A stretch of 64,000 nucleotides of DNA from an uncultured Candidatus Saccharibacteria bacterium (GTDB lineage Bacteria; Patescibacteriota; Minisyncoccia; Phycocordibacterales; UBA918), in NCBI GenBank assembly GCA_964350645.1, contig CAYGJY010000002.1, forward strand, positions 340,936 through 404,935, given 5' to 3'. The translations under genes and the position numbers were made by a program. This document shows, piece after piece, positions 1 through 64,000 of this stretch; positions within the stretch are counted from its first letter, which is position 1; each line of letters opens with the position of its first letter. The notes under the pieces are model-generated. The model was not told the DNA's origin and did not search any database. It worked only from the letters and a program-made list of their open reading frames with translations.

Positions 1-1794
1 GTCGGTGACAAATCAGCACAACCAATTTTAATTGAGGGCTTACGCACGCTTGAGTATCGGGGGTACGACTCAGCTGGAGTATATATTCCTGGATACGGAT
101 GTGTGAAGGCGGCTGGCCCGATTGCTAACCTGGCAGATAAAGTCAGTGATGATGTCTTGGGAGTTTCTGGTATCGCTCATACTCGCTGGGCTACACATGG
201 TCCACCAACCGAGCAGAATGCCCATCCCCATAAAGATATGAGTGAAAGTGTTTGGCTGGTGCACAACGGTATTATTGAAAACTTCAATGAGTTGAAAGAA
301 GGACTCTTGGTGCAAGGAATGACGTTTACCTCAGACACTGATACTGAAGTCTTGGCGAAACTAATTGGTTCTCTCTACACCGGTAATTTACGAGAAGCGG
401 TACAGCGGGCCCTGCATATGGTGCGTGGTACCTACGGTATCGCGGTCATGACTGAACATACTCCTGGTGAGTTGGTAGTGGCTCGCATGGGGAGTCCAAT
501 TGTACTTGGGGTTGGCAGCGGTGAGAATTTTGTATCATCTGACCCGTCAGCACTGTTAGCACACACGAAAGATGTTGTGTATTTAAATGATGGTGAGATT
601 GCTGTAGTGACAAAAGACGCGTATGAAGTATTGACTATTCGCGGTGAAAAACTTGATCGTGAGCCAGAGACAGTTGAGTGGGAACAAGAAGAAATTCAAA
701 AAGGTGGCTATGATCACTATTTGCTAAAGGAAATTATGGAAATCCCGGCAACGATTGAAAACTCAATGCGGGGGAGACTGTTGGTTGAGAGCGGCCGAGC
801 CAAGTTGGGCGGCCTTGAAGGTCATATCGACAAACTCACTAGTCTCAATCGGCTTATGTTGGTAGCGTGTGGCTCGGCCGCGTACGCCACTGAGGTAGGG
901 AAATATATTATTGAGGAATATGCACACCTTCCAGTTGATACTGAATTGGGTAGTGAGTATCGCTATCGAAAAATTCTGCCAGACAAAAATAGTGCTGTGA
1001 TGGCAGTAACGCAGTCGGGCGAGACAGCAGATACACTCGCGTCAGTGCGCAAAGGTAAGGAACTTGGTTTGCTTACTTTAGGTATTGTAAACGTTGTTGG
1101 TTCAACTATCGCCCGGGAGACTGATGCCGGCGTCTACAACCATGCCGGTCCAGAGATTAGTATTGCGTCGAGTAAGGCGGTGATTTCGCAGCTTGTGGTG
1201 TTAATTTTGATTACACTCTTGATCGGCCGCGAAAAGGGTATGACTGAAGCAGAAGGTAAAGAGATCGCCAAAGCATTGAAAGAGCTGCCAGATTTGGCTC
1301 AAAAAGTACTAGACCAGCATGAACAGATTAGGGCAATTGCTGAAAAGTACGCTCATTACAAGGATGCGATGTACATTGGTCGCAAGTTCCATGCGCCGAT
1401 TGCGTACGAAGGTTCGTTGAAGCTGAAGGAGGTGACGTACATTCATTCTGAAGCGTACGCTGGTGGCGAGCTGAAACATGGTTCAATTGCGCTCCTAGAT
1501 GAAAATTTCCCAGTGATTGCAATCGTACCAGAAGATGATGTCTATGAAAAAATGATTTCAAATATTGAAGAAGTAAAGGCACGCAGCGCTCCGATTATTG
1601 CGATTACAACTGAAGGAGAGCAGCAGTGTGCCAAGTTAGCTGATGATGTGATTTATATCCCAAAGACCCATCCGATCTGTCAGCCAATTCTTTCAGTGAT
1701 TCCGACATACCTTTTGGCGTATTATGTGGGAGTTGCCAAAGGGATTAACGTTGACCGGCCACGAAACCTCGCGAAGAGTGTGACGGTTGAGTAG
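1..1794 (+). CDS. glmS: glutamine--fructose-6-phosphate aminotransferase (isomerising), 5'-truncated at window edge
   Basis: Reading frame is open from nt 1 (…LEGLRTLEYRGYDSAGVY… precedes the track's GTG at 103). Two SIS domains are present (…VACGSAAYA…, SGETADTL, …YAGGELKHG…), typical of GlmS. Stop at 1794. Confidence 0.9.
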   Translation, partial: VGDKSAQPILIEGLRTLEYRGYDSAGVYIPGYGCVKAAGPIANLADKVSDDVLGVSGIAHTRWATHGPPTEQNAHPHKDMSESVWLVHNGIIENFNELKEGLLVQGMTFTSDTDTEVLAKLIGSLYTGNLREAVQRALHMVRGTYGIAVMTEHTPGELVVARMGSPIVLGVGSGENFVSSDPSALLAHTKDVVYLNDGEIAVVTKDAYEVLTIRGEKLDREPETVEWEQEEIQKGGYDHYLLKEIMEIPATIENSMRGRLLVESGRAKLGGLEGHIDKLTSLNRLMLVACGSAAYATEVGKYIIEEYAHLPVDTELGSEYRYRKILPDKNSAVMAVTQSGETADTLASVRKGKELGLLTLGIVNVVGSTIARETDAGVYNHAGPEISIASSKAVISQLVVLILITLLIGREKGMTEAEGKEIAKALKELPDLAQKVLDQHEQIRAIAEKYAHYKDAMYIGRKFHAPIAYEGSLKLKEVTYIHSEAYAGGELKHGSIALLDENFPVIAIVPEDDVYEKMISNIEEVKARSAPIIAITTEGEQQCAKLADDVIYIPKTHPICQPILSVIPTYLLAYYVGVAKGINVDRPRNLAKSVTVE

Positions 1795-1803
1795 AAGAGA
1801 AAG

Positions 1804-1846
1804 AAACAAACGCCCGGCAGCTTCGCTGCCGGGCGTTTGTTTCTTT
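1804..1846. terminator. bidirectional rho-independent terminator (17-bp stem, CTTC loop, T/A tracts both sides) between glmS and gloA-like
   Basis: aaacaaacgcccggcag-cttc-gctgccgggcgtttgttt followed by tctttct. Confidence 0.6.
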
Positions 1847-1849
1847 CTG

Positions 1850-2308
1850 CTACCACTGCCCAATATTTTCCATACTCTGCCACGGTTCAGTTGGTTCTAG
1901 GGCATTCCCAGTCTGTAATAGCTCGATCGAGATATTGTCGGGTGATTTGATAAAGGCCATGCGGCCGTCACGCGGTGGGCGATTAATAGTGACGCCAGTG
2001 TCCCTCAGGGCTTGGCAGGTAGCGTAGATGTTCTCAACTTGATAGGCGAGGTGACCAAAGTTGCGTCTGGTGGTGTATTGCTCTGGCGCACTGCCGTCTT
2101 CAGCTGGCCAGTTGTAGGTAAGCTCCAAGGTAGGGGCGCCGGCTTCGCCGGCGCCCGGCATATCACCCGGCGCCGCCAAGAAGATCAGCGTAAAGCGACC
2201 AGTTTCATTTTCAATCCGCCGCGTCTCAACCATCCCCAACTTGGTACAATAAAATTCTAATGATTCATCAATGTCCGTCACCCGGACCATGGTGTGTAAG
2301 TATTGCAT
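1850..2308 (-). CDS. gloA: glyoxalase I / VOC-family lactoylglutathione lyase-like
   Basis: N-terminus [26 protein letters not shown] closely mirrors the GloA N-terminus (MRLLHTMLRVGDL…FYT.VLGM). C-terminal [11 protein letters not shown] is the second VOC motif. Confidence 0.7.
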
Positions 2309-2312
2309 AATA

Positions 2313-3023
2313 TTAGTAACCAGCGATAGTTAAAAAGTTGTTAAAGAGTTTTTTACCAACTTCAGTGTATGAGTCTTTTGTAGCAGCAAAGTCAGCACGA
2401 AGTGATTCAGCATCCAGAGCTTGTAAGTCAGGATCATTGGCCAGCCAGGTTTCAAACATGTCTTCAGTTAGTTCAAAGTGACACTGAATACCAAAAGCAT
2501 TCTCGCCAACACGAACGATTTGATTGGTACAGTGTTTACCTGATGCGAGTAGAGTCATATCGGGGGTTAGTTCAACGGTCTCACCATGTAGATGAAAGAC
2601 TTGGAATGTATCACCTAAGTCAGCAAACAAAGGGTTAGCTTTTCCAGCTTCAGTTAGTTCTACTGAAAAACGCTCACCCTCATGATCCCGAAATCCGATT
2701 TCTTGTACGTGGTTTGGTACCACTGCACCACCATGAGCTTTTACTAGCGTCTGCAAACCAAGGCAAATGCCAAGATATGGAATACCAGCGGCAACTACCG
2801 ACTTGATCCAGGCTAATTCTCTCACCATAGTATCGTCAGTATCGTTAGCGCTATTAGGTCCACCGAGGACAACAACTGCTCCGTATGAACTGTGGTCAGG
2901 CAGCATTTCACCAGCCAGCAGGTCAAGAACTGTGTAGGGAATTGATCGCTCATCGAGTAGCTCAGCTAAAATACCCGGTCCTTCACGGGTGATGTTTTTT
3001 ACAATAAGAATTTCTTTGGTCAT
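2313..3023 (-). CDS. class I glutamine amidotransferase-like protein (GATase1)
   Basis: Nucleophile elbow GICLGLQ with downstream His/Glu (…HFELTED…). About 236 aa stand-alone GATase. Confidence 0.65.
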
Positions 3024-3103
3024 AGTTAAAATGTGAATTCTTTAGAACCATCCTGACCATAGAGGCCATCGTTCCAAAACTTAATAAAGGTTGGTTTGAT
3101 GAC

Positions 3104-3475
3104 TCATACACCTGAGCCTTTTTCGTTTTCGTGTACCCAGTCTATAGTAATGCGCTCTGCGAATTCAGGGTAGTTTTGGTTGTGTAGAGCTACTCCCATA
3201 GCAATGTCTGCCTCACTGGGATTGAATGTTGCTTCACCAACACCCTGAATGCCTTTTCGATCAAGGTGGTCGCCATCAGCGTGCCAGGCAGTGGCGAAGG
3301 CGAGGCGAGAATCTTCGAGCAACTTTTCGCCGTACAGTGTTTTAGGACTACCAATAAAATAAATCTTGTCTGCCGTCTCACAACCCATAAAGACATTGGC
3401 GATCCATGGATCACCTGCGTGTGGTGCAATTTGTAAGATTTTTTGTGATTGTAGAAATTGCTGTAATTCTTCCAT
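3104..3475 (-). CDS. pyridoxamine 5'-phosphate oxidase-like / general-stress-26-like FMN-binding fold protein (tentative)
   Basis: 123-aa ORF. Pattern …IAPHAGDPWIANVFMGCE..DKIYFIGSPKTLYGEKL… resembles the PNPOx split-barrel family. Called by eye only. Confidence 0.4.
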   Translation of the reverse strand: MEELQQFLQSQKILQIAPHAGDPWIANVFMGCETADKIYFIGSPKTLYGEKLLEDSRLAFATAWHADGDHLDRKGIQGVGEATFNPSEADIAMGVALHNQNYPEFAERITIDWVHENEKGSGV

Positions 3476-3558
3476 AGAAATACTATAACAAATTCGATTA
3501 ACAAGACTAGTAATTTCTCAGTTTTTTGGTATGATTTTGCCCACTTGACCAAGTATAT

Positions 3559-3630
3559 GGTCCCATCGTCTAGTGGTTAGGACGCCAGGTTTTCATCCTG
3601 GAAATCGGGGTTCGACTCCCCGTGGGATCA
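3559..3630 (+). tRNA. tRNA-Glu (anticodon TTC)
   Basis: Cloverleaf: acceptor GGTCCCA/TGGGATC, D-arm GTCTAGTGGTTAGGAC, anticodon stem CCAGG/CCTGG with loop TTTTCAT, T-arm GGGGTTCGACTCCCC. No encoded CCA. Confidence 0.85.
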
Positions 3631-3715
3631 CAAAATAAGGAGCTATATTTATCAACGTATTTCAAGACACCTTACAGGGAGTTCAGAACTTTAATGTATC
3701 TGGTATGATGTACTT

Positions 3716-4339
3716 ATGAAAATGTATCTCTCATCCTATAACCTAGGGGATTACACAGATAAACTGAAAGAAATGATACCTGCCAACAACAAAGTTGGCT
3801 ATATAGGCAATGCTTTGGACTCGAGTGTTGTTGACCCAGTTCGTAAGGCAGACAGATTAAATAGGAATATGCAAGAGCTGAATGAACTTGGTTTTGATTG
3901 CTTTGACCTTGATTTGAAAAAGTATTTTGGTAAGGAAGATGCCTTGCGTGAACTTGTAGATACACTTGGGACCATCTGGGTCAGTGGCGGCAACGTGTTT
4001 GTGTTACGACAAGCATTCAAGTTGAGTGGCTTTGACAATATCCTACTTGAGCTGAATAAGCAGGACGACTTTCTTTACGGTGGGTACAGTGCGGGCATCT
4101 GTATTTTAGGTCCAACATTAGATGGCTACCACATTGTTGACGATGCAACCGAAACGCCATATGAGGGGTGGGATGAAGTACTTTGGGATGGACTAGGTAT
4201 CATTGACTACACATTTCTGCCACATTTTGAGTCAGACCACCCAGAGTCAGAAGCTATTGGCAAATCATTAGAGTACTGCAAAGAAAAAGCACTATCATAC
4301 AAAACGATACGTGACGGAGAAGTCATCATCGTTGAATAA
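3716..4339 (+). CDS. peptidase S51 (dipeptidase E / cyanophycinase-like) family protein
   Basis: GGYSAGICIL nucleophile-serine elbow plus upstream SGGN. About 207 aa, typical PepE size. Confidence 0.6.
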   Translation: MKMYLSSYNLGDYTDKLKEMIPANNKVGYIGNALDSSVVDPVRKADRLNRNMQELNELGFDCFDLDLKKYFGKEDALRELVDTLGTIWVSGGNVFVLRQAFKLSGFDNILLELNKQDDFLYGGYSAGICILGPTLDGYHIVDDATETPYEGWDEVLWDGLGIIDYTFLPHFESDHPESEAIGKSLEYCKEKALSYKTIRDGEVIIVE

Positions 4340-4481
4340 ACTCCTGTAACAAAAAGATATTTGATTTGATAGCTTCTCTATCCTCATAAAGTTCTGAAAG
4401 CCACGCTAATGGGTCACAAACAGAGTTACCTCAGGATTTAAGGTGCTACTATTACGTAGCTACCAGTAATATCAGCACCCC

Positions 4482-4598
4482 ATGATCAAGTCCGACAAAC
4501 CAAAGAAATCAACCTCAATTCGACAGTTCATTCAAAAGAAACGAGCCAAACAAGCTCGTCAGGCAAAGCGGAATTCTTCGGGCCGCGGGAGAGGGTAG
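4482..4598 (+). CDS. candidate small, extremely basic ORF (38 aa; MIKSDKPKKSTSIRQFIQKKRAKQARQAKRNSSGRGRG)
   Basis: Below the ORF-track size cutoff. ATG to TAG in an otherwise empty 310-bp intergenic gap. Lys/Arg-rich like ribosome-associated small proteins. No clear SD sequence. Confidence 0.2.
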   Translation: MIKSDKPKKSTSIRQFIQKKRAKQARQAKRNSSGRGRG

Positions 4599-4652
4599 AC
4601 ATCCCCCCTTAATTTTTAGCTATAGTCAAAATTCTATCGCATGCATCTCTGA

Positions 4653-5621
4653 ATGTTATACTGGCTGTATATGCAAAAAAGACACATTACGTTGATCACG
4701 CTAGCTTTACTGGTAGGAGTATGTAGTGGTTTTGTACTGGCCGAGGTTAGTCAGCCTCATGGCAATCACCGCGAAGTACCTCACCAGCAGAGTCGAGATT
4801 ATGTTTCTGAAGTGGTTACCTTTACCTGTCCGAATGAAGCAGTAATAACTATCCAGTACGACGAATCAGCAGACTATGCCCGCTTAGCGCTGAGCGGAAT
4901 GTCGTATGAACTTAAACGTGAGCGAGCTGCCTCAGGAGCCCGCTATGTTGGTAAAACAGACAAGGTGTCATTTTGGGAACATCAAGGCGAAGCGATGGTT
5001 ACTTTGCCCGAGATGGAAGGAGCGATGACGTGCCAGCTACAGACCGATCAATTTGAAACTGATACTGAGATGATTACTGTTACATCACCACAAAGCGGAG
5101 CAGCTGTCGGGAATCCGATCACTCTTGCGGGTGAAGCCAGAGGGTATTGGTTTTTTGAAGGCTCAGCTCCTGTTATGGTGGTGAATTGGGATGGGTTAAT
5201 TATTGGCGAAGGGTACGTAACTGCACAGGGTGACTGGATGACTGAAGAGCTTGTACCGTTTACGGGCAGTATTGAGTATGACTTGCCAGCGGATAGCTAC
5301 AGCGCTGCCGGAACAGTTATTTTTAAGCGCGATAATCCCTCTGGCTTACCAGAACATGATGCTGCTGTAGAAATCCCAGTGGTGTTAAGTCCGGCTAGTG
5401 TAGTTGTAGGTGAGGATCCGCAGAGCGAGTCTATTGTGTGTACCGACGAAGCCAAGGCAGCTGAGATGTGTACGATGGAGTATGCGCCGGTCTGCGGCCT
5501 GGTGCAAGTGCAGTGTATTACTGCTCCGTGTGATCCCATTCCGGAAACCTTCAGTAATGGCTGCTCGGCGTGTAGTCAGGGTAATGTGATTTCATATACT
5601 GAGGGAGCGTGTGAGGTGTAG
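4653..5621 (+). CDS. secreted multidomain protein: MliC-like lysozyme-inhibitor domain + Gmad2-like Ig domain + C-terminal Kazal-like domain
   Basis: N-terminal signal peptide (…ITLITLALLVGVCSGFVLA). MliC pattern FTCPN…YARLALSGMSYEL…SGARYVGKTDKVSFWEHQGEAMVTL…MTCQ. Middle domain …GNPITLAGEARGYWFFEGSAPV…GTVIFKRDNPSG is Gmad2-like. C-terminus YAPVCG…TFSNGCSAC…C is Kazal-like. Confidence 0.6.
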   Translation: MLYWLYMQKRHITLITLALLVGVCSGFVLAEVSQPHGNHREVPHQQSRDYVSEVVTFTCPNEAVITIQYDESADYARLALSGMSYELKRERAASGARYVGKTDKVSFWEHQGEAMVTLPEMEGAMTCQLQTDQFETDTEMITVTSPQSGAAVGNPITLAGEARGYWFFEGSAPVMVVNWDGLIIGEGYVTAQGDWMTEELVPFTGSIEYDLPADSYSAAGTVIFKRDNPSGLPEHDAAVEIPVVLSPASVVVGEDPQSESIVCTDEAKAAEMCTMEYAPVCGLVQVQCITAPCDPIPETFSNGCSACSQGNVISYTEGACEV

Positions 5622-5760
5622 TGTCTATTGGTTGAGTGTTTTGATTCAGCTGCCAGGGCAACTTTTTTATTGGATTGAGAGACGAACAGAGTAATGAGAC
5701 TCAATCTACAACTACTGAATAACAACTATCCAAAAGTTTCAAACAAGAAAATCACGTTAC

Positions 5761-5788
5761 AAAATGGCCCAAACGGGCCATTTTGTGT
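5761..5788. terminator. rho-independent terminator hairpin (aaaatggccc-aaac-gggccatttt) downstream of MliC-like gene
   Basis: 10-bp perfect stem flanked by A and T tracts. Lies between 4653-5621 and the VIT-family gene. Confidence 0.5.
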
Positions 5789-5804
5789 ATGATAGACGTA
5801 TACT

Positions 5805-6566
5805 ATGCATACCGTAACTGATCGTGATCAGGTCCTCGAGGATCATATAAAAGAAGAACATACTCAGTCACCCTTCGCTGACTATTTTAAAGAGGTAATT
5901 TATGGCGGCATTGATGGAATCGTGACTACCTTTGCGGTAGTAGCCGGTTTTTCTGGAGCCGCGCTCAGCAGTGACGCCACAACGCAGTTGTCATTTTTGG
6001 TGGTACTTCTTTTTGGGTTAGCCAACCTCTTTGCTGATGCAGCGTCAATGGGATTGGGAAATTTTCTCTCGGTTCGCTCGGAACAAGATTTATACAAAGC
6101 AGCGCGCGCCAAAGAGACCGAAGAGGTCCGTGGTAACGCACAGATGGAATATGAAGAGACCGTTACGATTATGATGCAAAAAGGCTTTTCAGCTGAACAG
6201 TCACGGACGCTGGCAGATATTTACCGAACCAACGAAGAGTACTGGGTGGACTTTATGATGACTCACGAATTAGAAATGTCTGATCCACGCGGCGAAAATC
6301 CCGTGAAGACTGGCTTGGCAACTTTCTTCTCTTTCTTAGTATTTGGGGCGATTCCTCTACTACCTTTTATGACTATGACGGAAGCGTCAACTAGTGTGGT
6401 GTTTCAACTTTCAACTCTCGGGACCTTCGGTGCGCTGGTGGCCCTCGGTCTTCTCAAATGGCGGGTGATTGGCAGTAAGTTTTTGCCGTCACTCTTTGAA
6501 GTAGTGATTGTCGGGTCAGTCGCAGCTGGAATTGCATTTTTTGTTGGGACATTGTTTAGTGTGTAG
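5805..6566 (+). CDS. VIT1/CCC1-family iron/manganese transporter-like membrane protein
   Basis: N-terminal motif YFKEVIYGGIDGIVTTFAVVAGFSGA. C-terminal hydrophobic helices. A soluble middle ferritin-like insert. Confidence 0.6.
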   Translation: MHTVTDRDQVLEDHIKEEHTQSPFADYFKEVIYGGIDGIVTTFAVVAGFSGAALSSDATTQLSFLVVLLFGLANLFADAASMGLGNFLSVRSEQDLYKAARAKETEEVRGNAQMEYEETVTIMMQKGFSAEQSRTLADIYRTNEEYWVDFMMTHELEMSDPRGENPVKTGLATFFSFLVFGAIPLLPFMTMTEASTSVVFQLSTLGTFGALVALGLLKWRVIGSKFLPSLFEVVIVGSVAAGIAFFVGTLFSV

Positions 6567-6568
6567 CT

Positions 6569-7006
6569 ATGAGTGAACATTATTTAACGAAAACAGCCGC
6601 CTTTGTCTTTCTTGAGAAAGATGGGAAGTTTTTTTATCTGCGGCGACTTAATACTGGCTGGAATGATGGCAGACTTACTGTTCCAGCTGGTCACGTTGAC
6701 CAAGGTGAAAGTGTGAAGCAGGCAGCTGTACGTGAGGCTAAAGAAGAAGCTGGGGTTCTGATTAGAGAAGAAGATCTTGAGTTTGTACAAGCACAGTTCT
6801 TGGTTGACCGTTACTCATATTTTTATTTTAAAACCTCTAGGTGGGAAGGTGAGCCGCACGTGGCAGAGCCAAACTTAGCTAGTGAAGGGTTGTGGGTGCC
6901 AGTACATGAAACGCGGGATGATCTAATTCCATATCTGCATGTTGTACTAGATGGTATGAAAAAAGGGATATTTTATGCTGATGTACAACCAGATTCAGGT
7001 GATTAG
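6569..7006 (+). CDS. NUDIX hydrolase
   Basis: Nudix box GHVDQGESVKQAAVREAKEEAGV matches GX5EX7REUXEEXGU. Confidence 0.75.
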   Translation: MSEHYLTKTAAFVFLEKDGKFFYLRRLNTGWNDGRLTVPAGHVDQGESVKQAAVREAKEEAGVLIREEDLEFVQAQFLVDRYSYFYFKTSRWEGEPHVAEPNLASEGLWVPVHETRDDLIPYLHVVLDGMKKGIFYADVQPDSGD

Positions 7007-7309
7007 TTTTTTTGGTTTAACCACAGGGTTTTGCACTGGCTTATACCTGACTTACGCACACGCTTATACACCGACTTATCCACTACTTATCCCCAGAATG
7101 GCTAGCTTTAAGGATGGATCCGTCTATAGCTAAAAGTATTGACTCTTTTTTTCAGAGTGGGAAACTATAGATAGCTTTGCATGGTGGTGAAATAAACTTT
7201 CAAAACTATGTCAGTTGGCTAACTGGCACAGGCATGCAGGGCTAGCTCTACGTTGTACAGCAAGGGGCGCTCCTCACGGGGCGTCTTTTGCTTTATACAG
7301 CGTATGACA

Positions 7310-7341
7310 GAAAAGGCGGCGGGCTTTGCCCGCCGCCTTTT
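7310..7341. terminator. bidirectional rho-independent terminator (ggcggcgggc-ttt-gcccgccgcc flanked by A4/T4) at trxB 3' end
   Basis: Perfect 10-bp GC stem with flanking aaaa / tttt. Immediately 3' of the minus-strand trxB stop (7352). Confidence 0.6.
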
Positions 7342-7351
7342 CTGTTGGCAG

Positions 7352-8275
7352 TTATTTAGTTTTCAGATGCACGTAGATGTCTTCGAGAGCCTTGACTGCA
7401 TCACCGGCCGAGATGTTGTTTTGATGGTAGAGGACGTCGGTGCAGTCGCCAGCAGCCCAGATACCCGGAGTAGTAGTTTTCTGCGTTCTTGGGTCAATTT
7501 TGACACGATTATAGTCATCGAGTTCTACCACTCCTTTGGCAAAACCTGTGTTTGGCAACATACCGATTTCAACAAAAATGCCAGTCACGGCTAAATGACG
7601 AATTTCGTCACTGTCGCTTAACGTATAGGACAATCCTGTAACGAATTGTTCTCCATGTACTTCTGCAGTGATAGCGTTGGTTATCCCAGTCATGTTTTCA
7701 TGAGATAGGACTTTCTCAACAGTAATTGGATCGGCACTATAAGTTGGGTGTTTATGGAGGAGAGTGACGCTCTTGGCGTAGGCGAGGAGTTGGGCAGCAG
7801 TTTCAAAGCCAGCGTTACCACCGCCAACAACCACTACATCTTGCCCAGCGAAGAGTGGCCCATCGCACGAAGCACAGTATGTCAGACCCTTATGTTCATA
7901 GTCAGCTGCCCCCGGTATGGTGAGATGGCGCCGAGTTGAGCCGCTGGCGATCAGGACTGCCTTGGCGATCTCGACTGTGCCATCTTCTAATGTGACCGAA
8001 AAACCACCTTCGGTGTTGATAAGGGATGTGACTAGTGAGCCGGTTTTGATCGTTACGATATCGTCAGCGTAGGCTTTAAGGTGGGCTTCCAAATCTTTAG
8101 CGAGTTGGTCACCGCTGATTGAGGGGCTACCGATCCAGTTTTGAATATCTGGTGAGACGATGCTTTGTCCGCCCCAGTCTTTAGTAATCAGTATGGTGGT
8201 GAGTTTTTTGCGAGCAGCATATACTCCGGCAGCAACTCCAGCTGGCCCACCACCAATAATCAATAAATCGTACAT
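7352..8275 (-). CDS. trxB: thioredoxin-disulfide reductase
   Basis: MYDLLIIGGGPAGVAAGVYAAR FAD motif, redox-active CASCDG, second dinucleotide fold VVVVGGGNAGFE. About 307 aa. Confidence 0.85.
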   Translation of the reverse strand: MYDLLIIGGGPAGVAAGVYAARKKLTTILITKDWGGQSIVSPDIQNWIGSPSISGDQLAKDLEAHLKAYADDIVTIKTGSLVTSLINTEGGFSVTLEDGTVEIAKAVLIASGSTRRHLTIPGAADYEHKGLTYCASCDGPLFAGQDVVVVGGGNAGFETAAQLLAYAKSVTLLHKHPTYSADPITVEKVLSHENMTGITNAITAEVHGEQFVTGLSYTLSDSDEIRHLAVTGIFVEIGMLPNTGFAKGVVELDDYNRVKIDPRTQKTTTPGIWAAGDCTDVLYHQNNISAGDAVKALEDIYVHLKTK

Positions 8276-8322
8276 GAAGAAATTAACTTAGAATCACAAT
8301 TTTACCCTATTATGAACAAACT

Positions 8323-8346
8323 AAAAACCCGCTCTGGCGGGTTTGT
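8323..8346. terminator. terminator hairpin (aaacccgc-tctg-gcgggttt) downstream of ftsZ
   Basis: 8-bp stem with A/T flanks between the ftsZ stop (8374) and the trxB start. Confidence 0.5.
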
Positions 8347-8373
8347 CAGTTGCTGCACTTAGTAGAAGTTAAT

Positions 8374-9642
8374 CTACTTGAGTTTTGAGCGTCTTAGGAA
8401 GGCTGGAACTGCGCCCCAGTCTTCGTCATTCTCTTCGTCAATCGGGTCGACTGGCTTTGGCTCTGGGCGAGTGTCAGTTTGTGGGGCAGATGAAGATTTT
8501 GTCTGCGAATTTACTGGTTCAGTATGTGCATTAGCTACTGGTTCTTCACGCTTGGGTGCAGATAGTGAATTAAAGATGCGGCCACGATTTTCTGATTTCA
8601 CCTCATCTTGGTCGTCATCTTTTGTTTCGGTCCGACTCATAGGAGCTCGAAAGACAGTTGATGATGAAGAGATTTGGTGATTTTCGGCTTCTGGGAAACC
8701 AGTTGCGATCACAGTTACTTTGAGTTCATTTTTCTTAATCTTTTCGTCCTTGATAGCACCGAAGATAACTTTAGCGTGTGGGTCAATTGATTCAGTGATG
8801 ACTCGGGCTGCATCCTGAATCTCAAGCATACCGAGGTCGTCACCACCAGCGATGGCAAAGAGAACTCCCTTAGCTCCAGTAATAGATACTTCAAGAAGTG
8901 GTGAATTGATGGCTGCTTGAGCGGCTTCTTCGGCGCGCTTGTCACCAGTGGCTTCACCAATACCCATGAGGGCTGAACCAGCGTTCTCCATCACACTACG
9001 GATATCAGCAAAGTCCACGTTGATGATTCCCGGCATGGTAATCAGGTCAGAAATTCCTTCAACCGCTTGTTTCAAAATGTTGTCACACATTTCAAAGGCT
9101 GCTTTGACAGTTGTTTGTTTATCGACGACAGCGAGCAGTCGGTCGTTTGGAATAATGATCAAAGCATCGACTTCTTTCTTGAGTTCTTCAATACCTTGAA
9201 GAGCGAGACGCATTCGTTCCTGGCCTTCAAAGAGGAAAGGTTTAGTTACAACTCCGACAGTCAGGGCACCACTTTCACGAGCAATTTTAGCAACCACTGG
9301 GGCAGCACCAGTTCCGGTTCCACCCCCCATACCACCGGTGATGAAGATCATGTCAGATCCTTTGAGTGAATTAGCAATTTCTTCGCGAGTTTCTTCAGCG
9401 GCACGACGACCCATGTCAGGGTTTCCACCCGCACCAAGACCTCGAGTGAGGTTTTTCCCAATGTGGATTTTCTTTTTGGCAAGTGAGTGGTGCAAGTCCT
9501 GTGCGTCACTGTTGACGGCAACAAATTCTACGCCCTTGATTTTTGAGCTAACCATGTGGTTAACGGCGTTGCAACCTGATCCACCAGCTCCGACAACACG
9601 AATCCGAGCGAATGATTCTACATCTGATTTAATTTGTTCCAT
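8374..9642 (-). CDS. ftsZ: cell division protein FtsZ
   Basis: Tubulin signature GGGTGTGAAPVVA and the NSDAQ/GAG… core. The track start at 9657 is a TTG; the ATG giving MEQIKSD… is at 9642. Long acidic/Pro-rich C-terminal linker. Confidence 0.9.
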   Translation of the reverse strand: MEQIKSDVESFARIRVVGAGGSGCNAVNHMVSSKIKGVEFVAVNSDAQDLHHSLAKKKIHIGKNLTRGLGAGGNPDMGRRAAEETREEIANSLKGSDMIFITGGMGGGTGTGAAPVVAKIARESGALTVGVVTKPFLFEGQERMRLALQGIEELKKEVDALIIIPNDRLLAVVDKQTTVKAAFEMCDNILKQAVEGISDLITMPGIINVDFADIRSVMENAGSALMGIGEATGDKRAEEAAQAAINSPLLEVSITGAKGVLFAIAGGDDLGMLEIQDAARVITESIDPHAKVIFGAIKDEKIKKNELKVTVIATGFPEAENHQISSSSTVFRAPMSRTETKDDDQDEVKSENRGRIFNSLSAPKREEPVANAHTEPVNSQTKSSSAPQTDTRPEPKPVDPIDEENDEDWGAVPAFLRRSKLK

Positions 9643-9836
9643 AACACTACAATTCAACTATTAATACCTCGTGTGAAGCGACCAGTGCAGCCAAGCAAAA
9701 GCCATTTCTTCTACGTGGAAGACATAATACAGTGCCCCGTGATATCTGTCACGATATTGACATATTTGTCTTTCGTGTAATTGACGAACGATGAAAGTAT
9801 TTTGTTTAAAGCTTTAAAATACAAGCTTTGTGGAAG

Positions 9837-11009
9837 TTAGGGTAGAAACTGACTGATCCAGTCAATGATTGAGCTCTTAGCTTTTTTAGCGATACCAAGG
9901 GTGGTTTGTTCTTCTTCGTCACTTGCTCCCCACATGCAGAGTCCATAAGAAACAGCCCAGGAGGCATCTTTAATTTTTCCATTTTGGCCAGGATCAAGGG
10001 TGGCAATTTTCGAGGGTAGGCGGAGCGAGGCTTTAGCAAGATCTTGAATGGTGGCAATGCCAGAGCCTCCACCAGTGATGATAATGCCGGCTGGCAGGAG
10101 GCCGTCGCGTTTGATTTTGCGTAAGTGCGCGTCGATAAGTTCGAAGATGTCAGTCAGTCGAGCAGCGATGATCTCGTCGAGTTTTCGTTTAGAATAATTG
10201 ATAGTACTCATGCCGCCACGTTTGATTTTTTCGGCCTCTTCAAGTGGAATTTTGAGACCGAGTGCGATGTCGTTGGTGATGTCGTTTGAACCGATAGGGA
10301 AGACTTTGAGGGAGACAGGTGTGTTGTTTTCAAAGACGACGATTGAGACAGTTTCGGCACCGATATTAGCCAGTACACAACCCGCTCGTTTTTGTGCCTT
10401 AGTGAGCATTACAAAACTAGCTGCAAGTGGTGCCACCATAACGTCTTCGACGCCAACACCAATACTTTCGATTGCTGACACTAGGTCATTTAAGTGTTGC
10501 TCAAAGGTAGTAATAAATAAAGCTTCAACTTCAAGCTTAGTACCTTTCATGCCATGTGGACGTCCCAGGACTTTTTCACCGTCAACACTATATGAGAGTG
10601 GAATTGCGTGGAGTATCTTGCGGTTAGGAATCTGCTCCATGATCCTATCCTCACTATCTTGCATCGCTTTATCTAGGTCAGTTTGGGTGATTTCTGAGTC
10701 AGCTCGAGAGGTGATAACTTCACCGTGAGAGTATAGTTCATCAATACCAATACTGCCTGTCGATAAGTAGGCTTTTTTAATAGTGACGCCAGCAGCTTTT
10801 TCAGCTTGGAGTACGGCACTGCGTACGCTACGCACTACGTCAGTTTCGTTGATAATATAGCCATTACGAAGACCGCGGCTTTCGGCGTAGCCAGTACCAA
10901 TAATCTGCGGCAAGCTTCGGCCGCCGTCTTTTTTCTTGGTACTTTTAACAACTACCACTTTAACCTGGTAGGTACCAACATCTATGCCGGCGATGATGCG
11001 GTCAGACAT
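9837..11009 (-). CDS. ftsA: cell division protein FtsA
   Basis: Actin-fold ATPase: MSDRIIAGIDVGTYQVKVVVV phosphate-1, …IITGGGS… phosphate-2. Directly upstream of ftsZ. Confidence 0.85.
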   Translation of the reverse strand: MSDRIIAGIDVGTYQVKVVVVKSTKKKDGGRSLPQIIGTGYAESRGLRNGYIINETDVVRSVRSAVLQAEKAAGVTIKKAYLSTGSIGIDELYSHGEVITSRADSEITQTDLDKAMQDSEDRIMEQIPNRKILHAIPLSYSVDGEKVLGRPHGMKGTKLEVEALFITTFEQHLNDLVSAIESIGVGVEDVMVAPLAASFVMLTKAQKRAGCVLANIGAETVSIVVFENNTPVSLKVFPIGSNDITNDIALGLKIPLEEAEKIKRGGMSTINYSKRKLDEIIAARLTDIFELIDAHLRKIKRDGLLPAGIIITGGGSGIATIQDLAKASLRLPSKIATLDPGQNGKIKDASWAVSYGLCMWGASDEEEQTTLGIAKKAKSSIIDWISQFLP

Positions 11010-11069
11010 ACTGGGTAGTATAGCATTTAGAAAAGCCCTAGTATGGCGGATATACCGAGATTACGGGGT

Positions 11070-11450
11070 TTACGAGAGTTTAAAACGTTCGAGGAAGCGT
11101 TTTTCGAGACGTTCCATCTTTGGGCTGTGTTCAAAACCTTTTAAGTGCAGCAGACCGTGGATAAATAGATACCCGACGTAACCCTTCTCCGACAGACCGT
11201 ATTTTTTTGATTCTTGCTTAGCGGTTGTGGGGGCAATGAAAATTTCACCACTGTCTTCAGCCAGAGTGAAAGACAATACGTTGGGGATATAGTTTTTACC
11301 ACGAGTTGACTCGTTTAATTTTTTAGCTCTGGTTGGTCCAATGAATACCAGTGACAAATTATAGTTTTTGCCAACGATGTTATTTTTGATCGTTTCGTAG
11401 GGGAGACTGGGGTAGTCCTTGACCGTACTCGAAATAGAAAATCGCTCCAT
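11070..11450 (-). CDS. ybeY: rRNA maturation endoribonuclease YbeY
   Basis: Metal-binding motif HGLLHLKGFEH (H-x3-H-x5-H). 126 aa. Confidence 0.8.
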   Translation of the reverse strand: MERFSISSTVKDYPSLPYETIKNNIVGKNYNLSLVFIGPTRAKKLNESTRGKNYIPNVLSFTLAEDSGEIFIAPTTAKQESKKYGLSEKGYVGYLFIHGLLHLKGFEHSPKMERLEKRFLERFKLS

Positions 11451-11495
11451 GTACCTTTGAGTGTACCATGAAGCGATTATCTGTATAGCGAGAGC

Positions 11496-11732
11496 TTAGC
11501 GACGCTTGTCTTGAATCTTGCCAAGTTTGTGAGCCAGTTCGTACTCGTCTTTTCGAGTCAGTTTTTTGAGGCGAGCCTCTTTCTGAACATTTCGACTCTT
11601 AATCCGAGCGTGATATCGCTGTCCACGCACCTTGCGTACGATGCCAGCATTCTGCACACGCTTAGTAAACCGACGAATCACGTTCGCACTACTTTCGTTA
11701 TTATTTTTTTCTACTTGAACGTTTGTTGCCAT
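11496..11732 (-). CDS. rpsU: 30S ribosomal protein S21
   Basis: Basic about 78-aa protein MATNVQVEKN…VIRRFTKRVQNAGIVRKVRGQRYHARIKSRNVQKE…, S21-like. ATG at 11732 preferred over the upstream in-frame ATG at 11753. Confidence 0.65.
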   Translation of the reverse strand: MATNVQVEKNNNESSANVIRRFTKRVQNAGIVRKVRGQRYHARIKSRNVQKEARLKKLTRKDEYELAHKLGKIQDKRR

Positions 11733-11810
11733 ATGTGGGCGCAAATATAGCATTATTGGTTAGTGATGGCAAGGTTTTTAGTATTTATGCTTGTATTTTA
11801 GAAGGACGGT

Positions 11811-11858
11811 GAAAGAAGCTGGCTGGCTGGGCGAAGCCCAGCCAGCCAGCTTCTTTCT
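11811..11858. terminator. long GC-rich hairpin terminator (gaaagaagctggctggctgggc-gaag-gcccagccagccagcttctttc) downstream of HisRS-like gene
   Basis: 22-bp stem just 3' of the minus-strand ORF ending at 11884. Confidence 0.5.
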
Positions 11859-11883
11859 CTCGGCTACTTTTACTGTACTGTCT

Positions 11884-13065
11884 TTAGGCTAAGGCCTTAG
11901 CATTAATGCGTTTGAGTTGCGTGACTAGGTTGCTCATCGGAACGTGTTCTTGGCTGCGGGCATGCATGTTCCGTAAGATTACCGTGCCGTCAACATGTTC
12001 TTTCTGGCCGATAATTACTGTGTACTCAACGCCACGGGCTTCAGCATCCCTCAGTTGGGTTGAGAGTGAATCACAAGCAAGATTTTGGAAAACAGGAACG
12101 TTCTCTTTGCGGAGCTGGTCGATTAGCATAAGGCTAGAAATTTTTGGACCAAAACCGAGCTGTACTACGTACACTGAGGGTACATTGGTTTTTGGGATAC
12201 GCGGTATTCGGGCAGGGGCTTTTCGTTCGCGCATGACGACTACGGCGCCAGCGGCGGGAATTTCTTGTTTCGTGTGTCGCAGCATGAATTCATCGTAGCG
12301 CCCGCCGCGAATCTGTAGCGGCGATAGTGGGTCAGCTACACCCTCAGCGTCGTTGATGTCGAGAGCGAACAACGCATCTGAATAACAATGGTAGTGTCCC
12401 ATGAGCTTAGGATCAATTTCGTACGGAGTTTCACTCATGTCCAGAAATTCAACAATCTCACGAAAATGCTTACGGCTCGGATCACTTAAATGTTCGAGGG
12501 GGTTTGGACTACGGTAGGCCAGATCATGCTCTTTTTCTAGAAGATGCATCAGGGCATCAAAGACGTGCACTTTCATCAACTCTCGAGCAGCTACTGGCAT
12601 GTCGTCGAGGCGTTTTTTAAGATAGTTAGTAAGTTCGCGAGTGTAGCGAGTTGAAGAGTCACGGTCACCGAGCGAATTGATTCGGATGGTGTGATTGTCG
12701 TACCCAAGTTCAGTTGCTAGGGCGCGAGTAGTTTGAATAAGGATTGCCTCAGCAATACTTTTTTTCACACCAACTATTTGTAAGGCCAGGGCTACTTCAC
12801 CAGTGCGGGGTACTTGTTCAATGTTGTAGAACAATACTGGTTCCTCAAGAGCATGCATTTTAGCATCAGTATAGTTAGCCAGACCGTTGGTTAAAAGACC
12901 ATGGAGCGCATCAAGTTTGCGGTCAGCGGCTGTTGCTGAATGTTGAATCTTATCGCCGCACCGTTTACACAGGACATTTCTTTTGAAGGTGTCGGATGGT
13001 TGAAAACCGAAATGTTCAGCAGTGCTGGTTGCGGTTTTGAGGAAGTCTGTGCCGGTGATGTCCAT
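11884..13065 (-). CDS. hisS: histidine--tRNA ligase family protein (HisRS-like; catalytic motifs 1/2 not recognisable by eye)
   Basis: HisRS-specific …IRGGRYDEF… (GGRYD). Clear class IIa anticodon-binding domain: VYVVQLG…SLMLIDQLRKENVPV…QLRDAEARGVEYTVIIGQKEHVDGTVILRNM. An upstream in-frame stop limits the N-terminus to 393 aa. Confidence 0.55.
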   Translation of the reverse strand: MDITGTDFLKTATSTAEHFGFQPSDTFKRNVLCKRCGDKIQHSATAADRKLDALHGLLTNGLANYTDAKMHALEEPVLFYNIEQVPRTGEVALALQIVGVKKSIAEAILIQTTRALATELGYDNHTIRINSLGDRDSSTRYTRELTNYLKKRLDDMPVAARELMKVHVFDALMHLLEKEHDLAYRSPNPLEHLSDPSRKHFREIVEFLDMSETPYEIDPKLMGHYHCYSDALFALDINDAEGVADPLSPLQIRGGRYDEFMLRHTKQEIPAAGAVVVMRERKAPARIPRIPKTNVPSVYVVQLGFGPKISSLMLIDQLRKENVPVFQNLACDSLSTQLRDAEARGVEYTVIIGQKEHVDGTVILRNMHARSQEHVPMSNLVTQLKRINAKALA

Positions 13066-13084
13066 AGTAGTAGATAATTAGTGA

Positions 13085-13744
13085 TTAATTTGGTTCGCCG
13101 CCTCTCCCTGACAATGTCGCTTCTGATTGGTATCTGCCTGGGAAAACCCCGATTTCACCAATCGGGAAAAGTCGCAAGAGTGCGCGTCCGACGATCTTTT
13201 CCCGGGTCAGCACGCCCCACATTCGTGAGTCCGAGCTGGCATCGCGGTTATCACCCATGACAAAGTATTCACCATCACGGAGCTTTTCTTCAATACTGGC
13301 GTCGGGCTCCATAGTATTTATGTACGGCTCGTTGAGGATGACCCCTTGAGGATAGCTGTCGTTAAAAATAGTGACTGTATTGCCTTCAATAGTGAGTTTA
13401 TCGCCCGGCATTCCCACAATCCGCTTAATGAAGAACTTTGATGGGTCACGCGGGTAGCGGAAGATGATAACGTCTCCACGAGCTGGTTCTTCAAACCGGT
13501 AACTTAGCTGATCAACGATTAAATACTCGCCACCATGAAAGGTGTCTTCCATTGATGCTCCTGAGACAATAAAAGGTTGTGCGATAAACATCCGGATCGG
13601 TATGACGATGATAAGAGCAATAATTGCAAAGCGCACAATCTCAGTCAGTGGGTGTTCCTCTTTTTCAATGTCCGCCACAATGGCATCAACTGGGGTATCT
13701 ACTGATGATGAAAGATCTTTTTTGTCTTTTGAGAAGAAGCTCAT
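13085..13744 (-). CDS. lepB: signal peptidase I
   Basis: S26 boxes: GASMEDTF (Ser), GDVIIFRYP, KRIVGMPGD (Lys), GDNRDASSDSR. ATG at 13744 (MSFFSK…) chosen over the upstream ATG at 13783. Confidence 0.8.
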   Translation of the reverse strand: MSFFSKDKKDLSSSVDTPVDAIVADIEKEEHPLTEIVRFAIIALIIVIPIRMFIAQPFIVSGASMEDTFHGGEYLIVDQLSYRFEEPARGDVIIFRYPRDPSKFFIKRIVGMPGDKLTIEGNTVTIFNDSYPQGVILNEPYINTMEPDASIEEKLRDGEYFVMGDNRDASSDSRMWGVLTREKIVGRALLRLFPIGEIGVFPGRYQSEATLSGRGGEPN

Positions 13745-13866
13745 AGCAGTACAATTTCTACTAGTATAAATGAAAATAAACATTCGAACAAATTATCTGT
13801 TTCTGGTAATGATTGCAGCTGTACTTAGAGGCAGTCACGTTGTTGGATTGTGGTAATCTAGTGGTG

Positions 13867-14448
13867 ATGTTTTACATTCTTGGCTTAGGCAATCCGGAAT
13901 CAAAGTATGATGGCACCCGACATAATGTTGGGCGGGATTTTGTGCGTGTGTTGGCGGGTGAGTCTGGTTGGGATACAAGTAAACACGCAAACGCCCAGTA
14001 TGTCTGGGGTACTGTAGCCGAAACAGATGTCGAGTGGTTGTTGCCGGAGACTTATATGAATAAATCGGGTGATACTGCGCACTATGTGGCTGAAAAGCAT
14101 GGTGCTACTCCTCAGCAGTTTGTGGTGTTGTATGACGATGTTGATTTGGCGATTGGTGAGCTGAAAGTGTCGGTTGGTAGAGGGGACGGGGGACATAACG
14201 GCATTAAGTCGATTATTCAAGCCTTGAAGAGTAGGGATTTTGTGCGGATAAGAGTAGGGGTGGCACCAAAGAGTTTTTGGACAGGGAAGGCGCGGCGGCC
14301 AGAGGCCGCTGCGCTCAGCCGTCATGTCCTCGGGAAGTTTTCGAGTGGTGAACAAAAAAAGCTCGCGGACGTGCGAGACAAGGTTAAGCAGGTCCTAGAG
14401 ACGGTGGTAAAAGATGGCGTCGAGATTGCGATGAACCAGTTTAATTAA
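13867..14448 (+). CDS. pth: peptidyl-tRNA hydrolase
   Basis: MFYILGLGNPESKYDGTRHNVGRDFV… matches the Pth N-terminus. The track start 13813 is extended; ATG at 13867. Confidence 0.8.
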   Translation: MFYILGLGNPESKYDGTRHNVGRDFVRVLAGESGWDTSKHANAQYVWGTVAETDVEWLLPETYMNKSGDTAHYVAEKHGATPQQFVVLYDDVDLAIGELKVSVGRGDGGHNGIKSIIQALKSRDFVRIRVGVAPKSFWTGKARRPEAAALSRHVLGKFSSGEQKKLADVRDKVKQVLETVVKDGVEIAMNQFN

Positions 14449-14456
14449 GTAGGTAT

Positions 14457-14494
14457 ACAAAAAGAGCGGCGCCGAAAGGCGCCGCTCTTTTTGT
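14457..14494. terminator. bidirectional rho-independent terminator between pth and rpsA
   Basis: aaagagcggcgcc-gaaa-ggcgccgctcttt with flanking A/T tracts. Confidence 0.65.
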
Positions 14495-14507
14495 ATCGTG
14501 CCCCTAC

Positions 14508-15659
14508 TTACTTAGTAGTGTTGGCTTCTTTGAATGATAGAGTCATTCGTTGTTCTTTTGGTTCAAAGAGAGTGATCTTGAACTTGTACACGCTTCCAAG
14601 TGAAATCGCTTCTTTCAACGCTTCTTCACTTTCAAATTCTGAAATGTGTACCAAACCAGCAACACCTTCTTCAATTGAAGCTAGGGCACCGTGTTTGTTG
14701 TACTTAATTGCTACTCCTTCTACCATTTGGTCTTTCTTGTATTTCTTGGCGGCAGTTTCCCAAGGATTTTCTTTGAGTTGCTTGATTGAGAGAGAAATCT
14801 TGTCGTCTTTCACTTCAATTACTTTGACTCGTACTTTGTCGCCAACCTTGAAGAGTGAACGAGTGTCTTCGACGAGACCCCAGTCAAGTTCAGAGATGTG
14901 TACAAGACCTTCGAGACCTTCTTCAAGCTTCACAAAGACACCAAAGTCGACAGCACCAGTAACTTCACCGTTCAGTTCGTCACCGAGTTCGTATTTGTTA
15001 ACTTTAGCTTCCTTCTCCTCCTTCTCTTGCGGACCTTTTTCTGAGAAGATCAGCTTACCTTCAGCTTGGTCAGCAGTGATAATGACAACTGAGAGGAATT
15101 GTCCGACGAGGTTTTGCAGTTCGACGAGAATCTTGTCCTTATCGCCATCAGCAACACGCGGGTAGTTTTCGGCTGAGAGTTGTGAAGCTGGAAGGAAACC
15201 TTGGATGCCTTGCCAGTCTAGGATGAGACCACCCTTGTTAGCTTCTTTAACTGCGAGGCTGAGCACTGTCTGCTTCTTAGCAGCGGCTTCAGCATCGCTC
15301 CAGATTAACGCTTGGCGCGCTTCCTTGAGTGATAGTTCGATATACCCGTCTTCGTTACTGGCATCAACGACTTTGGCAGCGATGGCGTCGCCAACCGCTA
15401 CTTTGCGTAAAATATCGCGTGCGTTCATGAACTCACGTCCAAAAATGAGGCCAGTTCCAAACGGAGCTAGTTCAACATAGACACGGGCCCGACCAATCGC
15501 TGATACGGTACCTTCAATAATGTCGCCTTCTTTTGGTGGTTCTGGGCTATCAATAAGCCAGTTACCTGTTGGTGCAGTTGGTGTGTCTGAGACAGCATCA
15601 GTTGCTACTGGAGTTGTCCCAAGCACGCGGTCTGCAACCGCTTTGGCTGCTTCTAACAT
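14508..15659 (-). CDS. rpsA: 30S ribosomal protein S1-like (four S1 domains)
   Basis: Repeated S1/OB units (…GDIIEGTVSAI…VYVEL…, …GDAIAAKVV…, …GDKVRVKVIEV…, …GVAIKY…). Confidence 0.75.
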   Translation of the reverse strand: MLEAAKAVADRVLGTTPVATDAVSDTPTAPTGNWLIDSPEPPKEGDIIEGTVSAIGRARVYVELAPFGTGLIFGREFMNARDILRKVAVGDAIAAKVVDASNEDGYIELSLKEARQALIWSDAEAAAKKQTVLSLAVKEANKGGLILDWQGIQGFLPASQLSAENYPRVADGDKDKILVELQNLVGQFLSVVIITADQAEGKLIFSEKGPQEKEEKEAKVNKYELGDELNGEVTGAVDFGVFVKLEEGLEGLVHISELDWGLVEDTRSLFKVGDKVRVKVIEVKDDKISLSIKQLKENPWETAAKKYKKDQMVEGVAIKYNKHGALASIEEGVAGLVHISEFESEEALKEAISLGSVYKFKITLFEPKEQRMTLSFKEANTTK

Positions 15660-15710
15660 ATTTATTTATTTTTATTCCGACGACACGTATCCGGATAACC
15701 AATTCGCGAA

Positions 15711-15739
15711 GTGAAGAAATTACGAAGTAATTTCTTCAC
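15711..15739. promoter_or_regulatory. perfect 13-bp-arm palindrome (gtgaagaaattac-gaa-gtaatttcttcac) 52-80 nt upstream of the rpsA start
   Basis: Read directly from the sequence. Sits in the rpsA 5' region, so it could be an operator or a 5'-UTR hairpin. Confidence 0.3.
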
Positions 15740-16103
15740 CGGCCGTAGTTCTCGAATCCGGGGCTAAGCGTGTGCCGCTAGGAAACTATTAATACCTGTG
15801 TAGGTGGCGAATACTATACCTTTATTATAAAAATTTGCAATAGATTTTTCTGTAAAAAAGCAATCGACTAGAAATGAAAATCGCCAACCAACAATTTGTG
15901 GAAGGCGAGTGAGTGATGGACGTTTTTTGTCCATGTACGTTAGTACACCGCCCAGCTCGATCTTTTGCCACTGTACCCACAGGTGGCCTAAGTCAAGCTG
16001 GGCGAGGAGCGCACGTGGGCAGCTCTGCCCGATCGCTGTCCATCGATCGAGCATGGAAAGTATGTAATCGGTAAAGTAACACTTTGTCAAGAGTGAGCGG
16101 CTC

Positions 16104-16148
16104 CGGGCGGGTGAGCGCTTTGCGCTCACCCGCCCGGGCGCGTATAAT
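16104..16148 (+). promoter_or_regulatory. putative sigma70-like promoter (-35 TTGCGC 16120-16125, 17-bp spacer, -10 TATAAT 16143-16148) embedded in a 15-bp-arm perfect palindrome; predicted leaderless transcript
   Basis: cgggcgggtgagcgc-ttt-gcgctcacccgcccg spans 16104-16136. TATAAT ends 7 nt before the ATG at 16156. Confidence 0.35.
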
Positions 16149-16155
16149 ACCCACC

Positions 16156-16776
16156 ATGGTTATCACGTATCACGGTGGTCAGTGTTTTAAGGTGTCTTTT
16201 GGTGATACCACCTTGGCATTCGACCCAATCGCAAAGAAATCAAAGCTATCACCAGTAAAATTTGGCTCTGATGTGGCCTTTGTCTCAATGCATCATCCCA
16301 ACTTCGACGGTGTCGAGCAGGTTGCTCACGGCAACAAACAACCGTTCGTGGTTGATGGTCCAGGAGAATATGAAATTGGCGATGTCACAGTGCGTGGTTT
16401 TGGTGTCCTCACTACGTACGATAAAGTTGAACGGTTCAACACTATCTATCAAGTGCAGCTCGAAGGCATGAATATTATTTTCTTAGGCGCTCTCGGTACT
16501 CCAGACATTGATAGTAAGATCCTAGGTGAGTTCGGTGATATCGACATTCTTTTTGTGCCAATTGGCGGCGGCGATGTGCTCGAAGTCCCACAAGCATCGA
16601 AGTTAGCGACCAAACTTGAAGCCAAAGTGATTTTCCCAATGCATTACGACGCGAAAGCACTGAGTGCATTTTTGAAAGAGGAAAGTGCTGAAGGTACGAA
16701 AGTGATTGATAAGGCGACCCTTAAGAAGAAAGACGTCGCTGCTATGTCTGGCGAGATAATTGTTCTTAAAGTCTAA
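16156..16776 (+). CDS. MBL-fold metal-dependent hydrolase
   Basis: MVITYHGGQCFKVSF…LAFDPI…HHPNFDG…ILFVPIGGGDVLE…FPMHYD is the beta-lactamase-fold pattern. The track ORF is N-extended; ATG at 16156. Confidence 0.6.
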   Translation: MVITYHGGQCFKVSFGDTTLAFDPIAKKSKLSPVKFGSDVAFVSMHHPNFDGVEQVAHGNKQPFVVDGPGEYEIGDVTVRGFGVLTTYDKVERFNTIYQVQLEGMNIIFLGALGTPDIDSKILGEFGDIDILFVPIGGGDVLEVPQASKLATKLEAKVIFPMHYDAKALSAFLKEESAEGTKVIDKATLKKKDVAAMSGEIIVLKV

Positions 16777-16783
16777 CGTTGCT

Positions 16784-17209
16784 ATGTGGGCCTGGATTGA
16801 TCGACTTCGCCAAAAGCCCAAAGCAGTACGCGATCAGTACGCGTTTTTTGCTGCTGCAGGCATTGCCGGTGTGATCGCTATGATTTGGGTAGCAACGTTG
16901 CCAAATCATTTTGCTCGTATGGTAGAACCTACCACAGGCCCAGAGCAAGAAGCGGTTGGTGCTTTTAAGCGATTTTTTACTGATGCTAAATTAAATCTTG
17001 GAGCGATCGTCACTAGCACACTAATCAAGAGTACATCAACAGAAGCAGTGGCAACTACGACACCATTACCGGCTGGCCTAGTAATTCCGACACTTGAAGA
17101 AGAGACTATCCAGCAAGTCACAGGTGACACAAAGCCGCGTTTCGGCCGGCCAGTGTTGATTGAGTCTAGTCGCAGTGCCAGTGTTACAGCCAGCACTACC
17201 AGTAATTAA
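16784..17209 (+). CDS. hypothetical single-pass membrane protein with Thr/Ser-rich tail
   Basis: ATG at 16784 (MWAWIDRL…). One TM helix (FFAAAGIAGVIAMIWVATL). The track start 16760 is a TTG. Confidence 0.4.
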   Translation: MWAWIDRLRQKPKAVRDQYAFFAAAGIAGVIAMIWVATLPNHFARMVEPTTGPEQEAVGAFKRFFTDAKLNLGAIVTSTLIKSTSTEAVATTTPLPAGLVIPTLEEETIQQVTGDTKPRFGRPVLIESSRSASVTASTTSN

Positions 17210-17228
17210 CGTTTTGATTATTAGCTTC

Positions 17229-17256
17229 TTGCGGGGTATACTTGCCCGCATATAAT
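17229..17256 (+). promoter_or_regulatory. putative gyrA promoter (-35 TTGCGG, 16-bp spacer, -10 TATAAT ending 20 nt before ATG)
   Basis: cTTGCGGggtatacttgcccgcaTATAATgactgtcaccctaaattactATG. Confidence 0.35.
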
Positions 17257-17276
17257 GACTGTCACCCTAAATTACT

Positions 17277-19748
17277 ATGCCGAAAAAGACAACTAAAGGA
17301 GAAGAACAAGTACCGCGCGCTCGTGGTATCGTGGCCCAAAGCATTACCGACGAAATGCAGACTGCCTACCTCGACTACGCGATGAGCGTAATCACGGCCC
17401 GTGCACTGCCAGACGTGCGTGATGGTTTGAAGCCAGTGCATCGTCGGATTCTGTATTCAATGAGGCTCAATGGTCTCACCTCAACAGCGAAGTTTAAAAA
17501 ATCGGCAACGGTAGTGGGAGACGTACTCGGTAGTTTTCATCCGCATGGTGACGTTGCAGTATATGAGTCGATGGTTAAGTTAGTGCAGCAATTTTCGACC
17601 CGGTATCCGCTCGTAATCGGGCAAGGAAACTTTGGATCAGTCGATGGTGATAGTGCAGCGGCCTATCGGTATACCGAAGCTAAGATGTCAAAGATCGCTG
17701 AAGAGATGCTGCGTGATCTTGAAAAAGACACTGTTGACTGGCGACCAAACTTTGACGGCACTAAGAAAGAGCCAGTTGTCTTACCAGCTGGTGTACCAAA
17801 TCTTCTTCTGCTCGGGACGCTCGGGATCGCAGTGGGAATGGCTACTAATATTCCGCCGCATAACCTGCGAGAGATCGCTGCCGCGGTAGCTCACTTGGCC
17901 GATAATCCTGATGCTACGACTGATGATCTTCTCAAATTTGTTCAGGGTCCCGACTTCCCACTGGGAGGAATCGCATTTAATAAAAAAGATATAGCCCACG
18001 CGTATGCGACGGGTAAAGGTGGTGTTGTCGTACGAGGTGAAGCGGAGATAGTGGAGGATAAAAAAGGTGCTTTTTCAATTGTCATTACGTCGATTCCGTT
18101 TCGCGTGAACAAGGCTGACATGCAAGAGAAGATTGCTGGTCTCGTGCGAGACAAGAAAATTGAAGGCATTCGTGAGATGCGCGATGAATCAACCTCAGAC
18201 ATTCGCGTGGTAATTGATCTCAAAAACGGCACGAATCCACAGACCGTTCTCAACAAACTCTATAAACACACTCAACTCGAAGATACATTCCACTACAACA
18301 TGGTGGCGCTGGTTGATGGTGTGCCCCAGACATTGTCATTGAAGGTGATTTTACAGGAGTACGTCAAACACCGGGTTGAAGTGATTCGCCGCCGGACTCA
18401 ATACGACCTTACAAAAGCAGAAGATCGTGAGCATATTTTGCTTGGTTTGAAGAAAGCACTCGACCATATCGACAAGATCATCAAGTTAATTCGTGCAGCC
18501 AAAGATGTACCAACAGCTCATGCCGCCTTGATGAAAGAATTTAAGTTCTCTGAAGTGCAAGCGCAAGCAATTCTTGATATGCGACTCCAGAAACTGGCTG
18601 GCTTGGAACGAAAGAAGATTGAAGATGAACTCAAGGAAGTCCAGGCGCTGATTAAAGAATTGCAGGCGATTTTGAAGAGTAAAGCCAAGATGATGGGAAT
18701 CGTAAAGAAAGAACTAGCTGAGATTGCTGAAAAATTTGGTGATGACCGTCGCACGAAGATCGTGAAAGGTGGCGTGAAGGCCATGTCAGCTGAAGACTTA
18801 GTGCCAGACGAAGAATCAGTACTGGTACTGACTGCGGGTGGTTATGTCAAGCGCACTAACCCAAGTGAATACAAGACGCAAAAGCGCGGTGGTGTTGGTG
18901 TTGTCGATCTCAATACCAAAGAAGAAGATGTCGTGACGACATTGCTCACTACCTCATCACACAGTGATCTTCTCTTCTTCACCAACCGCGGTAAGGTGTA
19001 TTCGACCAAGATGTACGAAATCCCAGAAGGGCGCCGTGCAACCAAAGGTAAGTCAATTATGAACTTCTTATCTATGGAAGGTGACGAGCATGTGACCTCA
19101 GTGTTGGCTGTTCGTAAAGACGAATGGGAGGGAGATTGGGGTCTCATGATGTTCACCAAACATGGAGTGGCTAAGAAATCTGATGCCGCATCCTTTAAAG
19201 ATGTTCGTCGCTCTGGCTTAATTGCGATTACCTTGAAAGGTGATGACTCTCTAATTTCAGCGAAGTTTGCCGGTAAGGGCGACGAAGTCTCGCTGATTAC
19301 CAGTAATGGCCAGGCTATTCGCTTTAAGGAAGCTGATGTACGTGAAATGGGACGAACTGCCGCCGGGGTGACTGCTATGAAGCTAAAGAAAGAGGATTAT
19401 ATTGTCTCAGCTGACGTACTAACAAAAGGTGATACAGACCGTGAGATCTTGGTGGTGACAGAAAATGGCTTTGGTAAAACAACACCGGCCAGTGAGTACA
19501 AGGTCCAAAGCCGGGCTGGTAGTGGGATCAAAACTGCCAAGATTACGACCAAGACAGGTCATGTGGTTGGTGGGGCAGTTTTGTCAAAAGAAGATCGAGC
19601 TGAAGGAGAGCTGATTGTGATGAGTAAGAAAGGGCAGGTGATTAAGCTACCGATCAAAGATGTCCCGAGCCTCGGGCGTGACACCCAGGGAGTGAAGGTT
19701 ATGAAGCTGCGTGCGGGTGATGCTATTGCTAGTATTGTCTATTTCTAA
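17277..19748 (+). CDS. gyrA: DNA gyrase subunit A
   Basis: [26 protein letters not shown] active-site region plus a C-terminal beta-pinwheel. 823 aa. Confidence 0.95.
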
Positions 19749-19752
19749 AGGT

Positions 19753-20289
19753 ATGGATGGTGCATTCGAGCTTCAAAAAATAGCTAGGCAGCCAGCTGCT
19801 GTACCAGAGCTATTGCAAGAAAAGGTTACAGCATTCTATCCTGGAGTAGGATCCACCAAAGAGCTTACACCAAAGCTTGATAGGTTATCTCCAGGAATGT
19901 ACGAAAATCTCATGCCTATGTTGGAAGCGTTACATACGCATATACAGAAGCCGATTCTGGTTGACACGTTTGGCAATGATCATGACGCGCGTCGTGCGTG
20001 GGAGGCAGGAATTGTTCACAGAAACCCAGACTACAAAACACTTTTTGATAATAATAAAATGGGTGGGAACAGTAATCCTATTGGATTAGTGAGTGTGATA
20101 AGAGAAGTGTGCGGAGATAGTGCAGCTGATCTCCCTGAGTTACCGGAGCGAGTTATGAGTCAGGTTGAATCTAATACCTGGGCGGCACTTAGTGATGAAG
20201 AAAAAAGAAATATTCTTATAGTCCTCGATGCTTATTTTGAAAAGGTCTTGACCTATTTTACAGACTACATACCTCAGGAAGGTAACTGA
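19753..20289 (+). CDS. hypothetical protein
   Basis: ATG at 19753 immediately after the gyrA stop. No recognisable motif. Confidence 0.5.
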   Translation: MDGAFELQKIARQPAAVPELLQEKVTAFYPGVGSTKELTPKLDRLSPGMYENLMPMLEALHTHIQKPILVDTFGNDHDARRAWEAGIVHRNPDYKTLFDNNKMGGNSNPIGLVSVIREVCGDSAADLPELPERVMSQVESNTWAALSDEEKRNILIVLDAYFEKVLTYFTDYIPQEGN

Positions 20290-20384
20290 TTACGGGGAGG
20301 AAAAGCGGTTGGGCACCTTTGGTGCCCACCCGCTTTTCCTCATTAGCTGACAGCAAAACTGTCTAAGCAGGCTATAATAGAGTT

Positions 20385-20939
20385 ATGTCAGACGCAGCTA
20401 CACTAATGACCGGTCGGTTTGTTATACCTGAGCTGGTAGCAACTCATTTTCATGTTCGAGCTGGTGATACAGTGGGTGATTTTGGAGCGGGGAGCGGGTA
20501 TTTTATTAAAACGTTGGCGGAGTTGGTTGGTCCAACTGGCACAGTCTATGCCTGTGAAATTCAAAAAAACTTGGTTGAAACAATGGGTGAGTTGGCGCGC
20601 CGTGAAAACCTAGGCAATGTCAACGTACTCTGGGGAGATTGTGAAGAAGTGCATGGGTCAAAAATCCCAACTGATTCGCTCGATGTAGCCATTATGGTCA
20701 ATACTTTTTTTCAATTTGAAGACCAGGCTGGAGCGCTCATAGAAATAAAACGTTGTTTACGACCAGGGGGTAAACTCTTCATTATCGACTGGTCAGAATC
20801 ATTTGGTGGACTAGGTCCACAGCCTGATCAGGTCGTTACGAAGAGTGACGCTGAGGGAGTTGCCGTAACGGCAGGCTTTACCAAGGATCGTGACTTTGAC
20901 GCTGGCGACCATCATTATGGGTTGGCGTTTCGTATTTAA
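20385..20939 (+). CDS. class I SAM-dependent methyltransferase
   Basis: Motif I VGDFGAGSGYF, motif post-I …VYACEI…, motif II/III RCLRPGGKLFIID. Confidence 0.65.
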   Translation: MSDAATLMTGRFVIPELVATHFHVRAGDTVGDFGAGSGYFIKTLAELVGPTGTVYACEIQKNLVETMGELARRENLGNVNVLWGDCEEVHGSKIPTDSLDVAIMVNTFFQFEDQAGALIEIKRCLRPGGKLFIIDWSESFGGLGPQPDQVVTKSDAEGVAVTAGFTKDRDFDAGDHHYGLAFRI

Positions 20940-20942
20940 AGT

Positions 20943-22250
20943 ATGTTAAACCTCCGTCCATTTCAAATCGCTATGCTCGCTCTATTTGGCGTATTGGGTG
21001 TTTTAGCGATTATGCTCTTGAGTGGTTTTTCACCTAACAATACGGCTGAACAAAAACGTTTTGGTGACAGAGTGGTTGTCTGGGGTACCTTACCAGCGCC
21101 GGCGTTCACAAAAGTACTTAGCGATTTAGGGAAGAGTGACAAAGCTTTTGATGTTATTTCATATCGTCAAGTCGACCCGCGTACGTTTAACGATACATTT
21201 GTCAATGCGATCGCTGAGGGACAGACACCCGATCTAGTCTTGTTACCCAACACAGAGCTCGTGCGTCAGCGAAGTAAGTTACTGGCGTTGTCATATGAGA
21301 CTGTCTCATTGCGTGATTATCGAGATCAGTTTGTTGATGGGGCAGAAATTTTTGCCTTAGCCGACGGACTGTATGCTCGACCGCTTGGAGTTGATCCGCT
21401 CGTGATGTACTGGAATCGAGATTTGTTATCGTCAAATGGTTTGGCTCAACCACCAACTACTTGGGAATACTTGGTAAGTACAGTAGTGCCAAGTCTTGTA
21501 GTTCGCGACAATGCGCGCAATGTGTCACAGGCTGCCGTTGCGATGGGTGAGTTTCGCAATGTACTCAATGCCAAGTCAGTGCTAGTGCTGCTCGCGATTC
21601 AGTCTGGTAGCCGCTTGGTATATGAAGAAAAAGGTCAGTATAAAATAGGCCTTAATGAATCTCTCAACAATGTCGGTACGCCGCCCTTGACCGCAGCTAC
21701 GCAGTTTTACACTACGTTTAACAATTCAAACAACCAGGTCTATACGTGGAACCGAGCTCAACCGCTTGACCGTAACGCTTTCGTTGCTGGCGATCTAGCA
21801 CTGTACTTTGGTTTCGGCAGCGAACTCGACACCATTAAGGCTCAAAATCCTAATCTCAATTTTGATGTCACATCAGTCCCACAAGGCGCCGCCGCTAGTG
21901 TAAAAAGAAGCTACGGTGTGTTTTATGGTTTTGCTATTCCAAAAGCCTCACCAAACCCACAGGGTGCGTATGCCGTAAGTACAATTTTAACGTCACCATC
22001 GGTCAGCGCTGTACTTAATAAAGAACTTGACCTGGCTCCAGTCGACCGCTCAGTGTTGGCGGCGGGCACCGCCGATGTTTTCCGTCAGACTATCTATAGT
22101 GATGCCTTAATTGCTCGAGGCTGGCTTGATCCAAATCAGAACGCGACAACCGAAGTATTCCAAAGTATGATTGAAGATATCAATGCTGGCCGCTCATCAG
22201 TGGGGGATGCTACTGGTGATGTTATTCAAAAAGTCCGCTTAGTGTTTTAA
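20943..22250 (+). CDS. extracellular solute-binding protein (ABC-transporter SBP family 1-like), membrane-anchored; orphan (no permease/ATPase adjacent)
   Basis: N-terminal TM anchor, about 400-aa periplasmic-binding-protein-like body. Called by overall pattern. Confidence 0.5.
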   Translation: MLNLRPFQIAMLALFGVLGVLAIMLLSGFSPNNTAEQKRFGDRVVVWGTLPAPAFTKVLSDLGKSDKAFDVISYRQVDPRTFNDTFVNAIAEGQTPDLVLLPNTELVRQRSKLLALSYETVSLRDYRDQFVDGAEIFALADGLYARPLGVDPLVMYWNRDLLSSNGLAQPPTTWEYLVSTVVPSLVVRDNARNVSQAAVAMGEFRNVLNAKSVLVLLAIQSGSRLVYEEKGQYKIGLNESLNNVGTPPLTAATQFYTTFNNSNNQVYTWNRAQPLDRNAFVAGDLALYFGFGSELDTIKAQNPNLNFDVTSVPQGAAASVKRSYGVFYGFAIPKASPNPQGAYAVSTILTSPSVSAVLNKELDLAPVDRSVLAAGTADVFRQTIYSDALIARGWLDPNQNATTEVFQSMIEDINAGRSSVGDATGDVIQKVRLVF

Positions 22251-22252
22251 AT

Positions 22253-22780
22253 ATGAAGATAATAAAAAATTATATTCTCCTCATAGTGTGTGTTGTACTT
22301 TGCAATATCTTCTTTATGACAAACGTACAGGCGGCTACTTGTATTGACGCAGCTGGCGGTATTTTTGAAGCTGATGTTTGTCCAGGTACTCCACCTGTTA
22401 GTCCACCAGCTGATTCACCAGTCAGCCCACCAGCTGATTCACCAGTCAGCCCACCAGCTGATCCACCTGTCAGCCCAATTCGAGACGATGCCGACATTGT
22501 AAATTTCGGTGAGGGAGTATCGCTCATCGACCCAACCGGTAACAAGACTATCCCCCAGATATTCCAGGCCTTGCTTGATATTCTGATGGTCTTTGCGGTC
22601 CCAATTATCCTCTTCTTTATCATTTGGGCTGGATTCCTCTATGTCACCGCAGCCGGCAACGCTGAGCAAATCAAAAAAGCCCACAACGCGCTCTTATATG
22701 CGCTTATCGGTGGACTTTTAGTACTCGGTGCCAATGTTCTCTTGGCAGTTATCAGTAACACTATTAAAGCCTTTATATAA
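22253..22780 (+). CDS. T4SS-pilin-like (TrbC/VirB2-like) secreted two-helix protein, paralog 1, with Pro-rich PPADSPVS repeats
   Basis: Signal peptide. Cys pair (CIDAAG…CPG). Two hydrophobic helices separated by AAGNAEQIKKAHNALLYALIGG. This architecture is shared with the next five ORFs. Confidence 0.55.
   Translation: MKIIKNYILLIVCVVLCNIFFMTNVQAATCIDAAGGIFEADVCPGTPPVSPPADSPVSPPADSPVSPPADPPVSPIRDDADIVNFGEGVSLIDPTGNKTIPQIFQALLDILMVFAVPIILFFIIWAGFLYVTAAGNAEQIKKAHNALLYALIGGLLVLGANVLLAVISNTIKAFI
22391..22474 (+). repeat. coding tandem repeat, 24-bp unit x about 3.5 (ccaccagctgattcaccagtcagc) encoding (S/P)PVSPPAD
   Basis: Seen directly in the sequence. Two perfect units plus one variant unit. 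Confidence 0.7.
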
Positions 22781-22783
22781 AAT

Positions 22784-23062
22784 ATGAACCCGGATAACCC
22801 ACCATTTGATGCAGCTACTTCAGATTTTGCTTGGCTAACTGGCCAAGTAAGTGAGATCATCAATATTTTTGTGATCGTTATTTTCACCCTGACGTTTGTT
22901 TTTATGCTTTGGCAGATTATTAATGGTTTTATAATCAGCGGTGGTGACCAAGCAAAAGTAGCTGAGGCCAAAAAAACTATCGGATTCAGCTTTTTAATCC
23001 TGATTACCATGTCTGCAATTTGGGGGATTGTGGCCCTTTTGCGGACTTCAATTGTAGGCTGA
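22784..23062 (+). CDS. T4SS-pilin-like two-helix protein, paralog 2
   Basis: Helix1 - GGDQAKVAEAKKTIGFSFLIL - helix2 …IWGIVALL. No cleavable signal peptide. Confidence 0.5.
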   Translation: MNPDNPPFDAATSDFAWLTGQVSEIINIFVIVIFTLTFVFMLWQIINGFIISGGDQAKVAEAKKTIGFSFLILITMSAIWGIVALLRTSIVG

Positions 23063-23152
23063 GTTATTAACAACTCTGATAAATAGAGTGATTTCCTCTA
23101 AAAAATCCAGTATACTAATAAATATTAACGAAATAGCCAAGCAAAAGTACGT

Positions 23153-23518
23153 ATGAAAAAAATCCTTGCCCTAAGTTTCCTCCCGACCATTCTGTTGACA
23201 CCGCTGCTCGCAGCCGCTCAGTTTGGAGATGTGGACTTATTTGTGATTGAAATTGGGTTGTTTATAAACTCAACTCTCATCCCAATTTTACTCGCGGTCG
23301 CTTTCCTCGTGTTTATTGTCGGAGCAGTACGGTTCTTCCTTCTCGCCGGTGATGAGTACGACGATAATAAAAAGAAAGGTAAGTCACTGATGTTGTACGG
23401 TATTATTGGTTTTGTTTTGATTGTCAGTATTTGGGGAATTGTCAGACTCTTTTCTGATGGACTCGGGTTGCAAGATGATAACCTAGACAACGTACCGTTT
23501 GCGCCAACTTCAATCTAG
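23153..23518 (+). CDS. T4SS-pilin-like two-helix protein, paralog 3
   Basis: Signal peptide (…LLAAAQF). FFLLAGDEYDDNKKKGKSLMLYGIIGFVLIVSIWGIVRL. Confidence 0.55.
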   Translation: MKKILALSFLPTILLTPLLAAAQFGDVDLFVIEIGLFINSTLIPILLAVAFLVFIVGAVRFFLLAGDEYDDNKKKGKSLMLYGIIGFVLIVSIWGIVRLFSDGLGLQDDNLDNVPFAPTSI

Positions 23519-23544
23519 TAAACAATTAACCTTTTATAGAATTT

Positions 23545-23931
23545 ATGACTACAAAAATCTCAAAAATGTACTACGCGATCTGTCTGGCTTTGTTGACACC
23601 ACTCGTGTCATTTGCACAGTTTAACCGTGGTGACGATGGTATATCTGACTTTGGTGAACGGATCGTTGATTTTATCACCAACATCCTTACACCACTCGTA
23701 TTTGGTGTCGCTCTGCTACTGTTCATTTACGGTGTGTATCTCTACTTTATTCAAGGTGCTGAAGAGGATGATAGCCGTAAGACTGGTCGATCATACATCT
23801 TGTGGTCAATTATCGCTTTAGTGATCATGGTCTCAGTTTGGGGTATTACAAACCTCATCGCTAGTGGCTTTGGATTTAACGATCCTGACGCAATTGATGG
23901 ACTAATCCCAACAGCAGGAGAGGTTCGTTAA
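23545..23931 (+). CDS. T4SS-pilin-like two-helix protein, paralog 4
   Basis: Signal peptide (…VSFAQF). YFIQGAEEDDSRKTGRSYILWSIIALVIMVSVWGITNL. Confidence 0.55.
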   Translation: MTTKISKMYYAICLALLTPLVSFAQFNRGDDGISDFGERIVDFITNILTPLVFGVALLLFIYGVYLYFIQGAEEDDSRKTGRSYILWSIIALVIMVSVWGITNLIASGFGFNDPDAIDGLIPTAGEVR

Positions 23932-23942
23932 CGAGTTCCGTA

Positions 23943-24251
23943 ATGCTTGCCGTCCTCTCGTTTGTTGAATTGTATGTTTCACCATTCTTTGTTGCGGTCG
24001 CCCTCGCGTTCCTACTAAATGGTTTGGTAAACTATTTCATCATTGGCAATCTTGGCTTTGAGGAAGACCGTCGTGAAATGGGAAGACAGTCGCTCTTGTG
24101 GGCGGCTCTTTTCCTGCTGGTTGCTCTTGTATTGTTCGGTTTAACAAATTGGATCGTCTCTCTTGGTGAACGTATCGACGCTGAAGGAGATGTCGAGTAC
24201 CAAACTGGTGGTGATATCCTTAGGGTACCAAACACACCTACGATACAATAA
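23943..24251 (+). CDS. T4SS-pilin-like two-helix protein, paralog 5
   Basis: …IIGNLGFEEDRREMGRQSLLWAALFLLVALVLFGLTNWIV. Confidence 0.5.
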   Translation: MLAVLSFVELYVSPFFVAVALAFLLNGLVNYFIIGNLGFEEDRREMGRQSLLWAALFLLVALVLFGLTNWIVSLGERIDAEGDVEYQTGGDILRVPNTPTIQ

Positions 24252-24255
24252 CACT

Positions 24256-24591
24256 ATGATTGCTTACGCCTCAGATGCAGTGTGTGTTGCTCAAGATTTT
24301 CTTAAGATACTCAATGATGCGATTTTGTTTCCTCTCATCACACTTCTTTTGGCAGTAGCTTTTATTTGGTTCCTCTATGGAGGAATGAAATTTATCTGGA
24401 GTGCTAACAACCCAACAGAACGCGAAAATGGCCGGCAGCACATGCTGTACGGTATTATTGGTTTAGTAGTGATGACCTCGGCGGGAGCGATTCTCGCGAT
24501 CACGGCTAATTCTTTTGGGTTGTCGCCAACCGGACCGGAGTGTGTGATTGATCCAACTTCTGGACCTGACGGTATACCAGCTGATTTGTAA
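24256..24591 (+). CDS. T4SS-pilin-like two-helix protein, paralog 6
   Basis: ATG at 24256 (the track ORF 24163 is N-extended). …FLYGGMKFIWSANNPTERENGRQHMLYGIIGLVVMTSAGAILAI. Confidence 0.5.
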   Translation: MIAYASDAVCVAQDFLKILNDAILFPLITLLLAVAFIWFLYGGMKFIWSANNPTERENGRQHMLYGIIGLVVMTSAGAILAITANSFGLSPTGPECVIDPTSGPDGIPADL

Positions 24592-24715
24592 TATAAATAA
24601 GAAAGAGCTCATGGGGTCTTTCTTGTTAAGAAAGAACCATGAGCTCTGAGTTTCGGTGTCCGCCCTACGGGCGGCCACCGACTGTTTGGTTGAGGAAGAA
24701 CAAAGGGGATCGTCA

Positions 24716-25594
24716 TCATCCCCCTGTGCAGGTTGGGCTATCCTTCGACAGAGCGCTTATGCTCGTGACTTCAGGACTTGCCTTGATTTTATAGAGGCGA
24801 AGCTCGGGAAAGTACTCCGTCCGATCTTCCAGCTCCGCCTGGTCGGCGAAGCTATCAAAGCGGAGGCATCCCTGGTCGGGAATCTTGACCAGGAAGTCGA
24901 CCCCCGCGATGAAGATCATTTGACTCCCTACGGTCGGTTCGACCGGGATAGCGCCGACTTCGGTGTAGACGATGACCGCCACACCCTCGACCACCCGGAT
25001 CTCAAATCCGGGCGTCTTCATCACGTCCGCCAGCTCGACCTCTGCGTCAGACTGGAAGGGGTTGATATCCCAGCCAGTCAATCGCTCAATCGGTGCCTGC
25101 AAAGCGATGAGGAGGTGAAAGAAAATCACCAGGCCGGCAAACCAGAACACGATCCGTTCGAAGATCTTGCCAGGAATCTTCGAATTGGCCATTACTGCTC
25201 CAATAAGAAGGCCAAAGCAATACGTGTACCAGAAGGACATCGGCGCATCCTCGAAAGGAATCACCGATAAGTAGCCGAAGGTCCACCAGATGGCGATAAG
25301 AACACCATAGATAGCCTTGGCAAGGGTGTTGAGGCCGCTTTTGGCGCCCGCGACTCGATTTGTGTTGATGAGGGATCCCAGTCCCATAAAGGTCAGGACC
25401 GGCGTTGGCCCCAGGCCTTTGAAGATCACCCACATTCCTCCGAGGAGGAAGAACACTAGGTTCATCCACTTTACCCCGGCGATGTTAAGGCCCCAGCCGA
25501 TGATAACCATCAACTGAGACATAACCAGGATGATCAAGAGGGCTGTCCGCCAGTTGCTGGCGTAGGCCCCTAAGATCGATTTTGGAGTTGCCAT
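24716..25594 (-). CDS. polytopic membrane protein of unknown function (about 7 TM helices + about 100-aa C-terminal soluble domain), GC-elevated cassette gene 2
   Basis: Multiple hydrophobic segments (LLIILVMSQLMVIIGWGL, LVFFLLGGMWVIF, VLIAIWWTFGYLSVI, FGLLIGAVMA, FWFAGLVIFFHLLIAL). Sampled GC about 55-60% versus about 45-50% in the flanks. Confidence 0.6.
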   Translation of the reverse strand: MATPKSILGAYASNWRTALLIILVMSQLMVIIGWGLNIAGVKWMNLVFFLLGGMWVIFKGLGPTPVLTFMGLGSLINTNRVAGAKSGLNTLAKAIYGVLIAIWWTFGYLSVIPFEDAPMSFWYTYCFGLLIGAVMANSKIPGKIFERIVFWFAGLVIFFHLLIALQAPIERLTGWDINPFQSDAEVELADVMKTPGFEIRVVEGVAVIVYTEVGAIPVEPTVGSQMIFIAGVDFLVKIPDQGCLRFDSFADQAELEDRTEYFPELRLYKIKASPEVTSISALSKDSPTCTGG

Positions 25595-25604
25595 GTTTTT
25601 TCCT

Positions 25605-26363
25605 TTACAGTTTGTCTGCGAGCATACGGAGGGTGCGTTTTATTACCCCTTCTTTTGAAGCTCGCATGTTGAGTCTGGTGCGATGTGCTCGTGTTGCACC
25701 AGCAACACGAGCAACCGCGCGATGTCTTCCGTTCCAGGCGGTCCTCACTCTGTCGTAGAGCGTTGTTTCGTCTGGGTCGGGCATATGGGGTAGACCCATC
25801 GCCCGTAGGTAGGCTGACACTGCCGCGTAGCCCGCGGCGGTATCGGGAGAGTTTTCGATCCGGCGGGCAAGCCCGCGCAAAAAGGTCAGCCCTCTGTCTG
25901 TAGAGTTCGCGTACGTCGGCCCGTTCCACTCGAACGAGATCGTGTTGGCGGGATTGCTTGGATCGACGAAGCTGAACTTCGACGTTGCGTCCCCGGTCTT
26001 TGCCGGGGTTACATCCATCCCGACAACAAATACTCGAAACTCTTCGAGTGCCTGACGAGCTTTCGCCCGCTCGAAGATGTCGCTCGCAGAGATTTTGAAC
26101 TCGAAAGGGATATACCCTTCTATGTGCGCTCTGTAACGAGCACTCAATCTCTCGACTAGGAGGCTGAACCTCCGTTCGTCGGTCCAGTCGGATTCTCCTC
26201 CCTCGTGAAGTTGTTCGACTCCAGGTTCTTCGTCTTTCTTCTTTTTTCCGAAGAGGTTGATGTGTCCACCACCAAAGTGGCGCAGACCTGAATCGAGCAA
26301 TGAGCCGATTTCAACGAGCTCCCAGACTTTGCGTGCCCAGTTTGTTTTACTGTCGTCTGCCAT
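25605..26363 (-). CDS. hypothetical soluble protein (about 252 aa), GC-elevated cassette gene 1
   Basis: ATG (MADDSKTNWARK…) at 26363; the track start is 26381. 11-nt gap to the downstream membrane-protein gene. No recognisable motif. Confidence 0.55.
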   Translation of the reverse strand: MADDSKTNWARKVWELVEIGSLLDSGLRHFGGGHINLFGKKKKDEEPGVEQLHEGGESDWTDERRFSLLVERLSARYRAHIEGYIPFEFKISASDIFERAKARQALEEFRVFVVGMDVTPAKTGDATSKFSFVDPSNPANTISFEWNGPTYANSTDRGLTFLRGLARRIENSPDTAAGYAAVSAYLRAMGLPHMPDPDETTLYDRVRTAWNGRHRAVARVAGATRAHRTRLNMRASKEGVIKRTLRMLADKL

Positions 26364-26616
26364 GATATGTTCCCTTTTCAAGGATCTGTGCGGGGCCGAG
26401 GCCCTGCGTTGGTTTCTGTGGTCATCCCACTCTTTTCCAGTGCATTCCTTGGCCTCTCGTTAGAGAAGACGGAGTGCATTGGAAAATAGAGTGGGTCCAC
26501 TCAATCGATATAATAGCACAAAATTGACATAAAGTCAAGTAAATAGCCTTACAAATACGGCTTATAATAAGGTTAGATTGCTTATTTTTTCATTTTCTCC
26601 TATACTAGCCCACACT

Positions 26617-27645
26617 ATGAAGAAAGATCTCCGACCACGTGAAGAACAAAAGGCAGCTGTTGGTACTGACGGTATTCCGCGAGTTACCTTGTCATTTTAT
26701 AAATATGTCCACTTCGCCAGCCCAGAAGCGGTGCGTACAGAGCTTGTGGAGCGTTTTGGGGGTCTAGGTTGCTTAGGACGGATCTATGTTGCTCACGAGG
26801 GGATTAACGCGCAAATGAACGTTCCGGCGGAGCAGTTTGGACAGTTCCAGGCGTATTTAAAATCACGTGAATGGGGACGTGATATTCCTTTGAAGATCGC
26901 AGTTGAAGAAGGTGAGGCGCCGTCGTTTTATAAACTTACGATTAAGGTGCGGCCAAAGATCGTGGCTGATGGTCTTGATGACGCTAGTTTTGATGTGACT
27001 GATACTGGTGCGTATCTGACCGCACGTGAGATCAACGAGTACGTTGATGATCCTGAGGCAGTTGTAGTAGATATGCGCAATGCCTATGAAAGTGAAGTGG
27101 GACATTTTGAAGGCGCGGTGACACCAGATGTTGATACCTTTCGCGAAGAGTTGGCAGTTGCACCGGAGCTGCTAAAAATCCACAAGAACAAAAAGATTGC
27201 CCTCTACTGTACTGGCGGGATTCGCTGCGAGAAGGCCAGCGCCTGGTTGAAACACAATGGCTATACCGATGTACGACATCTCAAAGGTGGCATTATCGAC
27301 TACAAACACCAGGTTGAGCGAGAGGGTTTACCTAATAAATTTAAAGGCAAAAACTTCGTTTTTGATGAACGTCTCGGAGAGCGGATTGGTACTGAAATAA
27401 TTTCAGTCTGTCACCTGTGTAGTTCGGAAAAAAGTGATACCCATTATCATTGCAAGAACCAAGCCTGTCACGCGCTCTTTTTGGGTTGCGATCGATGTAT
27501 GAAACACAAGCGCGGTTATTGCTCGTATGTCTGTATGGCTTTTGACCAGTTGCCCAAATCAGCCAAGAAGTTGTTGACGCGGAAGAATTACATCCATAAA
27601 CCAGATCAATTCAAGAAACATCGCTTACGTAAGCGTATTGGGTAA
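26617..27645 (+). CDS. trhO: rhodanese-domain protein of the UPF0176/YceA (tRNA U34 hydroxylase TrhO-like) family
   Basis: Rhodanese active-site loop LYCTGGIRCEKASAWL. About 340 aa with an N-terminal alpha/beta domain and a Cys-rich C-terminus (CHLCSSEKSDTHYHCKNQAC…CDRC), the YceA architecture. Confidence 0.65.
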   Translation: MKKDLRPREEQKAAVGTDGIPRVTLSFYKYVHFASPEAVRTELVERFGGLGCLGRIYVAHEGINAQMNVPAEQFGQFQAYLKSREWGRDIPLKIAVEEGEAPSFYKLTIKVRPKIVADGLDDASFDVTDTGAYLTAREINEYVDDPEAVVVDMRNAYESEVGHFEGAVTPDVDTFREELAVAPELLKIHKNKKIALYCTGGIRCEKASAWLKHNGYTDVRHLKGGIIDYKHQVEREGLPNKFKGKNFVFDERLGERIGTEIISVCHLCSSEKSDTHYHCKNQACHALFLGCDRCMKHKRGYCSYVCMAFDQLPKSAKKLLTRKNYIHKPDQFKKHRLRKRIG

Positions 27646-27653
27646 GAGAAGTA

Positions 27654-27686
27654 AAACAGCCGGCGCCAAAGGCGCCGGCTGTTTTG
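27654..27686. terminator. rho-independent terminator (gccggcgcc-aaa-ggcgccggc + TGTTTTGTG)
   Basis: Perfect 9-bp GC stem flanked by aaaaca / tgtttt. Confidence 0.65.
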
Positions 27687-27807
27687 TGTGAGGCCAGGAC
27701 GAGATTCTTTCATTACATGAACAGTGTAGGTTGTCGCTTTACAAGCAGGCAACCTTTTCGAATCTCTTGGCCAAAATAAAACCACACTAACGTGCAGTTT
27801 TACTTTG

Positions 27808-27880
27808 AGGCCAGGACGAGATTCGAACCCGTGCGTGTCGGTTTTGCAAACCGATGCGTTAACCACTTCGCCACCTGGCC
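27808..27880 (-). tRNA. tRNA-Cys (anticodon GCA)
   Basis: Minus-strand cloverleaf GGCCAGGTGGCGAAGTGGTTAACGCATCGGTTTGCAAAACCGACACGCACGGGTTCGAATCTCGTCCTGGCCT. U73 discriminator as expected for Cys. Confidence 0.85.
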
Positions 27881-27949
27881 TAGTGCAGGATACTGTAGCA
27901 TTTTACCCTTACATCACCAAGCATTTGTGCTATGATTGCACCCACTCTT

Positions 27950-28034
27950 GCCCGGGTGGTGGAATCGGTAGACACGAGGGACTTAAAATCCCTTGCCTTA
28001 AAACAGCGTGCGGGTTCAAGTCCCGCCCCGGGCA
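27950..28034 (+). tRNA. tRNA-Leu (anticodon TAA), type II with long variable arm
   Basis: GCCCGGGTGGTGGAATCGGTAGACACGAGGGACTTAAAATCCC… T-arm GCGGGTTCAAGTCCCGC, acceptor CCCGGGC-A. Confidence 0.85.
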
Positions 28035-28086
28035 CAAAAGTCTTGTTTTAGAGACTTTTATACGGTAGACTCAGGGCCACAAATAT

Positions 28087-28159
28087 CCGCCCTTAGCTCA
28101 GTTGGTAGAGCAGCTCCCTCTTAAGGAGATGGTCCTAGGTTCGAGCCCTAGAGGGCGGA
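28087..28159 (+). tRNA. tRNA-Lys (anticodon CTT)
   Basis: CCGCCCT-TA-GCTCAGTTGGTAGAGC-A-GCTCC-CTCTTAA-GGAGA-TGGTC-CTAGGTTCGAGCCCTAG-AGGGCGG-A. Unusual C1:G72 first pair. Confidence 0.8.
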
Positions 28160-28178
28160 CAACAATCGAATATATTGT

Positions 28179-28260
28179 GCGGGTGTGGCGGAATTGGTAG
28201 ACGCGCTAGTTTTAGGCACTAGTGGAGCAATCTGTGGAGGTTCAAGTCCTCTCGCCCGCA
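28179..28260 (+). tRNA. tRNA-Leu (anticodon TAG), type II
   Basis: GCGGGTGTGGCGGAATTGGTAGACGCGCTAGTTTTAGGCACTAG… T-arm GGAGGTTCAAGTCCTCT, acceptor CGCCCGC-A. Confidence 0.85.
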
Positions 28261-28339
28261 CAGTGTATTTGATTTTGGCAGGCAAGCTGCTGACGACGAG
28301 GGCATCAGTCGATGCGCTACGTGATTATTCTCTCCCAGT

Positions 28340-28897
28340 ATGAAAAAAATAATTTGGGTTTTTGGTAACGCTGCAGTTGGAAAAGAGTCTTTCATTAGGT
28401 GCCTAGTACAGTCACATGATGGACAGATATATTCTAGTGTTGGTATCGTTACAAATTCTATTACTGTTATTGAAGAGAGCATAAGTTGGGTTGCTTACGA
28501 ACCAGAGCATCCAACGAAAGGCTTGAGGCTAACGTTGCCTGATGTACTACGTGCGCGGTGTCAGGCGTCAGCAACTGACGATGCTACCTTTGTACTTAAG
28601 GGTCAGTTTGTTGATCTTGAAGCAAAACTGCCCGAAATAACAAAACACCTACTCCCAGAGGCTGAGCATACTATTGTGTATCTTGATGCATCACCAACCG
28701 ATATTTTTGCCAGGTTAAAAACTAAGTCGTGGTTCAAAGAATCTTTTACAATTGAGCGTGTTAGGAGACTGCTCCGTTACGAAGTGGGTCTACTCAAAAA
28801 GGTGCAGCAGACAGTTCCGATTACCGTGGTGGAATCAGGTAACGACTTTACGTATCGAGTAAAAAATACACCTGAAAATATTTCAGAGTATTATTAG
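28340..28897 (+). CDS. P-loop NTPase of unknown function (putative small kinase/ATPase)
   Basis: Walker A VFGNAAVGKES at the N-terminus. 185 aa. Confidence 0.5.
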   Translation: MKKIIWVFGNAAVGKESFIRCLVQSHDGQIYSSVGIVTNSITVIEESISWVAYEPEHPTKGLRLTLPDVLRARCQASATDDATFVLKGQFVDLEAKLPEITKHLLPEAEHTIVYLDASPTDIFARLKTKSWFKESFTIERVRRLLRYEVGLLKKVQQTVPITVVESGNDFTYRVKNTPENISEYY

Positions 28898-29268
28898 TTT
28901 TTATCAGTGGGTTTTAAGCCTTCAAACGTTGACTCAATTCCGGCTTCTTGGACTAACTCATCGATGTGTTGACGGTGGCGTTCGCCAGCATCAAGCATGA
29001 ACTCTAAGTGAGGGATGATCTTCAAGTCACTTTTCTTTTTTATAAAATGTCGGAGTTCTTTGGCGTTGCGCTGAAGAAAGATTTGAGCGTCTGCTTCACG
29101 ACCTTCGGGCAGTGTAGTAAACATAATCGACACTTTACGATAGTCGGGTGACGTCGATACGTTCGTGATGGTAATTAGAGGATCGGTGTTGGCTTCGTGT
29201 TGGATGAAGGTCGCAGCCATTTCACGGATGAGGGATTCAACTCGCTGGTGTCGGTCTGAAGCGGGCAT
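28894..29268 (-). CDS. rbfA: ribosome-binding factor A
   Basis: …RVESLIREMAATFIQHEANTDPLITITNVSTSPDYRKVSIMFT… is the RbfA KH-like pattern. Immediately downstream of infB. Confidence 0.8.
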   Translation of the reverse strand: MPASDRHQRVESLIREMAATFIQHEANTDPLITITNVSTSPDYRKVSIMFTTLPEGREADAQIFLQRNAKELRHFIKKKSDLKIIPHLEFMLDAGERHRQHIDELVQEAGIESTFEGLKPTDKN

Positions 29269-29270
29269 AC

Positions 29271-30770
29271 TTAGGTAATGACGAGGTCAAATCCTTCGAT
29301 AATATCACCCGGAGCGAGCGGTACTTTGGCTTCGATCTGCATACCAAATTCACCGTCTTTAATTTCTTGGATGTCAGACTTCATTTGTTGGAGATTTGAG
29401 ATCACTCCTTTGCCAACTTCGATATCACGGCGCATGATGCGAACTGTTTGTTTAAGTTTAAGTGAACCTTCTTCAACTCGGCCACCAAGTACGTGGGTAT
29501 TTTTTTGGGTACTAAAGTACTTAATGATTTTTGCTTTTCCGGTCAAAATTTCCTCTTCGACTTTTGGAGTTCGGTTTTTGAGAGCAGTATTGAGCCATTC
29601 AGAAAGTTCGTAAATAATATCGAAGGTATCAATCTCTACTCCTTGGCGCTCGGCGAGGTCGGCTGCAGCGCGTTCGACTTTGACGTTAAAACCAACAATG
29701 ATCGCTTCTTTAGTGGCGCTCACGTTCTGCACGTCGGCAACATTGATATCGCCAACACCACTGTCGATTACTCGGACAGCAATCCGGTCTGATTCAAACT
29801 TATCGAGTTCGTGTTGGATTGCTTCGATAGTTCCTGATACGTCAGCTTTGATCAAGATCGGAATTGTTGGTAGTTTCGAGCGAACAGCCTTTTCGGTTGT
29901 GGTGTTGGTGGCGGCTTCAGTGATGAGGCGTTCAGCCTCTTTTTTGTTGTCGACAGTAATAAAAGTATCACCAACATTAGGAATTTCGTTGAAGCCAACA
30001 ATACCAGCTGGTTCTGAGAGAGATGCTTCTTTGATGGTTTTGCCATTGAAGTCTTCCATGATGCGAACTGGAGAAGAAGCTGTACCAGAAACAATAAAAC
30101 TACCACTTTTCAGGGTGCCGTTTTTGATGAGGAGGGTCGCGGTATTGCCGCGCTTGCTGTCCATATGGGCTTCGATAATTTGACCAGTAGCTGAAGCGTT
30201 GATGTCACCAGTCAGTTCAGCGAGATCAGCGGCCAGAATGACAACGTCTAAGAGATCATCAATTCCATCACCAGCTTTGGCTGAGATTGGTACCCACGGG
30301 ATGTCACCACCCATACCTTCAATGTAGATTTCATGTTCAATCAGACTTGCTTGGGTCTTGGCAATATCAGCACCCGGTTTGTCGATTTTGTTGATCGCGA
30401 CGATGTAAGGGATCTCGGCTTGCTGAATGCTCTTAAGGGCTTCAAGCGTTTGGGTTTTGACGCCGTCTTCAGCAGATACAATCAAAATGGCTACGTCAGC
30501 AACATCAGCTCCTCGCAAGCGCATCTTCTGAAAGGCTTCGTGACCGGGGGTGTCAAGGAAGGTGATGCGCTCGTTAGCGCCATCTTTAGTAGTATGTTCG
30601 ACGACGTACGCAGAGAGGTGTTGGGTAATGCCCCCAGCCTCACCATCAACCACATTGCTTTTACGGATGGTATCGAGCAGGGTTGATTTGCCGTGGTCAA
30701 TATGACCCATAATAACTACGACTGGCGGCCGTTTGACAATATTTGGTTGTGCGGTTTTTTTCTTAGCCAT
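29271..30770 (-). CDS. infB: translation initiation factor IF-2 (short form, G-domain to C-terminus only)
   Basis: [16 protein letters not shown] (G1), DTPGHEAF (G3), NKID (G4). 499 aa. Confidence 0.9.
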
Positions 30771-30868
30771 AACGTTAGTTTCTCTAATGAAAAACGCCTC
30801 GAGTGGGCGGATAGAGAATTAGGTGGCAGTGATTATAACAGATATTTACAGTTTTTCCAGGGTGTGAC

Positions 30869-32110
30869 ATGATGCTGGCAATGATTTCATGGCTTAAAAG
30901 CAGGTTGGTAAAAAAGAACGCACAGCGGATTTATTTAGACTTTGCCGCCACGACACCAGTGAGTGGAGAAGTGAAAGCTGCCATGCAGCCGTATTTTTCG
31001 GAGATATATGGAAATCCAAGTGCGGTGCATCGCGAAGGTGTGGCCAGTAAGATGGCAATTGAAGACGCGCGGACGTCGCTCGGGCGGACCCTGCGGGTCC
31101 GCCCGAGCGACGTCGTCTTTACTTCTGGCGGTACCGAGAGCAATAATCTGGCGATGTACGGTACACTCCGTCATATAATTAGTGCAGGGGGAAAATATAG
31201 TGACCTCGAAGTGATCACTACCCGAATCGAACATCCATCTATTTCAGAAGTAATGAATGATCTTGTGGAGCTGGGTGTGCAGGTGTCCTATCTTGATGTT
31301 GATGAAGAGGGTCTTATTAATCCGCAGCAGCTAGAGACACTTTTGAATCCACACGTAGCTTTAGTGACGTTAGCGTATGTAAACAGTGAGGTCGGTGTGA
31401 TTCAGCCAGTTCGTCACCTAGCGCGCGTTATTAAGGCGTTCAATCAGGAAAATGGTACGAAGGTGTGTTTGCATCTTGATGCCTGCCAAGCACCGCTGTG
31501 GTTGCCAGTGCAACTCGACAGTCTTGGATGTGATTTGCTGAGTCTTGATGCCGGGAAGTGTTATGGTCCAAAAGGAGTGGGTGTCCTGGCAAAGCGTCAC
31601 CATGTTGCTCTGGCACCGACGATGCTCGGTGGTAGTCAAGAAGGTGGTTTGCGGGCTGGGACTGAGAACGTACCGTTAGTCATCGGCTCTGCGATAGCAC
31701 TCAACAAAGCTCAGTCGCAATGTGAAATCAATCAAGCCAAGATAAGCCAGTTGCGTGACTATATGATTGAAAGCTTGCAGCGGGCACTACCTGACTGCGT
31801 TGTTAATGGCTCACGGGTAGACCGGGTAGCTAATAACGTCAATATTTCAATTCCTGGAATCGACACAGAGTTCGCTGTGATCTCACTTGACGTCGCTGGA
31901 GTGGCTGCGAGTACTAAGAGTGCCTGTAGTGGAGCTGATGGGGGAGGATCGACTGTGGTTCGTGTTATGACAGGCGATGAGGTTCGGGCACATTCGACTA
32001 TTCGTTTTTCGCTTGGAACCCTTACTACTAAAGCTGAAATCGACACTGCAGTGTCGATTCTACAGGCTCACGTTAAGCAGATGCAGACGTTCCAAAAAAC
32101 TTTGACTTAG
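30869..32110 (+). CDS. cysteine desulfurase (aminotransferase class V, NifS/IscS-like)
   Basis: IYLDFAATTP N-terminus, PLP-lysine region, active-site Cys near …SACSGADGG…. Confidence 0.8.
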   Translation: MMLAMISWLKSRLVKKNAQRIYLDFAATTPVSGEVKAAMQPYFSEIYGNPSAVHREGVASKMAIEDARTSLGRTLRVRPSDVVFTSGGTESNNLAMYGTLRHIISAGGKYSDLEVITTRIEHPSISEVMNDLVELGVQVSYLDVDEEGLINPQQLETLLNPHVALVTLAYVNSEVGVIQPVRHLARVIKAFNQENGTKVCLHLDACQAPLWLPVQLDSLGCDLLSLDAGKCYGPKGVGVLAKRHHVALAPTMLGGSQEGGLRAGTENVPLVIGSAIALNKAQSQCEINQAKISQLRDYMIESLQRALPDCVVNGSRVDRVANNVNISIPGIDTEFAVISLDVAGVAASTKSACSGADGGGSTVVRVMTGDEVRAHSTIRFSLGTLTTKAEIDTAVSILQAHVKQMQTFQKTLT

Positions 32111-32229
32111 AGCTACATTTATTGCAATATAACTCTATACGATCCGTATGAAAAGGTACGACAGTTTTGCAGCTACCGACCGATGATCCGTCCCGAGGTG
32201 TCGTATAATGAGTCTAATAATATTGAACT

Positions 32230-34932
32230 ATGCCTAATTTTCACAACTTTACATCCCGGGCAAAAGAAGCAATTCGGAAAGCCCATGAACTAGCCATCGA
32301 ACGTGGTCAGAACCATGTCAGCCCAGTACATTTACTCACTGCCTTGGCAATGCAAGATGAAAGTACAGTGATCTCAGTACTCGATCGTCTTGATATCGAC
32401 ATTATTGTTTTTACTGACTTACTGATTGAGGCACTCGAAGGTCCAGAAATGAATTCAACTGTCTCGCAGTCGTATCAGCTGTACCTAACACCTGAGCTCG
32501 CTAAGGCGCTTGAGCACTCAGGCCGTGTGGCTGAGCAACTCGGTGACTCCTATGTTGGAGTGGAGCACCTTTTCTTAGCTGCGCTCGAATACCCAGGACC
32601 AGCTGTCGAAGTGTTGCAACGGTCTAACATAGACAAGACTCAAGTAGCCTCAACCCTGCAAGAGATCCGTGATAACAACATTACTGACGCAACGTCACCA
32701 AAGAAGTATCGAGCACTAGCTAAGTACACTAGAAACCTCACTAAGTTGGCGCAAGATAATAAACTTGACCCAGTAATCGGGCGCGACGTGGAGGTGCAGC
32801 GTGTAATTCAGATTCTTTCTCGACGCACGAAGAACAATCCCGTCTTGATTGGAGAAGCTGGTGTGGGGAAGACAGCGATTGCTGAAGGATTAGCTCAACA
32901 GATCGTCCAAGGACAGGTTCCGGAGTCAGTCAAAGAGAAAGAGATCTTATCGCTCGACCTGGGACTCTTGGTAGCGGGGACAAAGTTTCGCGGTGAGTTT
33001 GAAGAGCGTTTGAAGGCAGTTATGAAAGAGATCGAACAGTCAGAAGGTTCCATTATTCTGTTTATTGATGAGCTTCACACAATTGTGGGTGCTGGTCAGG
33101 CTGAAGGTTCAATGGACGCCAGTAATATGCTGAAGCCTGCTCTGGCGCGCGGTGAAATGCGGGTAATTGGTGCGACAACACTCAAGGAATACCAAAAGCA
33201 CATCGAACGTGATCCAGCACTGACACGTCGCTTCCAGCCAGTATTTGTGAATGAACCAAGTCAGGAAGACGCGGTTGCAATTTTGCGTGGGATTGCTGAA
33301 AAGTACGAACTCTTCCACGGCGTGCGGATTACTGATGATGCGATTGTTTCAGCAGTTGATTTGTCGATGCGTTATATCACTGATCGATTCTTACCGGATA
33401 AGGCAGTGGATTTGATTGATGAGGCTGCATCAGCTCTACGTATTTCGCTTGAGAACAAGCCTGAAGAATTGGTGGTGTCTGACCGACAGATCCGTCGTCT
33501 CGAAATTGAAAAAGAAGCGTTGAAGAAGGAGTTGGAAACTAGTGATCAAAAGAAACGACTACAAGATCGTTTAAAAGAAATTGATGCTGAGATTGGTGAG
33601 CTTAAAGAAAAAACCAAAGCTCTTGAAACGAAGTGGAATAATGAAAAAGAAGCGCTCGGGGAGATCAGCCGTTTGAAAAAAGAACTCGAAGAACTCCGAC
33701 TCGAAGCAGAATCAGCCGAAGCGATCGCTGACTTAACCCGAGCCGCAGAAATCCGTTACGACACAATTCCAGCTGTGCAGAAAGAGCTCGAACAAAAAAC
33801 CAAACGTTTGAAGAAACTCCAGCGCAGCCGACGACTGCTCAAAGAAGAAATTACAGAAGAAGATATTGCCCTCGTTGTCTCACGGTGGACTGGTATTCCA
33901 GTGATGCGGATGCTTGAAGAAGAAGCGGAAAAGCTATCACGGATGGAGGAAGAGCTGCATACTCGCGTAGTTGGGCAAGATCAGGCAGTCAAATTGGTAG
34001 CAGATGCAGTCAAGCGCTCACGCGCTGGTATTGCCGACCCAAACCGACCAATTGGTTCGTTTCTCTTCCTCGGACCAACGGGTGTTGGAAAGACTGAACT
34101 TTCAAAAGCTTTGGCTGAGTTTATGTTTGATGATCCGGATGCACTCTTGCGGATTGATATGTCTGAGTTTATGGAGAAACATTCAGTCTCAAAGATCATT
34201 GGGTCTCCACCAGGTTACGTTGGCCACGAAGAGGGCGGTACGATTACTGAACGGGTCCGCCGTCGACCGTATTCAGTTATCTTACTCGACGAGATTGAAA
34301 AAGCTCATCCTGAAGTCTTCAATATCCTTCTCCAAGTGCTTGATTCAGGTCATCTTACCGACGCGAAAGGTCGCAAGATCAACTTTAAGAATACGATCAT
34401 TATCATGACCTCAAACATTGGTGCCGAACATATCGATCGGATGTCGAGTTTTGGTTTCAGTATCGACAAGGATGAAGAGGCTGAGTATGGTCAGGCTAAA
34501 GACAAGGTAATGGAAAGTCTCAAGTCGTTCTTCCGTCCGGAATTCTTGAACCGTCTCGATGAAACAATTATCTTCGATATTCTCTCACCAGAGACTATCG
34601 CTGAGATTGTGAAGATGCAAGTTGGTGAAGTGCAGAAGCGCTTAGCGCAGAAGGAGATTGATCTTTCGGTCAATAAGGAAGTCTTAGCGTATCTCACTAA
34701 GGAAGGGTATGATCCAAAGTTTGGGGCTCGTCCTTTGAAGCGTGTTATCCAAAGTAAAATCCTCACCCCAGTGGCTAACATGATGGTGGGTGAAGGGATG
34801 CTGCAAGGTGGGACAGTCAAGGTGGCAATGAAGAAGGGTGAACTCGACTTCGATATTAAAAAGAAAGCTCGCAGACGCTCTACCGCTGCCAAAAAGACCG
34901 TTGCAAAGAAACGTGAAGCAGTAGCAGCTTAG
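32230..34932 (+). CDS. clpB: ATP-dependent chaperone ClpB
   Basis: Clp N-domain repeats. AAA-1 [15 protein letters not shown]. Long coiled-coil M-domain. AAA-2 [15 protein letters not shown] plus sensor-2 GARPLKR. Lys/Arg-rich C-terminal tail. Confidence 0.95.
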
Positions 34933-34954
34933 AGATAACTCTGATAAAAGACAC

Positions 34955-34986
34955 AAAAAACTGGCTTGAAAGAGCCAGTTTTTTGT
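34955..34986. terminator. rho-independent terminator after clpB (aaaaaactggct-tgaaag-agccagtttttt)
   Basis: Perfect stem plus T6. Confidence 0.7.
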
Positions 34987-35146
34987 GTCTGCCTGTGCGC
35001 TGAGATGGAGGCGGTTCGACAACTTTGTGTAGTTTGAATTTGCTAATCAACAGCCCAAACCTTCCTTCAAAGTAAATATAAGAGATAATAAACATAAGAG
35101 CTTGATTACATTTGGGGTAGTCCCTGGAAGGACATACCCCGCTTCG

Positions 35147-35305
35147 CTATCGTCGGTGCTTTGTAGCATCGGCGAGAGTGAAGGTACGAGCTTTACCCCT
35201 GTAAGGAGGAACACGTTCACCTTTGGTGAGCGTGATTTCATATTTCGTACCATTCACACGATACTGGCCACTCTTTGGCGCAGTACCACCAGTCTTAGTA
35301 GACAT
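35147..35305 (-). CDS. candidate small ORF (52 aa, MSTKTGGTAPKSGQYRVNGTKYEITLTKGERVPPYRGKARTFTLADATKHRR)
   Basis: Found by manual translation (below the track cutoff). Basic and beta-rich. No SD sequence. Confidence 0.2.
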   Translation of the reverse strand: MSTKTGGTAPKSGQYRVNGTKYEITLTKGERVPPYRGKARTFTLADATKHRR

Positions 35306-35479
35306 AATGATGTGTAAATTACGGATTGATAATCTAACCGCCCTCGACAGGGACGGCCAGTTGTCATCCGTGTATCGAGAACAGATTATCTATTCCTGTG
35401 GAGAGACACCCCCAAATGCAATCAAAGTGCAATTCTGTAACTATTATACCAATATTAGTTACAAATAACATTTCAACAT

Positions 35480-35623
35480 ATGTCGATTTCAAAAGATGCA
35501 GCCGATGAGTTCAAGCGAATTCATAAAGAGAAGTACGATGCAGAGCTTGCTGGTGCAGGAAAACTCATGTCATCGCGGTATCTCCATGACTGGACTTGCT
35601 GTGATATGCGCGTAAAATCTTAA
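35480..35623 (+). CDS. candidate 47-aa upstream ORF translationally coupled to the 1265-aa gene (MSISKDAADEFKRIHKEKYDAELAGAGKLMSSRYLHDWTCCDMRVKS)
   Basis: ATG to TAA ending 4 nt before the ATG of 35627. Below the track cutoff. Confidence 0.25.
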   Translation: MSISKDAADEFKRIHKEKYDAELAGAGKLMSSRYLHDWTCCDMRVKS

Positions 35624-35626
35624 CTA

Positions 35627-38600
35627 ATGGTCAAATGGATTACAGCAACTGAAATTACAGCTTGGGTTAAGCGTGATAGTCGGCGTGCTCAGGAAAAATT
35701 GCCAGAATTGGTCCGCAAGCTGATACAAGCAACCGCATCATCTATAGATAGAATAAACTTTCCGTGCGACGGTAGTGTTACTTCCGGTGGTTGGGATGGG
35801 CATTTGGAAACGAAAGCAAAGACACCCTTTTTCCCAAGCGGACTATCAAAATGGGAAATGGGAGTTGGGGAGTCGTGCGGAAATAAGGCAGACAGTGATT
35901 ATAAGAGCCGGACAGCAGATCCTTTGGATGCTGTACCAGCTGATACTGTCTATGTCCAGGTTTCACCTCAGCCGTGGATAGATCGTGATAATTGGGTGAA
36001 AGCAAAAAAGACTGAGGACATATGGAAAGACGTTCGTGCAATTGGTGCCGACGACCTTGAGTTGTGGCTAGAATCAGCACCTGCAGTAGCATTATGGCTA
36101 GCAAAGGAGATGAAGAAGATCGGCTCTGCAATAAGGGACATAGAAGCTTGGTGGGAATATTGGTCAACCATGACAAATCCCTTTCTCAGTGTCGATCTGG
36201 TTATTTCTGGAAGACAAGACGAGGTCAATGAAATTCATGGGTGGTATAGGAACGGTCCTAATATTTTTGAGATGCAAGGCGATGATGCGCAAGAACCGTT
36301 CGCATTTTTATATTCAGCTCTATCAAAGTTACCGGAAGAAGAATGTCAGAGAGCTTTTTCAAGGTGTGTAGTTGTGGAAACAATTGAGCAGTTACGAGAT
36401 TGCTACGAGTCATTTGTTCATCCTCTAATTATAGCTGTCCCAGCAGAATGCATTGAAGAGGCACATATGGCAGTAAACAAAGGCCATCACGTATTTGTGA
36501 GCGCAAACGCAATGGATCGCTACCGTTATGTGCATAAACTTTCAAGAGCAAAGCGTGAACCAATGCAAGAAGCTTTAGAAAAGTTGGGATTGTCAGAGGC
36601 AGACGCCACTCGTTGTATTCGTAATACAGGGAGAAGCATTCCAGTCATTCGGCGCCAGAGGTTTAAAGCTAGTAACAAGACGCCAGAATGGGCTAAACAA
36701 GAAAATTCAAAGTTTTTACTTCCGGCGTTGTTGGCAGGAGCGTGGACTGATGGACGAGAGGGTGACAAAGAGATGATGGAGGCATTGTCTGGCATGCCTT
36801 ACAGTAAGTTTTCAAAGAGCATAAAGCCATTAACTAAGGTTGAAGACTCTCCCTTAATCAAAGTTGGGCATGTATGGATGTTAAAGTCACCTTTGGATGC
36901 TTGGTTTCTTGCTGCACAGTATTTAGATCAAGACGATTTTACCAATTTTAGACGAGGATTAAGTGCAGTATTAACTGAAACTGATCCAAAGTATGATCTT
37001 CCTTCTAGTGAACGTTGGATGGCAGGTGTAAAAGGTAAAACTCCAAAATGTTCAAGATGGGTTAGGAGGGGGTTGGTAGAGTCGTTAGTTTTGCTCTCAG
37101 TGTATGGTGACAAAATCTCTGAAGAAATTAATTCACCAGAAGATTTTGCGTATTCGGTAGTAAAGGATCTTTTAGATGCGGCTAATACATGGGAGGCATG
37201 GGCTACGCTAAAAGATGTAATGCCACTGCTTGCAGAAGCTTCACCTGATGCATTTATAGATGTTCTTGATGAGAAGATTGATTCTGAAAAAGAAATTTTT
37301 GTTGAGTTGATGAAGGATGATGAAGATCGTTTTGGCTTTGGTGATTGTCGTCACTCAGGCTTGTTATGGGCTTTGGAAAGTATTGCGTGGGACCCAGAAT
37401 ACGTCACCGCCGCGTCAATGGCGCTTTTAAAGTTGGCTCAAATTGATCCTGGTGGAAGATGGTCTAACAGACCACTTGCTAGTCTTACAGACATTTTATT
37501 ACCAGCATTGCCTCAGACTTACGCGAACGCAAAGCAGCGTGTTAAGGTTTACAAAAAGATTATTAAAGAAGACGCCGTGATTGCATGGCAGCTGGCAAGT
37601 AGTCACATGGGTGGTGGTACAGTTTCACCATCGCATTCTTTCCAATGGAGAGATATGGGTGGTGATAGAGGCGCGTTACAGCAAGTGTCGAGTGAGGATT
37701 ACACTGAGTATTTGAAGTCAATGTTTCCTATTTGGGCAGATTTAGTTTGTGTAAACAACTCTACGGTATCAAGTGGCATAGAGGATTTTATTCGGTTACC
37801 CGAAGAAATTAGAAAAAGTCTTGTAAAGAAACTTGACCAGTTAGATAAGAAATCTTTCTCAATTGAGGAAAGGAAGGTTATTTTGCAACACTTGAGACAC
37901 ACTTTAAATTGGATTCTCAATTATGATAAGGAAGAAAATTATAAAAAACACGTTCCGGCACTTAGGAGAGCCTATAATTTGTTAACGCCAGAGGATCCAT
38001 TGGATCGAATTGATTGGTTATTTCAAGACGGTTGGCCAGATTTACCAGAAGCAACAAAAAGACATGATCAACAGGAACGCCTTGAGGAACTTCGGATAGA
38101 GGCGGCGAAAATGCTGCTTGAAGAGGTGTCACTTGGTGCTATTGGAAAGTATGGCTCCGGATTGAATTATCAAGCAGCTTTTGGGTCAGCTTTTGCCAAG
38201 GCTGAAGGGAAAAAACATGATCCGGGTATTGTTAGTGAATTTTCAAAGTACGTAAAAGAAAGTCCATGGTTATTGGTTGGTTATGCGATGGGTTTGTTTG
38301 ATTCTGGTGGACAAAAGGCTGTTTTGGGTCAAATTGAGGTAGTTGAAGCAGGTAAGCTAAAATCACAAGAAAAAATCATTGCGTCACTCTTAAGAGGATT
38401 GCCTGAGCAAAGTGACACATGGTCCATTGTGGAATCTTACGGCGATCGAGTTGGTAAAGAATATTGGCTTTTGGCTTCTGGATATACAAGAAGAGATGAT
38501 CAGAAAAAACATGATGCAGAGTATGCGGTTAAAAAGCTTATTGATGTCGGTAGGCCTGGGGTCGCGGTTCGTATAGCTGGAGATTCACATGGTTCTTTAC

Positions 38601-39424
38601 CAAGTGCACTTCTAAAGCAGGTCCTGTTAGAACTTCTTAACTTAAGTGTTGAAGACAAGAATATGATTGATGGATCAATGTTGGAGTTTTATTTATCAAA
38701 TATATTTGACCAACTGTACAAAAATGACGATCTCACTTTAGAAGAGATTGGAGCTTTGGAGTGGCCATATGCACAAATTTTTGACCACCATCACAAAAGG
38801 ACTAAATCCCCAATGGCTTTGCATCAAAATCTACAAAGCAACCCAGGTTTTTTTGTAGAGCTTTTGTCGTACTTATATAAAAAGGATGATGGTTCAAATT
38901 CTAAGCCGGACAATCTATCAAAAAAACAAGCTGAAAATATTGCAAAGAACGCATACGAAGTTCTCCATACTTGGAGTCTGGTGCCGGGTGTAAGTAGTAG
39001 TGGAGAGGTAGATAAAGAGGTTCTGCGCGAATGGGTCATTACAGCTAGAAAAATGGCCAAAGAGCAAAGTTATTTAAAGGGCTGTGATCTTAAGTTGGCT
39101 GAGATTCTATCTAAAATGCCACAAGATTCAGATGGTGTGTGGCCTCATGTCGCACTGCGTGATCTGCTTGAAGAAGTAAAAAGCTCGATACTTGATAAGC
39201 ACATTCCATTTGCTATCTACAATAGCCGAGGAGTGCGTTCAAAAAGTTTGACGGATGGAGGAAGTGAAGAAAGAAGGTTGGCAGATAAATATATGGCCTG
39301 GTCGAAGGAGTTAAGTGATAACTGGCCGCGTACTTCTAGGGTTCTAAAAAACCTCTCCACTATGTTTAGTAGAGATGCAGAAAGAGAAGACATTGATTCC
39401 CAACTTCACGACTTAGAGTACTAG
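35627..39424 (+). CDS. large (1265 aa) predominantly alpha-helical protein of unknown function, cargo of integrative element
   Basis: Long uninterrupted ORF. No Walker A, HEPN, or nuclease motif recognisable by eye. Cys-containing N-terminal about 150 aa (…INFPCDGSVTSGGWDGHLE…GESCGNKADSDYKSR…). Confidence 0.7.
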   Translation: MVKWITATEITAWVKRDSRRAQEKLPELVRKLIQATASSIDRINFPCDGSVTSGGWDGHLETKAKTPFFPSGLSKWEMGVGESCGNKADSDYKSRTADPLDAVPADTVYVQVSPQPWIDRDNWVKAKKTEDIWKDVRAIGADDLELWLESAPAVALWLAKEMKKIGSAIRDIEAWWEYWSTMTNPFLSVDLVISGRQDEVNEIHGWYRNGPNIFEMQGDDAQEPFAFLYSALSKLPEEECQRAFSRCVVVETIEQLRDCYESFVHPLIIAVPAECIEEAHMAVNKGHHVFVSANAMDRYRYVHKLSRAKREPMQEALEKLGLSEADATRCIRNTGRSIPVIRRQRFKASNKTPEWAKQENSKFLLPALLAGAWTDGREGDKEMMEALSGMPYSKFSKSIKPLTKVEDSPLIKVGHVWMLKSPLDAWFLAAQYLDQDDFTNFRRGLSAVLTETDPKYDLPSSERWMAGVKGKTPKCSRWVRRGLVESLVLLSVYGDKISEEINSPEDFAYSVVKDLLDAANTWEAWATLKDVMPLLAEASPDAFIDVLDEKIDSEKEIFVELMKDDEDRFGFGDCRHSGLLWALESIAWDPEYVTAASMALLKLAQIDPGGRWSNRPLASLTDILLPALPQTYANAKQRVKVYKKIIKEDAVIAWQLASSHMGGGTVSPSHSFQWRDMGGDRGALQQVSSEDYTEYLKSMFPIWADLVCVNNSTVSSGIEDFIRLPEEIRKSLVKKLDQLDKKSFSIEERKVILQHLRHTLNWILNYDKEENYKKHVPALRRAYNLLTPEDPLDRIDWLFQDGWPDLPEATKRHDQQERLEELRIEAAKMLLEEVSLGAIGKYGSGLNYQAAFGSAFAKAEGKKHDPGIVSEFSKYVKESPWLLVGYAMGLFDSGGQKAVLGQIEVVEAGKLKSQEKIIASLLRGLPEQSDTWSIVESYGDRVGKEYWLLASGYTRRDDQKKHDAEYAVKKLIDVGRPGVAVRIAGDSHGSLPSALLKQVLLELLNLSVEDKNMIDGSMLEFYLSNIFDQLYKNDDLTLEEIGALEWPYAQIFDHHHKRTKSPMALHQNLQSNPGFFVELLSYLYKKDDGSNSKPDNLSKKQAENIAKNAYEVLHTWSLVPGVSSSGEVDKEVLREWVITARKMAKEQSYLKGCDLKLAEILSKMPQDSDGVWPHVALRDLLEEVKSSILDKHIPFAIYNSRGVRSKSLTDGGSEERRLADKYMAWSKELSDNWPRTSRVLKNLSTMFSRDAEREDIDSQLHDLEY

Positions 39425-39481
39425 ATAATCTTGAAAGTATTACCTAATTTACCAAAAGTAAAAGAGAAGGCATCAAATCTC

Positions 39482-40102
39482 TTAATAAACATTACGAAAT
39501 TCGTAGTAGCCATAACCAAGAATCTCTTTATTGAATACTACAACACCGTGTACACAGCCTGTTACAGCAGGGTAAAAAGTAAATGACGCTATATCTTCGG
39601 TAGGGTTGTTAATTGGTTGATTCTCAAGAATGCGTATGAGTGTGCTTACAAATGATAGCCATGATTCGTCATTTTTAAAATGCTCAGCGCTGATACCGTT
39701 ATTCCCTGTAGCTTCAAGTATTTCAACACGAAGTTTTTTCATATAGGCGAAATCCATCGATGGTGACTCTGTAGATACAGCCGCAGGATTTTCGATTTGT
39801 TTTTTTGCATCCAAATATATTTCAGACATCATTTGTCGCATGTTTTCAGTGACTCGGTCTTTTTCTGTATGTACCGTCCAGTCACAGTAAAATCTCAAAA
39901 GTGTGTGAGATCCTGTTTTCCAATGGTCACTTTTATGGTCCAGTATCTTTCTCATTTGAACCATGAAGTAAACAACTTCTTTCTCCGAACTGATACAAGG
40001 TATTTCGCCCAGTATTTCATTCAGCTTATGTACTATTTCTAGCTCTGCCATTTGTAGATTAAAGCATAAAAAGAATAGTTGCAGTAGTTTTGACCAAAAC
40101 AC
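39482..40102 (-). CDS. hypothetical protein (element cargo)
   Basis: 206-aa ORF on the opposite strand. An alternative ATG (MAELEIV…) lies at 40048. Confidence 0.5.
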   Translation of the reverse strand: MFWSKLLQLFFLCFNLQMAELEIVHKLNEILGEIPCISSEKEVVYFMVQMRKILDHKSDHWKTGSHTLLRFYCDWTVHTEKDRVTENMRQMMSEIYLDAKKQIENPAAVSTESPSMDFAYMKKLRVEILEATGNNGISAEHFKNDESWLSFVSTLIRILENQPINNPTEDIASFTFYPAVTGCVHGVVVFNKEILGYGYYEFRNVY

Positions 40103-40156
40103 AGCTATATGAGTACAATAGCTTTGAATCTTTGATTCTTATCAAAAATCAAACTT

Positions 40157-40426
40157 ATGGCACGAGGAGGCAAAAGACCAGGCGCCGGTCGTAAAAAAGG
40201 ATATGCAGCAAAGACCGCCGAAGAGACACGGAAAGTTATTGCTGAACTTGTTTCAAAAGATATTACCCCAATCACCAAGGCTTTAATTAAAAAAGCTAAA
40301 CAGGGTGATGTTCGCGCCTCTAGTCTATTGTTTGACAGAGCTTTTGGTAAGCAAACAAATGAACCTAAAAATCAGACCTTTTCTTTTAATGTAGCTGAAA
40401 TGAGGGAGAGGTATAAGCCTGATTAA
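40157..40426 (+). CDS. small basic putative DNA-binding protein with AT-hook-like N-terminus (MARGGKRPGAGRKKG…)
   Basis: 89 aa. The G-R-P/K-rich N-terminus resembles an AT-hook or phage small DNA-binding protein. Confidence 0.45.
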   Translation: MARGGKRPGAGRKKGYAAKTAEETRKVIAELVSKDITPITKALIKKAKQGDVRASSLLFDRAFGKQTNEPKNQTFSFNVAEMRERYKPD

Positions 40427-40641
40427 AAATTAAGACACCTTAGTGATTTTACTGAATTTGAAGAGCTATATTCATCACAAAATCGAGCTTGGTAGTATGT
40501 TTCTTCCCAATATCTGCTTTCGGTAGTATCAATTGTTTTGTAACTGATTCCTTGAAGTTCTATTATTAAAATTGTCAGTAGTATCAGAATGCCTAATTTG
40601 AACCAGTTTCTACTAATGAAAGATAAGATTTGTTTTTTCAT
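40423..40641 (-). CDS. small hypothetical membrane/secreted protein
   Basis: 72 aa with an N-terminal hydrophobic helix. AT-rich. Confidence 0.3.
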   Translation of the reverse strand: MKKQILSFISRNWFKLGILILLTILIIELQGISYKTIDTTESRYWEETYYQARFCDEYSSSNSVKSLRCLNF

Positions 40642-40903
40642 GTGTATTAATTATTGGGATATACAAAAAGCCCACTGCTAAAAGGTAGGACGTGAGTCCA
40701 CATGATCAGTTTCCCAAACATGACACAGAACGTGACCCCGTTAACAGCGGGTTCTTTATCGTTCTGTGGTTAACTTATTCGCACCATATCGCCAGCGAAC
40801 TGTCGGGTTAGGTGACTATATTGTTTAAGTAGTATTACACTGGCGTTTCCTGATTGCAATGTTTTTTAATCAGCATAAGATTAGTTTCTAAATGTAGATG
40901 TAA

Positions 40904-41650
40904 ATGAATATCAAGGCGCTTTTACAGAGAATACCCGTAGATTCCAGAATTCGTGAGATAACCAAAAACTATCGCGAAGCTATTGGTGTGCCGCTTGGCG
41001 GCTTTGATTCGTATGAAGATTGGGAATCTTGGTCAGTTAAGGTTGCTAATAAAAAACGGGGACTCAATTTCAATCAATATTTTAGGGAGATTAAAAAAAT
41101 TGTTCCCTACAAAGGAGTGGTTAGCAACAATGCTTTCAAGGGAGTGATATTGGATTTTTATTACATAAAGAATTTTGATGTGGAAGATCAATACCAAAAA
41201 TATCGCTTTGATTTATTTGGTGTAGGTTTAATCCTGAATAAAAAGACTGATGGTTTGAATCTAACTAAAGGAAAGGGACTTGAGGATGGAGTTTACATAC
41301 GAATCCCAAGTAACATTGACCCGAGCGAACTAAAAAAATTTGTGACAGAAAAGAAGGAAGTAATACGGTCCGTTCAGATGTTTTTTAATGAGAACAAAAA
41401 AATTGCTTCACCAAAACTAACGTATTTGAGTGGTCTTGAGCGAGATGAAATAATTTCAGCACTTTATGATTACTCACTAAAGGAGCTGGAAGAAATGACT
41501 GGTTTACCTAGAGAGGGATTAAATAGAGATGATTACACTGCTCTAGTTGTAGAGAAGTACCTTGGATTTAGTCCCACAAGTGGAGCGGCAGTTTTGCAGG
41601 CCAAAAAAAGGTTTCGTAGAAAAGAAAAAGGTCTTTGGGGGGACTACTAA
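40904..41650 (+). CDS. hypothetical protein (element cargo)
   Basis: 248-aa ORF, no motif recognised. Confidence 0.5.
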   Translation: MNIKALLQRIPVDSRIREITKNYREAIGVPLGGFDSYEDWESWSVKVANKKRGLNFNQYFREIKKIVPYKGVVSNNAFKGVILDFYYIKNFDVEDQYQKYRFDLFGVGLILNKKTDGLNLTKGKGLEDGVYIRIPSNIDPSELKKFVTEKKEVIRSVQMFFNENKKIASPKLTYLSGLERDEIISALYDYSLKELEEMTGLPREGLNRDDYTALVVEKYLGFSPTSGAAVLQAKKRFRRKEKGLWGDY

Positions 41651-41707
41651 CAAGTAGTTTATTTGTCCTCCTACTTTGAATGTCCAACTCTACATAGACT
41701 GTAGTTA

Positions 41708-41953
41708 ATGCTGTCGTATAAAGATGAAAATGTATATCAGACTTCTGATTTTGCAGAAGCTATCACTTTAAAATATTTTAGTCATCAAATTAAATTTGTT
41801 GACCGAAGTGAAAAACGGGCTGTTTTTCACTTTTTTCGCAAGGACAATACCCAAGAAGTTTTATCGGCATTTAGAGAGCGCGGTTTGAAGGTCGAGCCTT
41901 TTGCTTTTTACCAATGTGAACGTGAGGTTAAGTCTCGTCTTTATAACGGCTGA
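41708..41953 (+). CDS. hypothetical protein (element cargo)
   Basis: 81-aa ORF. Confidence 0.4.
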   Translation: MLSYKDENVYQTSDFAEAITLKYFSHQIKFVDRSEKRAVFHFFRKDNTQEVLSAFRERGLKVEPFAFYQCEREVKSRLYNG

Positions 41954-41954
41954 T

Positions 41955-42134
41955 ATGGAACTTCCGGAAGAACACATGAAAGAGTTTATCGCTCTATATA
42001 AAAAACACTACGGGGTGGTGCTTAGTCGTGATGAGGCGATACGAAAAGGTAAACAGTTAATGAGATTTGTTGAGATGGTTGAGTTCTCAAGCGATGATGT
42101 AAATGAAAATGACTATGACGTATTTACCCAGTAA
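41955..42134 (+). CDS. hypothetical small protein (element cargo)
   Basis: ATG at 41955 (MELPEEHMKEF…) 2 nt after the previous stop. The track ORF 41901 is N-extended. Confidence 0.3.
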   Translation: MELPEEHMKEFIALYKKHYGVVLSRDEAIRKGKQLMRFVEMVEFSSDDVNENDYDVFTQ

Positions 42135-42936
42135 GGAAATATATTTTAATACTGTACCTCATTACATTAAAGAGGATTTTTATGACGCTTCTAAACCACT
42201 TAATACACCAGAATTTAATTTAATAAACCATTTGAGAGTGGTAGCTAATAAGTTCGGGTACGTCCAAGTTACAGCCGATCAGCTAAGGGGTGACGTTTTT
42301 AGTAATCGGATCAAGAGGTGTAGGGTAAATGATTTACTCTTATCTATACGTAACCAGCAGTATATATGGTACGCAGACAGGAAGGGAAACGGAGGTACTT
42401 TTATAATCCAAAATAACTACTGGCTTGTGGCTGAAGGTATTTGGTATGTCGTTGATGATTCTGCTTGGCATAAAAACGGAGGTAGTGGTTTATGTAGACA
42501 GTTACCCAAAAAGGAGGATGTAATGGAGCTGAAAAATCAAAAACGGATGTTTAGAGAAGGTAATCAGATTGATAGTAAGGGCTATTTTGAACAAAAAGCA
42601 GATGCAGAAAACGGAAGTTCTTATACAGATAACGATACTAATAAAATTTACGATCGTACGAATAAGAAGAAAACTAAGACTAAAGACTTCATTCCTAACT
42701 CAAGTATTGATGATCAGCTACAAAGAATCGCCAAAGAAATAGGCGAAGAGCATATGGGATTCGTATTTTTTATTTATGGTAAGCATGGGGAGGATGGTAT
42801 TTTGATTATGGACAAAATTGCCAGAGATCTACGAGACAAGCAGGGGATAAAGAATAAAGGTGCGTATTTTAATAGTGAGGTGATTAGGGAGCTGCAAACT
42901 GATATCGCCATCCCGGTAGAAAAAGGTAGAATGTAA
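42103..42936 (+). CDS. hypothetical protein (element cargo)
   Basis: 277-aa ORF ending 7 nt before the recombinase gene. Confidence 0.5.
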   Translation: MKMTMTYLPSKEIYFNTVPHYIKEDFYDASKPLNTPEFNLINHLRVVANKFGYVQVTADQLRGDVFSNRIKRCRVNDLLLSIRNQQYIWYADRKGNGGTFIIQNNYWLVAEGIWYVVDDSAWHKNGGSGLCRQLPKKEDVMELKNQKRMFREGNQIDSKGYFEQKADAENGSSYTDNDTNKIYDRTNKKKTKTKDFIPNSSIDDQLQRIAKEIGEEHMGFVFFIYGKHGEDGILIMDKIARDLRDKQGIKNKGAYFNSEVIRELQTDIAIPVEKGRM

Positions 42937-42942
42937 TTAAGT

Positions 42943-44718
42943 ATGTCGTTTCAAGATAGATACAAAGCAAATAAATATTTTCTCTACATACGAAGGTCCC
43001 AAGATGCTGAGGATCGTCAGATGGCGTCACTTGAGGATCAAGAATCTGAAATGCTTTCAATAGCAGATCGTCTTGGACTTGATATTGTCGATACAATTAA
43101 GGAGTCACAATCAGCAAAGAAGCCAGGACGACCGAAATTTAATGAGATGCTTGCTCGCATCCATTCCGGTGAAGCAGATGGAATTCTGTGCTGGAAGATT
43201 AATCGTCTGGCTCGTAATCCAGTTGATGGTGGACAAATCTCTTGGTTATTACAGCAGGAGATTATTAAGCATATACAGACGTATTCGAGAGACTACCAGC
43301 CGACTGACAATGTGATTATGATGGCGGTTGAGCTTGGAATGGCTAATCAGTTTGTTAATGACCTCAGTGTTGATGTAAAGCGTGGAATGAGAAATAAAGC
43401 AGAGCGTGGTTGGAATCCTCAAAGACTATTGCCATCAGGTTACAAACACAATAAGGGATATGAAAAAGGTGAAGCTGAGATACTGAGTACCGATAAGTTG
43501 CCGATAGTTAAAAAACTTTTTACCGATATGCTGACTGGATCGTATTCACCAGCAGATATTCAAAGACTTAGTCAGACATACGGTTTAATGAATAAGTTTG
43601 GAAGACCACTAGCACTTCAAACGATACATAATATGCTCAGTAGTGAGTTTTACTGTGGTTACTACTACTGGAAGGGTCCAGATGGCTCTGAAGTGCGCTA
43701 TAAAGGCAAGCATGAGGTTATTTTGAGTGAAGATGAGTTCAATCAAGTCCAACGCCTTCTAGGTAAAAAAGGAAGGCCTACAAGAGTCAATAAATTAGAC
43801 TTTGCTTTTAGAGGTCCTTTGAACTGCGGAGAGTGTGGATATGCAGTAACAGCCGAAGATAAGGTTAGGACTTTGTGTACTGGATGTCGTTGTAAATTCT
43901 CCTGCAAGACCCAAACAGCATGTCCTAAGTGTGGTTTAGATATTTCAGAAATGAAGAATCCAAAGATTTATCATAATGTGTATTATCACTGTACGAAAAA
44001 GCGTAAAGACATAAAGTGTACTCAGAGTGTTATTGATGAAAAAGTACTGAAGAAACAAGTGTACTCAAAGTTGGGTGAAGTTGAGATTGATAAAGATTTC
44101 TATAATTGGGCTGTTGCAGCTTTAAAACATACTCATGGTGATGAGATGGAGACTCAAAGTGACATTTTGAAACATCTCAATGATCGCTCTGTTTCTATTC
44201 AGGCACGTATTGATAAATTGGTACTAATGAGGGCTGATGGTGAGATTTCTAGTGACCAGCTTGCTCGAATGACTGCTGAAGCAGAAAAGGATCTTAAGGA
44301 GGTTGAGAAGGAGCAGAAGCGTTTGCATGCAAGAATGACGGAGTGGTCCAGTACCGCAGATAAATACCTCACTTTTGCAGATAGGGTACGAAGAAAGTTC
44401 AATAAAGCTTCAAATGAGGAAAAGCGAGAGATGCTAGTGATGTTAGGTTCGACACTCGAAATTACTGATAAAAAATTCAATGTTATAGTCGCGAATGAGC
44501 TTTTAGGTTTCAAAAATGTATCTGTGAAGATAGGCAAGAGATTAGGTAGGTTCGACAATCAAAAAGCCCTTGATATACAAGGACTTTCTGACCAAAAACG
44601 CATGGTTTTTGACGAACTGTGCGCCGGGTTGGATTCGAACCAACGTAGGATAAATCCGACAGGTTTACAGCCTGTTGCAATTGACCACTCTGCCACCGAC
44701 GCGTCTATAAAATTGTGA
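42943..44718 (+). CDS. large serine recombinase (resolvase-domain integrase with recombinase domain, zinc ribbon and coiled-coil)
   Basis: N-terminal resolvase catalytic domain (YIRRSQDAED…GILCWKINRLARN). Cys-rich zinc beta-ribbon (CGECGY…CTGCRCKFSC…CPKCG). C-terminal coiled-coil. The last about 33 codons are antisense to tRNA-Tyr. Confidence 0.8.
   Translation: MSFQDRYKANKYFLYIRRSQDAEDRQMASLEDQESEMLSIADRLGLDIVDTIKESQSAKKPGRPKFNEMLARIHSGEADGILCWKINRLARNPVDGGQISWLLQQEIIKHIQTYSRDYQPTDNVIMMAVELGMANQFVNDLSVDVKRGMRNKAERGWNPQRLLPSGYKHNKGYEKGEAEILSTDKLPIVKKLFTDMLTGSYSPADIQRLSQTYGLMNKFGRPLALQTIHNMLSSEFYCGYYYWKGPDGSEVRYKGKHEVILSEDEFNQVQRLLGKKGRPTRVNKLDFAFRGPLNCGECGYAVTAEDKVRTLCTGCRCKFSCKTQTACPKCGLDISEMKNPKIYHNVYYHCTKKRKDIKCTQSVIDEKVLKKQVYSKLGEVEIDKDFYNWAVAALKHTHGDEMETQSDILKHLNDRSVSIQARIDKLVLMRADGEISSDQLARMTAEAEKDLKEVEKEQKRLHARMTEWSSTADKYLTFADRVRRKFNKASNEEKREMLVMLGSTLEITDKKFNVIVANELLGFKNVSVKIGKRLGRFDNQKALDIQGLSDQKRMVFDELCAGLDSNQRRINPTGLQPVAIDHSATDASIKL
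44620..44702 (-). tRNA. tRNA-Tyr (anticodon GTA), type II
   Basis: Minus-strand GCGTCGG-TG-GCAGAGTGGTCAATTGC-A-ACAGG-CTGTAAA-CCTGT-[CGGATTTATCCTACG]-GTTGGTTCGAATCCAAC-CCGGCGC-A. Entirely inside the 3' end of the recombinase ORF on the opposite strand. Confidence 0.8.
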
Positions 44719-44830
44719 TAGTACAGGTGACCGGTACGTTAGTATCGGCCACCTGTACGGTGCTATAAACTACCATATCTTTTACAATCCGAAAAGTACG
44801 TCTGCCTGTGCTACTATTTTGGTATTACAT

Positions 44831-45835
44831 ATGAAAGCTTTTTTACTGGGATTGGTCTGTTTGACGCTGTGTAGTTTTGTTGGGCCTGAATTAGCGCAGG
44901 CTCAATTGGTGGCTGAGCCATGTACGCCAGGTATTGATGATTGCCCTAGTACGAACCGTGAAGCTGCTCGGTATGGTACTTGCGAGTTTGTCGAAACGAT
45001 TCAGAACGTTTTTAACTTTGTCATCCAGATTTCTTCAATTCTAGTGGTTTTTATGCTCGCCTTCTATGGACTTTGGTTGGTGGTGTCTGGAGGTAATACA
45101 ACAGTCCGAGATAAGTTAAAAGAGTACCTTGTGAATGTCGTAGTCGGTCTACTCCTGATTATAGCTGCATATGCGATTGTAAACACTATTATCACAATCT
45201 TGGTTGCTGATGAAAAAGTTAAAACTAGCTGGGGTCAAATTGAGTGTATTTATCCAACTGCAGCGGTAGAAATTGAATTATATAGAGGCAGACCAACAGC
45301 GGTACCGGGAGTAACAGAAGGGGCTCTTTCTTCGGCAGCAGTCGAAGCTGGTGTTGTGGGAGTAGAACCATACCGGGAAGCAATTTGTGCTCGAGCTGCT
45401 GCTCGAGGTATCGGCTCTGAGTGTACTAAGATATTGGCACTTATGTCGGTTGAGTCCGCGGGACGACCATCGGTTGAAAGTCCGGCGGGAGCGGTTGGTT
45501 TAATGCAAATCATGCCAGCAACAGCCAAGACTTTGGATCCAGCTTTGTCTGGATTATCAGATACCGAAATTAAAAACCGCCTGAAAGATCCGAACTACAA
45601 CCTTGACTTAGGGATAAAATTTTATGCCCAGTTGAAAGAAGAGTTTGGTGAAGATCGCTTGGTGTGGGCGGCATACAACGGTGGACGAGGAGCTAATGGT
45701 GATAGTCGAGATTGTCCAGGTCTTCGCCGTTGGGAGTGTGAGTGGGATAATCCGGCCAAGACTATTCCCAATACTGGTTATAAAGAAACCCGCAACTATG
45801 TACCGAACATTATGAGGGCGCTCGAGAGGTTATAA
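44831..45835 (+). CDS. T4SS-pilin-like N-terminal module fused to lytic transglycosylase (SLT, VirB1-like) domain
   Basis: N-terminus: signal peptide, Cys pair (CTPGIDDCPS), two-helix pilin-like module (…FYGLWLVVSGGNTTVRDKLKEYLVNVVVGLLLIIAAYAIV…). C-terminus: …LMSVESAGRP…GAVGLMQIMP…AAYNGG (SLT catalytic Glu, GLMQ, AYNGG). ATG at 44831 (the track start 44819 is a TTG). Confidence 0.65.
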   Translation: MKAFLLGLVCLTLCSFVGPELAQAQLVAEPCTPGIDDCPSTNREAARYGTCEFVETIQNVFNFVIQISSILVVFMLAFYGLWLVVSGGNTTVRDKLKEYLVNVVVGLLLIIAAYAIVNTIITILVADEKVKTSWGQIECIYPTAAVEIELYRGRPTAVPGVTEGALSSAAVEAGVVGVEPYREAICARAAARGIGSECTKILALMSVESAGRPSVESPAGAVGLMQIMPATAKTLDPALSGLSDTEIKNRLKDPNYNLDLGIKFYAQLKEEFGEDRLVWAAYNGGRGANGDSRDCPGLRRWECEWDNPAKTIPNTGYKETRNYVPNIMRALERL

Positions 45836-45842
45836 TATCTGT

Positions 45843-46745
45843 ATGAATATGAGTACGTTATTTCGAGGTTTGCTAGTCGTGTTGATTACCACAGTGTTTG
45901 TTACTCCGTCACTCGTGTGGGGAGCTGAAGGGTTGGTTACCTGCGATGGCGTAGCGTCTAAAGGGGTTGAGTGTAATTTCTGTACCTTGGCACAAATGGT
46001 TGAGAAGGTGATTGACTTCATTGTGATAATCCTAGTGCTGATATCGGTGATTATGTTGGCTGTTACGGGTATTCAGATGGCTTATACAGCGGCCGGCAAC
46101 GGTAACGCTCTTGAGGTTCTCAAAGAGCGCATGACTAATATTGTGATTGGATTTTTCCTAATTTTAGCGGCTTGGACATTGGTGGATACGCTAGTAAAAG
46201 TATTGGTGGCAAATACTAGCGATAATGAAGTGGTACTTAGCTGGCGTACATTTGGTATGAGTGCAAGTGACTTGTGTGGCAAAACATTAAAGCCGGTAGA
46301 AGAAGTATTGTACTCAGCTGATTATGAAGCTTCTCTGACACCAGAAGCAGCAGCTGCTGCAGCTGAGGTTTATCCTGCAGGAGTATCGATTGTTCCGGAT
46401 TTAGAGAGTTTGGCGAGTTTACGTGAGGCAGGAGTTGTCGTGGCAGATTGGCATGGTATTGATGGGCCCGGCCGCACAGATAAAGCCCATCCTTCAGTGG
46501 TGAGCGCTGCAGTTAGGATGAATGAGGCGGCGATTGCTGAGTTTGGTAAACCAATATTTCAGATCACGGCCGCCACGACTGATGGAGTAGGGCATAGTGC
46601 AAATAGTCAACATTATAAGGGAACAGCTATTGATTTAGATCCAATCAACGGAGCGACTACAGCTCAGGTAAAGGCTTTGGCTAAGAGTGCTGGTTGTACA
46701 TTTATCCTAGACCATGGTTCTCACGTTCATTGTGATTTTAGGTAG
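45843..46745 (+). CDS. T4SS-pilin-like N-terminal module fused to LAS/M15-type zinc peptidase-like domain (putative peptidoglycan peptidase)
   Basis: N-terminus: signal peptide, Cys pair (CDG…CNFC), two-helix module (…MAYTAAGNGNALEVLKERMTNIVIGFFLILAAWTLV…). C-terminus: …GVGHSANSQHYKGTAIDLD…DHGSHVHCDF (H-x6-D … H-x-H, the LAS metallopeptidase pattern). Confidence 0.6.
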   Translation: MNMSTLFRGLLVVLITTVFVTPSLVWGAEGLVTCDGVASKGVECNFCTLAQMVEKVIDFIVIILVLISVIMLAVTGIQMAYTAAGNGNALEVLKERMTNIVIGFFLILAAWTLVDTLVKVLVANTSDNEVVLSWRTFGMSASDLCGKTLKPVEEVLYSADYEASLTPEAAAAAAEVYPAGVSIVPDLESLASLREAGVVVADWHGIDGPGRTDKAHPSVVSAAVRMNEAAIAEFGKPIFQITAATTDGVGHSANSQHYKGTAIDLDPINGATTAQVKALAKSAGCTFILDHGSHVHCDFR

Positions 46746-46981
46746 GGTTTTGCGACAGACATAAAAAGAGATTTTGGGTAAAATAATACCTAGCTAAAGC
46801 TGGATGTTTCCTAAAGTTATCTCCCGCAGCAGCCGCAGGTGCGACTTCGAGTTACTAATGATTGTTCGTCATACTTCCTCAAATCATAAGTACTCGTTGT
46901 CACGACTCAGCTATTGCTAAAGCAATATGCTTCCGTCTCCCGCTCGAGTACGAACCTGAAGCAGTTCAGGTTCTAAAAGAA

Positions 46982-47016
46982 AAGCACGATTCTTAAGAAT
47001 CGTGCTTTTCTTTTAC
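46982..47016. terminator. bidirectional hairpin terminator (aaagcacgattc-ttaa-gaatcgtgcttt) 3' of tRNA-Gly
   Basis: 12-bp perfect stem flanked by A-rich and T-rich runs. Confidence 0.45.
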
Positions 47017-47021
47017 TCGAG

Positions 47022-47092
47022 CGGGCCCACGTGGACTCGAACCACGGCCGCTGGTTTTGGAGACCAGAATTCTACCACTAAACTATAGGCCC
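47022..47092 (-). tRNA. tRNA-Gly (anticodon TCC)
   Basis: Minus-strand GGGCCTATAGTTTAGTGGTAGAATTCTGGTCTCCAAAACCAGCGGCCGTGGTTCGAGTCCACGTGGGCCCG. Confidence 0.85.
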
Positions 47093-47149
47093 TTACTTTT
47101 ATCCTCCTTCGCTTGGTGCGCTACATAGTAGGGGAAAGCATGAGTAAGG

Positions 47150-48043
47150 TCAACTAAGAAAATTGCTCACGTTGGATTCTAGTGCTCTCATGTCTGTTTG
47201 GTCAACCCACACAATACTGTCGTCACGTTTTAACCAGGTGAGCTGTCGTTTAGCGTATTGCCAGTTTTTTTCTACCAGCTTTACTCTCAGGGTATTCTCA
47301 TCAATTTCTCCCGCGAGGTATTCCATGACTAATCGATATTCTAGACCAATTTCTGATAACCGTTCGGGATCGAGACCGGCAGCTAAGACCTTTTCTGTCT
47401 CTGCAATTAATCCACGTTCCAAGGCACTGTTCGCACGAACTTTAAGGCGTTCTCGTAGTTCGGTGCGGTCAGTACTAATGCCGATCATGTATGTGTCATA
47501 AGGGGATTCAACAGTTACTGGCTTAGGAACCTTCCCAATTGATTTAATTATTTCAAGAGCCCGCACGAGACGACGTTTGTTATTAGGGTCAATGTGGAAA
47601 GCCCGGTCTGGATCAAGTCGTTCTAAACTAGCAAACAGTGTTTCGTTACTCATTTCTTCGAGGTGAGCGCGTAGAGTTGGATCAGGCGGAACCTCAGGAG
47701 TGCTGATGCGACCAAGGAGGGCATCGATATAAAAAAAGGTCCCGCCAGCAATAATTGGTAGCTTGCCACGAGCAGTAATATCTTCAATCGCTTTAGCAGC
47801 ATCAGTTTTAAAGTCAGCTACCGAATAAACGGTCTCAGGTGGGACAATGTCGATGAGGTGATGGGGTATGCCAGCCATTTCCTCAGTCGAAACTTTTTCG
47901 GTACCAATATCAAGGCCAGTATAGACTTGCCGTGAATCAGCAGAAATAACCTCTCCGTTATATTGTTGTGCAAGCTTGATTGCTAAACCAGTTTTTCCAG
48001 CTGCAGTTGGTCCAACCACTACAATGAGTTTGGTTTTATCCAT
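47150..48043 (-). CDS. miaA: tRNA dimethylallyltransferase
   Basis: P-loop VVVGPTAAGKTGLAIKLA, …ISADSRQVYTGLDIGTEK…. 297 aa. Confidence 0.85.
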   Translation of the reverse strand: MDKTKLIVVVGPTAAGKTGLAIKLAQQYNGEVISADSRQVYTGLDIGTEKVSTEEMAGIPHHLIDIVPPETVYSVADFKTDAAKAIEDITARGKLPIIAGGTFFYIDALLGRISTPEVPPDPTLRAHLEEMSNETLFASLERLDPDRAFHIDPNNKRRLVRALEIIKSIGKVPKPVTVESPYDTYMIGISTDRTELRERLKVRANSALERGLIAETEKVLAAGLDPERLSEIGLEYRLVMEYLAGEIDENTLRVKLVEKNWQYAKRQLTWLKRDDSIVWVDQTDMRALESNVSNFLS

Positions 48044-48047
48044 GATG

Positions 48048-48129
48048 TGCCGCGAGAGGGGGTCGAACCCTCATGCCGTAAAGCATACGATTTTGAGTCG
48101 TACGTGTATACCAATTCCACCATCGCGGC
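48048..48129 (-). tRNA. tRNA-Leu (anticodon CAA), type II
   Basis: Minus-strand GCCGCGATGGTGGAATTGGTATACACGTACGACTCAAAATCGTATGCTTTACGGCATGAGGGTTCGACCCCCTCTCGCGGCA. 5 nt upstream of the miaA start. Confidence 0.85.
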
Positions 48130-48245
48130 AAGTCGTGTGAGTGTACCAGAAATTCTGAAAGTTATAAACACTGTCTCGAGGTCAGCTATGCTAAAATGTC
48201 CTGAACGAGCACCGCTTTGGGAATAAACGCTCGGAGGTACGCATT

Positions 48246-49343
48246 ATGGCATTTCAAAATGACTCGATTTTTTGGGTTGAAGTAGAAAAAGTAGTCCCCA
48301 ACCCGTTTCAACCACGGCGTGAGTTTGATGAAGGAAAATTGAAAGAGTTGGCTGAATCGGTACGCATGTACGGTATCTTGCAGCCTCTCACCGTCACCCG
48401 ACGTGAGATCCAGCGCGATGACGGGGCATTTTATTCTGAGTATGAACTCATTGCTGGAGAACGGCGATTACGGGCCAGTCGTCTGGCTGGCTTAGCACAA
48501 GTTCCAGTCATCATTCGTGAGGGTAAAAATAACGAACAAGAAAAACTTGAATTGGCAATTATTGAAAACCTGCAACGTGAGGACTTAAATGCAGTTGATC
48601 GGGCACTAGCCTTTCGCCAGTTAGCAGATGTGTTTGAGCTGTCGCACGCCCAGGTTGCCAAGAAGGTTGGTCGTAGTCGTGAATATGTAAGTAATACACT
48701 CCGGCTGCTGTTGTTACCTGAATGTATGTTGGATGGCTTAAAAGTGGGCGATATTTCTGAAGGACATGCTCGTACGTTACTGATGCTGAATGATCGTCCT
48801 GAAGAACAGGATACAGTGTTTCGAGAGATTCTCTTAAAGAAATTGTCGGTTCGTGAAGTTGAGCGCATTGCCCGCAAGATTGCACACGACAAGGTACGCA
48901 AAAAGAGCTGGCATGATACTGACCCAGGATTGATTGAGATTGAAAAGCAATTTACCGAGTCACTCGGTACTCGAGTGCAGATCGCAAAAACTGACTATGG
49001 CGGAAAAATTTCGATTGATTATTTTTCAGAAGATGATTTGCAGGTACTGTTAACTCGATTGCGCGCTGAACAAGGAGTGGCCTCAGCTGCAGGTGCTGTA
49101 GCAGCAATTTCTTCAGAAATGGAAGCCTCTGGCTCAGAAGAAACTGAAGTGCTTAATAAACTAAATGAGCACACACCACTAGAAATAGCAGAAGAACAGT
49201 CTGCACCGGTTACACCATCTGAAACTACAGATGACTCAGCTGGGGAACCAGCAAGTGCAGAAGTAGTACCAGAAAAACCACCAGTCGCAACTCCAGAGCC
49301 AGACGATAGTGAGCTATACGGTATTAAGAATTTTAGTCTTTAA
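48246..49343 (+). CDS. parB: chromosome partitioning protein ParB/Spo0J with Ala/Glu/Pro-rich C-terminal tail
   Basis: ParB box …GILQPLTVTR…YELIAGERRLRASRLAG…, HTH, then a low-complexity tail. Confidence 0.85.
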   Translation: MAFQNDSIFWVEVEKVVPNPFQPRREFDEGKLKELAESVRMYGILQPLTVTRREIQRDDGAFYSEYELIAGERRLRASRLAGLAQVPVIIREGKNNEQEKLELAIIENLQREDLNAVDRALAFRQLADVFELSHAQVAKKVGRSREYVSNTLRLLLLPECMLDGLKVGDISEGHARTLLMLNDRPEEQDTVFREILLKKLSVREVERIARKIAHDKVRKKSWHDTDPGLIEIEKQFTESLGTRVQIAKTDYGGKISIDYFSEDDLQVLLTRLRAEQGVASAAGAVAAISSEMEASGSEETEVLNKLNEHTPLEIAEEQSAPVTPSETTDDSAGEPASAEVVPEKPPVATPEPDDSELYGIKNFSL

Positions 49344-50884
49344 AATTGCTGCTCCTCAAGCAAAGCGTTTTTGATGCGACGTCGAGCAAGTGATGTTTTT
49401 GCCATGTCGAGCCACTTTTGAGTCGGCTTGGCGTTTTTGCGAGTTTCAATTTCAACAATGTCACCATTACGTAGTTCGGTGTCGAGGCCGACAAGTTTCT
49501 TATTCACTTTAGCACCAGCAGTGCGGTCACCAACTTCAGAGTGGATTGCGTAGGCAAAATCAATCGGCGTTGCGCCAACGGGTAAATCGACTACATCACC
49601 CTGGGGAGTAAAGACGAAAATACGATTAGTGAAAAAGTCCTTGCGCATATCGTCGACAAATTCCTTGCCCGAGCTTTTTTCTGAGGTGTACATCTCACCA
49701 ATTTGACTAATCCATCTCGGGATTTTTTCCTGGTGAGGGACATCTTTAGTGATCGTGCTAGACAGGTCAGCACTTTCTCGCCAAGCAAAAGGACGAAAGA
49801 GTGAAGGGACTAAGTTGCTAAAAAGTGAGTAGGTTTGTTTGGTTTTACCGGCATCGGTGAGCTTGTAGATAATATGGGAAGCAACACCATACTCAGACTC
49901 ATGGTGCATTTTTTGGGTGCGGATTTGAATCTCTAAAATGATACCGCTTTGGGTAGCGACTGTTGTATGGATTGATTGGTACCCGTTTGGTTTTGGGAAA
50001 GAAATATAGTCTTTAATTCTCTTGGGTAGGGGACGCCATTTTTCGTGAATGACCCCGAGGGCTTTGTAGCAGTCTTCGACGTTTTCAACGACTACCCGAA
50101 TAGCGAGCAAGTCATAAATTTTATCGATATCCCATTCCTTGCGCTTGAGTTTCTGGAAGAGGCTATACATTCCCTTAACGCGGTAGAAGGTGTTGAAGTT
50201 ACGCATACCGTTTTCAGCCAGTTGTTTCTGAAGAGATTTTCGTTCACGCTCTAGAATTTCATCTGTGTTGCTAACCTTTTGTTTAACTAGTCGAGTGACG
50301 CGGGTGAATTCTTCTGGATATACATAAGGAAAGGCTAAGTCCTCAAGCTCCTTACGCAGTCGCCCAATCCCAAGTCGATGAGCTACTGGAACATAAATTT
50401 CGAGTGTCTCACGAGCAATGCGTACTTGTTTTTCCTTCGGTACATGATGTAGGGTTTGCATGTTGTGCAAACGGTCAATCAATTTAATGATCAGTACTCG
50501 AATGTCTTGACTAGTAGCGACGAAGAGTTTGCGAAGACTTTCATTGTGACGATCGCTACCGTAATAGCGGACTGAGCTCAGCTTGGTTACTCCCTCAACC
50601 AGAAATAAAATTTCATCGCCAAATTCTTTTTGCAAAGCTTCACCGGTAATCTCGGTGTCTTCAATGGTGTCGTGCAATAAACCAGCAGCAACAGTTCGTG
50701 GCCCCATACCCATTTGAGCGAGTCGAAGGCCAGTAGCAGCTAGGTGCTGCATATACGGGTCTCCAGAGTAGCGAGTGTGGCCTTGGTGAGCTTCCTCAGC
50801 GTACACGTACGCTCGGTTAATCAAGGCTTTATCAGCCTCGGTGGCGTTATTCATTTCACGTAGAATATCAGCGACAGTTAACAT
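49340..50884 (-). CDS. rel: bifunctional (p)ppGpp synthetase/hydrolase, short RSH (HD + synthetase + TGS, no ACT)
   Basis: HD motif LLHDTIEDT, synthetase core (…DLLAIRVVV…), TGS (…VFTPQGDVVDLPVGATPIDFAYAIHSEVG…). 514 aa. Confidence 0.85.
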   Translation of the reverse strand: MLTVADILREMNNATEADKALINRAYVYAEEAHQGHTRYSGDPYMQHLAATGLRLAQMGMGPRTVAAGLLHDTIEDTEITGEALQKEFGDEILFLVEGVTKLSSVRYYGSDRHNESLRKLFVATSQDIRVLIIKLIDRLHNMQTLHHVPKEKQVRIARETLEIYVPVAHRLGIGRLRKELEDLAFPYVYPEEFTRVTRLVKQKVSNTDEILERERKSLQKQLAENGMRNFNTFYRVKGMYSLFQKLKRKEWDIDKIYDLLAIRVVVENVEDCYKALGVIHEKWRPLPKRIKDYISFPKPNGYQSIHTTVATQSGIILEIQIRTQKMHHESEYGVASHIIYKLTDAGKTKQTYSLFSNLVPSLFRPFAWRESADLSSTITKDVPHQEKIPRWISQIGEMYTSEKSSGKEFVDDMRKDFFTNRIFVFTPQGDVVDLPVGATPIDFAYAIHSEVGDRTAGAKVNKKLVGLDTELRNGDIVEIETRKNAKPTQKWLDMAKTSLARRRIKNALLEEQQF

Positions 50885-50972
50885 TGATTCATTCTAGAGA
50901 GGAAGTGGGGAGTTGGCAAGGAAACAGGGGCGGGAATCTGAAAGATTCCCGCCCCTGTTTCCATCAAGCGTA

Positions 50973-53324
50973 TTATTGCTTTAACAACTCAACTGCGTCT
51001 TCGATTGTAAACGTATCCATTTTGACACTGTCAGGAATATTGATTCGTTTAAAACCTTTACGGAGATACTTGCCAGATTTAGATTCATACACATTGACCA
51101 TCTTGCGGGTTTTGGGATGGATGCCAAGTTCCTTTACTAGGCTTTCACCTTTACGCATTTTCTTTGGTTCTTTAAAGATTTTGAGGGCACGATCAAACGT
51201 AATAGTGTATGGGTCGTCCGGGGTTTTGAGTGAACGAAAATCCCCGGCATGTCCAATGTATGGTCCATATTGGCCGCTATTGGCGATAACCATTTCACCA
51301 GTGTCGGGATGTTCACCAAGATCGCGTGGGAGGATCAAGAGCTTCACAGCAGTATCGAGCGTGACATCTTCTGGCTTGATTTCTTTGGGAATACTGGCTC
51401 GACGCGGAGCCTCAGCTTTCTTACCTTTGACTTTCTCTGGTGTGGCTCCGAGTTGCACGTATGGACCAAAGCGACCGTTGAGGACAAAGATCGGATCACC
51501 GCTTTCAGGGTGCATACCGATTGGTTCATCATCTTTAATTTCGCTACCATCGATCATACGCGCGCCATCACAATCCGGGAAGCGATCGCAAGAGAGGAAG
51601 GTACCGTTGCGTCCGAGTTTACGAACCATCCCCGACTTACATTCAGGGCAAGGGAATTCTTTTGGACCGGGACCCAGGTTGGTGAGTTTTTCTATATCTT
51701 CCTTGGCTTCGACTGCTTTATGAAATGGGGTATAGAAGTCCTTCAGTGTCTTGGCATATTCTCGGTCACCGTTGGCGATGTCGTCGAGTTGATTTTCCAT
51801 GTCACTAGTGAAATCGTCATCGATATATTCAAGGAAATGTTTTTCGAGGAAAGACGATACCACGTCGCCCGTGTCGGTTGGAATAAGAGTTCGGCCTTCT
51901 TTAAGCACATATCCGCGATCAATGATCGTCTTCATAATACTGGCGTAGGTAGATGGTCGACCGATGCCACGTTTTTCAAGTTCTTTAATCAGGCCAGCTT
52001 CTGAATAGCGGTTTGGTGGTTGTGTTTGTTTGGCTTCGATTTCCAGCTCACGTACTTTAACCGCTTCGCCAGCAGCAATCTTGGGTACTTCGGTGTCTTC
52101 ACCACGGGCTGCCGGATCTGCCGCGAGCCAGCCCGGGAAGGTGACCCTGGAACCATTAACTGCAAAGTCAGGAATGATTTCCTTAGCGTCGGTTACGTTA
52201 ATTAACACCTTGGTGCGCTTCATCTGTGCATCGGTCATCTGTGAAGCCATAGCTCGGGCCCAGATGAGCTCATAGAGGGCCTTTTGGTCACCAGTCAGAC
52301 CAGCTTGGGTTTTATTAAAATCAGTGGGACGAACAGCCTCGTGAGCCTCTTGAGCTGATTTACTTTTAGCACTGAACTTTCGTGGACTTAAGTACTCTTT
52401 CCCAAATTTCTTTGTGACCACGGCGTAGATTTGCTTGAGGGCAATTTCACTCATGGTGGTGCTGTCGGTACGCATGTAGGTGATATGTCCTGACTCGTAG
52501 AGTTTTTGAGCTGCACCCATGGTGCGACTTGGAGCAAAGCCGAGACGAGTCGAGGCTGCTTGCTGCATGGTTGAGGTGGTAAAAGGTGGACGTGGCGAAC
52601 GCTTCGCTTCGGTTTCTTTTACACTCGTAACAGTCCAGGTATTTTTTTCACCAACCCTCTTAATCCGCTCAGCTTCTTTTTCTTCACCTGGCTCTTCAAC
52701 ACAGGTAAATGGTACGGGTAGTTTTTCGATAGTGCTGTGAGCAGTGAGGACAAAGTAGTCGTCAGGAATAAATGCCCTGATCTCACGTTCGCGTTCCATG
52801 ATAATTCGGAGCGCCGGTGATTGCACTCGTCCGGCTGAAAGGCCGTAGCGAACTTTTTTCCAGATCAAGCCAGAGAGGTCATAACCTACGAGACGATCAA
52901 GTACTCGTCTTGCTTCTTGCGCCTCTTTAAGATTGATATTGATCTTTCGAGGCTTTTCAATGGCGGCTTTGACAGCTGGCTCCGTAATTTCGTTGAAAAC
53001 GATTCGCTTCTGGTTTTTGTTGACGTCTTTAAGGAGTTCAGCGACATGCCAGGCGATTGCTTCACCTTCGCGGTCGGGGTCAGATGCAAGGAGGACCTCA
53101 TCAGCTTTTTTGGCAGCAATGCGCAAATCTTCAATCACTTTTTCTTTGCCTGGAGAGACAATATACCGAGGAATAAAGCCACCATCGACATCGACAGCGT
53201 CTTTGTTTGTTTTCGGCAGGTCACGTACGTGACCAACTGATGATTTCACGGTGTAGCCTTTACCAAGGTATTTTTCAATGGTCTTAGCTTTGGCGGGGCT
53301 TTCTACAATTACAAGGGTATTCAT
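50973..53324 (-). CDS. topA: DNA topoisomerase I
   Basis: Toprim N-terminus MNTLVIVESPAKAKTIEKYLG…, active-site Tyr region, C-terminal Cys4 zinc ribbons. ATG at 53324 preferred over the track GTG at 53342. Confidence 0.9.
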   Translation of the reverse strand: MNTLVIVESPAKAKTIEKYLGKGYTVKSSVGHVRDLPKTNKDAVDVDGGFIPRYIVSPGKEKVIEDLRIAAKKADEVLLASDPDREGEAIAWHVAELLKDVNKNQKRIVFNEITEPAVKAAIEKPRKININLKEAQEARRVLDRLVGYDLSGLIWKKVRYGLSAGRVQSPALRIIMEREREIRAFIPDDYFVLTAHSTIEKLPVPFTCVEEPGEEKEAERIKRVGEKNTWTVTSVKETEAKRSPRPPFTTSTMQQAASTRLGFAPSRTMGAAQKLYESGHITYMRTDSTTMSEIALKQIYAVVTKKFGKEYLSPRKFSAKSKSAQEAHEAVRPTDFNKTQAGLTGDQKALYELIWARAMASQMTDAQMKRTKVLINVTDAKEIIPDFAVNGSRVTFPGWLAADPAARGEDTEVPKIAAGEAVKVRELEIEAKQTQPPNRYSEAGLIKELEKRGIGRPSTYASIMKTIIDRGYVLKEGRTLIPTDTGDVVSSFLEKHFLEYIDDDFTSDMENQLDDIANGDREYAKTLKDFYTPFHKAVEAKEDIEKLTNLGPGPKEFPCPECKSGMVRKLGRNGTFLSCDRFPDCDGARMIDGSEIKDDEPIGMHPESGDPIFVLNGRFGPYVQLGATPEKVKGKKAEAPRRASIPKEIKPEDVTLDTAVKLLILPRDLGEHPDTGEMVIANSGQYGPYIGHAGDFRSLKTPDDPYTITFDRALKIFKEPKKMRKGESLVKELGIHPKTRKMVNVYESKSGKYLRKGFKRINIPDSVKMDTFTIEDAVELLKQ

Positions 53325-53371
53325 ATATATGTTACCCCACACAAATACTAGGTTTCGACGCCTGTGTCAAA

Positions 53372-54241
53372 TCACAGCTTTCGGCGGTAGATATTTTGGT
53401 CGGCTGCAATAAGGTCATTCATTTCCATTTGCATGAGGAGAATATTGGCTTCCGGCGCCGATACTCCCGACGCACGAATGAGGCTGTCGCGGTCGGTCGG
53501 TTCGTGGAGAGCGGCGAGAATGTTTTGCTCCGGGAGGGAGAGGTTTGAGGGCAGCGCGGCCTCTGGCCGCGCTGCCGCTTCAGCTTCTATTCCTAACACT
53601 TCAAGAATATCTGCAGCGGTAGTGACTGGTGTGGCACCAAGCTTAAGAAACTGATGTGTACCTGCGGAGTTCGCTGAAAAAATACTACCAGGGACGACCA
53701 GAACGTCGCGGTTGTAATCGGTTGCAAGACGGGCAGTGATCAGGGTACCGGATTGTTCACCAGCTTCAATGAGTAAGGTGGCTGGGCAGAGACCACAGAC
53801 GATGCGGTTGCGCGCCGGGAAGGTCCACTGTGCTGCTTTTTGTAGGGGACCAAACTCTGAAAGAAGACCGCCTCCAGCGTCGAGAATTTGGGCAGCCAGG
53901 CGTCTGTGATTGGCGGGATAGAGGACACTGTCGTCGAGGCCACCACCTGGTACGGCGAGTGTATAAAGCTGGTTGCTAAGCGCCGCTTCATGGGCCAGTG
54001 AGTCAATTCCGAGCGCCATCCCTGAGACGATTCCGATTGGATAACCACGCAAGCCATTGATCAAATGTGCGACTACTTGCTTGCCATAGCTGGTGTATTT
54101 GCGCGAGCCAACTACCGCTAGAAGTTTTAGTTCAGGATCAGGTAATCTGCCACGATAATTAAGTTGCTTGGGCGGCTGGGGAATTTCCCGCAACAGCGGA
54201 GGAAATTCCCCAGCCGACAGATCTTGAATCGGAAAAGACAT
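53372..54241 (-). CDS. dprA: DNA processing protein DprA (Smf)
   Basis: Rossmann-like DprA core …VVGSRKYTSYGKQV…IVSGMALGIDSLAHEAAL…LAVPGGGLD…. Confidence 0.8.
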   Translation of the reverse strand: MSFPIQDLSAGEFPPLLREIPQPPKQLNYRGRLPDPELKLLAVVGSRKYTSYGKQVVAHLINGLRGYPIGIVSGMALGIDSLAHEAALSNQLYTLAVPGGGLDDSVLYPANHRRLAAQILDAGGGLLSEFGPLQKAAQWTFPARNRIVCGLCPATLLIEAGEQSGTLITARLATDYNRDVLVVPGSIFSANSAGTHQFLKLGATPVTTAADILEVLGIEAEAAARPEAALPSNLSLPEQNILAALHEPTDRDSLIRASGVSAPEANILLMQMEMNDLIAADQNIYRRKL

Positions 54242-54319
54242 AGAAAAATTTTAGCATATGGACTTTTCTTTATTTATTTATATAGTACTTTGGAAAGTTC
54301 CAGAGAAAGGATAGGTTCC

Positions 54320-54811
54320 ATGACTGTATACACCGTCACAAGCAAGGGTGACCAATTTGAGCCTTTTGAGTTTGTCGGCTTGGAGACTTTGTCTCAGGTA
54401 CGTGAAAAATTCGGATCGGATTGCGAAGTCAGCTTAAAGAGATGTCCTGTTGATGAAGAGAAAATAGTCGAAGTTGGCACCCCTGAAGATTACTATACCG
54501 TCGGAGACATGATGATGGCGAGGGGAGAGCTCTTTTACGATGAACAGCACGCTCTTCGCTTGGCGAAACATGCCAGTAAATTCATCCGCTGTGCTCTTGC
54601 TGCAAACAGCGCCGTCTCACCAGCGGTTCGTGAAATCTTGAGAGAAGACGCTCATTCGGGAGTGATATCAGCGTTGTTGAGTAATATTTGTTTGTCGCGT
54701 GCGGATTATCGGCTAATCAAATCCAGGTGGCAGTCTATCAGGACTGTAGTAGCCGGAAACAATACTGTGCTGGCTGCTCTGGCCCGTTCCCGACATTATA
54801 AACCGTCGTAG
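54320..54811 (+). CDS. hypothetical protein
   Basis: ATG at 54320 preceded by gaaagga. The track ORF 54164 overlaps dprA and is N-extended. Confidence 0.5.
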   Translation: MTVYTVTSKGDQFEPFEFVGLETLSQVREKFGSDCEVSLKRCPVDEEKIVEVGTPEDYYTVGDMMMARGELFYDEQHALRLAKHASKFIRCALAANSAVSPAVREILREDAHSGVISALLSNICLSRADYRLIKSRWQSIRTVVAGNNTVLAALARSRHYKPS

Positions 54812-54976
54812 GAGGCGACGGCGATCGCGGATGTCCGCAAGGTGATCGTCGTTTCGCGTATCTTTACGGCGGTTTTCCTTTTGTGTAATTCATGTTACAT
54901 TCAATTTACACATGAATACTCTTTTCACATCATCCTCTTCTAGCTCGACGTGGTCGTAGGAGGTTTGTGATGATGA

Positions 54977-55017
54977 AAACAGCCGCAGCCTACGACGAGT
55001 AGGCTGCGGCTGTTTTC
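54977..55017. terminator. rho-independent terminator (aaaacagccgcagcctac-gacga-gtaggctgcggctgtttt)
   Basis: 18-bp perfect stem with A4/T4 flanks. Confidence 0.6.
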
Positions 55018-55060
55018 TTAAGACGAGTAGGTTATAATTTGCAACACTAAATATATAGAT

Positions 55061-56344
55061 ATGCTAGACATTAAATTTATCAGAGAAAACCTAGAGATCG
55101 TCAAACTGGCGGCGACCAAAAAACACATCACGATTGACCTCGACCGTTTGATCGAAGTTGATGACACTCGGCGCGAACTGATGTCAGTGGTGGAAACTAA
55201 AAAGGCTGAACAAAACCGGGTATCAGCTGATATCGTGGCGGCAGCCGAACCGGCGATTAAACAGCAGCTTATTACTGAAATGCAGGACTTGAAAGCAGAG
55301 ATTCAAGCTGATGAAGAAAAATTAAAACCGGTGATGGAAGAGTGGCAACAGCTCATGTTACAGGTTCCAAATGTACCAGACATGTCGGTCCCAGATGGTG
55401 CGAGTGATGCTGACAACGTCGAGATAAAACGTTGGTCTCCAGAAGCAGGTGAAGGTGGTGATCCAGCAACATTTCCCTTTGAGGCGAAGGATCATATTGA
55501 GATTATGACGAAGCTCAAAATGGTTGATTTTGAACGAGGTACAAAGGTACACGGATTCCGGGGATACTACTTGCTTGGTGATGGGGCGCGACTGAGTTGG
55601 GCGATTTGGAACTACGCTCAAGAGTTTTTCACTAAGAAAGGTTTTAGCCCAATGATCCCACCGACTTTGGTGCGTAAACAAAACTTCTATGGCACCGGAC
55701 ACCTACCAAATGACGCTGAAGACCTCTATCACACACAGGATGATGATTACTTGATTGGTACCAGCGAAGTCTCAGCCATGGGGTATTACAGCGATGAAGT
55801 GCTCGATCATAGCGAATTTCCCATTAAGCACTTAGCGTTTTCACCGTGTTATCGACGTGAGGCTGGTAGTCATGGGAAAGATACGAAAGGACTCATCCGA
55901 GTGCACGAATTCTATAAAGTAGAACAGGTAGTTTTGTGTGAAGCATCTCATGAAGAAAGTGTCCGCTGGCACGAAGAGATTAACCGCAATACGGAGGAGT
56001 TTATCGAGTCGCTCCAGCTGCCGTATCACACCGTACTCAATTGCGGTGGTGATATTGGCCAAGGCCAAGTGAAGAAGTATGACATTGAACTGTGGGTGCC
56101 GCTTGAGAAGACATATCGCGAGATTAGCTCAGCGAGCTATTTTCACGATTTCCAGACACGACGGTTTAATATCCGCTATAAAGATGCTGAAGGGAAGATG
56201 CGCTACGCACACTCACTAAACTGCACAGCGATCCCGACACCACGAATTCTGGTATCACTGATCGAAAATTTCCAGCAAGCTGACGGGACAGTAAAAATCC
56301 CTGAACCACTACAGAAATACATGGGACAGGAAGTGATTGGATAA
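55061..56344 (+). CDS. serS: serine--tRNA ligase
   Basis: N-terminal coiled-coil arm (MLDIKFIRENLE…), class II motifs (…FRREAGSHGKDTKGLIRVHEF…, …GQGQVKKYDIELWVP…). Confidence 0.9.
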   Translation: MLDIKFIRENLEIVKLAATKKHITIDLDRLIEVDDTRRELMSVVETKKAEQNRVSADIVAAAEPAIKQQLITEMQDLKAEIQADEEKLKPVMEEWQQLMLQVPNVPDMSVPDGASDADNVEIKRWSPEAGEGGDPATFPFEAKDHIEIMTKLKMVDFERGTKVHGFRGYYLLGDGARLSWAIWNYAQEFFTKKGFSPMIPPTLVRKQNFYGTGHLPNDAEDLYHTQDDDYLIGTSEVSAMGYYSDEVLDHSEFPIKHLAFSPCYRREAGSHGKDTKGLIRVHEFYKVEQVVLCEASHEESVRWHEEINRNTEEFIESLQLPYHTVLNCGGDIGQGQVKKYDIELWVPLEKTYREISSASYFHDFQTRRFNIRYKDAEGKMRYAHSLNCTAIPTPRILVSLIENFQQADGTVKIPEPLQKYMGQEVIG

Positions 56345-56348
56345 AGGA

Positions 56349-56383
56349 AAAGAGCGGCGGCCCACAGGGCCGCCGCTCTTTCG
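56349..56383. terminator. rho-independent terminator after serS (gagcggcggccc-acag-gggccgccgctc + TTTCG)
   Basis: 12-bp GC stem. Confidence 0.65.
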
Positions 56384-56402
56384 TATGCTACCATTTCAGA
56401 AT

Positions 56403-57278
56403 ATGCAGTTTTTGTCACGTTTTAAACGATCAAAATCACGACTTAAAAAGCGGTCAGCTAACCCGAAGATATTTCTGATTCGTCAGATTGTGTTTGGTGT
56501 ATTGCTGCTGGCACTCTTAGCGGGTATAGGAACTGGTGTGTGGTATGGCACCCGAGTCGAGGCACTGACAATTCAATCAATTGAGATCATTGGTGGTGAA
56601 ACGGTTGATATTGAAAAAGTCAGAGTCCTAGCGGAAACTGAGCTTGTCGGTGAGTACTACCACTTAATACCAAAGCGTTTTGCTTTTACCTATCCGCGAC
56701 AAAAAATACATGAGGCCATTTTAGCGATTGATCGGGTTAAAAATGTATTGGTGGATCGCACCTCAGGCACTGACTTGGTAATCGTGTTTGAAGAGCACGC
56801 GCCGTTTGCACTATGGTGTGAACATATTGACTCCAAGGAGTGCCTTTTCTTGGATCGTCAGGCGTTTGCGTTTGGTTTAGCACCTAAACTACAAGGTGGC
56901 GCTTTTTTACGCTTCAGTGAGACTGGCGTCGTACCACAAAAAGATCAGGTGGCTTTTTCGGCTGAGTTTATCCAAAGCACCACTGCGTTTATCGAACAGG
57001 TTTATGCGACTCTCGGACTCAATATTATTCACGTAGAAAAAACCTCAGATGAAGAGTTGGTGTACTACCTTGCAGGCGGCGGTACATTAAAAGTGAGCGG
57101 CCGTCTGTCGCTGGAAGACACTCTGGAGAATTTGACTACAATTTTGACCTCAGAAGCCTTTGATCATCTTGAACCTGGAAACTTTCAATATATAGATCTA
57201 CGCTACGGCAATAAAGTATTTGTGAATGAGGAGTTGGAGAGTGAGGTGAGTACTAGCACAGCTTCTACGACAAATTAA
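56403..57278 (+). CDS. ftsQ: FtsQ/DivIB-like cell division protein (TM anchor + POTRA domain)
   Basis: Basic N-terminus, one TM helix (IVFGVLLLALLAGIG), POTRA-like …IQSIEIIGGETVDIEKVRV…DRVKNVLVDRTSGTDLVIVFEEHAPFALW…. ATG at 56403 or 56385; the track start overlaps serS. Confidence 0.55.
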   Translation: MQFLSRFKRSKSRLKKRSANPKIFLIRQIVFGVLLLALLAGIGTGVWYGTRVEALTIQSIEIIGGETVDIEKVRVLAETELVGEYYHLIPKRFAFTYPRQKIHEAILAIDRVKNVLVDRTSGTDLVIVFEEHAPFALWCEHIDSKECLFLDRQAFAFGLAPKLQGGAFLRFSETGVVPQKDQVAFSAEFIQSTTAFIEQVYATLGLNIIHVEKTSDEELVYYLAGGGTLKVSGRLSLEDTLENLTTILTSEAFDHLEPGNFQYIDLRYGNKVFVNEELESEVSTSTASTTN

Positions 57279-57318
57279 ATAATTGAATTTATAGGCTAGT
57301 GTTATATAGTTCATAAAT

Positions 57319-57786
57319 ATGGAAGCTCCAGAAAAAGCAAAAAATTTTTGTATTGAAGAAAAAAAAGAGCTAAAGTACGACTCTCTTGGAGAAGGGTACC
57401 GATTGTTCAGTTATGATATTTCTTATCCTGACAGCGATGTGAAGGGTCATGTTGAAATTGGCTATACGAAAAATCCTGATCGAGTTGATAAATCAGTCTA
57501 TGCTAGAGCTCTTGAAGATTTTCCTGAGGCTGAGCAGATGCCGCTAGCGCATCTGAATATTTTTCGAGCAAATGGTCGAGGTTACGAAGCGCGTGGAGCA
57601 GATGAGGATGATATGAGACAAGGAAGAGGAACGGAATTATTGCGTTTTGCTATGGAAGAAGCCAGACAAGCGGGTGCTGTTGCAATGTATGTTTTCCATT
57701 CAGGGCCTTATATGGCGGGATTTTTAGATAAACATGGTTTTGACGCTATTGGTAAATTTTATTGCTATAAAAAACTGACTAATTAA
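57319..57786 (+). CDS. GNAT-family N-acetyltransferase-like protein (tentative)
   Basis: RQGRGTELLRFAMEEARQAGA resembles GNAT motif A (Q/R-x-x-G-x-G/A). Confidence 0.4.
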   Translation: MEAPEKAKNFCIEEKKELKYDSLGEGYRLFSYDISYPDSDVKGHVEIGYTKNPDRVDKSVYARALEDFPEAEQMPLAHLNIFRANGRGYEARGADEDDMRQGRGTELLRFAMEEARQAGAVAMYVFHSGPYMAGFLDKHGFDAIGKFYCYKKLTN

Positions 57787-57787
57787 T

Positions 57788-58882
57788 ATGAATTTCTGGC
57801 AAGAACTAAAAAAGCCTTTTGTGGTAGTGGCGCCGATGGCTGATGTCACCGACGCACCATTTCGCCGGATGATTGCTAAGTACTCGGCGCATACGCGGCA
57901 GGATGGTTCTGTTGGTGGTCCCGACGTGATGTGGACGGAGTTCGTGGCGGCTGATGGTCTGATGCGCGCCACACCAGAAGGGAAGGCGAAGTTGATGGCT
58001 GATTTGATCTACAGTGAAGAAGAGCGTCCAATTGTAGCTCAGCTTTTTTCGAGTACGCCGGAGTATATGGAAGCAGCGGCCCGACTTTGCCGCGAGCTTG
58101 GTTTTGATGGGGTAGATATTAATATGGGCTGCCCCGATAAGACAATCGAAAAGCAGGGTTGTGGCTCGGCAATGATCAAGACGCCTGAGGTGGCACAGGC
58201 AGTGATCCGAGCCGCTAAGGCAGGAGCGAACACGGGCGAAGTAGATGGCATCCCTGTTAGTGTGAAGACACGCCTGGGGTATAACACCGATGAGCTTGAA
58301 GCGTGGCTGCCGGCGATTCTGAAAGAATCGCCGGCAGCCGTTACGTTGCACGCCCGGATTCGAAAAGACATGAGTAAGGTACCAGCCCGCTGGGAGCGTA
58401 TCGCACGAGCCGTAGAGATCAGAGATGCGATTGCGCCAGAAGTAAAGATCCTCGGTAACGGAGATGTGCTGAGTCTCGAAGACGCCTATGAAAAATTGGC
58501 GAAGTCAGGAGCCGATGGGGCGATGGTGGGACGAGCTCTCTTTGGCAACCCGTGGTTTTTTCATCCCGAACGTTCACTACCAACAAAACTGACCGCATTG
58601 CCAACACACGGCGTCAATCGTGACACGATCATTACAGAAGATACTAGTAATAACACTATTGAATATGTTGGTTTGCCCGAGCGACTGTCAGTGATGGTAG
58701 AACATACGAAGTTGTTTGTTGAGTTGTTGCCATTTAAGAATTTTTCCGTGATGAAGAAGCACTACAAAGCCTACGTGAACGGCTTCCCGGGAGCGGCTGA
58801 GCTTCGTGGTCAGCTTATGGAAGCACATACTCCAGAAGAAGTAGAAGGGCTTGTCCACGATTTTTTGAACAAAGTAGCGTAA
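57788..58882 (+). CDS. dus: tRNA-dihydrouridine synthase
   Basis: VVAPMADVTDAPFRRM… TIM-barrel flavoprotein start, …INMGCP… catalytic Cys. Confidence 0.8.
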   Translation: MNFWQELKKPFVVVAPMADVTDAPFRRMIAKYSAHTRQDGSVGGPDVMWTEFVAADGLMRATPEGKAKLMADLIYSEEERPIVAQLFSSTPEYMEAAARLCRELGFDGVDINMGCPDKTIEKQGCGSAMIKTPEVAQAVIRAAKAGANTGEVDGIPVSVKTRLGYNTDELEAWLPAILKESPAAVTLHARIRKDMSKVPARWERIARAVEIRDAIAPEVKILGNGDVLSLEDAYEKLAKSGADGAMVGRALFGNPWFFHPERSLPTKLTALPTHGVNRDTIITEDTSNNTIEYVGLPERLSVMVEHTKLFVELLPFKNFSVMKKHYKAYVNGFPGAAELRGQLMEAHTPEEVEGLVHDFLNKVA

Positions 58883-58901
58883 GTTTGTTACACTTACAGG
58901 A

Positions 58902-59186
58902 ATGACCGAAGTATTGCATGCAAATATATTTTTTGTTATCACCTCCATCGCAGTGGTGGTGCTGACTCTTTTAGTATGTGTTCTTCTGTACCACGTCATT
59001 AAAATTATTAAGTCGGTCCGTCGGATCGTCGAGCGTGTTGAAGCTGGCAGTGAAGTGTTAGCTGAAGATTTAGAGGATATTCGAGCCAGTTTAAATCCGA
59101 CTCGGATTTTCCAGTTTGTGCTTCAGCTACTGCCATTTGATATTCCGATGCCACGGGCCCGACGTAAACAGTCAGACGAAGAATAA
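58902..59186 (+). CDS. hypothetical small membrane protein
   Basis: 94 aa, one TM helix (IFFVITSIAVVVLTLLVCVLLY). Confidence 0.4.
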   Translation: MTEVLHANIFFVITSIAVVVLTLLVCVLLYHVIKIIKSVRRIVERVEAGSEVLAEDLEDIRASLNPTRIFQFVLQLLPFDIPMPRARRKQSDEE

Positions 59187-59195
59187 ATAATAATT

Positions 59196-59681
59196 ATGGC
59201 AACTAAAAAAACCCCAAAGAAGAGTAAGAGTTTATCAGCTGCAGATAAGGTTAGTATCGGTGTGGGGCTCACTGCTGCAGCGGTGACAGCTGCCGGTGCG
59301 TATTTCCTCTATGGTAGCAAGGATGCTAAATCAAATCGCGCTAAAGTAAAAAGCTGGATGTTGAAAGCCAAAGCTGAAGTGCTAGAAACACTTGAGCAAG
59401 CAGAAAACATGACCAAGTCTGAGTACGATGCTCTTATTGAGACAGTCGCTAAAAGTTACGCTGGTCTTAAAGAGGCAAGCAAAGTAGACATCAGTAATTT
59501 CCGCAAAGAGATGAAAGAGCACTGGCCGATGATTGAGAAGGAAGGGAAACAAGCCTTCGCTGTCGTTGAAAAGACGGTAAAGAATTTTACGACTAAGAAA
59601 AAGCCAGCCAAGAAAGCTGTAAAGAAAACAGCTAAAAAAGCTGCAAAAAAAGCTACTAAGAAAGCAGCAAAAAAAGCTTAG
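59196..59681 (+). CDS. hypothetical membrane-anchored protein with histone-H1-like Lys/Ala-rich C-terminal tail
   Basis: One TM (VSIGVGLTAAAVTAAGAYFLY). Tail TKKKPAKKAVKKTAKKAAKKATKKAAKKA. Confidence 0.5.
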   Translation: MATKKTPKKSKSLSAADKVSIGVGLTAAAVTAAGAYFLYGSKDAKSNRAKVKSWMLKAKAEVLETLEQAENMTKSEYDALIETVAKSYAGLKEASKVDISNFRKEMKEHWPMIEKEGKQAFAVVEKTVKNFTTKKKPAKKAVKKTAKKAAKKATKKAAKKA

Positions 59682-59708
59682 TAAGTCACTTTTACACAGA
59701 GAACAGAA

Positions 59709-59740
59709 CAGGCGCATCCTTCGGATGCGCCTGTTGCGTT
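59709..59740. terminator. hairpin terminator (caggcgcatcc-ttc-ggatgcgcctg)
   Basis: 11-bp stem. Weak T tract (ttgcgtt). Confidence 0.45.
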
Positions 59741-59751
59741 ATGATTGTCAG

Positions 59752-60603
59752 ATGCCATCGCTTCACCGTCATATTGTTTCTGGATTATTGGTGTGTGGAA
59801 TGGTCATGCTACTGGCGACCGTGCTTGATTGGTTGCAACCAACGCCAGATGAAACACAGCCGGCGTACTTGATCCAGGTAGAGACTCTGCCAGCGGTGAC
59901 GGCACAAAGTTGGTTGATATTCGATGTTCTTGACGGTACTGTCCTTGCTAGTCAGCAGGCAGATGAGCAGGTACCAATTGCGTCGGTTACCAAATTATTT
60001 ACTGCGGCTGCGTTTCGTGATCATTTTGACCTGGCGGCGACACAGACTGTTAGTTACGCAGACATCGTTACTGAAGGGCGGGCAGGGAAATTACAGGTGG
60101 GCGAGGTCTACTCGGCGCGTGAGCTTTTGTTTCCGTTACTACTTGAATCTTCTAATGATGCTGCAGCGGTGTTACTTCGTGAACAACCGGAGTTACTAGT
60201 CTATATGGAGGAGTTGTCAAAAGAGCTAGGTCTCGCACAGACAACCTTTGCTGATACTTCGGGTTTATCTGACGGTAATCTTTCCAGCGCAAGTGACCTG
60301 GGTGTTCTACTGCGCTATCTTCAGACTGACCAACCACACATCCTTGATATCACTCGGCTGCCCGACTACTACAGTGCCGCCAACGGCTGGTTTAATTCTA
60401 GTCCATTTGTAGGAGCAGCAGACTATCGTGGTGGTAAACACGGTTATACTTTCGAAGCGAATCGTACAGCGGCCGTTATGTTCACAGAGCAATTTATTGG
60501 TGGAGATCGTCTTGTGGGCTACATACTCCTTGGCAGTGATGATTTGCAGGCTGACATGGCGATACTCCGGTCTTTTGTTCGCGAAACTGTCTCGTATCAG
60601 TAA
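59752..60603 (+). CDS. serine-type D-Ala-D-Ala carboxypeptidase (peptidase S11 / PBP5-like), membrane-anchored
   Basis: SxxK (ASVTKLFTA) and SxN (LESSNDAA) boxes. N-terminal anchor. Confidence 0.55.
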   Translation: MPSLHRHIVSGLLVCGMVMLLATVLDWLQPTPDETQPAYLIQVETLPAVTAQSWLIFDVLDGTVLASQQADEQVPIASVTKLFTAAAFRDHFDLAATQTVSYADIVTEGRAGKLQVGEVYSARELLFPLLLESSNDAAAVLLREQPELLVYMEELSKELGLAQTTFADTSGLSDGNLSSASDLGVLLRYLQTDQPHILDITRLPDYYSAANGWFNSSPFVGAADYRGGKHGYTFEANRTAAVMFTEQFIGGDRLVGYILLGSDDLQADMAILRSFVRETVSYQ

Positions 60604-60621
60604 TCTGGTATACTAGCGACT

Positions 60622-61662
60622 ATGAGTGAAATGACGACCGCCCTGTACCGGAAATACCGGCCAGCAACATTTGCTGAGGTACAAGACCAAGATCATATTG
60701 TATCGGTTCTTGAAGGAGCGATTACAAAAGATGCGATCCCGCACGCACTGTTATTTTGCGGTGGACGAGGAACGGGGAAGACAACACTCGCACGTATTTT
60801 CGCTCGTGAGATCGGCACCAGTGATGTTGATTTATATGAGATCGACGCCGCAAGCAATCGTGGGATTGATGATATCCGCGAACTGAAAGAGGCGGTACAT
60901 ACTATGCCGTATGAATCGAAGCGTAAGGTGTACATTATCGATGAGGTACATATGCTTACTAAAGAAGCGTTTAATGCACTCCTGAAGACGCTTGAAGAGC
61001 CACCGGCGCACGTGGTGTTTATCCTTGCAACCACTGAAGAAGAGAAGCTCCTTGATACGATTACTTCCCGCTGCCAGGTGTTTACCTTTCGAAGTCCATC
61101 GCGAGCGGTATTGGCAAAGACTGTTACGGCTGTCGCTAAAAAAGAGGGATTTACTTTGAAAAAAGAAGCAGCGGATCTGATTGCTATCGCCGCTGATGGT
61201 TCGTTTCGTGATGCTCTTGGAGTGACACAGAAAGTCATCTTAGCTTCGGGTGATGAGATTGGGGAAGCAGACGAAGTGGCGACTATTATCGGTGCGCCAA
61301 AATCTTCGATTTTGGCGCACCTCATGACCGCCCTCCACGACAAGAACACCGCTGACGCTCTGGCTGCTGTTGCCGAAGCAACTGCCAATCACACCGATAT
61401 GAAAATATTTGTGCGACTTCTTCTCGAGCGCGTGCGCGCCGTGATGTTGCTGCGAAACGCACCAGCCCGGAGTGAGGCAATCCTCAGTAATTTCAGTGAA
61501 ACTGACCAAGAGCAACTAAAAACATTGGCTGAAGACAAAACCTCTGCGATCAACTCGCACCTTCTCATGAAGCTACTTGACGCTGCTCCACAGGTCGGCA
61601 AAACAGCCATAGCGGAACTACCCGTTGAACTGGTGATAATTCAGCACTGCACTGCTGAATAA
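60622..61662 (+). CDS. dnaX: DNA polymerase III subunit gamma/tau (short form)
   Basis: …HALLFCGGRGTGKTTLARIFA… Walker A, …IIDEVHMLT… Walker B, sensor motifs. 346 aa. Confidence 0.85.
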   Translation: MSEMTTALYRKYRPATFAEVQDQDHIVSVLEGAITKDAIPHALLFCGGRGTGKTTLARIFAREIGTSDVDLYEIDAASNRGIDDIRELKEAVHTMPYESKRKVYIIDEVHMLTKEAFNALLKTLEEPPAHVVFILATTEEEKLLDTITSRCQVFTFRSPSRAVLAKTVTAVAKKEGFTLKKEAADLIAIAADGSFRDALGVTQKVILASGDEIGEADEVATIIGAPKSSILAHLMTALHDKNTADALAAVAEATANHTDMKIFVRLLLERVRAVMLLRNAPARSEAILSNFSETDQEQLKTLAEDKTSAINSHLLMKLLDAAPQVGKTAIAELPVELVIIQHCTAE

Positions 61663-61665
61663 TCT

Positions 61666-62286
61666 ATGGAGATTTTTTTACTACGTCATGGGCAGACAAG
61701 TGCCAATCGCCAGCGTGTGCACCAGGCACTCGATACTCCTCTCGATGTAATTGGTTGGAGTGAGAGTGAGCGTGTCGCAGATCGGCTTCGGGTCCATGAA
61801 CCAACTTTGTTGTTGTCGAGTCCGGTGGCTCGAGCCTATGAGACAGCAGAGATTCTGGCTACTCGATTACAACTAAGAGTAGAATCCTGGCCCGAACTGG
61901 CTGAGCTTACACATCCAGCTTCGATTGTCGGATTAAAGCACGCAAGTCCCAAAGTCCTGTGGTATATGTGGCGGTGGTTTACGAGGCGGTCAGCGAGTAG
62001 TTTTGCCGGACAAGAAGGAGAATCACTCGCCAATTTCTTTGCTCGGATCAAGTCGGTCCAGGCTCGACTTGAAGATCTCCCTGTAAATGGGCGCGTGGTG
62101 GTAGTTACGCACTCAGTCTTTATCATCTTCTTTCTCTTACACTTGCAGCGGTCTCGGCCCGTGCCAGTGTGGCGGGCGTTGATAGTTTTATGTAAGGTTA
62201 CACACCTTAAAAACAGCAGTATCACACGTCTCTACTACGCGCAGGATGAAACTACGGGTGAGGGTAGTTGGGAGTTCTTGCGGTAG
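61666..62286 (+). CDS. histidine phosphatase family protein (phosphoglycerate-mutase-like)
   Basis: LLRHGQTSAN catalytic RHG motif. …VVVTHS… second His. Confidence 0.55.
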   Translation: MEIFLLRHGQTSANRQRVHQALDTPLDVIGWSESERVADRLRVHEPTLLLSSPVARAYETAEILATRLQLRVESWPELAELTHPASIVGLKHASPKVLWYMWRWFTRRSASSFAGQEGESLANFFARIKSVQARLEDLPVNGRVVVVTHSVFIIFFLLHLQRSRPVPVWRALIVLCKVTHLKNSSITRLYYAQDETTGEGSWEFLR

Positions 62287-62479
62287 CGCCTTGAATCTTT
62301 GCCAATTTCTGGCAAGATGTAGCACACTCACCAGAGTGTTGAAGAAGAGAAAACAAAGATCCCTTGCCGCTTAAATAGTGTGGGACACTATTTAAGAAGG
62401 TTGCCAGGTATTTTGAAAAAATATCGACAACCTGAACAGATTCTGTAAGAATTCGTCTAATGGTCAAATATAGATCCCT

Positions 62480-62550
62480 TGCCGGATCGTCTAATGGTAG
62501 GACTACGGTTTCTGGTGCCGTCTATCGGGGTTCGAGTCCCTGTCCGGCAG
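62480..62550 (+). tRNA. tRNA-Gln (anticodon CTG)
   Basis: TGCCGGA-TC-GTCTAATGGTAGGAC-T-ACGGT-TTCTGGT-GCCGT-CTATC-GGGGTTCGAGTCCCTG-TCCGGCA-G. U1:A72 and G73 as in E. coli tRNA-Gln. Confidence 0.8.
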
Positions 62551-62560
62551 CTCTTAGCAT

Positions 62561-62589
62561 AAAACACCCGTTCAGGGTGTTTTTGCTTT
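62561..62589 (+). terminator. rho-independent terminator downstream of tRNA-Gln (aaaacaccc-gttca-gggtgtttt + TGCTTT)
   Basis: 9-bp stem plus T-rich tail. Confidence 0.55.
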
Positions 62590-62700
62590 AGAGCTGCCAG
62601 GAAGCAAGGTGTGGGACACCTTGCGTCAGGGGCTCGAAGCCGTTGACTACGATTTTGAAGTATGAAAAATCGTGACAACGGATACTGCTCGTGTAACGAG

Positions 62701-62718
62701 AGAGTATCCCTGTCCGGC
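62701..62718 (+). repeat. direct repeat of the tRNA-Gln 3' end (13/13 identity TCCCTGTCCGGCA; 17/18 with one indel), putative att-like site
   Basis: Identical to 62537-62549 (last 13 nt of tRNA-Gln), about 155 bp downstream. Followed by AT-rich DNA. Confidence 0.5.
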
Positions 62719-63002
62719 AATAGTATCCATGTAAAATATAAATAGTTGCTGACCCCATTTACATCAAATAAAGCGATATAGTGAATTAGTAGCGAGTTCA
62801 CTTTTTCAAAAATAAAGAAAAAATAGGGCTAAGAAAGTGGGTTTATTAGAACCCACGCTTCAAAAGTTTGACAGCGATATTGGTGGTGGTAAAATTCAAC
62901 CTAGTTCGTGTTCAATTCTAAAATATGCGGCTTAAAACAAGGAGTATACTTTAGTATTGAAAGAACTTGAACAACTTTGAATTATAAATCATTTATAACA
63001 CT

Positions 63003-63593
63003 ATGGAAAAAATTGATTCACTAAGCATTAAAGAAAAAATCCGTCAGGCGGAAGAGAGTGTTGCGGACATGAAGGATGAGACACTAAAGAAAATCGCATT
63101 CGAAACAGTGCTTGCACAAATGCTTTCTGCCGGTGTCGCAACATCTGCATCTAAAAATTCCACCAAAACAAGGGATGGAAAAAAGAAGGCTTCTCCAAAA
63201 CGTTCGGAAAAGACAAAAAGTGTTCCTGAGAAAGTTTCTTCACTTGACCTAAATATGGAACAACTTAAGCAACTAAAAGAGTTCTACGATGCTCAAGCAC
63301 CAGATGGTACGGAGTCAGTGGTATTTACTCTGGCATATTTCATTCATGAGAATTTGTCTCTGAAGCATTTCCATGTGGCTGATATACACGTAATCTATCA
63401 GAACCTTCTGCCGCTGAAGCCTAATACTAGACCGCCTGCTATGTCTATTGATGAAATCAAACGTGCTGTGCGTTGGCTGGTCGCTCCGAGTAGAAAAAAA
63501 CAATGGATTAAAGATGTGGGAGAAGGTATGTATGAGGTCAGTCCACAAGGAATGCTTCGAATGACTTATGAATCTAAGAAAGCTAAGGAATAA
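63003..63593 (+). CDS. hypothetical protein (AT-rich island)
   Basis: 196-aa ORF with a Lys/Ser-rich middle. No motif recognised. Confidence 0.5.
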   Translation: MEKIDSLSIKEKIRQAEESVADMKDETLKKIAFETVLAQMLSAGVATSASKNSTKTRDGKKKASPKRSEKTKSVPEKVSSLDLNMEQLKQLKEFYDAQAPDGTESVVFTLAYFIHENLSLKHFHVADIHVIYQNLLPLKPNTRPPAMSIDEIKRAVRWLVAPSRKKQWIKDVGEGMYEVSPQGMLRMTYESKKAKE

Positions 63594-63598
63594 TACAT

Positions 63599-64000
63599 AT
63601 GGTTAAGTCAACTATAAAACTTGAGAATGGAACTCTCATCACTGTTGAAGGTACTGTCGAGGACGTTGCTAAGTTAATAAATATCTACGGTAGTCATGGT
63701 TCTGTACAACCAACAGAGGAAAACAAAAATGCTACTACTCATGATGTAGGCGATAGCGATAAAATGGACACTATAGCATTAGTCAACGCTACGAAGGATT
63801 CCGAATACTATGAGGGAATCGAAAAACATATCCTTGATAAAGCGGGTCAAGTAGACAGAGTACTACTGCCATTATTTATTGCAGAGATAAAGTTTGGAGC
63901 TGATGCATCTTTGACCTCTAATGGCGTGTATAAATTTCTAAAAGAGTTTGGAATAAATATGGCTTTGCCAAATATATCCAAAACCCTAAGTGGTCCCGCA
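63599..64000 (+). CDS. hypothetical protein, 3'-truncated at window edge
   Basis: ATG at 63599 (MVKSTIKLENGTL…) open to the end of the window. Confidence 0.4.
   Translation, partial: MVKSTIKLENGTLITVEGTVEDVAKLINIYGSHGSVQPTEENKNATTHDVGDSDKMDTIALVNATKDSEYYEGIEKHILDKAGQVDRVLLPLFIAEIKFGADASLTSNGVYKFLKEFGINMALPNISKTLSGPA

Follow-up and report, generated by a model that had tools for sequence, protein, structure and literature searches.

The window analysed here, a 64,000-nucleotide stretch of DNA from an uncultured Candidatus Saccharibacteria bacterium, contains an element of ~9.7 kb with a GC content of 0.36-0.42, versus 0.46 in the flanks. The element carries the gene for a 1265-aa protein, which is preceded by a 47-aa ORF. 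The following features were located (positions in the window, strand, and basis of assignment in parentheses):

35480..35623, + strand: 47-aa ORF, in the same frame as the 1265-aa ORF (ORF)
35627..39424, + strand: gene of the 1265-aa protein (ORF; 100%-coverage alignments to 120 relatives)
35627..36121, + strand: restriction-endonuclease-like domain, aa 1-165 (AlphaFold2 topology, invariant residues, local BFVD matches)
35795-35797, 35855-35857 and 35885-35887, + strand: candidate catalytic residues D57, E77 and K87, respectively
36194..36526, + strand: degenerate AAA+/STAND-like nucleotide-binding domain (NBD), aa 190-300 (AlphaFold2 and Foldseek)
36278-36298, + strand: loop at the Walker A position, aa 218-224, GDDAQEP
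36539..36886, + strand: helical lid, aa 305-350, and winged-helix domain, aa 355-420 (AlphaFold2; conservation)
36686..39385, + strand: portable winged helix plus ARM/HEAT-like solenoid, the presumed sensor, aa ~354-1253 (AlphaFold2, BLASTP)
42943..44718, + strand: large serine recombinase (Pfam Resolvase, Recombinase, Zn_ribbon_recom)
44619-44702, - strand: tRNA-Tyr, overlapped by the 3' end of the recombinase gene

Both ORFs exist as reported in a preliminary description of this locus, the smaller one with the sequence quoted there. The 1265-aa ORF is intact, i.e., of full length and possessing every family-invariant residue. Its product had been regarded as an orphan but falls into an unnamed bacterial family of very large size: 281 full-length relatives were retrieved in one search, and an exhaustive search yielded 8,818 cluster representatives (50% identity) from many phyla. 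The closest homologue shares 54% identity with the window protein. The distribution of the family is patchy and crosses phyla at 40-45% identity; decayed copies were seen at four loci (L027, L029, L036, and L044). Profile phrog_18693 matches nearly the entire protein (E 1.8e-172; residues 2-1263 aligned to positions 1-1254 of 1258). This profile carries the database label 'unknown function'. No Pfam, NCBIfam, or PDB match was obtained for the family, and the window protein itself had zero sequence matches in PADLOC, Pfam, NCBIfam, or PDB. The only RefSeq names given to family members are 'XRE family transcriptional regulator' and 'hypothetical protein'. Pfam, NCBIfam, and PADLOC contain no model of the family, nor is there a solved structure; with such models lacking and the RefSeq naming uninformative, censuses of defence systems that use these libraries are therefore blind to it.

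The 47-aa ORF had been proposed to be tightly coupled to the large gene and to encode a small partner, such as an antitoxin or a chaperone. It indeed ends close to the ATG, although the gap is 3 nt and not 4 (TAA at 35621-35623, CTA, then ATG). Gene calls in public assemblies also include the ORF, on the same contigs. Moreover, a small upstream partner can occur among relatives of the sensor module: in E. coli, gapS6a (106 aa) stops 5 nt short of the gene for a 930-aa protein, and the phage sensor Avs8 has the accessory protein Avs8B. Against a translationally coupled partner, the arrangement is within chance expectation. An ORF of 30-120 aa ending <=12 nt upstream can be found mechanically for 8 of the 39 window genes of >=200 aa; a + strand ORF of >=47 aa appears in 17.5% of shuffled versions of the upstream region, and one of >=30 aa whose end is no more than 12 nt from the ATG in 5.9%. 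The search against 5.8 billion protein clusters (5.8e9) returned only the self-match, tblastn in 40 other loci gave no match, an NCBIfam search of the ORF returned nothing, and no similarity to GapS6a was detected. No related ORF was present upstream of any homologue examined, and what lies 98 nt upstream of the closest homologue is a divergently oriented gene. Also, Avs8B is dispensable. The preliminary description had itself held that absence of the small ORF from homologous loci would argue against a partner, and the claim fails for this reason; a role as antitoxin or chaperone, already largely refuted, is highly improbable. The 47-aa ORF is judged to be a chance orphan, not a conserved gene or partner, and is probably part of the leader or promoter region. 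A promoter-like site is located within it (35591-35618); the frequency of such sites here does not exceed that in shuffled sequence.

The AlphaFold2 models of the large protein (pLDDT 93 and 91) were compared by Foldseek. Four parts could be distinguished, comprising an endonuclease-like domain, an NBD-HD-WHD module including an altered Walker A loop, and a solenoid. The best matches of residues 1-620 in the PDB were Avs5 (9nc9; E 1.5e-6) and Avs4 (8dgf; E 3.3e-6), both with a probability of 1.00. Further matches of the AAA+/STAND-like module include the STAND-TPR protein 6mfv, Apaf-1, CED-4, RFC, and ORC. The Foldseek TM-scores are low (~0.2), as is expected of multi-domain alignments. Structure matches in BFVD included clamp loaders, a 'Novel STAND NTPase 3' protein, and two nucleases. 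The succession typical of STAND/Avs proteins, in which an NBD, a helical domain, and a winged-helix fold precede a repeat sensor, was recognized in the model with pLDDT 93 and by Foldseek. As modelled, the family is built like the Avs (antiviral STAND) phage sensors, minus the ATP-binding motif. The earlier characterization of the protein as mostly alpha-helical applies to residues 601-1265, which are predicted to be all-helical, but not to the first ~450 aa, which are alpha/beta.

In the predicted N-terminal domain (aa 1-165), a helix is followed by strands 42-44, 58-62, and 72-78, helix 84-97, and strand 107-112. This order of elements corresponds to the alpha-beta-beta-beta-alpha-beta core of PD-(D/E)xK enzymes. 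Residues D57, E77, K87, and A88 are unchanged across both branches of the family, with D57 present in 387 and E77 in 388 of 389 sequences. Local matches in BFVD, ascribed to this domain by their length, were to endodeoxyribonuclease I (probability 0.91) and a restriction endonuclease (probability 0.94). No Pfam match, and thus no Pfam nuclease family, was found for the domain. The canonical Lys two residues past E77 is absent, position 79 being Gly, Thr, or Ser (Gly in the window protein), and the invariant K87 sits in the helix after the E77 strand. On the basis of its topology, the residues conserved in it, and local fold matches that are weak, the N-terminal domain is probably PD-(D/E)xK-like and a candidate nuclease, so that the initial impression of a protein with no recognizable motif, PD-(D/E)xK included, does not hold. 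The cysteines highlighted earlier in this region, C47 and C84, are not conserved in the family; its one nearly invariant Cys (position 21) is Ala in the window protein.

The reported lack of a Walker A motif was confirmed. In the model, strand 213-217 leads into a loop and then helix 223-232. The P-loop GxxxxGK[ST] after NBD strand 1 is absent in 391 of 391 sequences; the family consensus at this site, Q-[GA]-[DE]-x-x-[DE]-E, is acidic and contains no Lys, with E223 kept in 385 of the 391. Walker B (hhhhD[DE]) is also absent family-wide, its place being taken by P-L-I-I-[VA] and non-acidic residues. The helical lid, formed by helix 310-345, carries a conserved G-R-S-I-P-V-L-R-R motif. The winged-helix domain is predicted to consist of helix 358-370, strand 372-374, helix 378-404, and a hairpin (strands 410-419).

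The remaining ~840 aa form an ARM/HEAT-like solenoid (all-helical model, pLDDT 91), for which only generic fold matches were obtained, namely importin, CRM1, and beta-catenin. Its conservation is unusually high for a sensor. In BLASTP, the winged-helix-plus-solenoid module aligned over 910-940 aa (26% identity, 242-288 bits) with E. coli proteins of 930 and 1180 aa and a 1187-aa protein of Shewanella OS117, all of which have other N-termini. In the proteins from Shewanella OS117 and E. coli EC96, the sensor module is fused to a different N-terminal module, which is likewise found at the head of a NACHT protein and of a TPR protein of 1500 aa. These two proteins illustrate the exchange of N-terminal effectors on one sensor that is typical of STAND/Avs proteins. 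The 930-aa paralogue is a stand-alone sensor encoded beside gapS6a in an E. coli P2-like prophage.

About one third of the cluster representatives are extended at the N-terminus by a segment about as long as a DNA-binding domain. The extensions examined belong to several unrelated types (Xre HTH_3/31, LexA_DNA_bind, or HTH_20/27). These extensions, the RefSeq naming of HTH-bearing members as XRE-family regulators, and the Xre genes that flank 7 of 29 HTH-less loci are consistent with a signal-sensing regulator of the MalT or AfsR/SARP type, in which a ligand-binding solenoid and a NOD-like switch would control transcription and the endonuclease-like domain would be non-catalytic, serving DNA binding or dimerization. 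The STAND transcription regulators MalT and AfsR/SARP combine a DNA-binding domain, a NOD, and a repeat sensor, as does the HTH-bearing branch of the family, but they lack an endonuclease-like domain and retain the Walker motifs. The window protein, by contrast, has no DNA-binding domain, of HTH_3 or any other type, and the same is true for two thirds of the family. Invariance of D57, E77, and K87 in >99% of sequences is more in keeping with catalysis than with a relic, shuffling joins the sensor module to other N-terminal modules known on NACHT/TPR proteins, and the genomic contexts are mobile or defence-related. A regulatory role is therefore regarded as quite unlikely.

Among known defence systems, Avs8 is one of the closest counterparts. 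In PADLOC, 11 of 24 family members matched PD-Lambda-4_A and no other of 5,027 models. These matches are sub-threshold, with E values from 0.0024 (best) to ~0.1, and the related query sequences are not independent trials. They are collinear, aa 142-198 aligning to profile positions 156-205 and aa 572-640 to positions 589-657, and the profile length of 1283 positions is close to the family length of ~1265. The window protein itself did not match PD-Lambda-4_A. PD-lambda-4A is identical with Avs8A (EcAvs8A, WP_000963924.1), which comprises an Mrr nuclease, a STAND module, and a repeat sensor. DNA degradation by Avs8A is activated by a capsid protein, the trigger being the HK97-fold major capsid protein. 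Avs8 and the family share the order of parts (N-terminal PD-(D/E)xK domain, Mrr-type in Avs8 and putative in the family; STAND module; tandem-repeat sensor), nearly equal length, and a large protein that is enough alone in Avs8 and presumably in the family; the Walker motifs of KpAvs8 are degenerate, as are those of the family. The differences are that sequence similarity is marginal, that the nuclease activity of EcAvs8A requires ATP while the family lacks Walker A and B, that Avs8 has an Avs8B neighbour and the family none, and that many family members bear an N-terminal DNA-binding domain. Avs4 (8DGF) and Avs5 (9NC9) resemble the window protein in their tripartite organization of effector, NOD, and repeat sensor; however, there is no detectable sequence similarity, both bind ATP, and the Avs5 effector is SIR2. 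Upx provides a precedent for a large sensor with a PD-(D/E)xK nuclease but without a working STAND NTPase, although its nuclease is C-terminal and its sensor beta-rich; the PADLOC Upx model did not match the window protein. Dsr1/Avs7 is a precedent for one sensor module common to STAND and non-STAND defence proteins.

A further link is to GAPS6 (GapS6a plus GapS6b, the latter WP_248387295.1). A gene that RefSeq names gapS6a is followed after 5 nt, both in E. coli and in Buttiauxella, by the gene for a protein of 922-930 aa. This protein is a homologue of the window protein over aa 364-1252 (26% identity, 242 bits) but lacks the nuclease and NBD-like domains. On the side of the large subunit, the comparison covered this gapS6a-linked 930-aa protein of E. 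coli. GAPS6 was shown experimentally to be an anti-phage system that guards E. coli from coliphages, and GAPS6b was described as combining TPR with a PINc RNase domain (Mahata et al., bioRxiv 10.1101/2023.03.28.534373). In contrast, no PIN-like alpha/beta domain is predicted in the solenoid of the window protein.

The genomic contexts are varied. A related recombinase is encoded within 10 kb of the homologue at 11 non-redundant loci, DUF5659 accompanies homologues in three phyla, other copies reside on conjugative and mobilizable plasmids, and one lies in an island splitting comM. The IMG/VR scan revealed no viral copies of the family. Taken together, these contexts could indicate a weapon or maintenance device of the mobile element, i.e., a nuclease triggered when the element is lost or when proteins or DNA from rival plasmids or integrative elements are encountered (exclusion, addiction). 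We consider this unlikely: no conserved neighbour, antidote, or partner gene, and no Avs8B-like neighbour, was found across 29-31 loci, the tie to any single element type is loose, the closest characterized relatives (Avs8, GAPS6) are anti-phage, and the sensor-only paralogue lies within a prophage. The prevalence of a long ARM/HEAT-like solenoid and the strong conservation of the family might also suit a non-enzymatic scaffold or host housekeeping protein. The patchy, cross-phylum distribution, the decayed copies, the plasmid copies, and the location in a low-GC island at a tRNA gene with a recombinase make this extremely improbable.

Defence genes adjoin homologues in Thalassospira, R. tropici, Adhaeribacter, Acetobacter, and Shewanella OS117. 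In a census of 150 flanking ORFs, the most frequent families among immediate neighbours were Xre HTH (7) and methyltransferase (4), and no strong defence enrichment was evident. The earlier suggestion of defence or immunity cargo on an integrase-borne element is supported by the Avs4, Avs5, and Apaf-1 fold matches, the module shuffling with NACHT/TPR proteins, and the gapS6a-linked gene, as well as by the weak collinear PD-Lambda-4_A/Avs8 matches and the defence genes near annotated homologues.

We therefore favour, with moderate confidence, the interpretation of the 1265-aa protein as an Avs-like, single-chain nuclease of the pattern-recognition type, whose NTPase chemistry has been lost and which is carried as cargo of a serine-recombinase element. 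By analogy with Avs4 and Avs8/PD-lambda-4, the target bound by the solenoid would be a conserved protein from an incoming phage or another mobile element, and this binding would lift autoinhibition. The NOD-like modules would then oligomerize without ATP, and the clustered nuclease domains would cut DNA, aborting the infection. The requirement of EcAvs8A for ATP makes the ATP-free version an extrapolation. The Xre, LexA, or winged-HTH domain at the N-terminus of about one third of the relatives probably mediates autoregulation of the gene or anchors its product on DNA. The 47-aa ORF would have no role in this mechanism.

Nucleotide binding is thought to be necessary for oligomerization of STAND/NLR receptors from bacteria to humans. 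More tentatively, the family may represent STAND-derived immune receptors that do without it, with ligand alone sufficing for oligomerization and for firing of the nuclease, and with the strictly conserved acidic loop possibly mimicking bound phosphate. Such a clade would span most bacterial phyla, including candidate-phyla-radiation lineages, and its ~900-aa sensor would be portable, recurring in the gapS6a-linked prophage gene, in proteins whose N-terminal module also occurs on NACHT proteins, and, remotely, in Avs8. If this is true, retention of the fold with an invariant acidic loop in place of the P-loop would imply that the nucleotide switch is dispensable or replaceable. A candidate immune system would also be added to small-genome bacteria, apparently of the candidate-phyla-radiation type. 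Cultured carriers of the family include Rhizobium (R. tropici CIAT 899), Cupriavidus metallidurans CH34, and Shewanella baltica, with paralogues in E. coli, and the proposed role as an immune sensor is therefore directly testable.

The 1265-aa protein and the 47-aa ORF directly 5' of its gene are both real, and their translations match the sequences quoted in the preliminary description. The two ORFs and their surroundings in the window are as follows.

32230-34932: clpB, directly upstream of the large gene
35480-35623 (+): 47-aa ORF
35627-39424 (+): large gene, 1265 aa
40157-40426: DUF5681 protein, weakly similar to small terminase subunits, on the element
41708-41953: DUF5659 protein, on the element
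42943-44718 (+): large serine recombinase with Resolvase, Recombinase, and Zn_ribbon_recom domains
44619-44702 (-): tRNA-Tyr
44819-45835: fusion protein of T4SS_pilin and an SLT cell-wall hydrolase, right of the element
45843-46745: fusion protein of T4SS_pilin and a Peptidase_M15 cell-wall hydrolase, adjoining the previous gene

The large gene lies at the left end, and the serine recombinase gene at the right end, of a low-GC stretch (0.36-0.42 vs about 0.46). The 3' end of the recombinase ORF overlaps the opposite-strand tRNA-Tyr gene by about 100 nt and, therefore, the element abuts the 3' end of this tRNA gene. Long att repeats were not found at the element, as expected of serine integrases, which leave no long repeats. 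The sole candidate pair of direct repeats, 35002-35022 and 44538-44558, is 76% identical, which is chance level, and was rejected as att sites. The two T4SS_pilin fusion proteins are of the kind seen in candidate-phyla-radiation genomes. The Rfam scan of the window revealed tRNAs only, and promoter and terminator scans performed no better than those of shuffled sequences. Between clpB and the large gene, a 52-aa ORF (35147-35305, minus strand), which is a gene call in public assemblies, looks by eye like a YjzC-type small protein.

The TAA stop codon of the 47-aa ORF is followed by CTA and by the ATG of the large gene, with both ORFs in the same frame. The gap is therefore 3 nt; the close spacing noted earlier stands, and the distance of 4 nt does not. 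The proposal that the 47-aa ORF encodes a small partner or is translationally coupled to the large gene has to be abandoned, since the ORF is without homologues and such an arrangement is common by chance. In a search of 5.8 billion protein clusters, the 47-aa sequence matched only itself. The small ORF is also absent from homologous loci: tblastn gave no match in any of the 40 other loci, and the ORFs that end just 5' of homologues are related neither to it nor to one another. The closest homologue (54% identity) is preceded by a divergent gene, the end of which is 98 nt away. Of the 39 genes in the window that encode 200 aa or more, 8 are preceded by a mechanically defined ORF of 30-120 aa ending no more than 12 nt upstream, and plus-strand ORFs of at least 47 aa occurred in 17.5% of shuffled upstream regions. 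Shine-Dalgarno-like motifs precede only 7 of these 39 genes and, because of this rarity in the genome, are of no help in judging the 47-aa ORF. A promoter-like site was located inside it (35591-35618); such sites are no commoner here than in shuffles. The 47-aa ORF is thus a chance feature and not a partner of the large protein. A TAAAAT box is located 8 nt before the ATG of the large gene; together with the rarity of Shine-Dalgarno motifs, this may point to translation that is initiated without a leader or without an SD sequence in the organism.

The large protein itself had been taken for an orphan, which is no longer tenable, since one search alone revealed 281 relatives. Of the 120 listed, almost every one is full length (about 1255-1280 aa); they display 41-54% identity and belong to Margulisbacteria, Moranbacteria, Parcubacteria, and others. 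A species-level genome scan identified carriers among Gammaproteobacteria, Omnitrophota, Elusimicrobia, Saccharibacteria, Peribacteria, Gracilibacteria, Bdellovibrionales, Terriglobia, Aminicenantes, and Saprospiraceae, as well as in the cultured Flagellimonas sediminis. A second branch of the family, with 26-31% identity to the large protein and at least 1,108 clusters, is present in cultured Rhizobium, Bradyrhizobium, Ralstonia, Cupriavidus, Shewanella, and Acidithiobacillus, where it is annotated as an XRE-family regulator. In the exhaustive profile search, clusters at 50% identity gave 8,818 representatives with E no higher than 1e-3, and for 4,641 of these E was no higher than 1e-30. The large protein matched phrog_18693 (unknown function) over its full length and had one weak match in INPHARED; the scan of IMG/VR revealed no relatives. 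No match was obtained for it in Pfam, NCBIfam, and PADLOC, against which its neighbours were also scanned, or in the PDB by sequence and by family profile. We found no mention of phrog_18693 or of RefSeq accessions of family members in the literature.

AlphaFold2 models were built on 118-sequence alignments in two pieces, residues 1-620 (pLDDT 93.4) and 601-1265 (pLDDT 91.1). In the N-terminal domain (residues ~40-140), the model runs through a helix, three strands, a helix, and a strand, in the same order as the PD-(D/E)xK core. D57 directly precedes strand 2, E77 is part of strand 3, and K87 belongs to the helix after it. These three residues are invariant in both family branches, D57 and E77 being kept in >99% of 389 sequences. 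Since the canonical lysine two residues after E77 is missing and the domain matched none of the Pfam nuclease families, a nuclease is what we infer here. This predicted PD-(D/E)xK-like assignment is backed by local BFVD fold matches to endodeoxyribonuclease I and a restriction endonuclease (probability 0.91-0.94, weak E-values). With E values up to 10 admitted, Pfam yielded nothing beyond scattered noise for the excised N-terminal and NOD regions of 24 members.

The central module (residues ~190-420) consists of an alpha/beta domain, a helical lid with the conserved motif GRSIPVLRR, and a winged helix. Its top-ranking Foldseek matches in the PDB were the Avs5 filament 9nc9 (E 1.5e-6) and Avs4 8dgf (3.3e-6). 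The STAND-TPR protein 6mfv, Apaf-1, and CED-4 were also in the first ranks, followed by RFC and ORC. The Walker A position reads Q-[GA]-[DE]-x-x-[DE]-E in the family, with Glu in 385 and Lys in none of the 391 sequences examined, and no acidic pair is present at the Walker B position. The conserved acidic loop at the P-loop site may act as a phosphate mimic or a cation binder. The C-terminal region (residues ~420-1265) is an all-helical, ARM/HEAT-like solenoid, and the C-terminal half, when searched by fold, matched generic solenoids only. Many HTH-less members carry AAAIYGKS at aa 464-472, which fits the Walker A regular expression; K471 is invariant in the HTH-less branch only, and the counterpart in the window is GVKGKT (family aa 464-476, at 37016-37054). 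This motif was rejected as Walker A: it lies between two helices, is unconserved in the HTH-bearing branch, and its pattern is not matched in the large protein.

The first 640 residues of 24 diverse family members were scanned with 5,027 PADLOC models. PD-Lambda-4_A, the profile of Avs8A, was matched by 11 of them (best E 0.0024), and these matched no other model. The matches form two collinear stretches, aa 142-198 to profile positions 156-205 and aa 572-640 to 589-657, and the profile, with 1283 positions, is of almost the same length as the family. In Avs8A, an Mrr nuclease is joined to a STAND NTPase and a repeat sensor; once bound to HK97-fold major capsid proteins, Avs8A degrades DNA. 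It can do without its partner Avs8B, and the Walker motifs of one Klebsiella Avs8 are degenerate. Judged via the PADLOC profile, the family is probably distantly homologous to Avs8.

An N-terminal extension is present in 51 of the 148 top cluster representatives, i.e. in about one third. Those that were examined proved to be DNA-binding domains, of several unrelated kinds (Xre HTH_3/31, HigA-like HTH, LexA_DNA_bind, and HTH_20/27), and one extended member carries a phage-integrase fragment. Of 29 HTH-less loci, 7 have Xre genes at their flanks; no HTH is fused or adjacent to the large gene in the window. The unit of winged helix and solenoid (aa ~354-1253) is, by sequence comparison, a portable module, which in BLASTP shares 26% identity over 910-940 aa (242-288 bits) with proteins of three other kinds, including the following.

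L045 4152-7715: Shewanella baltica OS117 plasmid protein, 1187 aa; sensor module with a different N-terminus
L049 5546-9088: E. coli EC96 protein, 1180 aa; sensor module with a different N-terminus
L048 5675-8793: gapS6a (106 aa) and 930-aa sensor-only paralogue, P2-like prophage of E. coli 19AR1724

The N-terminus of the OS117 and EC96 proteins is a module of ~290 aa with the motifs TGGxGxxFE, DDhIV, and QVKxS. It also heads a NACHT-domain protein of Polaromonas (L046) and a 1500-aa TPR protein of Burkholderia cepacia (L047); a PDB profile search with it gave no identification. The paralogue of E. coli and Buttiauxella (922-930 aa) comprises the sensor module without any nuclease or NBD. It starts 5 nt downstream of the gene named gapS6a in RefSeq, and the E. 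coli pair is located between ogr and tail genes of the prophage. For GAPS6, a system of two genes, anti-phage activity has been shown experimentally, and GAPS6b is described as TPR plus a PINc RNase domain (Mahata et al., bioRxiv 10.1101/2023.03.28.534373). The 930-aa E. coli protein is a possible GapS6b; our model is without a PIN-like domain. The C-terminal ~22 residues of the L048 GapS6a are similar (54% identity) to residues 5-26 of the large protein. Like the Avs proteins of the literature, the family combines a common sensor with exchangeable N-terminal modules: Avs7 has at least 20 different N-terminal effector domains, and its sensor also occurs in Dsr1, which is without a STAND NTPase.

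Among 31 loci, the only recurrent neighbour of the large gene was a large serine recombinase (11 non-redundant loci), and no conserved partner gene was found. The next commonest neighbours were Xre HTH, DUF5659, and a small-terminase-like HTH paired with an N6/N4 methyltransferase. The window has the order of large gene, DUF5659, and serine recombinase in common with two more loci, one of them from Bdellovibrionales. DUF5659 recurs together with the large gene and a serine recombinase in L017 and L024. On an Aminicenantes chromosome (L003/L021, 7073-15567), the island contains the homologue, two HTH genes, and little else; Mg_chelatase (comM-like) fragments of 80 and 506 aa at its ends indicate insertion into comM. 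In several cultured strains, known defence genes adjoin the annotated homologues, namely in Thalassospira (Abi, SIR2, two RES-Xre pairs, AbiEii), R. tropici (DUF2357, RT plus SLATT, a Shedu fragment), and Adhaeribacter (HTH plus ImmA, a PDDEXK nuclease, DUF4238). A type I restriction-modification system is located beside the Acetobacter homologue, and Abi and superinfection exclusion protein B beside the Shewanella OS117 gene. The remaining contexts are neutral.

The earlier guess of a defence function thus gains support, and the large protein is best filed as a variant of the Avs-like sensor-nucleases. Since it is without the Walker motifs that define STAND NTPases, it is regarded as Avs-like in its working and not as a canonical member. 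Prediction and comparison provide the domain order, the P-loop loss, the invariant D/E/K, the portability of the sensor, and the carriage on mobile elements. By analogy with Avs4 and Avs8, the solenoid would bind a conserved invader protein, the NOD-like modules would then oligomerise without ATP, and the clustered predicted nuclease domains would cut DNA. In members having them, the HTH domains may serve in autoregulation of the gene or tether the protein to DNA. That a family so large is unannotated and lacks NTPase motifs would surprise specialists; its overall logic is familiar.

Decayed copies of homologues were present at three loci (L027, L029, and L036), and an intron-split copy at L044. 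The gapS6a-like pair on the Buttiauxella plasmid pBTX_57 has a group II intron (ltrA) ~600 nt upstream (L044, 2561-3955), and group II introns occur near the R. tropici and Adhaeribacter homologues as well.

Follow-up and report, generated by a model that had tools for sequence, protein, structure and literature searches.

Two adjacent Patescibacteria genes predicted to join a VirB2/TrbC-like pilin module to different cell wall hydrolase domains

Our analysis of the 64-kb window (the whole stretch of DNA under study, 64,000 nucleotides in length) centered on two genes that lie 7 bp apart on the same strand. Gene A (44831..45835, + strand) is an open reading frame starting at an ATG and encodes a 334-aa fusion of a pilin module to a lytic transglycosylase, as judged from matches to Pfam families PF18895 and PF01464 and from an AF2 model. 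Gene B (45843..46745, + strand) encodes a 300-aa fusion of a pilin module to a LAS (M15) zinc peptidase, with matches to PF18895 and PF08291. The earlier note had placed two adjacent genes at these coordinates, and both reading frames were found exactly there. The product of A is 100% identical to a public protein (P0001), and a homolog of B has been named by NCBI as [quoted passage not shown]. The locus is chromosomal, with clpB on one side and miaA on the other, and the pair is kept between these two genes in relatives that are only 35-41% identical, which points to vertical inheritance. The neighborhood in this lineage consists of housekeeping genes (clpB … miaA, parB, relA, topA). No type IV secretion system (T4SS) genes, including the T4SS ATPase, are encoded within the 64-kb window, and a link of A and B to type IV secretion is therefore not visible there. 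A scan for promoters and terminators across 44500-47200 gave no signal above shuffled controls.

The N-terminal half of A begins with a Sec-type signal peptide (aa 1-24; 44831..44902, + strand), which has a basic n-region, a hydrophobic core, and an A-x-A site, with putative cleavage between ELAQA and Q; residues 2-22 are modeled as a helix. This is followed by a Cys-rich external segment (aa 25-52; 44903..44986, + strand) containing C31, C38, and C51, which is the best-conserved stretch of the module, with a mean pairwise identity of 44%. The two-helix VirB2/TrbC-like hairpin spans aa 53-124 (44987..45202, + strand); PF18895 matches at residues 52-120, and the AF2 helices cover residues 42-85 and 90-124. 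Downstream of the second helix (45203..45331, + strand), a segment at aa 125-141 forms a small beta-hairpin (strands 130-133 and 136-139) that contains a conserved fourth Cys, C139, and has a mean identity of 30%, and the linker at aa 142-167 is poorly conserved (16%), with pLDDT values below 50 at residues 142-150. The mean pLDDT of the whole model is 88.5.

The same order of features recurs in B, and the N-terminal modules of the two proteins share 32% identity. Here the sequence predicts a signal peptide at aa 1-27, with a putative cleavage site, followed by a Cys-rich segment at aa 28-48 (together 45843..45986, + strand). Of its three Cys residues, C44 and C47 are invariant and C34 is nearly invariant across 14 homologs. 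The two-helix pilin-like hairpin extends over aa 49-120 (45987..46202, + strand), with the PF18895 match at residues 52-116 and AF2 helices at 46-85 and 89-120. It leads into a low-confidence segment at aa 121-185 (46203..46397, + strand; pLDDT below 50 over most of 121-181), in which mean identity falls from 34% at residues 122-146 to 20% at 147-185 while C145 is invariant. A signal peptide, Cys residues, and a two-helix hairpin had been proposed for both genes from the letters of the sequence, and this is borne out by the sequence features, the PF18895 matches, and the AF2 helices.

To what family the hairpin belongs was evaluated with profile searches. Against the Pfam family PF18895 (T4SS_pilin), A scores 27.3 bits over residues 52-120 and B 30.9 bits over residues 52-116, both only just over the cut-off of 26.6. 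The TrbC threshold (PF04956; 27.9 bits) was not reached by either protein, with 17.8 bits for A and 17.1 for B; the sub-threshold match of A has an E-value of 4e-3, or 4e-4 when the module is searched alone. Across a set of 22 N-terminal modules, PF18895 was matched by 20 and TrbC/VirB2 by nine (best E-value 1.2e-5), while other membrane families were matched by at most three each. A relative with tandem modules, P0321, scores 51 bits against TrbC, well over the 27.9-bit cut-off. A and B also show the TrbC/VirB2 plan of a signal peptide followed by two hydrophobic helices with a short loop, as seen in the sequence and the AF2 helices. Among the fusions, identity is 31-55% in the hairpin and 37-45% in the catalytic domains, and 16-20% in the linkers. 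When a profile of the 22 modules was compared with all PDB sequences, no VirB2, TraA, or TrbC structure was retrieved, just non-significant matches to GPCR hairpins (E~0.15). Because of the PF18895 and TrbC matches across the 22 modules, the TrbC score of P0321, and the conservation of the hairpin, the N-terminus is best read at the sequence level as a pilin-family module rather than a generic signal-anchor, as the earlier note had suggested. Remote homology to TrbC/VirB2 is likewise supported at the family level.

Six small paralogous pilin-like genes lie elsewhere in the window (22253..24591, + strand), downstream of gyrA, a methyltransferase gene, and a solute-binding protein gene, and they are related to but separate from A and B. 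The proposal that A and B carry the same module as this array holds at the family level, as PF18895 is above threshold in four of the six array ORFs. It does not extend to close similarity, since the array and fusion modules share only ~17% identity in the hairpin and Cys residues flank the hairpin in only two of the six array members. The hairpins are also conserved to different degrees, with 34% identity among the fusions and 21% among the array pilins. In four relatives (L009, L012, L013, and L018), a pilin-SLT fusion is the first gene of the corresponding array, with the same genes around it.

The C-terminal part of A (aa 168-334; 45332..45832, + strand) is a predicted family-1 lytic transglycosylase (SLT) domain, an assignment based on PF01464 (73.3 bits over residues 187-291; cut-off 21.3), an alignment with Slt70, and Foldseek comparisons. 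The alignment places E208 (codon 45452-45454) at the catalytic Glu of Slt70, E478. The ES...GLMQ...AYNGG pattern recognized previously is present, and E208-S209, GLMQ (with Q226), and AYNGG (281-285) are invariant across 29 homologs. The catalytic domain is modeled with pLDDT values mostly of 91-98, and Foldseek matched the model to Slt, MltE, MltC, MltD, and MltF, with a best E-value of 2e-4. Profile, motifs, and a lysozyme-like fold therefore all identify this region as a predicted SLT/GH23 enzyme.

In B, the C-terminal region (aa 186-300; 46398..46742, + strand) is a predicted LAS zinc peptidase domain with the hedgehog/DD-peptidase fold. Its match to PF08291 (Peptidase_M15_3) is marginal, at 24.6 bits over residues 224-298 with a cut-off of 23.2, and a profile of the B family matched Shh-N at 2e-4 and 1lbu at 1e-3. 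The putative zinc-motif residues are H257 (codon 46611-46613), D264 (46632-46634), H294 (46722-46724), and H296 (46728-46730), which correspond in the alignment to the motifs LHYEGRAVD and HIH of Shh. Across 14 homologs, H257-x6-D264 is invariant, while H294-V-H296 is present with H296 nearly invariant. Although the overall confidence of the AF2 model is low (pLDDT 65), the catalytic domain is mostly at 80-90, and its predicted fold resembles hedgehog-N, VanX, and DD-carboxypeptidase. The H-x6-D ... H-x-H signature on which a LAS/M15-type peptidase had been proposed is thus accompanied by an agreeing profile and fold, and we predict that B is an enzyme of this class. With E208 retained throughout the A homologs and H257 and D264 throughout those of B, neither family lacks its catalytic Glu or His residues. 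Taken with the predicted folds and profile searches, this upholds the idea that hydrolases are covalently joined to a VirB2-like module in both genes.

The pilin-SLT fusion belongs to a large Patescibacteria family, for which we found 903 representative clusters at E<=1e-30. Of the 39 GTDB species representatives that have the fusion, 13 carry it just downstream of a VirB4-type ATPase gene (scored as PF19044, AAA_10, or DUF87 on the same strand, up to 6 kb upstream), and four carry it at the head of a small-pilin array. This gene context supports a link between the fusion and the T4SS. Relatives also have SLT_3, Peptidase_M15_4, and VanY domains fused to the same pilin module, bringing the hydrolase families joined to it to five. 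We also asked whether the “pilin-X” proteins encoded beside virB4 end in a LAS peptidase, and rejected this because their C-terminal regions are Cys-rich and have neither the H…D/HxH motif nor a Pfam match. The architecture had been described as unusual, which is accurate in comparison with classical T4SS but not within the Patescibacteria, where it is common. A survey of Patescibacteria T4SS makes no mention of hydrolase fusions (PMC12102498), and our literature search for a VirB2-like pilin fused to a hydrolase found no description of one in the papers that it covered.

Our preferred interpretation, which we hold to be somewhat more probable than not, is that A and B are a membrane-tethered glycan-cutter and peptide-cutter serving a VirB2-like pilus or T4SS, with the hairpin as a targeting or co-assembly module. 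The two genes would be co-transcribed, and each protein would be exported via its cleavable signal peptide. The hairpin would then insert into the membrane with both termini outside and the loop inside, possibly with its ends stapled by disulfide bonds, and a flexible linker of roughly 45-65 residues would give the enzyme reach into the wall. There A may cut glycan strands and B stem peptides or cross-links, so that the pair could open the wall for the Patescibacteria T4SS or VirB2-like pilus, a function equivalent to that of VirB1. By bringing the enzymes to the platform where pilins gather, the hairpin would restrict wall cleavage to the site at which the pilus or channel exits, and it may also allow A and B to co-assemble as minor “modular” pilins. 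A parallel that we count in favor of this role, by analogy, comes from the essential T4SS cluster of Southlakia epibionticum, which encodes a lysozyme-like/cysteine-protease protein (SEML1_0006), a protein beside VirB4 with a C-terminal Hedgehog/DD-peptidase domain (SEML1_0007), and six PF18895 pilins (PMC10633639 Table S2, PMC12102498).

Several other explanations were weighed against this one. A and B could be housekeeping autolysins that remodel the cell’s own wall for growth and division, with the hairpin as a co-opted membrane anchor that has no current connection to a T4SS. The conserved clpB … topA neighborhood, far from any T4SS gene in this lineage, is consistent with this, and reduced genomes may have few wall hydrolases, which would make an essential general role plausible. 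However, a mere anchor would not need a hairpin as conserved as the catalytic domains, and this reading does not account for virB4 lying beside the fusion in a third of the species representatives (13/39) or for the pilin arrays that it heads in four. Nor would it explain why five hydrolase families sit on one pilin module instead of on ordinary signal anchors, and we consider it rather unlikely. More remote still is the possibility that A and B are prophage lysis genes, part of an adjacent integrated element (35.6-44.7 kb), and encode endolysins with a holin-like or signal-anchor hairpin. The genes directly follow this low-GC island, which has a large serine recombinase and a 1265-aa protein that matches phrog_18693 end to end, and the SLT and LAS domains do match PHROGs of phage endolysins and tail lysins. 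These matches are confined to the catalytic domains (residues 140-333 of A and 248-300 of B) and in no case include the hairpin, however, and in relatives that lack the island the pair still lies between clpB and miaA; together these two results largely refute a phage-lysis identity. A tRNA-Tyr gene also separates the island from A and B, and GC content is 0.44-0.45 in the windows containing the pair, near the genome average, compared with 0.36-0.42 in the island. A search of 34800-44800 for direct repeats at the island borders gave no meaningful candidates of 14 nt or longer. We regard a prophage origin as highly improbable.

Another possibility is that the hydrolase modules are displayed as weapons, polymerized into or capping a VirB2-like pilus that breaches the host wall for attachment, feeding, or effector delivery. 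The N-terminal module belongs to the pilin family, and in some genomes the fusion stands first in the small-pilin array. In structures of conjugative pili, both pilin termini point outward from the filament, and a domain attached to the C-terminus through a long, flexible linker could therefore be exposed. There is a documented precedent in modular type IV pilins with functional modules (PMC8179133), and the Patescibacteria are largely epibionts, with a T4SS and pilins that were essential on the host in the one species tested genetically. On the other hand, packing would be difficult if each subunit carried a globular domain of 115-170 residues, which means that A and B would at best be minor or tip subunits. 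The better conservation of the fusion hairpins (34% vs 21% in the array pilins) is also more in keeping with a fixed interaction partner than with an exposed, variable filament. We therefore think it unlikely that the proteins act as pilus-borne weapons, and we give the same low credence to the related notion of “modular VirB2-type pilins”, in which the T4SS would extract hydrolase-bearing subunits from the membrane into the pilus or its tip.

A large part of bacterial diversity belongs to the Patescibacteria. In S. epibionticum, the one genetically tested species, the T4SS and pilin array are essential for epibiotic growth (PMC10633639, PMC12102498). The pilin-hydrolase fusions are concrete candidates for the missing wall-opening function of the VirB2-type pilus in this phylum, and they carry the “modular pilin” concept over from type 4 filaments to the pilins of T4SS. 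If modular VirB2-type pilins do exist here, this would be the first conjugative-type pilus carrying enzymes, with which an ultra-small epibiont may drill through its own wall, its host’s, or both, and it would explain why surveys recover VirB2-like pilins but few VirB1 homologs in the phylum. As A and B are short and have clear catalytic residues, they can be assayed directly.

Parts of this arrangement can be recognized in known systems. Like the VirB1-type lytic transglycosylases of T4SS (for example, VirB1 of Agrobacterium), A has an SLT/GH23-type domain with a conserved Glu, and in many relatives the fusion gene lies in the virB4 locus, with a presumed role in local wall opening for the T4SS or pilus. 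VirB1 is a separate, soluble, exported protein, whereas the domain of A is covalently joined to a VirB2-like hairpin and its gene lies outside a T4SS locus in this window. PrgK (pCF10), TraG (pIP501), and CwlT (ICEBs1) also belong to monoderm envelopes, where they are membrane-anchored and extracytoplasmic and combine glycan-cleaving with peptide-cleaving activities (PMC12102498), as we predict for A and B together. Those proteins, however, carry both activities on a single polypeptide, downstream of a plain transmembrane segment, while here they are divided between two genes, each with a pilin-family hairpin. Their peptidase is also of the CHAP/NlpC-P60 type (plus LytM in PrgK) rather than LAS/M15 as in B, and our Pfam search found no CHAP or NlpC domain in A or B. 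In the Acinetobacter T6SS, TagX carries two predicted transmembrane helices ahead of a wall-facing C-terminal peptidase of the VanY superfamily (PF13539), and it is required for biogenesis of the secretion machine (PMC5061870). This combination of membrane helices with a C-terminal peptidase resembles A and B, and one relative (L007) even joins the pilin module to PF13539, but TagX serves a different secretion system and its helices have not been reported as pilin-like. We know of no partner transglycosylase fusion for TagX. The small PF18895 pilins of Patescibacteria T4SS share their Pfam family with the N-terminal modules of A and B, and arrays of this kind are known from earlier work and essential in S. 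epibionticum (PMC12102498, PMC10633639). Unlike A and B, these array pilins are only 90-140 aa long, have no enzymatic domain, and are more divergent (hairpin identity of 21% vs 34%). Lastly, PilB and PilC of S. sanguinis have a small N-terminal pilin module onto which a functional C-terminal module has been grafted, a widespread evolutionary strategy (PMC8179133). A and B follow the same plan, although PilB and PilC belong to the pilins of type 4 filaments, which have a class III signal peptide and just one N-terminal helix and bear no relationship to the VirB2/TrbC hairpin, and the modules grafted onto pilins of that type are mostly adhesins or lectins, while those of A and B are predicted hydrolases.

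Genes A (44831-45835, 334 aa from an ATG start) and B (45843-46745, 300 aa) lie on the same strand with a spacing of only 7 bp, and because of this short gap they are almost certainly co-transcribed. The earlier note had described them as adjacent genes joining a pilin-like module to an SLT or M15-type domain, and this description holds, as open reading frames occupy exactly this interval and their pilin and hydrolase matches in Pfam exceed the cut-offs. A matches T4SS_pilin (PF18895) at residues 52-120 (27.3 bits, cut-off 26.6) and SLT (PF01464) at residues 187-291 (73.3 bits, cut-off 21.3), while B matches T4SS_pilin at residues 52-116 (30.9 bits, cut-off 26.6) and Peptidase_M15_3 (PF08291) at residues 224-298 (24.6 bits, cut-off 23.2). 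A starts with a typical Sec signal, which is probably cleaved at …ELAQA|Q, followed by an external segment with three cysteines (C31, C38, and C51). An AlphaFold2 model of A, built on a 29-sequence alignment (mean pLDDT 88.5), shows helices 42-85 and 90-124 packed as a long hairpin, then a small beta-hairpin beside the conserved C139, disorder at residues 142-150, and a well-modelled lysozyme-like domain (168-333). The predicted structure of B follows the same plan, with helices at 46-85 and 89-120, low confidence over 121-181, and a C-terminal domain with pLDDT mostly between 80 and 90 in a model that reaches only 65 as a whole. As the signal peptide would be cleaved and two membrane helices follow, the N-terminus and the C-terminal enzyme of each protein are both expected outside the membrane; an oxidising, extracytoplasmic location would fit their conserved Cys pairs.

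Judging from their aligned residues, both enzymes look active. E208 of A aligns with E478 of E. coli Slt70, which is catalytic, and E208, S209, Q226, and A281-G285 are invariant among 29 homologues; Foldseek matched A to Slt, MltE, MltC, MltD, and MltF. The family profile of B picks up the N-terminal domain of hedgehog (2e-4) and 1lbu, a Zn DD-carboxypeptidase from Streptomyces albus (1e-3). H257 and D264 of B fall on the LHYEGRAVD motif and H294 and H296 on the HIH motif, positions that make up the LAS zinc site. The concern that these domains might lack the catalytic Glu or His residues can therefore be set aside.

The other doubt raised in the earlier note was that the N-terminal region is only a generic signal-anchor, and this too is not what we found. 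When 22 of the N-terminal modules were scanned singly, 20 matched PF18895 and nine matched TrbC/VirB2 (PF04956; best E 1.2e-5); any other membrane family was matched by at most three. On TrbC, relatives score E values between 2.7e-5 and 1.2e-4. A and B themselves score under the TrbC cut-off and, on the curated threshold, cannot be filed as TrbC/VirB2 pilins proper. The module profile matched no solved pilin by sequence, and structural matches to the hairpin were generic. Among the fusions, which are ~30-60% identical overall, identity is 31-55% in the hairpin (a figure somewhat inflated by biased transmembrane composition), 37-45% in the catalytic domains, and 16-20% in the linkers, and with this compositional caveat the hairpin appears more constrained than a mere anchor would need. 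A metagenomic homologue of 820 aa (P0321), from outside the window, carries eight tandem T4SS_pilin hairpins (PF18895 223 bits; TrbC 51 bits, cut-off 27.9) and looks like a pilin polyprotein or fused array.

It had also been proposed that A and B start with the module of the small-pilin array at 22253-24591. The family is indeed common to both, as four of the six array ORFs exceed the PF18895 threshold, but the sequence differs: hairpins of the fusions and the array are ~17% identical, and only two array members have the flanking cysteines. In the first array member (22253-22780, 175 aa), the hairpin is preceded by a signal peptide, a Cys pair, and three copies of a proline-rich repeat (PPVSPPADS-like), making this extension N-terminal rather than C-terminal. 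The genes ahead of the array are always gyrA, a small methyltransferase gene, and one for a solute-binding protein of 435 aa (SBP_bac_1/8) without an adjacent ABC permease or ATPase (17277-24591 in the window).

A survey of related genomes, as the earlier note had suggested, showed that the fusion is widespread. Scanned with a single peptide pattern, a set of one genome for each GTDB species yielded 39 loci with homologues of A (pilin-SLT), and because of the single pattern this count is a lower bound. All are in Patescibacteria, the named ones being Adler-, Kaiser-, Giovannoni-, Azam-, Falkow-, and Kerfeldbacteria and Paceibacteria, plus some auto-labelled MAGs. Local HMMs placed both domains in a single ORF at 38 loci, the exception being the truncated L040. 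When 1.84 billion representative proteins were searched exhaustively with HMMER, 903 clusters passed E<=1e-30, and nearly all of the top 150 matched the full profile in one stretch. The next gene usually encodes a second pilin-module protein (pilin-X), mostly ending in a divergent LAS-like peptidase. The genome of L007 encodes three such fusions, one of them pilin + Peptidase_M15_4, and other relatives have pilin + SLT_3 (PF18896) and pilin + VanY, so that the module is joined to wall hydrolases from at least five Pfam families. The architecture is present in precomputed domain tables, and Pfam curators probably saw it, given the adjacent accession numbers PF18895 and PF18896. In four Falkowbacteria-like loci (L026, L027, L042, and L043), pilin-SLT is followed by a ~260-aa SLT protein lacking the module. 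At L006:9544-9933 (GCA_041389045.1), a 129-aa pilin-only ORF occupies the pilin-SLT position directly upstream of a pilin-M15 gene, which suggests that the SLT domain was lost or the gene split.

The window is ordinary chromosome (glmS, ftsZ/ftsA, gyrA, infB, clpB, miaA, parB, relA/spoT, topA, dprA, and serS), and its 64 kb do not encode a T4SS ATPase. Relatives only 35-41% identical keep the order infB, aminotransferase, clpB, a variable segment, pilin-SLT, pilin-X, a variable segment, miaA, parB, relA, and topA. Between clpB and the pair, the window carries a low-GC insert (~35.6-44.7 kb, 35627-44718; GC 0.36-0.42) that is absent from this position in relatives and for which no flanking direct repeats were found. 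It encodes a 591-aa large serine recombinase, the ORF of which extends into tRNA-Tyr (44619-44702, minus strand), a 1265-aa protein matching phage family phrog_18693 end to end (E 1.8e-172), and several ORFs without family. The pair sits outside this element and is vertically inherited; that A and B are prophage lysis genes is very unlikely, given the synteny and the extent of the PHROG matches, which reach only over the catalytic domains. A 17-nt inverted repeat (44721-44758; 88% complementary, 4-nt loop), located between tRNA-Tyr and A, 3 bp past the stop codon of the recombinase, may represent a terminator or what is left of a recombination site. Elsewhere, an ORF at 4653-5621 with MliC (membrane-bound inhibitor of C-type lysozyme) and Gmad2 Ig-like domains may be a wall-protection factor in this genome with tethered hydrolases.

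Links to type IV secretion come from the relatives. At 13 of the 39 loci, a VirB4-type ATPase (PF19044 P-loop_TraG, AAA_10, DUF87) is encoded at most 6 kb upstream of pilin-SLT, on the same strand and one to four genes away. At four loci, in distant species (L009, L012, L013, and L018), pilin-SLT follows gyrA, the methyltransferase, and the solute-binding protein and directly heads a small-pilin array, the same context as that of the window's own array. Seven of the 39, and in addition the metagenome loci L002-L006, share the clpB…miaA neighbourhood of the window. L030-L038 and L045 (e.g. L045:2949-4067) have an extra pilin-module protein of 340-495 aa between virB4 and pilin-SLT, with a Cys-rich C-terminal region lacking any Pfam match or hydrolase motif. 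The essential T4SS cluster of Southlakia epibionticum encodes SEML1_0006, which combines a cysteine protease domain with two lysozyme-like domains, SEML1_0007, with a C-terminal Hedgehog/DD-peptidase fold, the VirB4 homologue SEML1_0008, and six PF18895 pilins (PMC10633639 Table S2). The sole experimentally studied Patescibacteria T4SS is thus already linked to a glycan-cutting enzyme and a hedgehog-fold peptidase, and in the window's lineage both of these predicted activities bear a pilin module.

We lean towards A and B being a membrane-tethered, VirB1-equivalent pair that opens the wall for a T4SS or VirB2-like pilus. The pilin-like hairpin would guide them to the pilin-handling platform, so that the wall would be cut only where the pilus or channel comes out. 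That they are instead housekeeping autolysins with a co-opted anchor fits the local gene context, but we consider this rather unlikely, as the conservation of the hairpin, the linkage to virB4, and the repeated fusions all speak against it. It is also doubtful that the enzymes are displayed on the pilus itself, possibly against a host wall, although their linkers are long and flexible and both termini of pilins in conjugative pili face outward.

Compared with known systems, a tethered pair opening the wall would be similar in function to VirB1 and to PrgK, TraG, and CwlT, the multidomain hydrolases of monoderm conjugation systems (PMC12102498), but A and B do not belong to the PrgK/TraG type because they have no CHAP/NlpC domain and each activity has a gene of its own. 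The architecture of B is similar to that of TagX from the Acinetobacter T6SS (a VanY-superfamily peptidase behind two transmembrane helices; PMC5061870), and the pair is alike in concept to modular type IV pilins (PMC8179133). We found no description of VirB2-like pilin-hydrolase fusions in the literature searched. A phylum-wide T4SS survey called VirB2 by PF18895 and VirB1 by separate HMMs, and concluded that VirB1 is missing from most genomes with VirB2 and that its role might be taken by other glycosidases (PMC12102498); the fusions are specific candidates for it. The domains and the idea of hydrolases dedicated to a secretion system are already known, and the pilin-hydrolase fusion is a variant on these.
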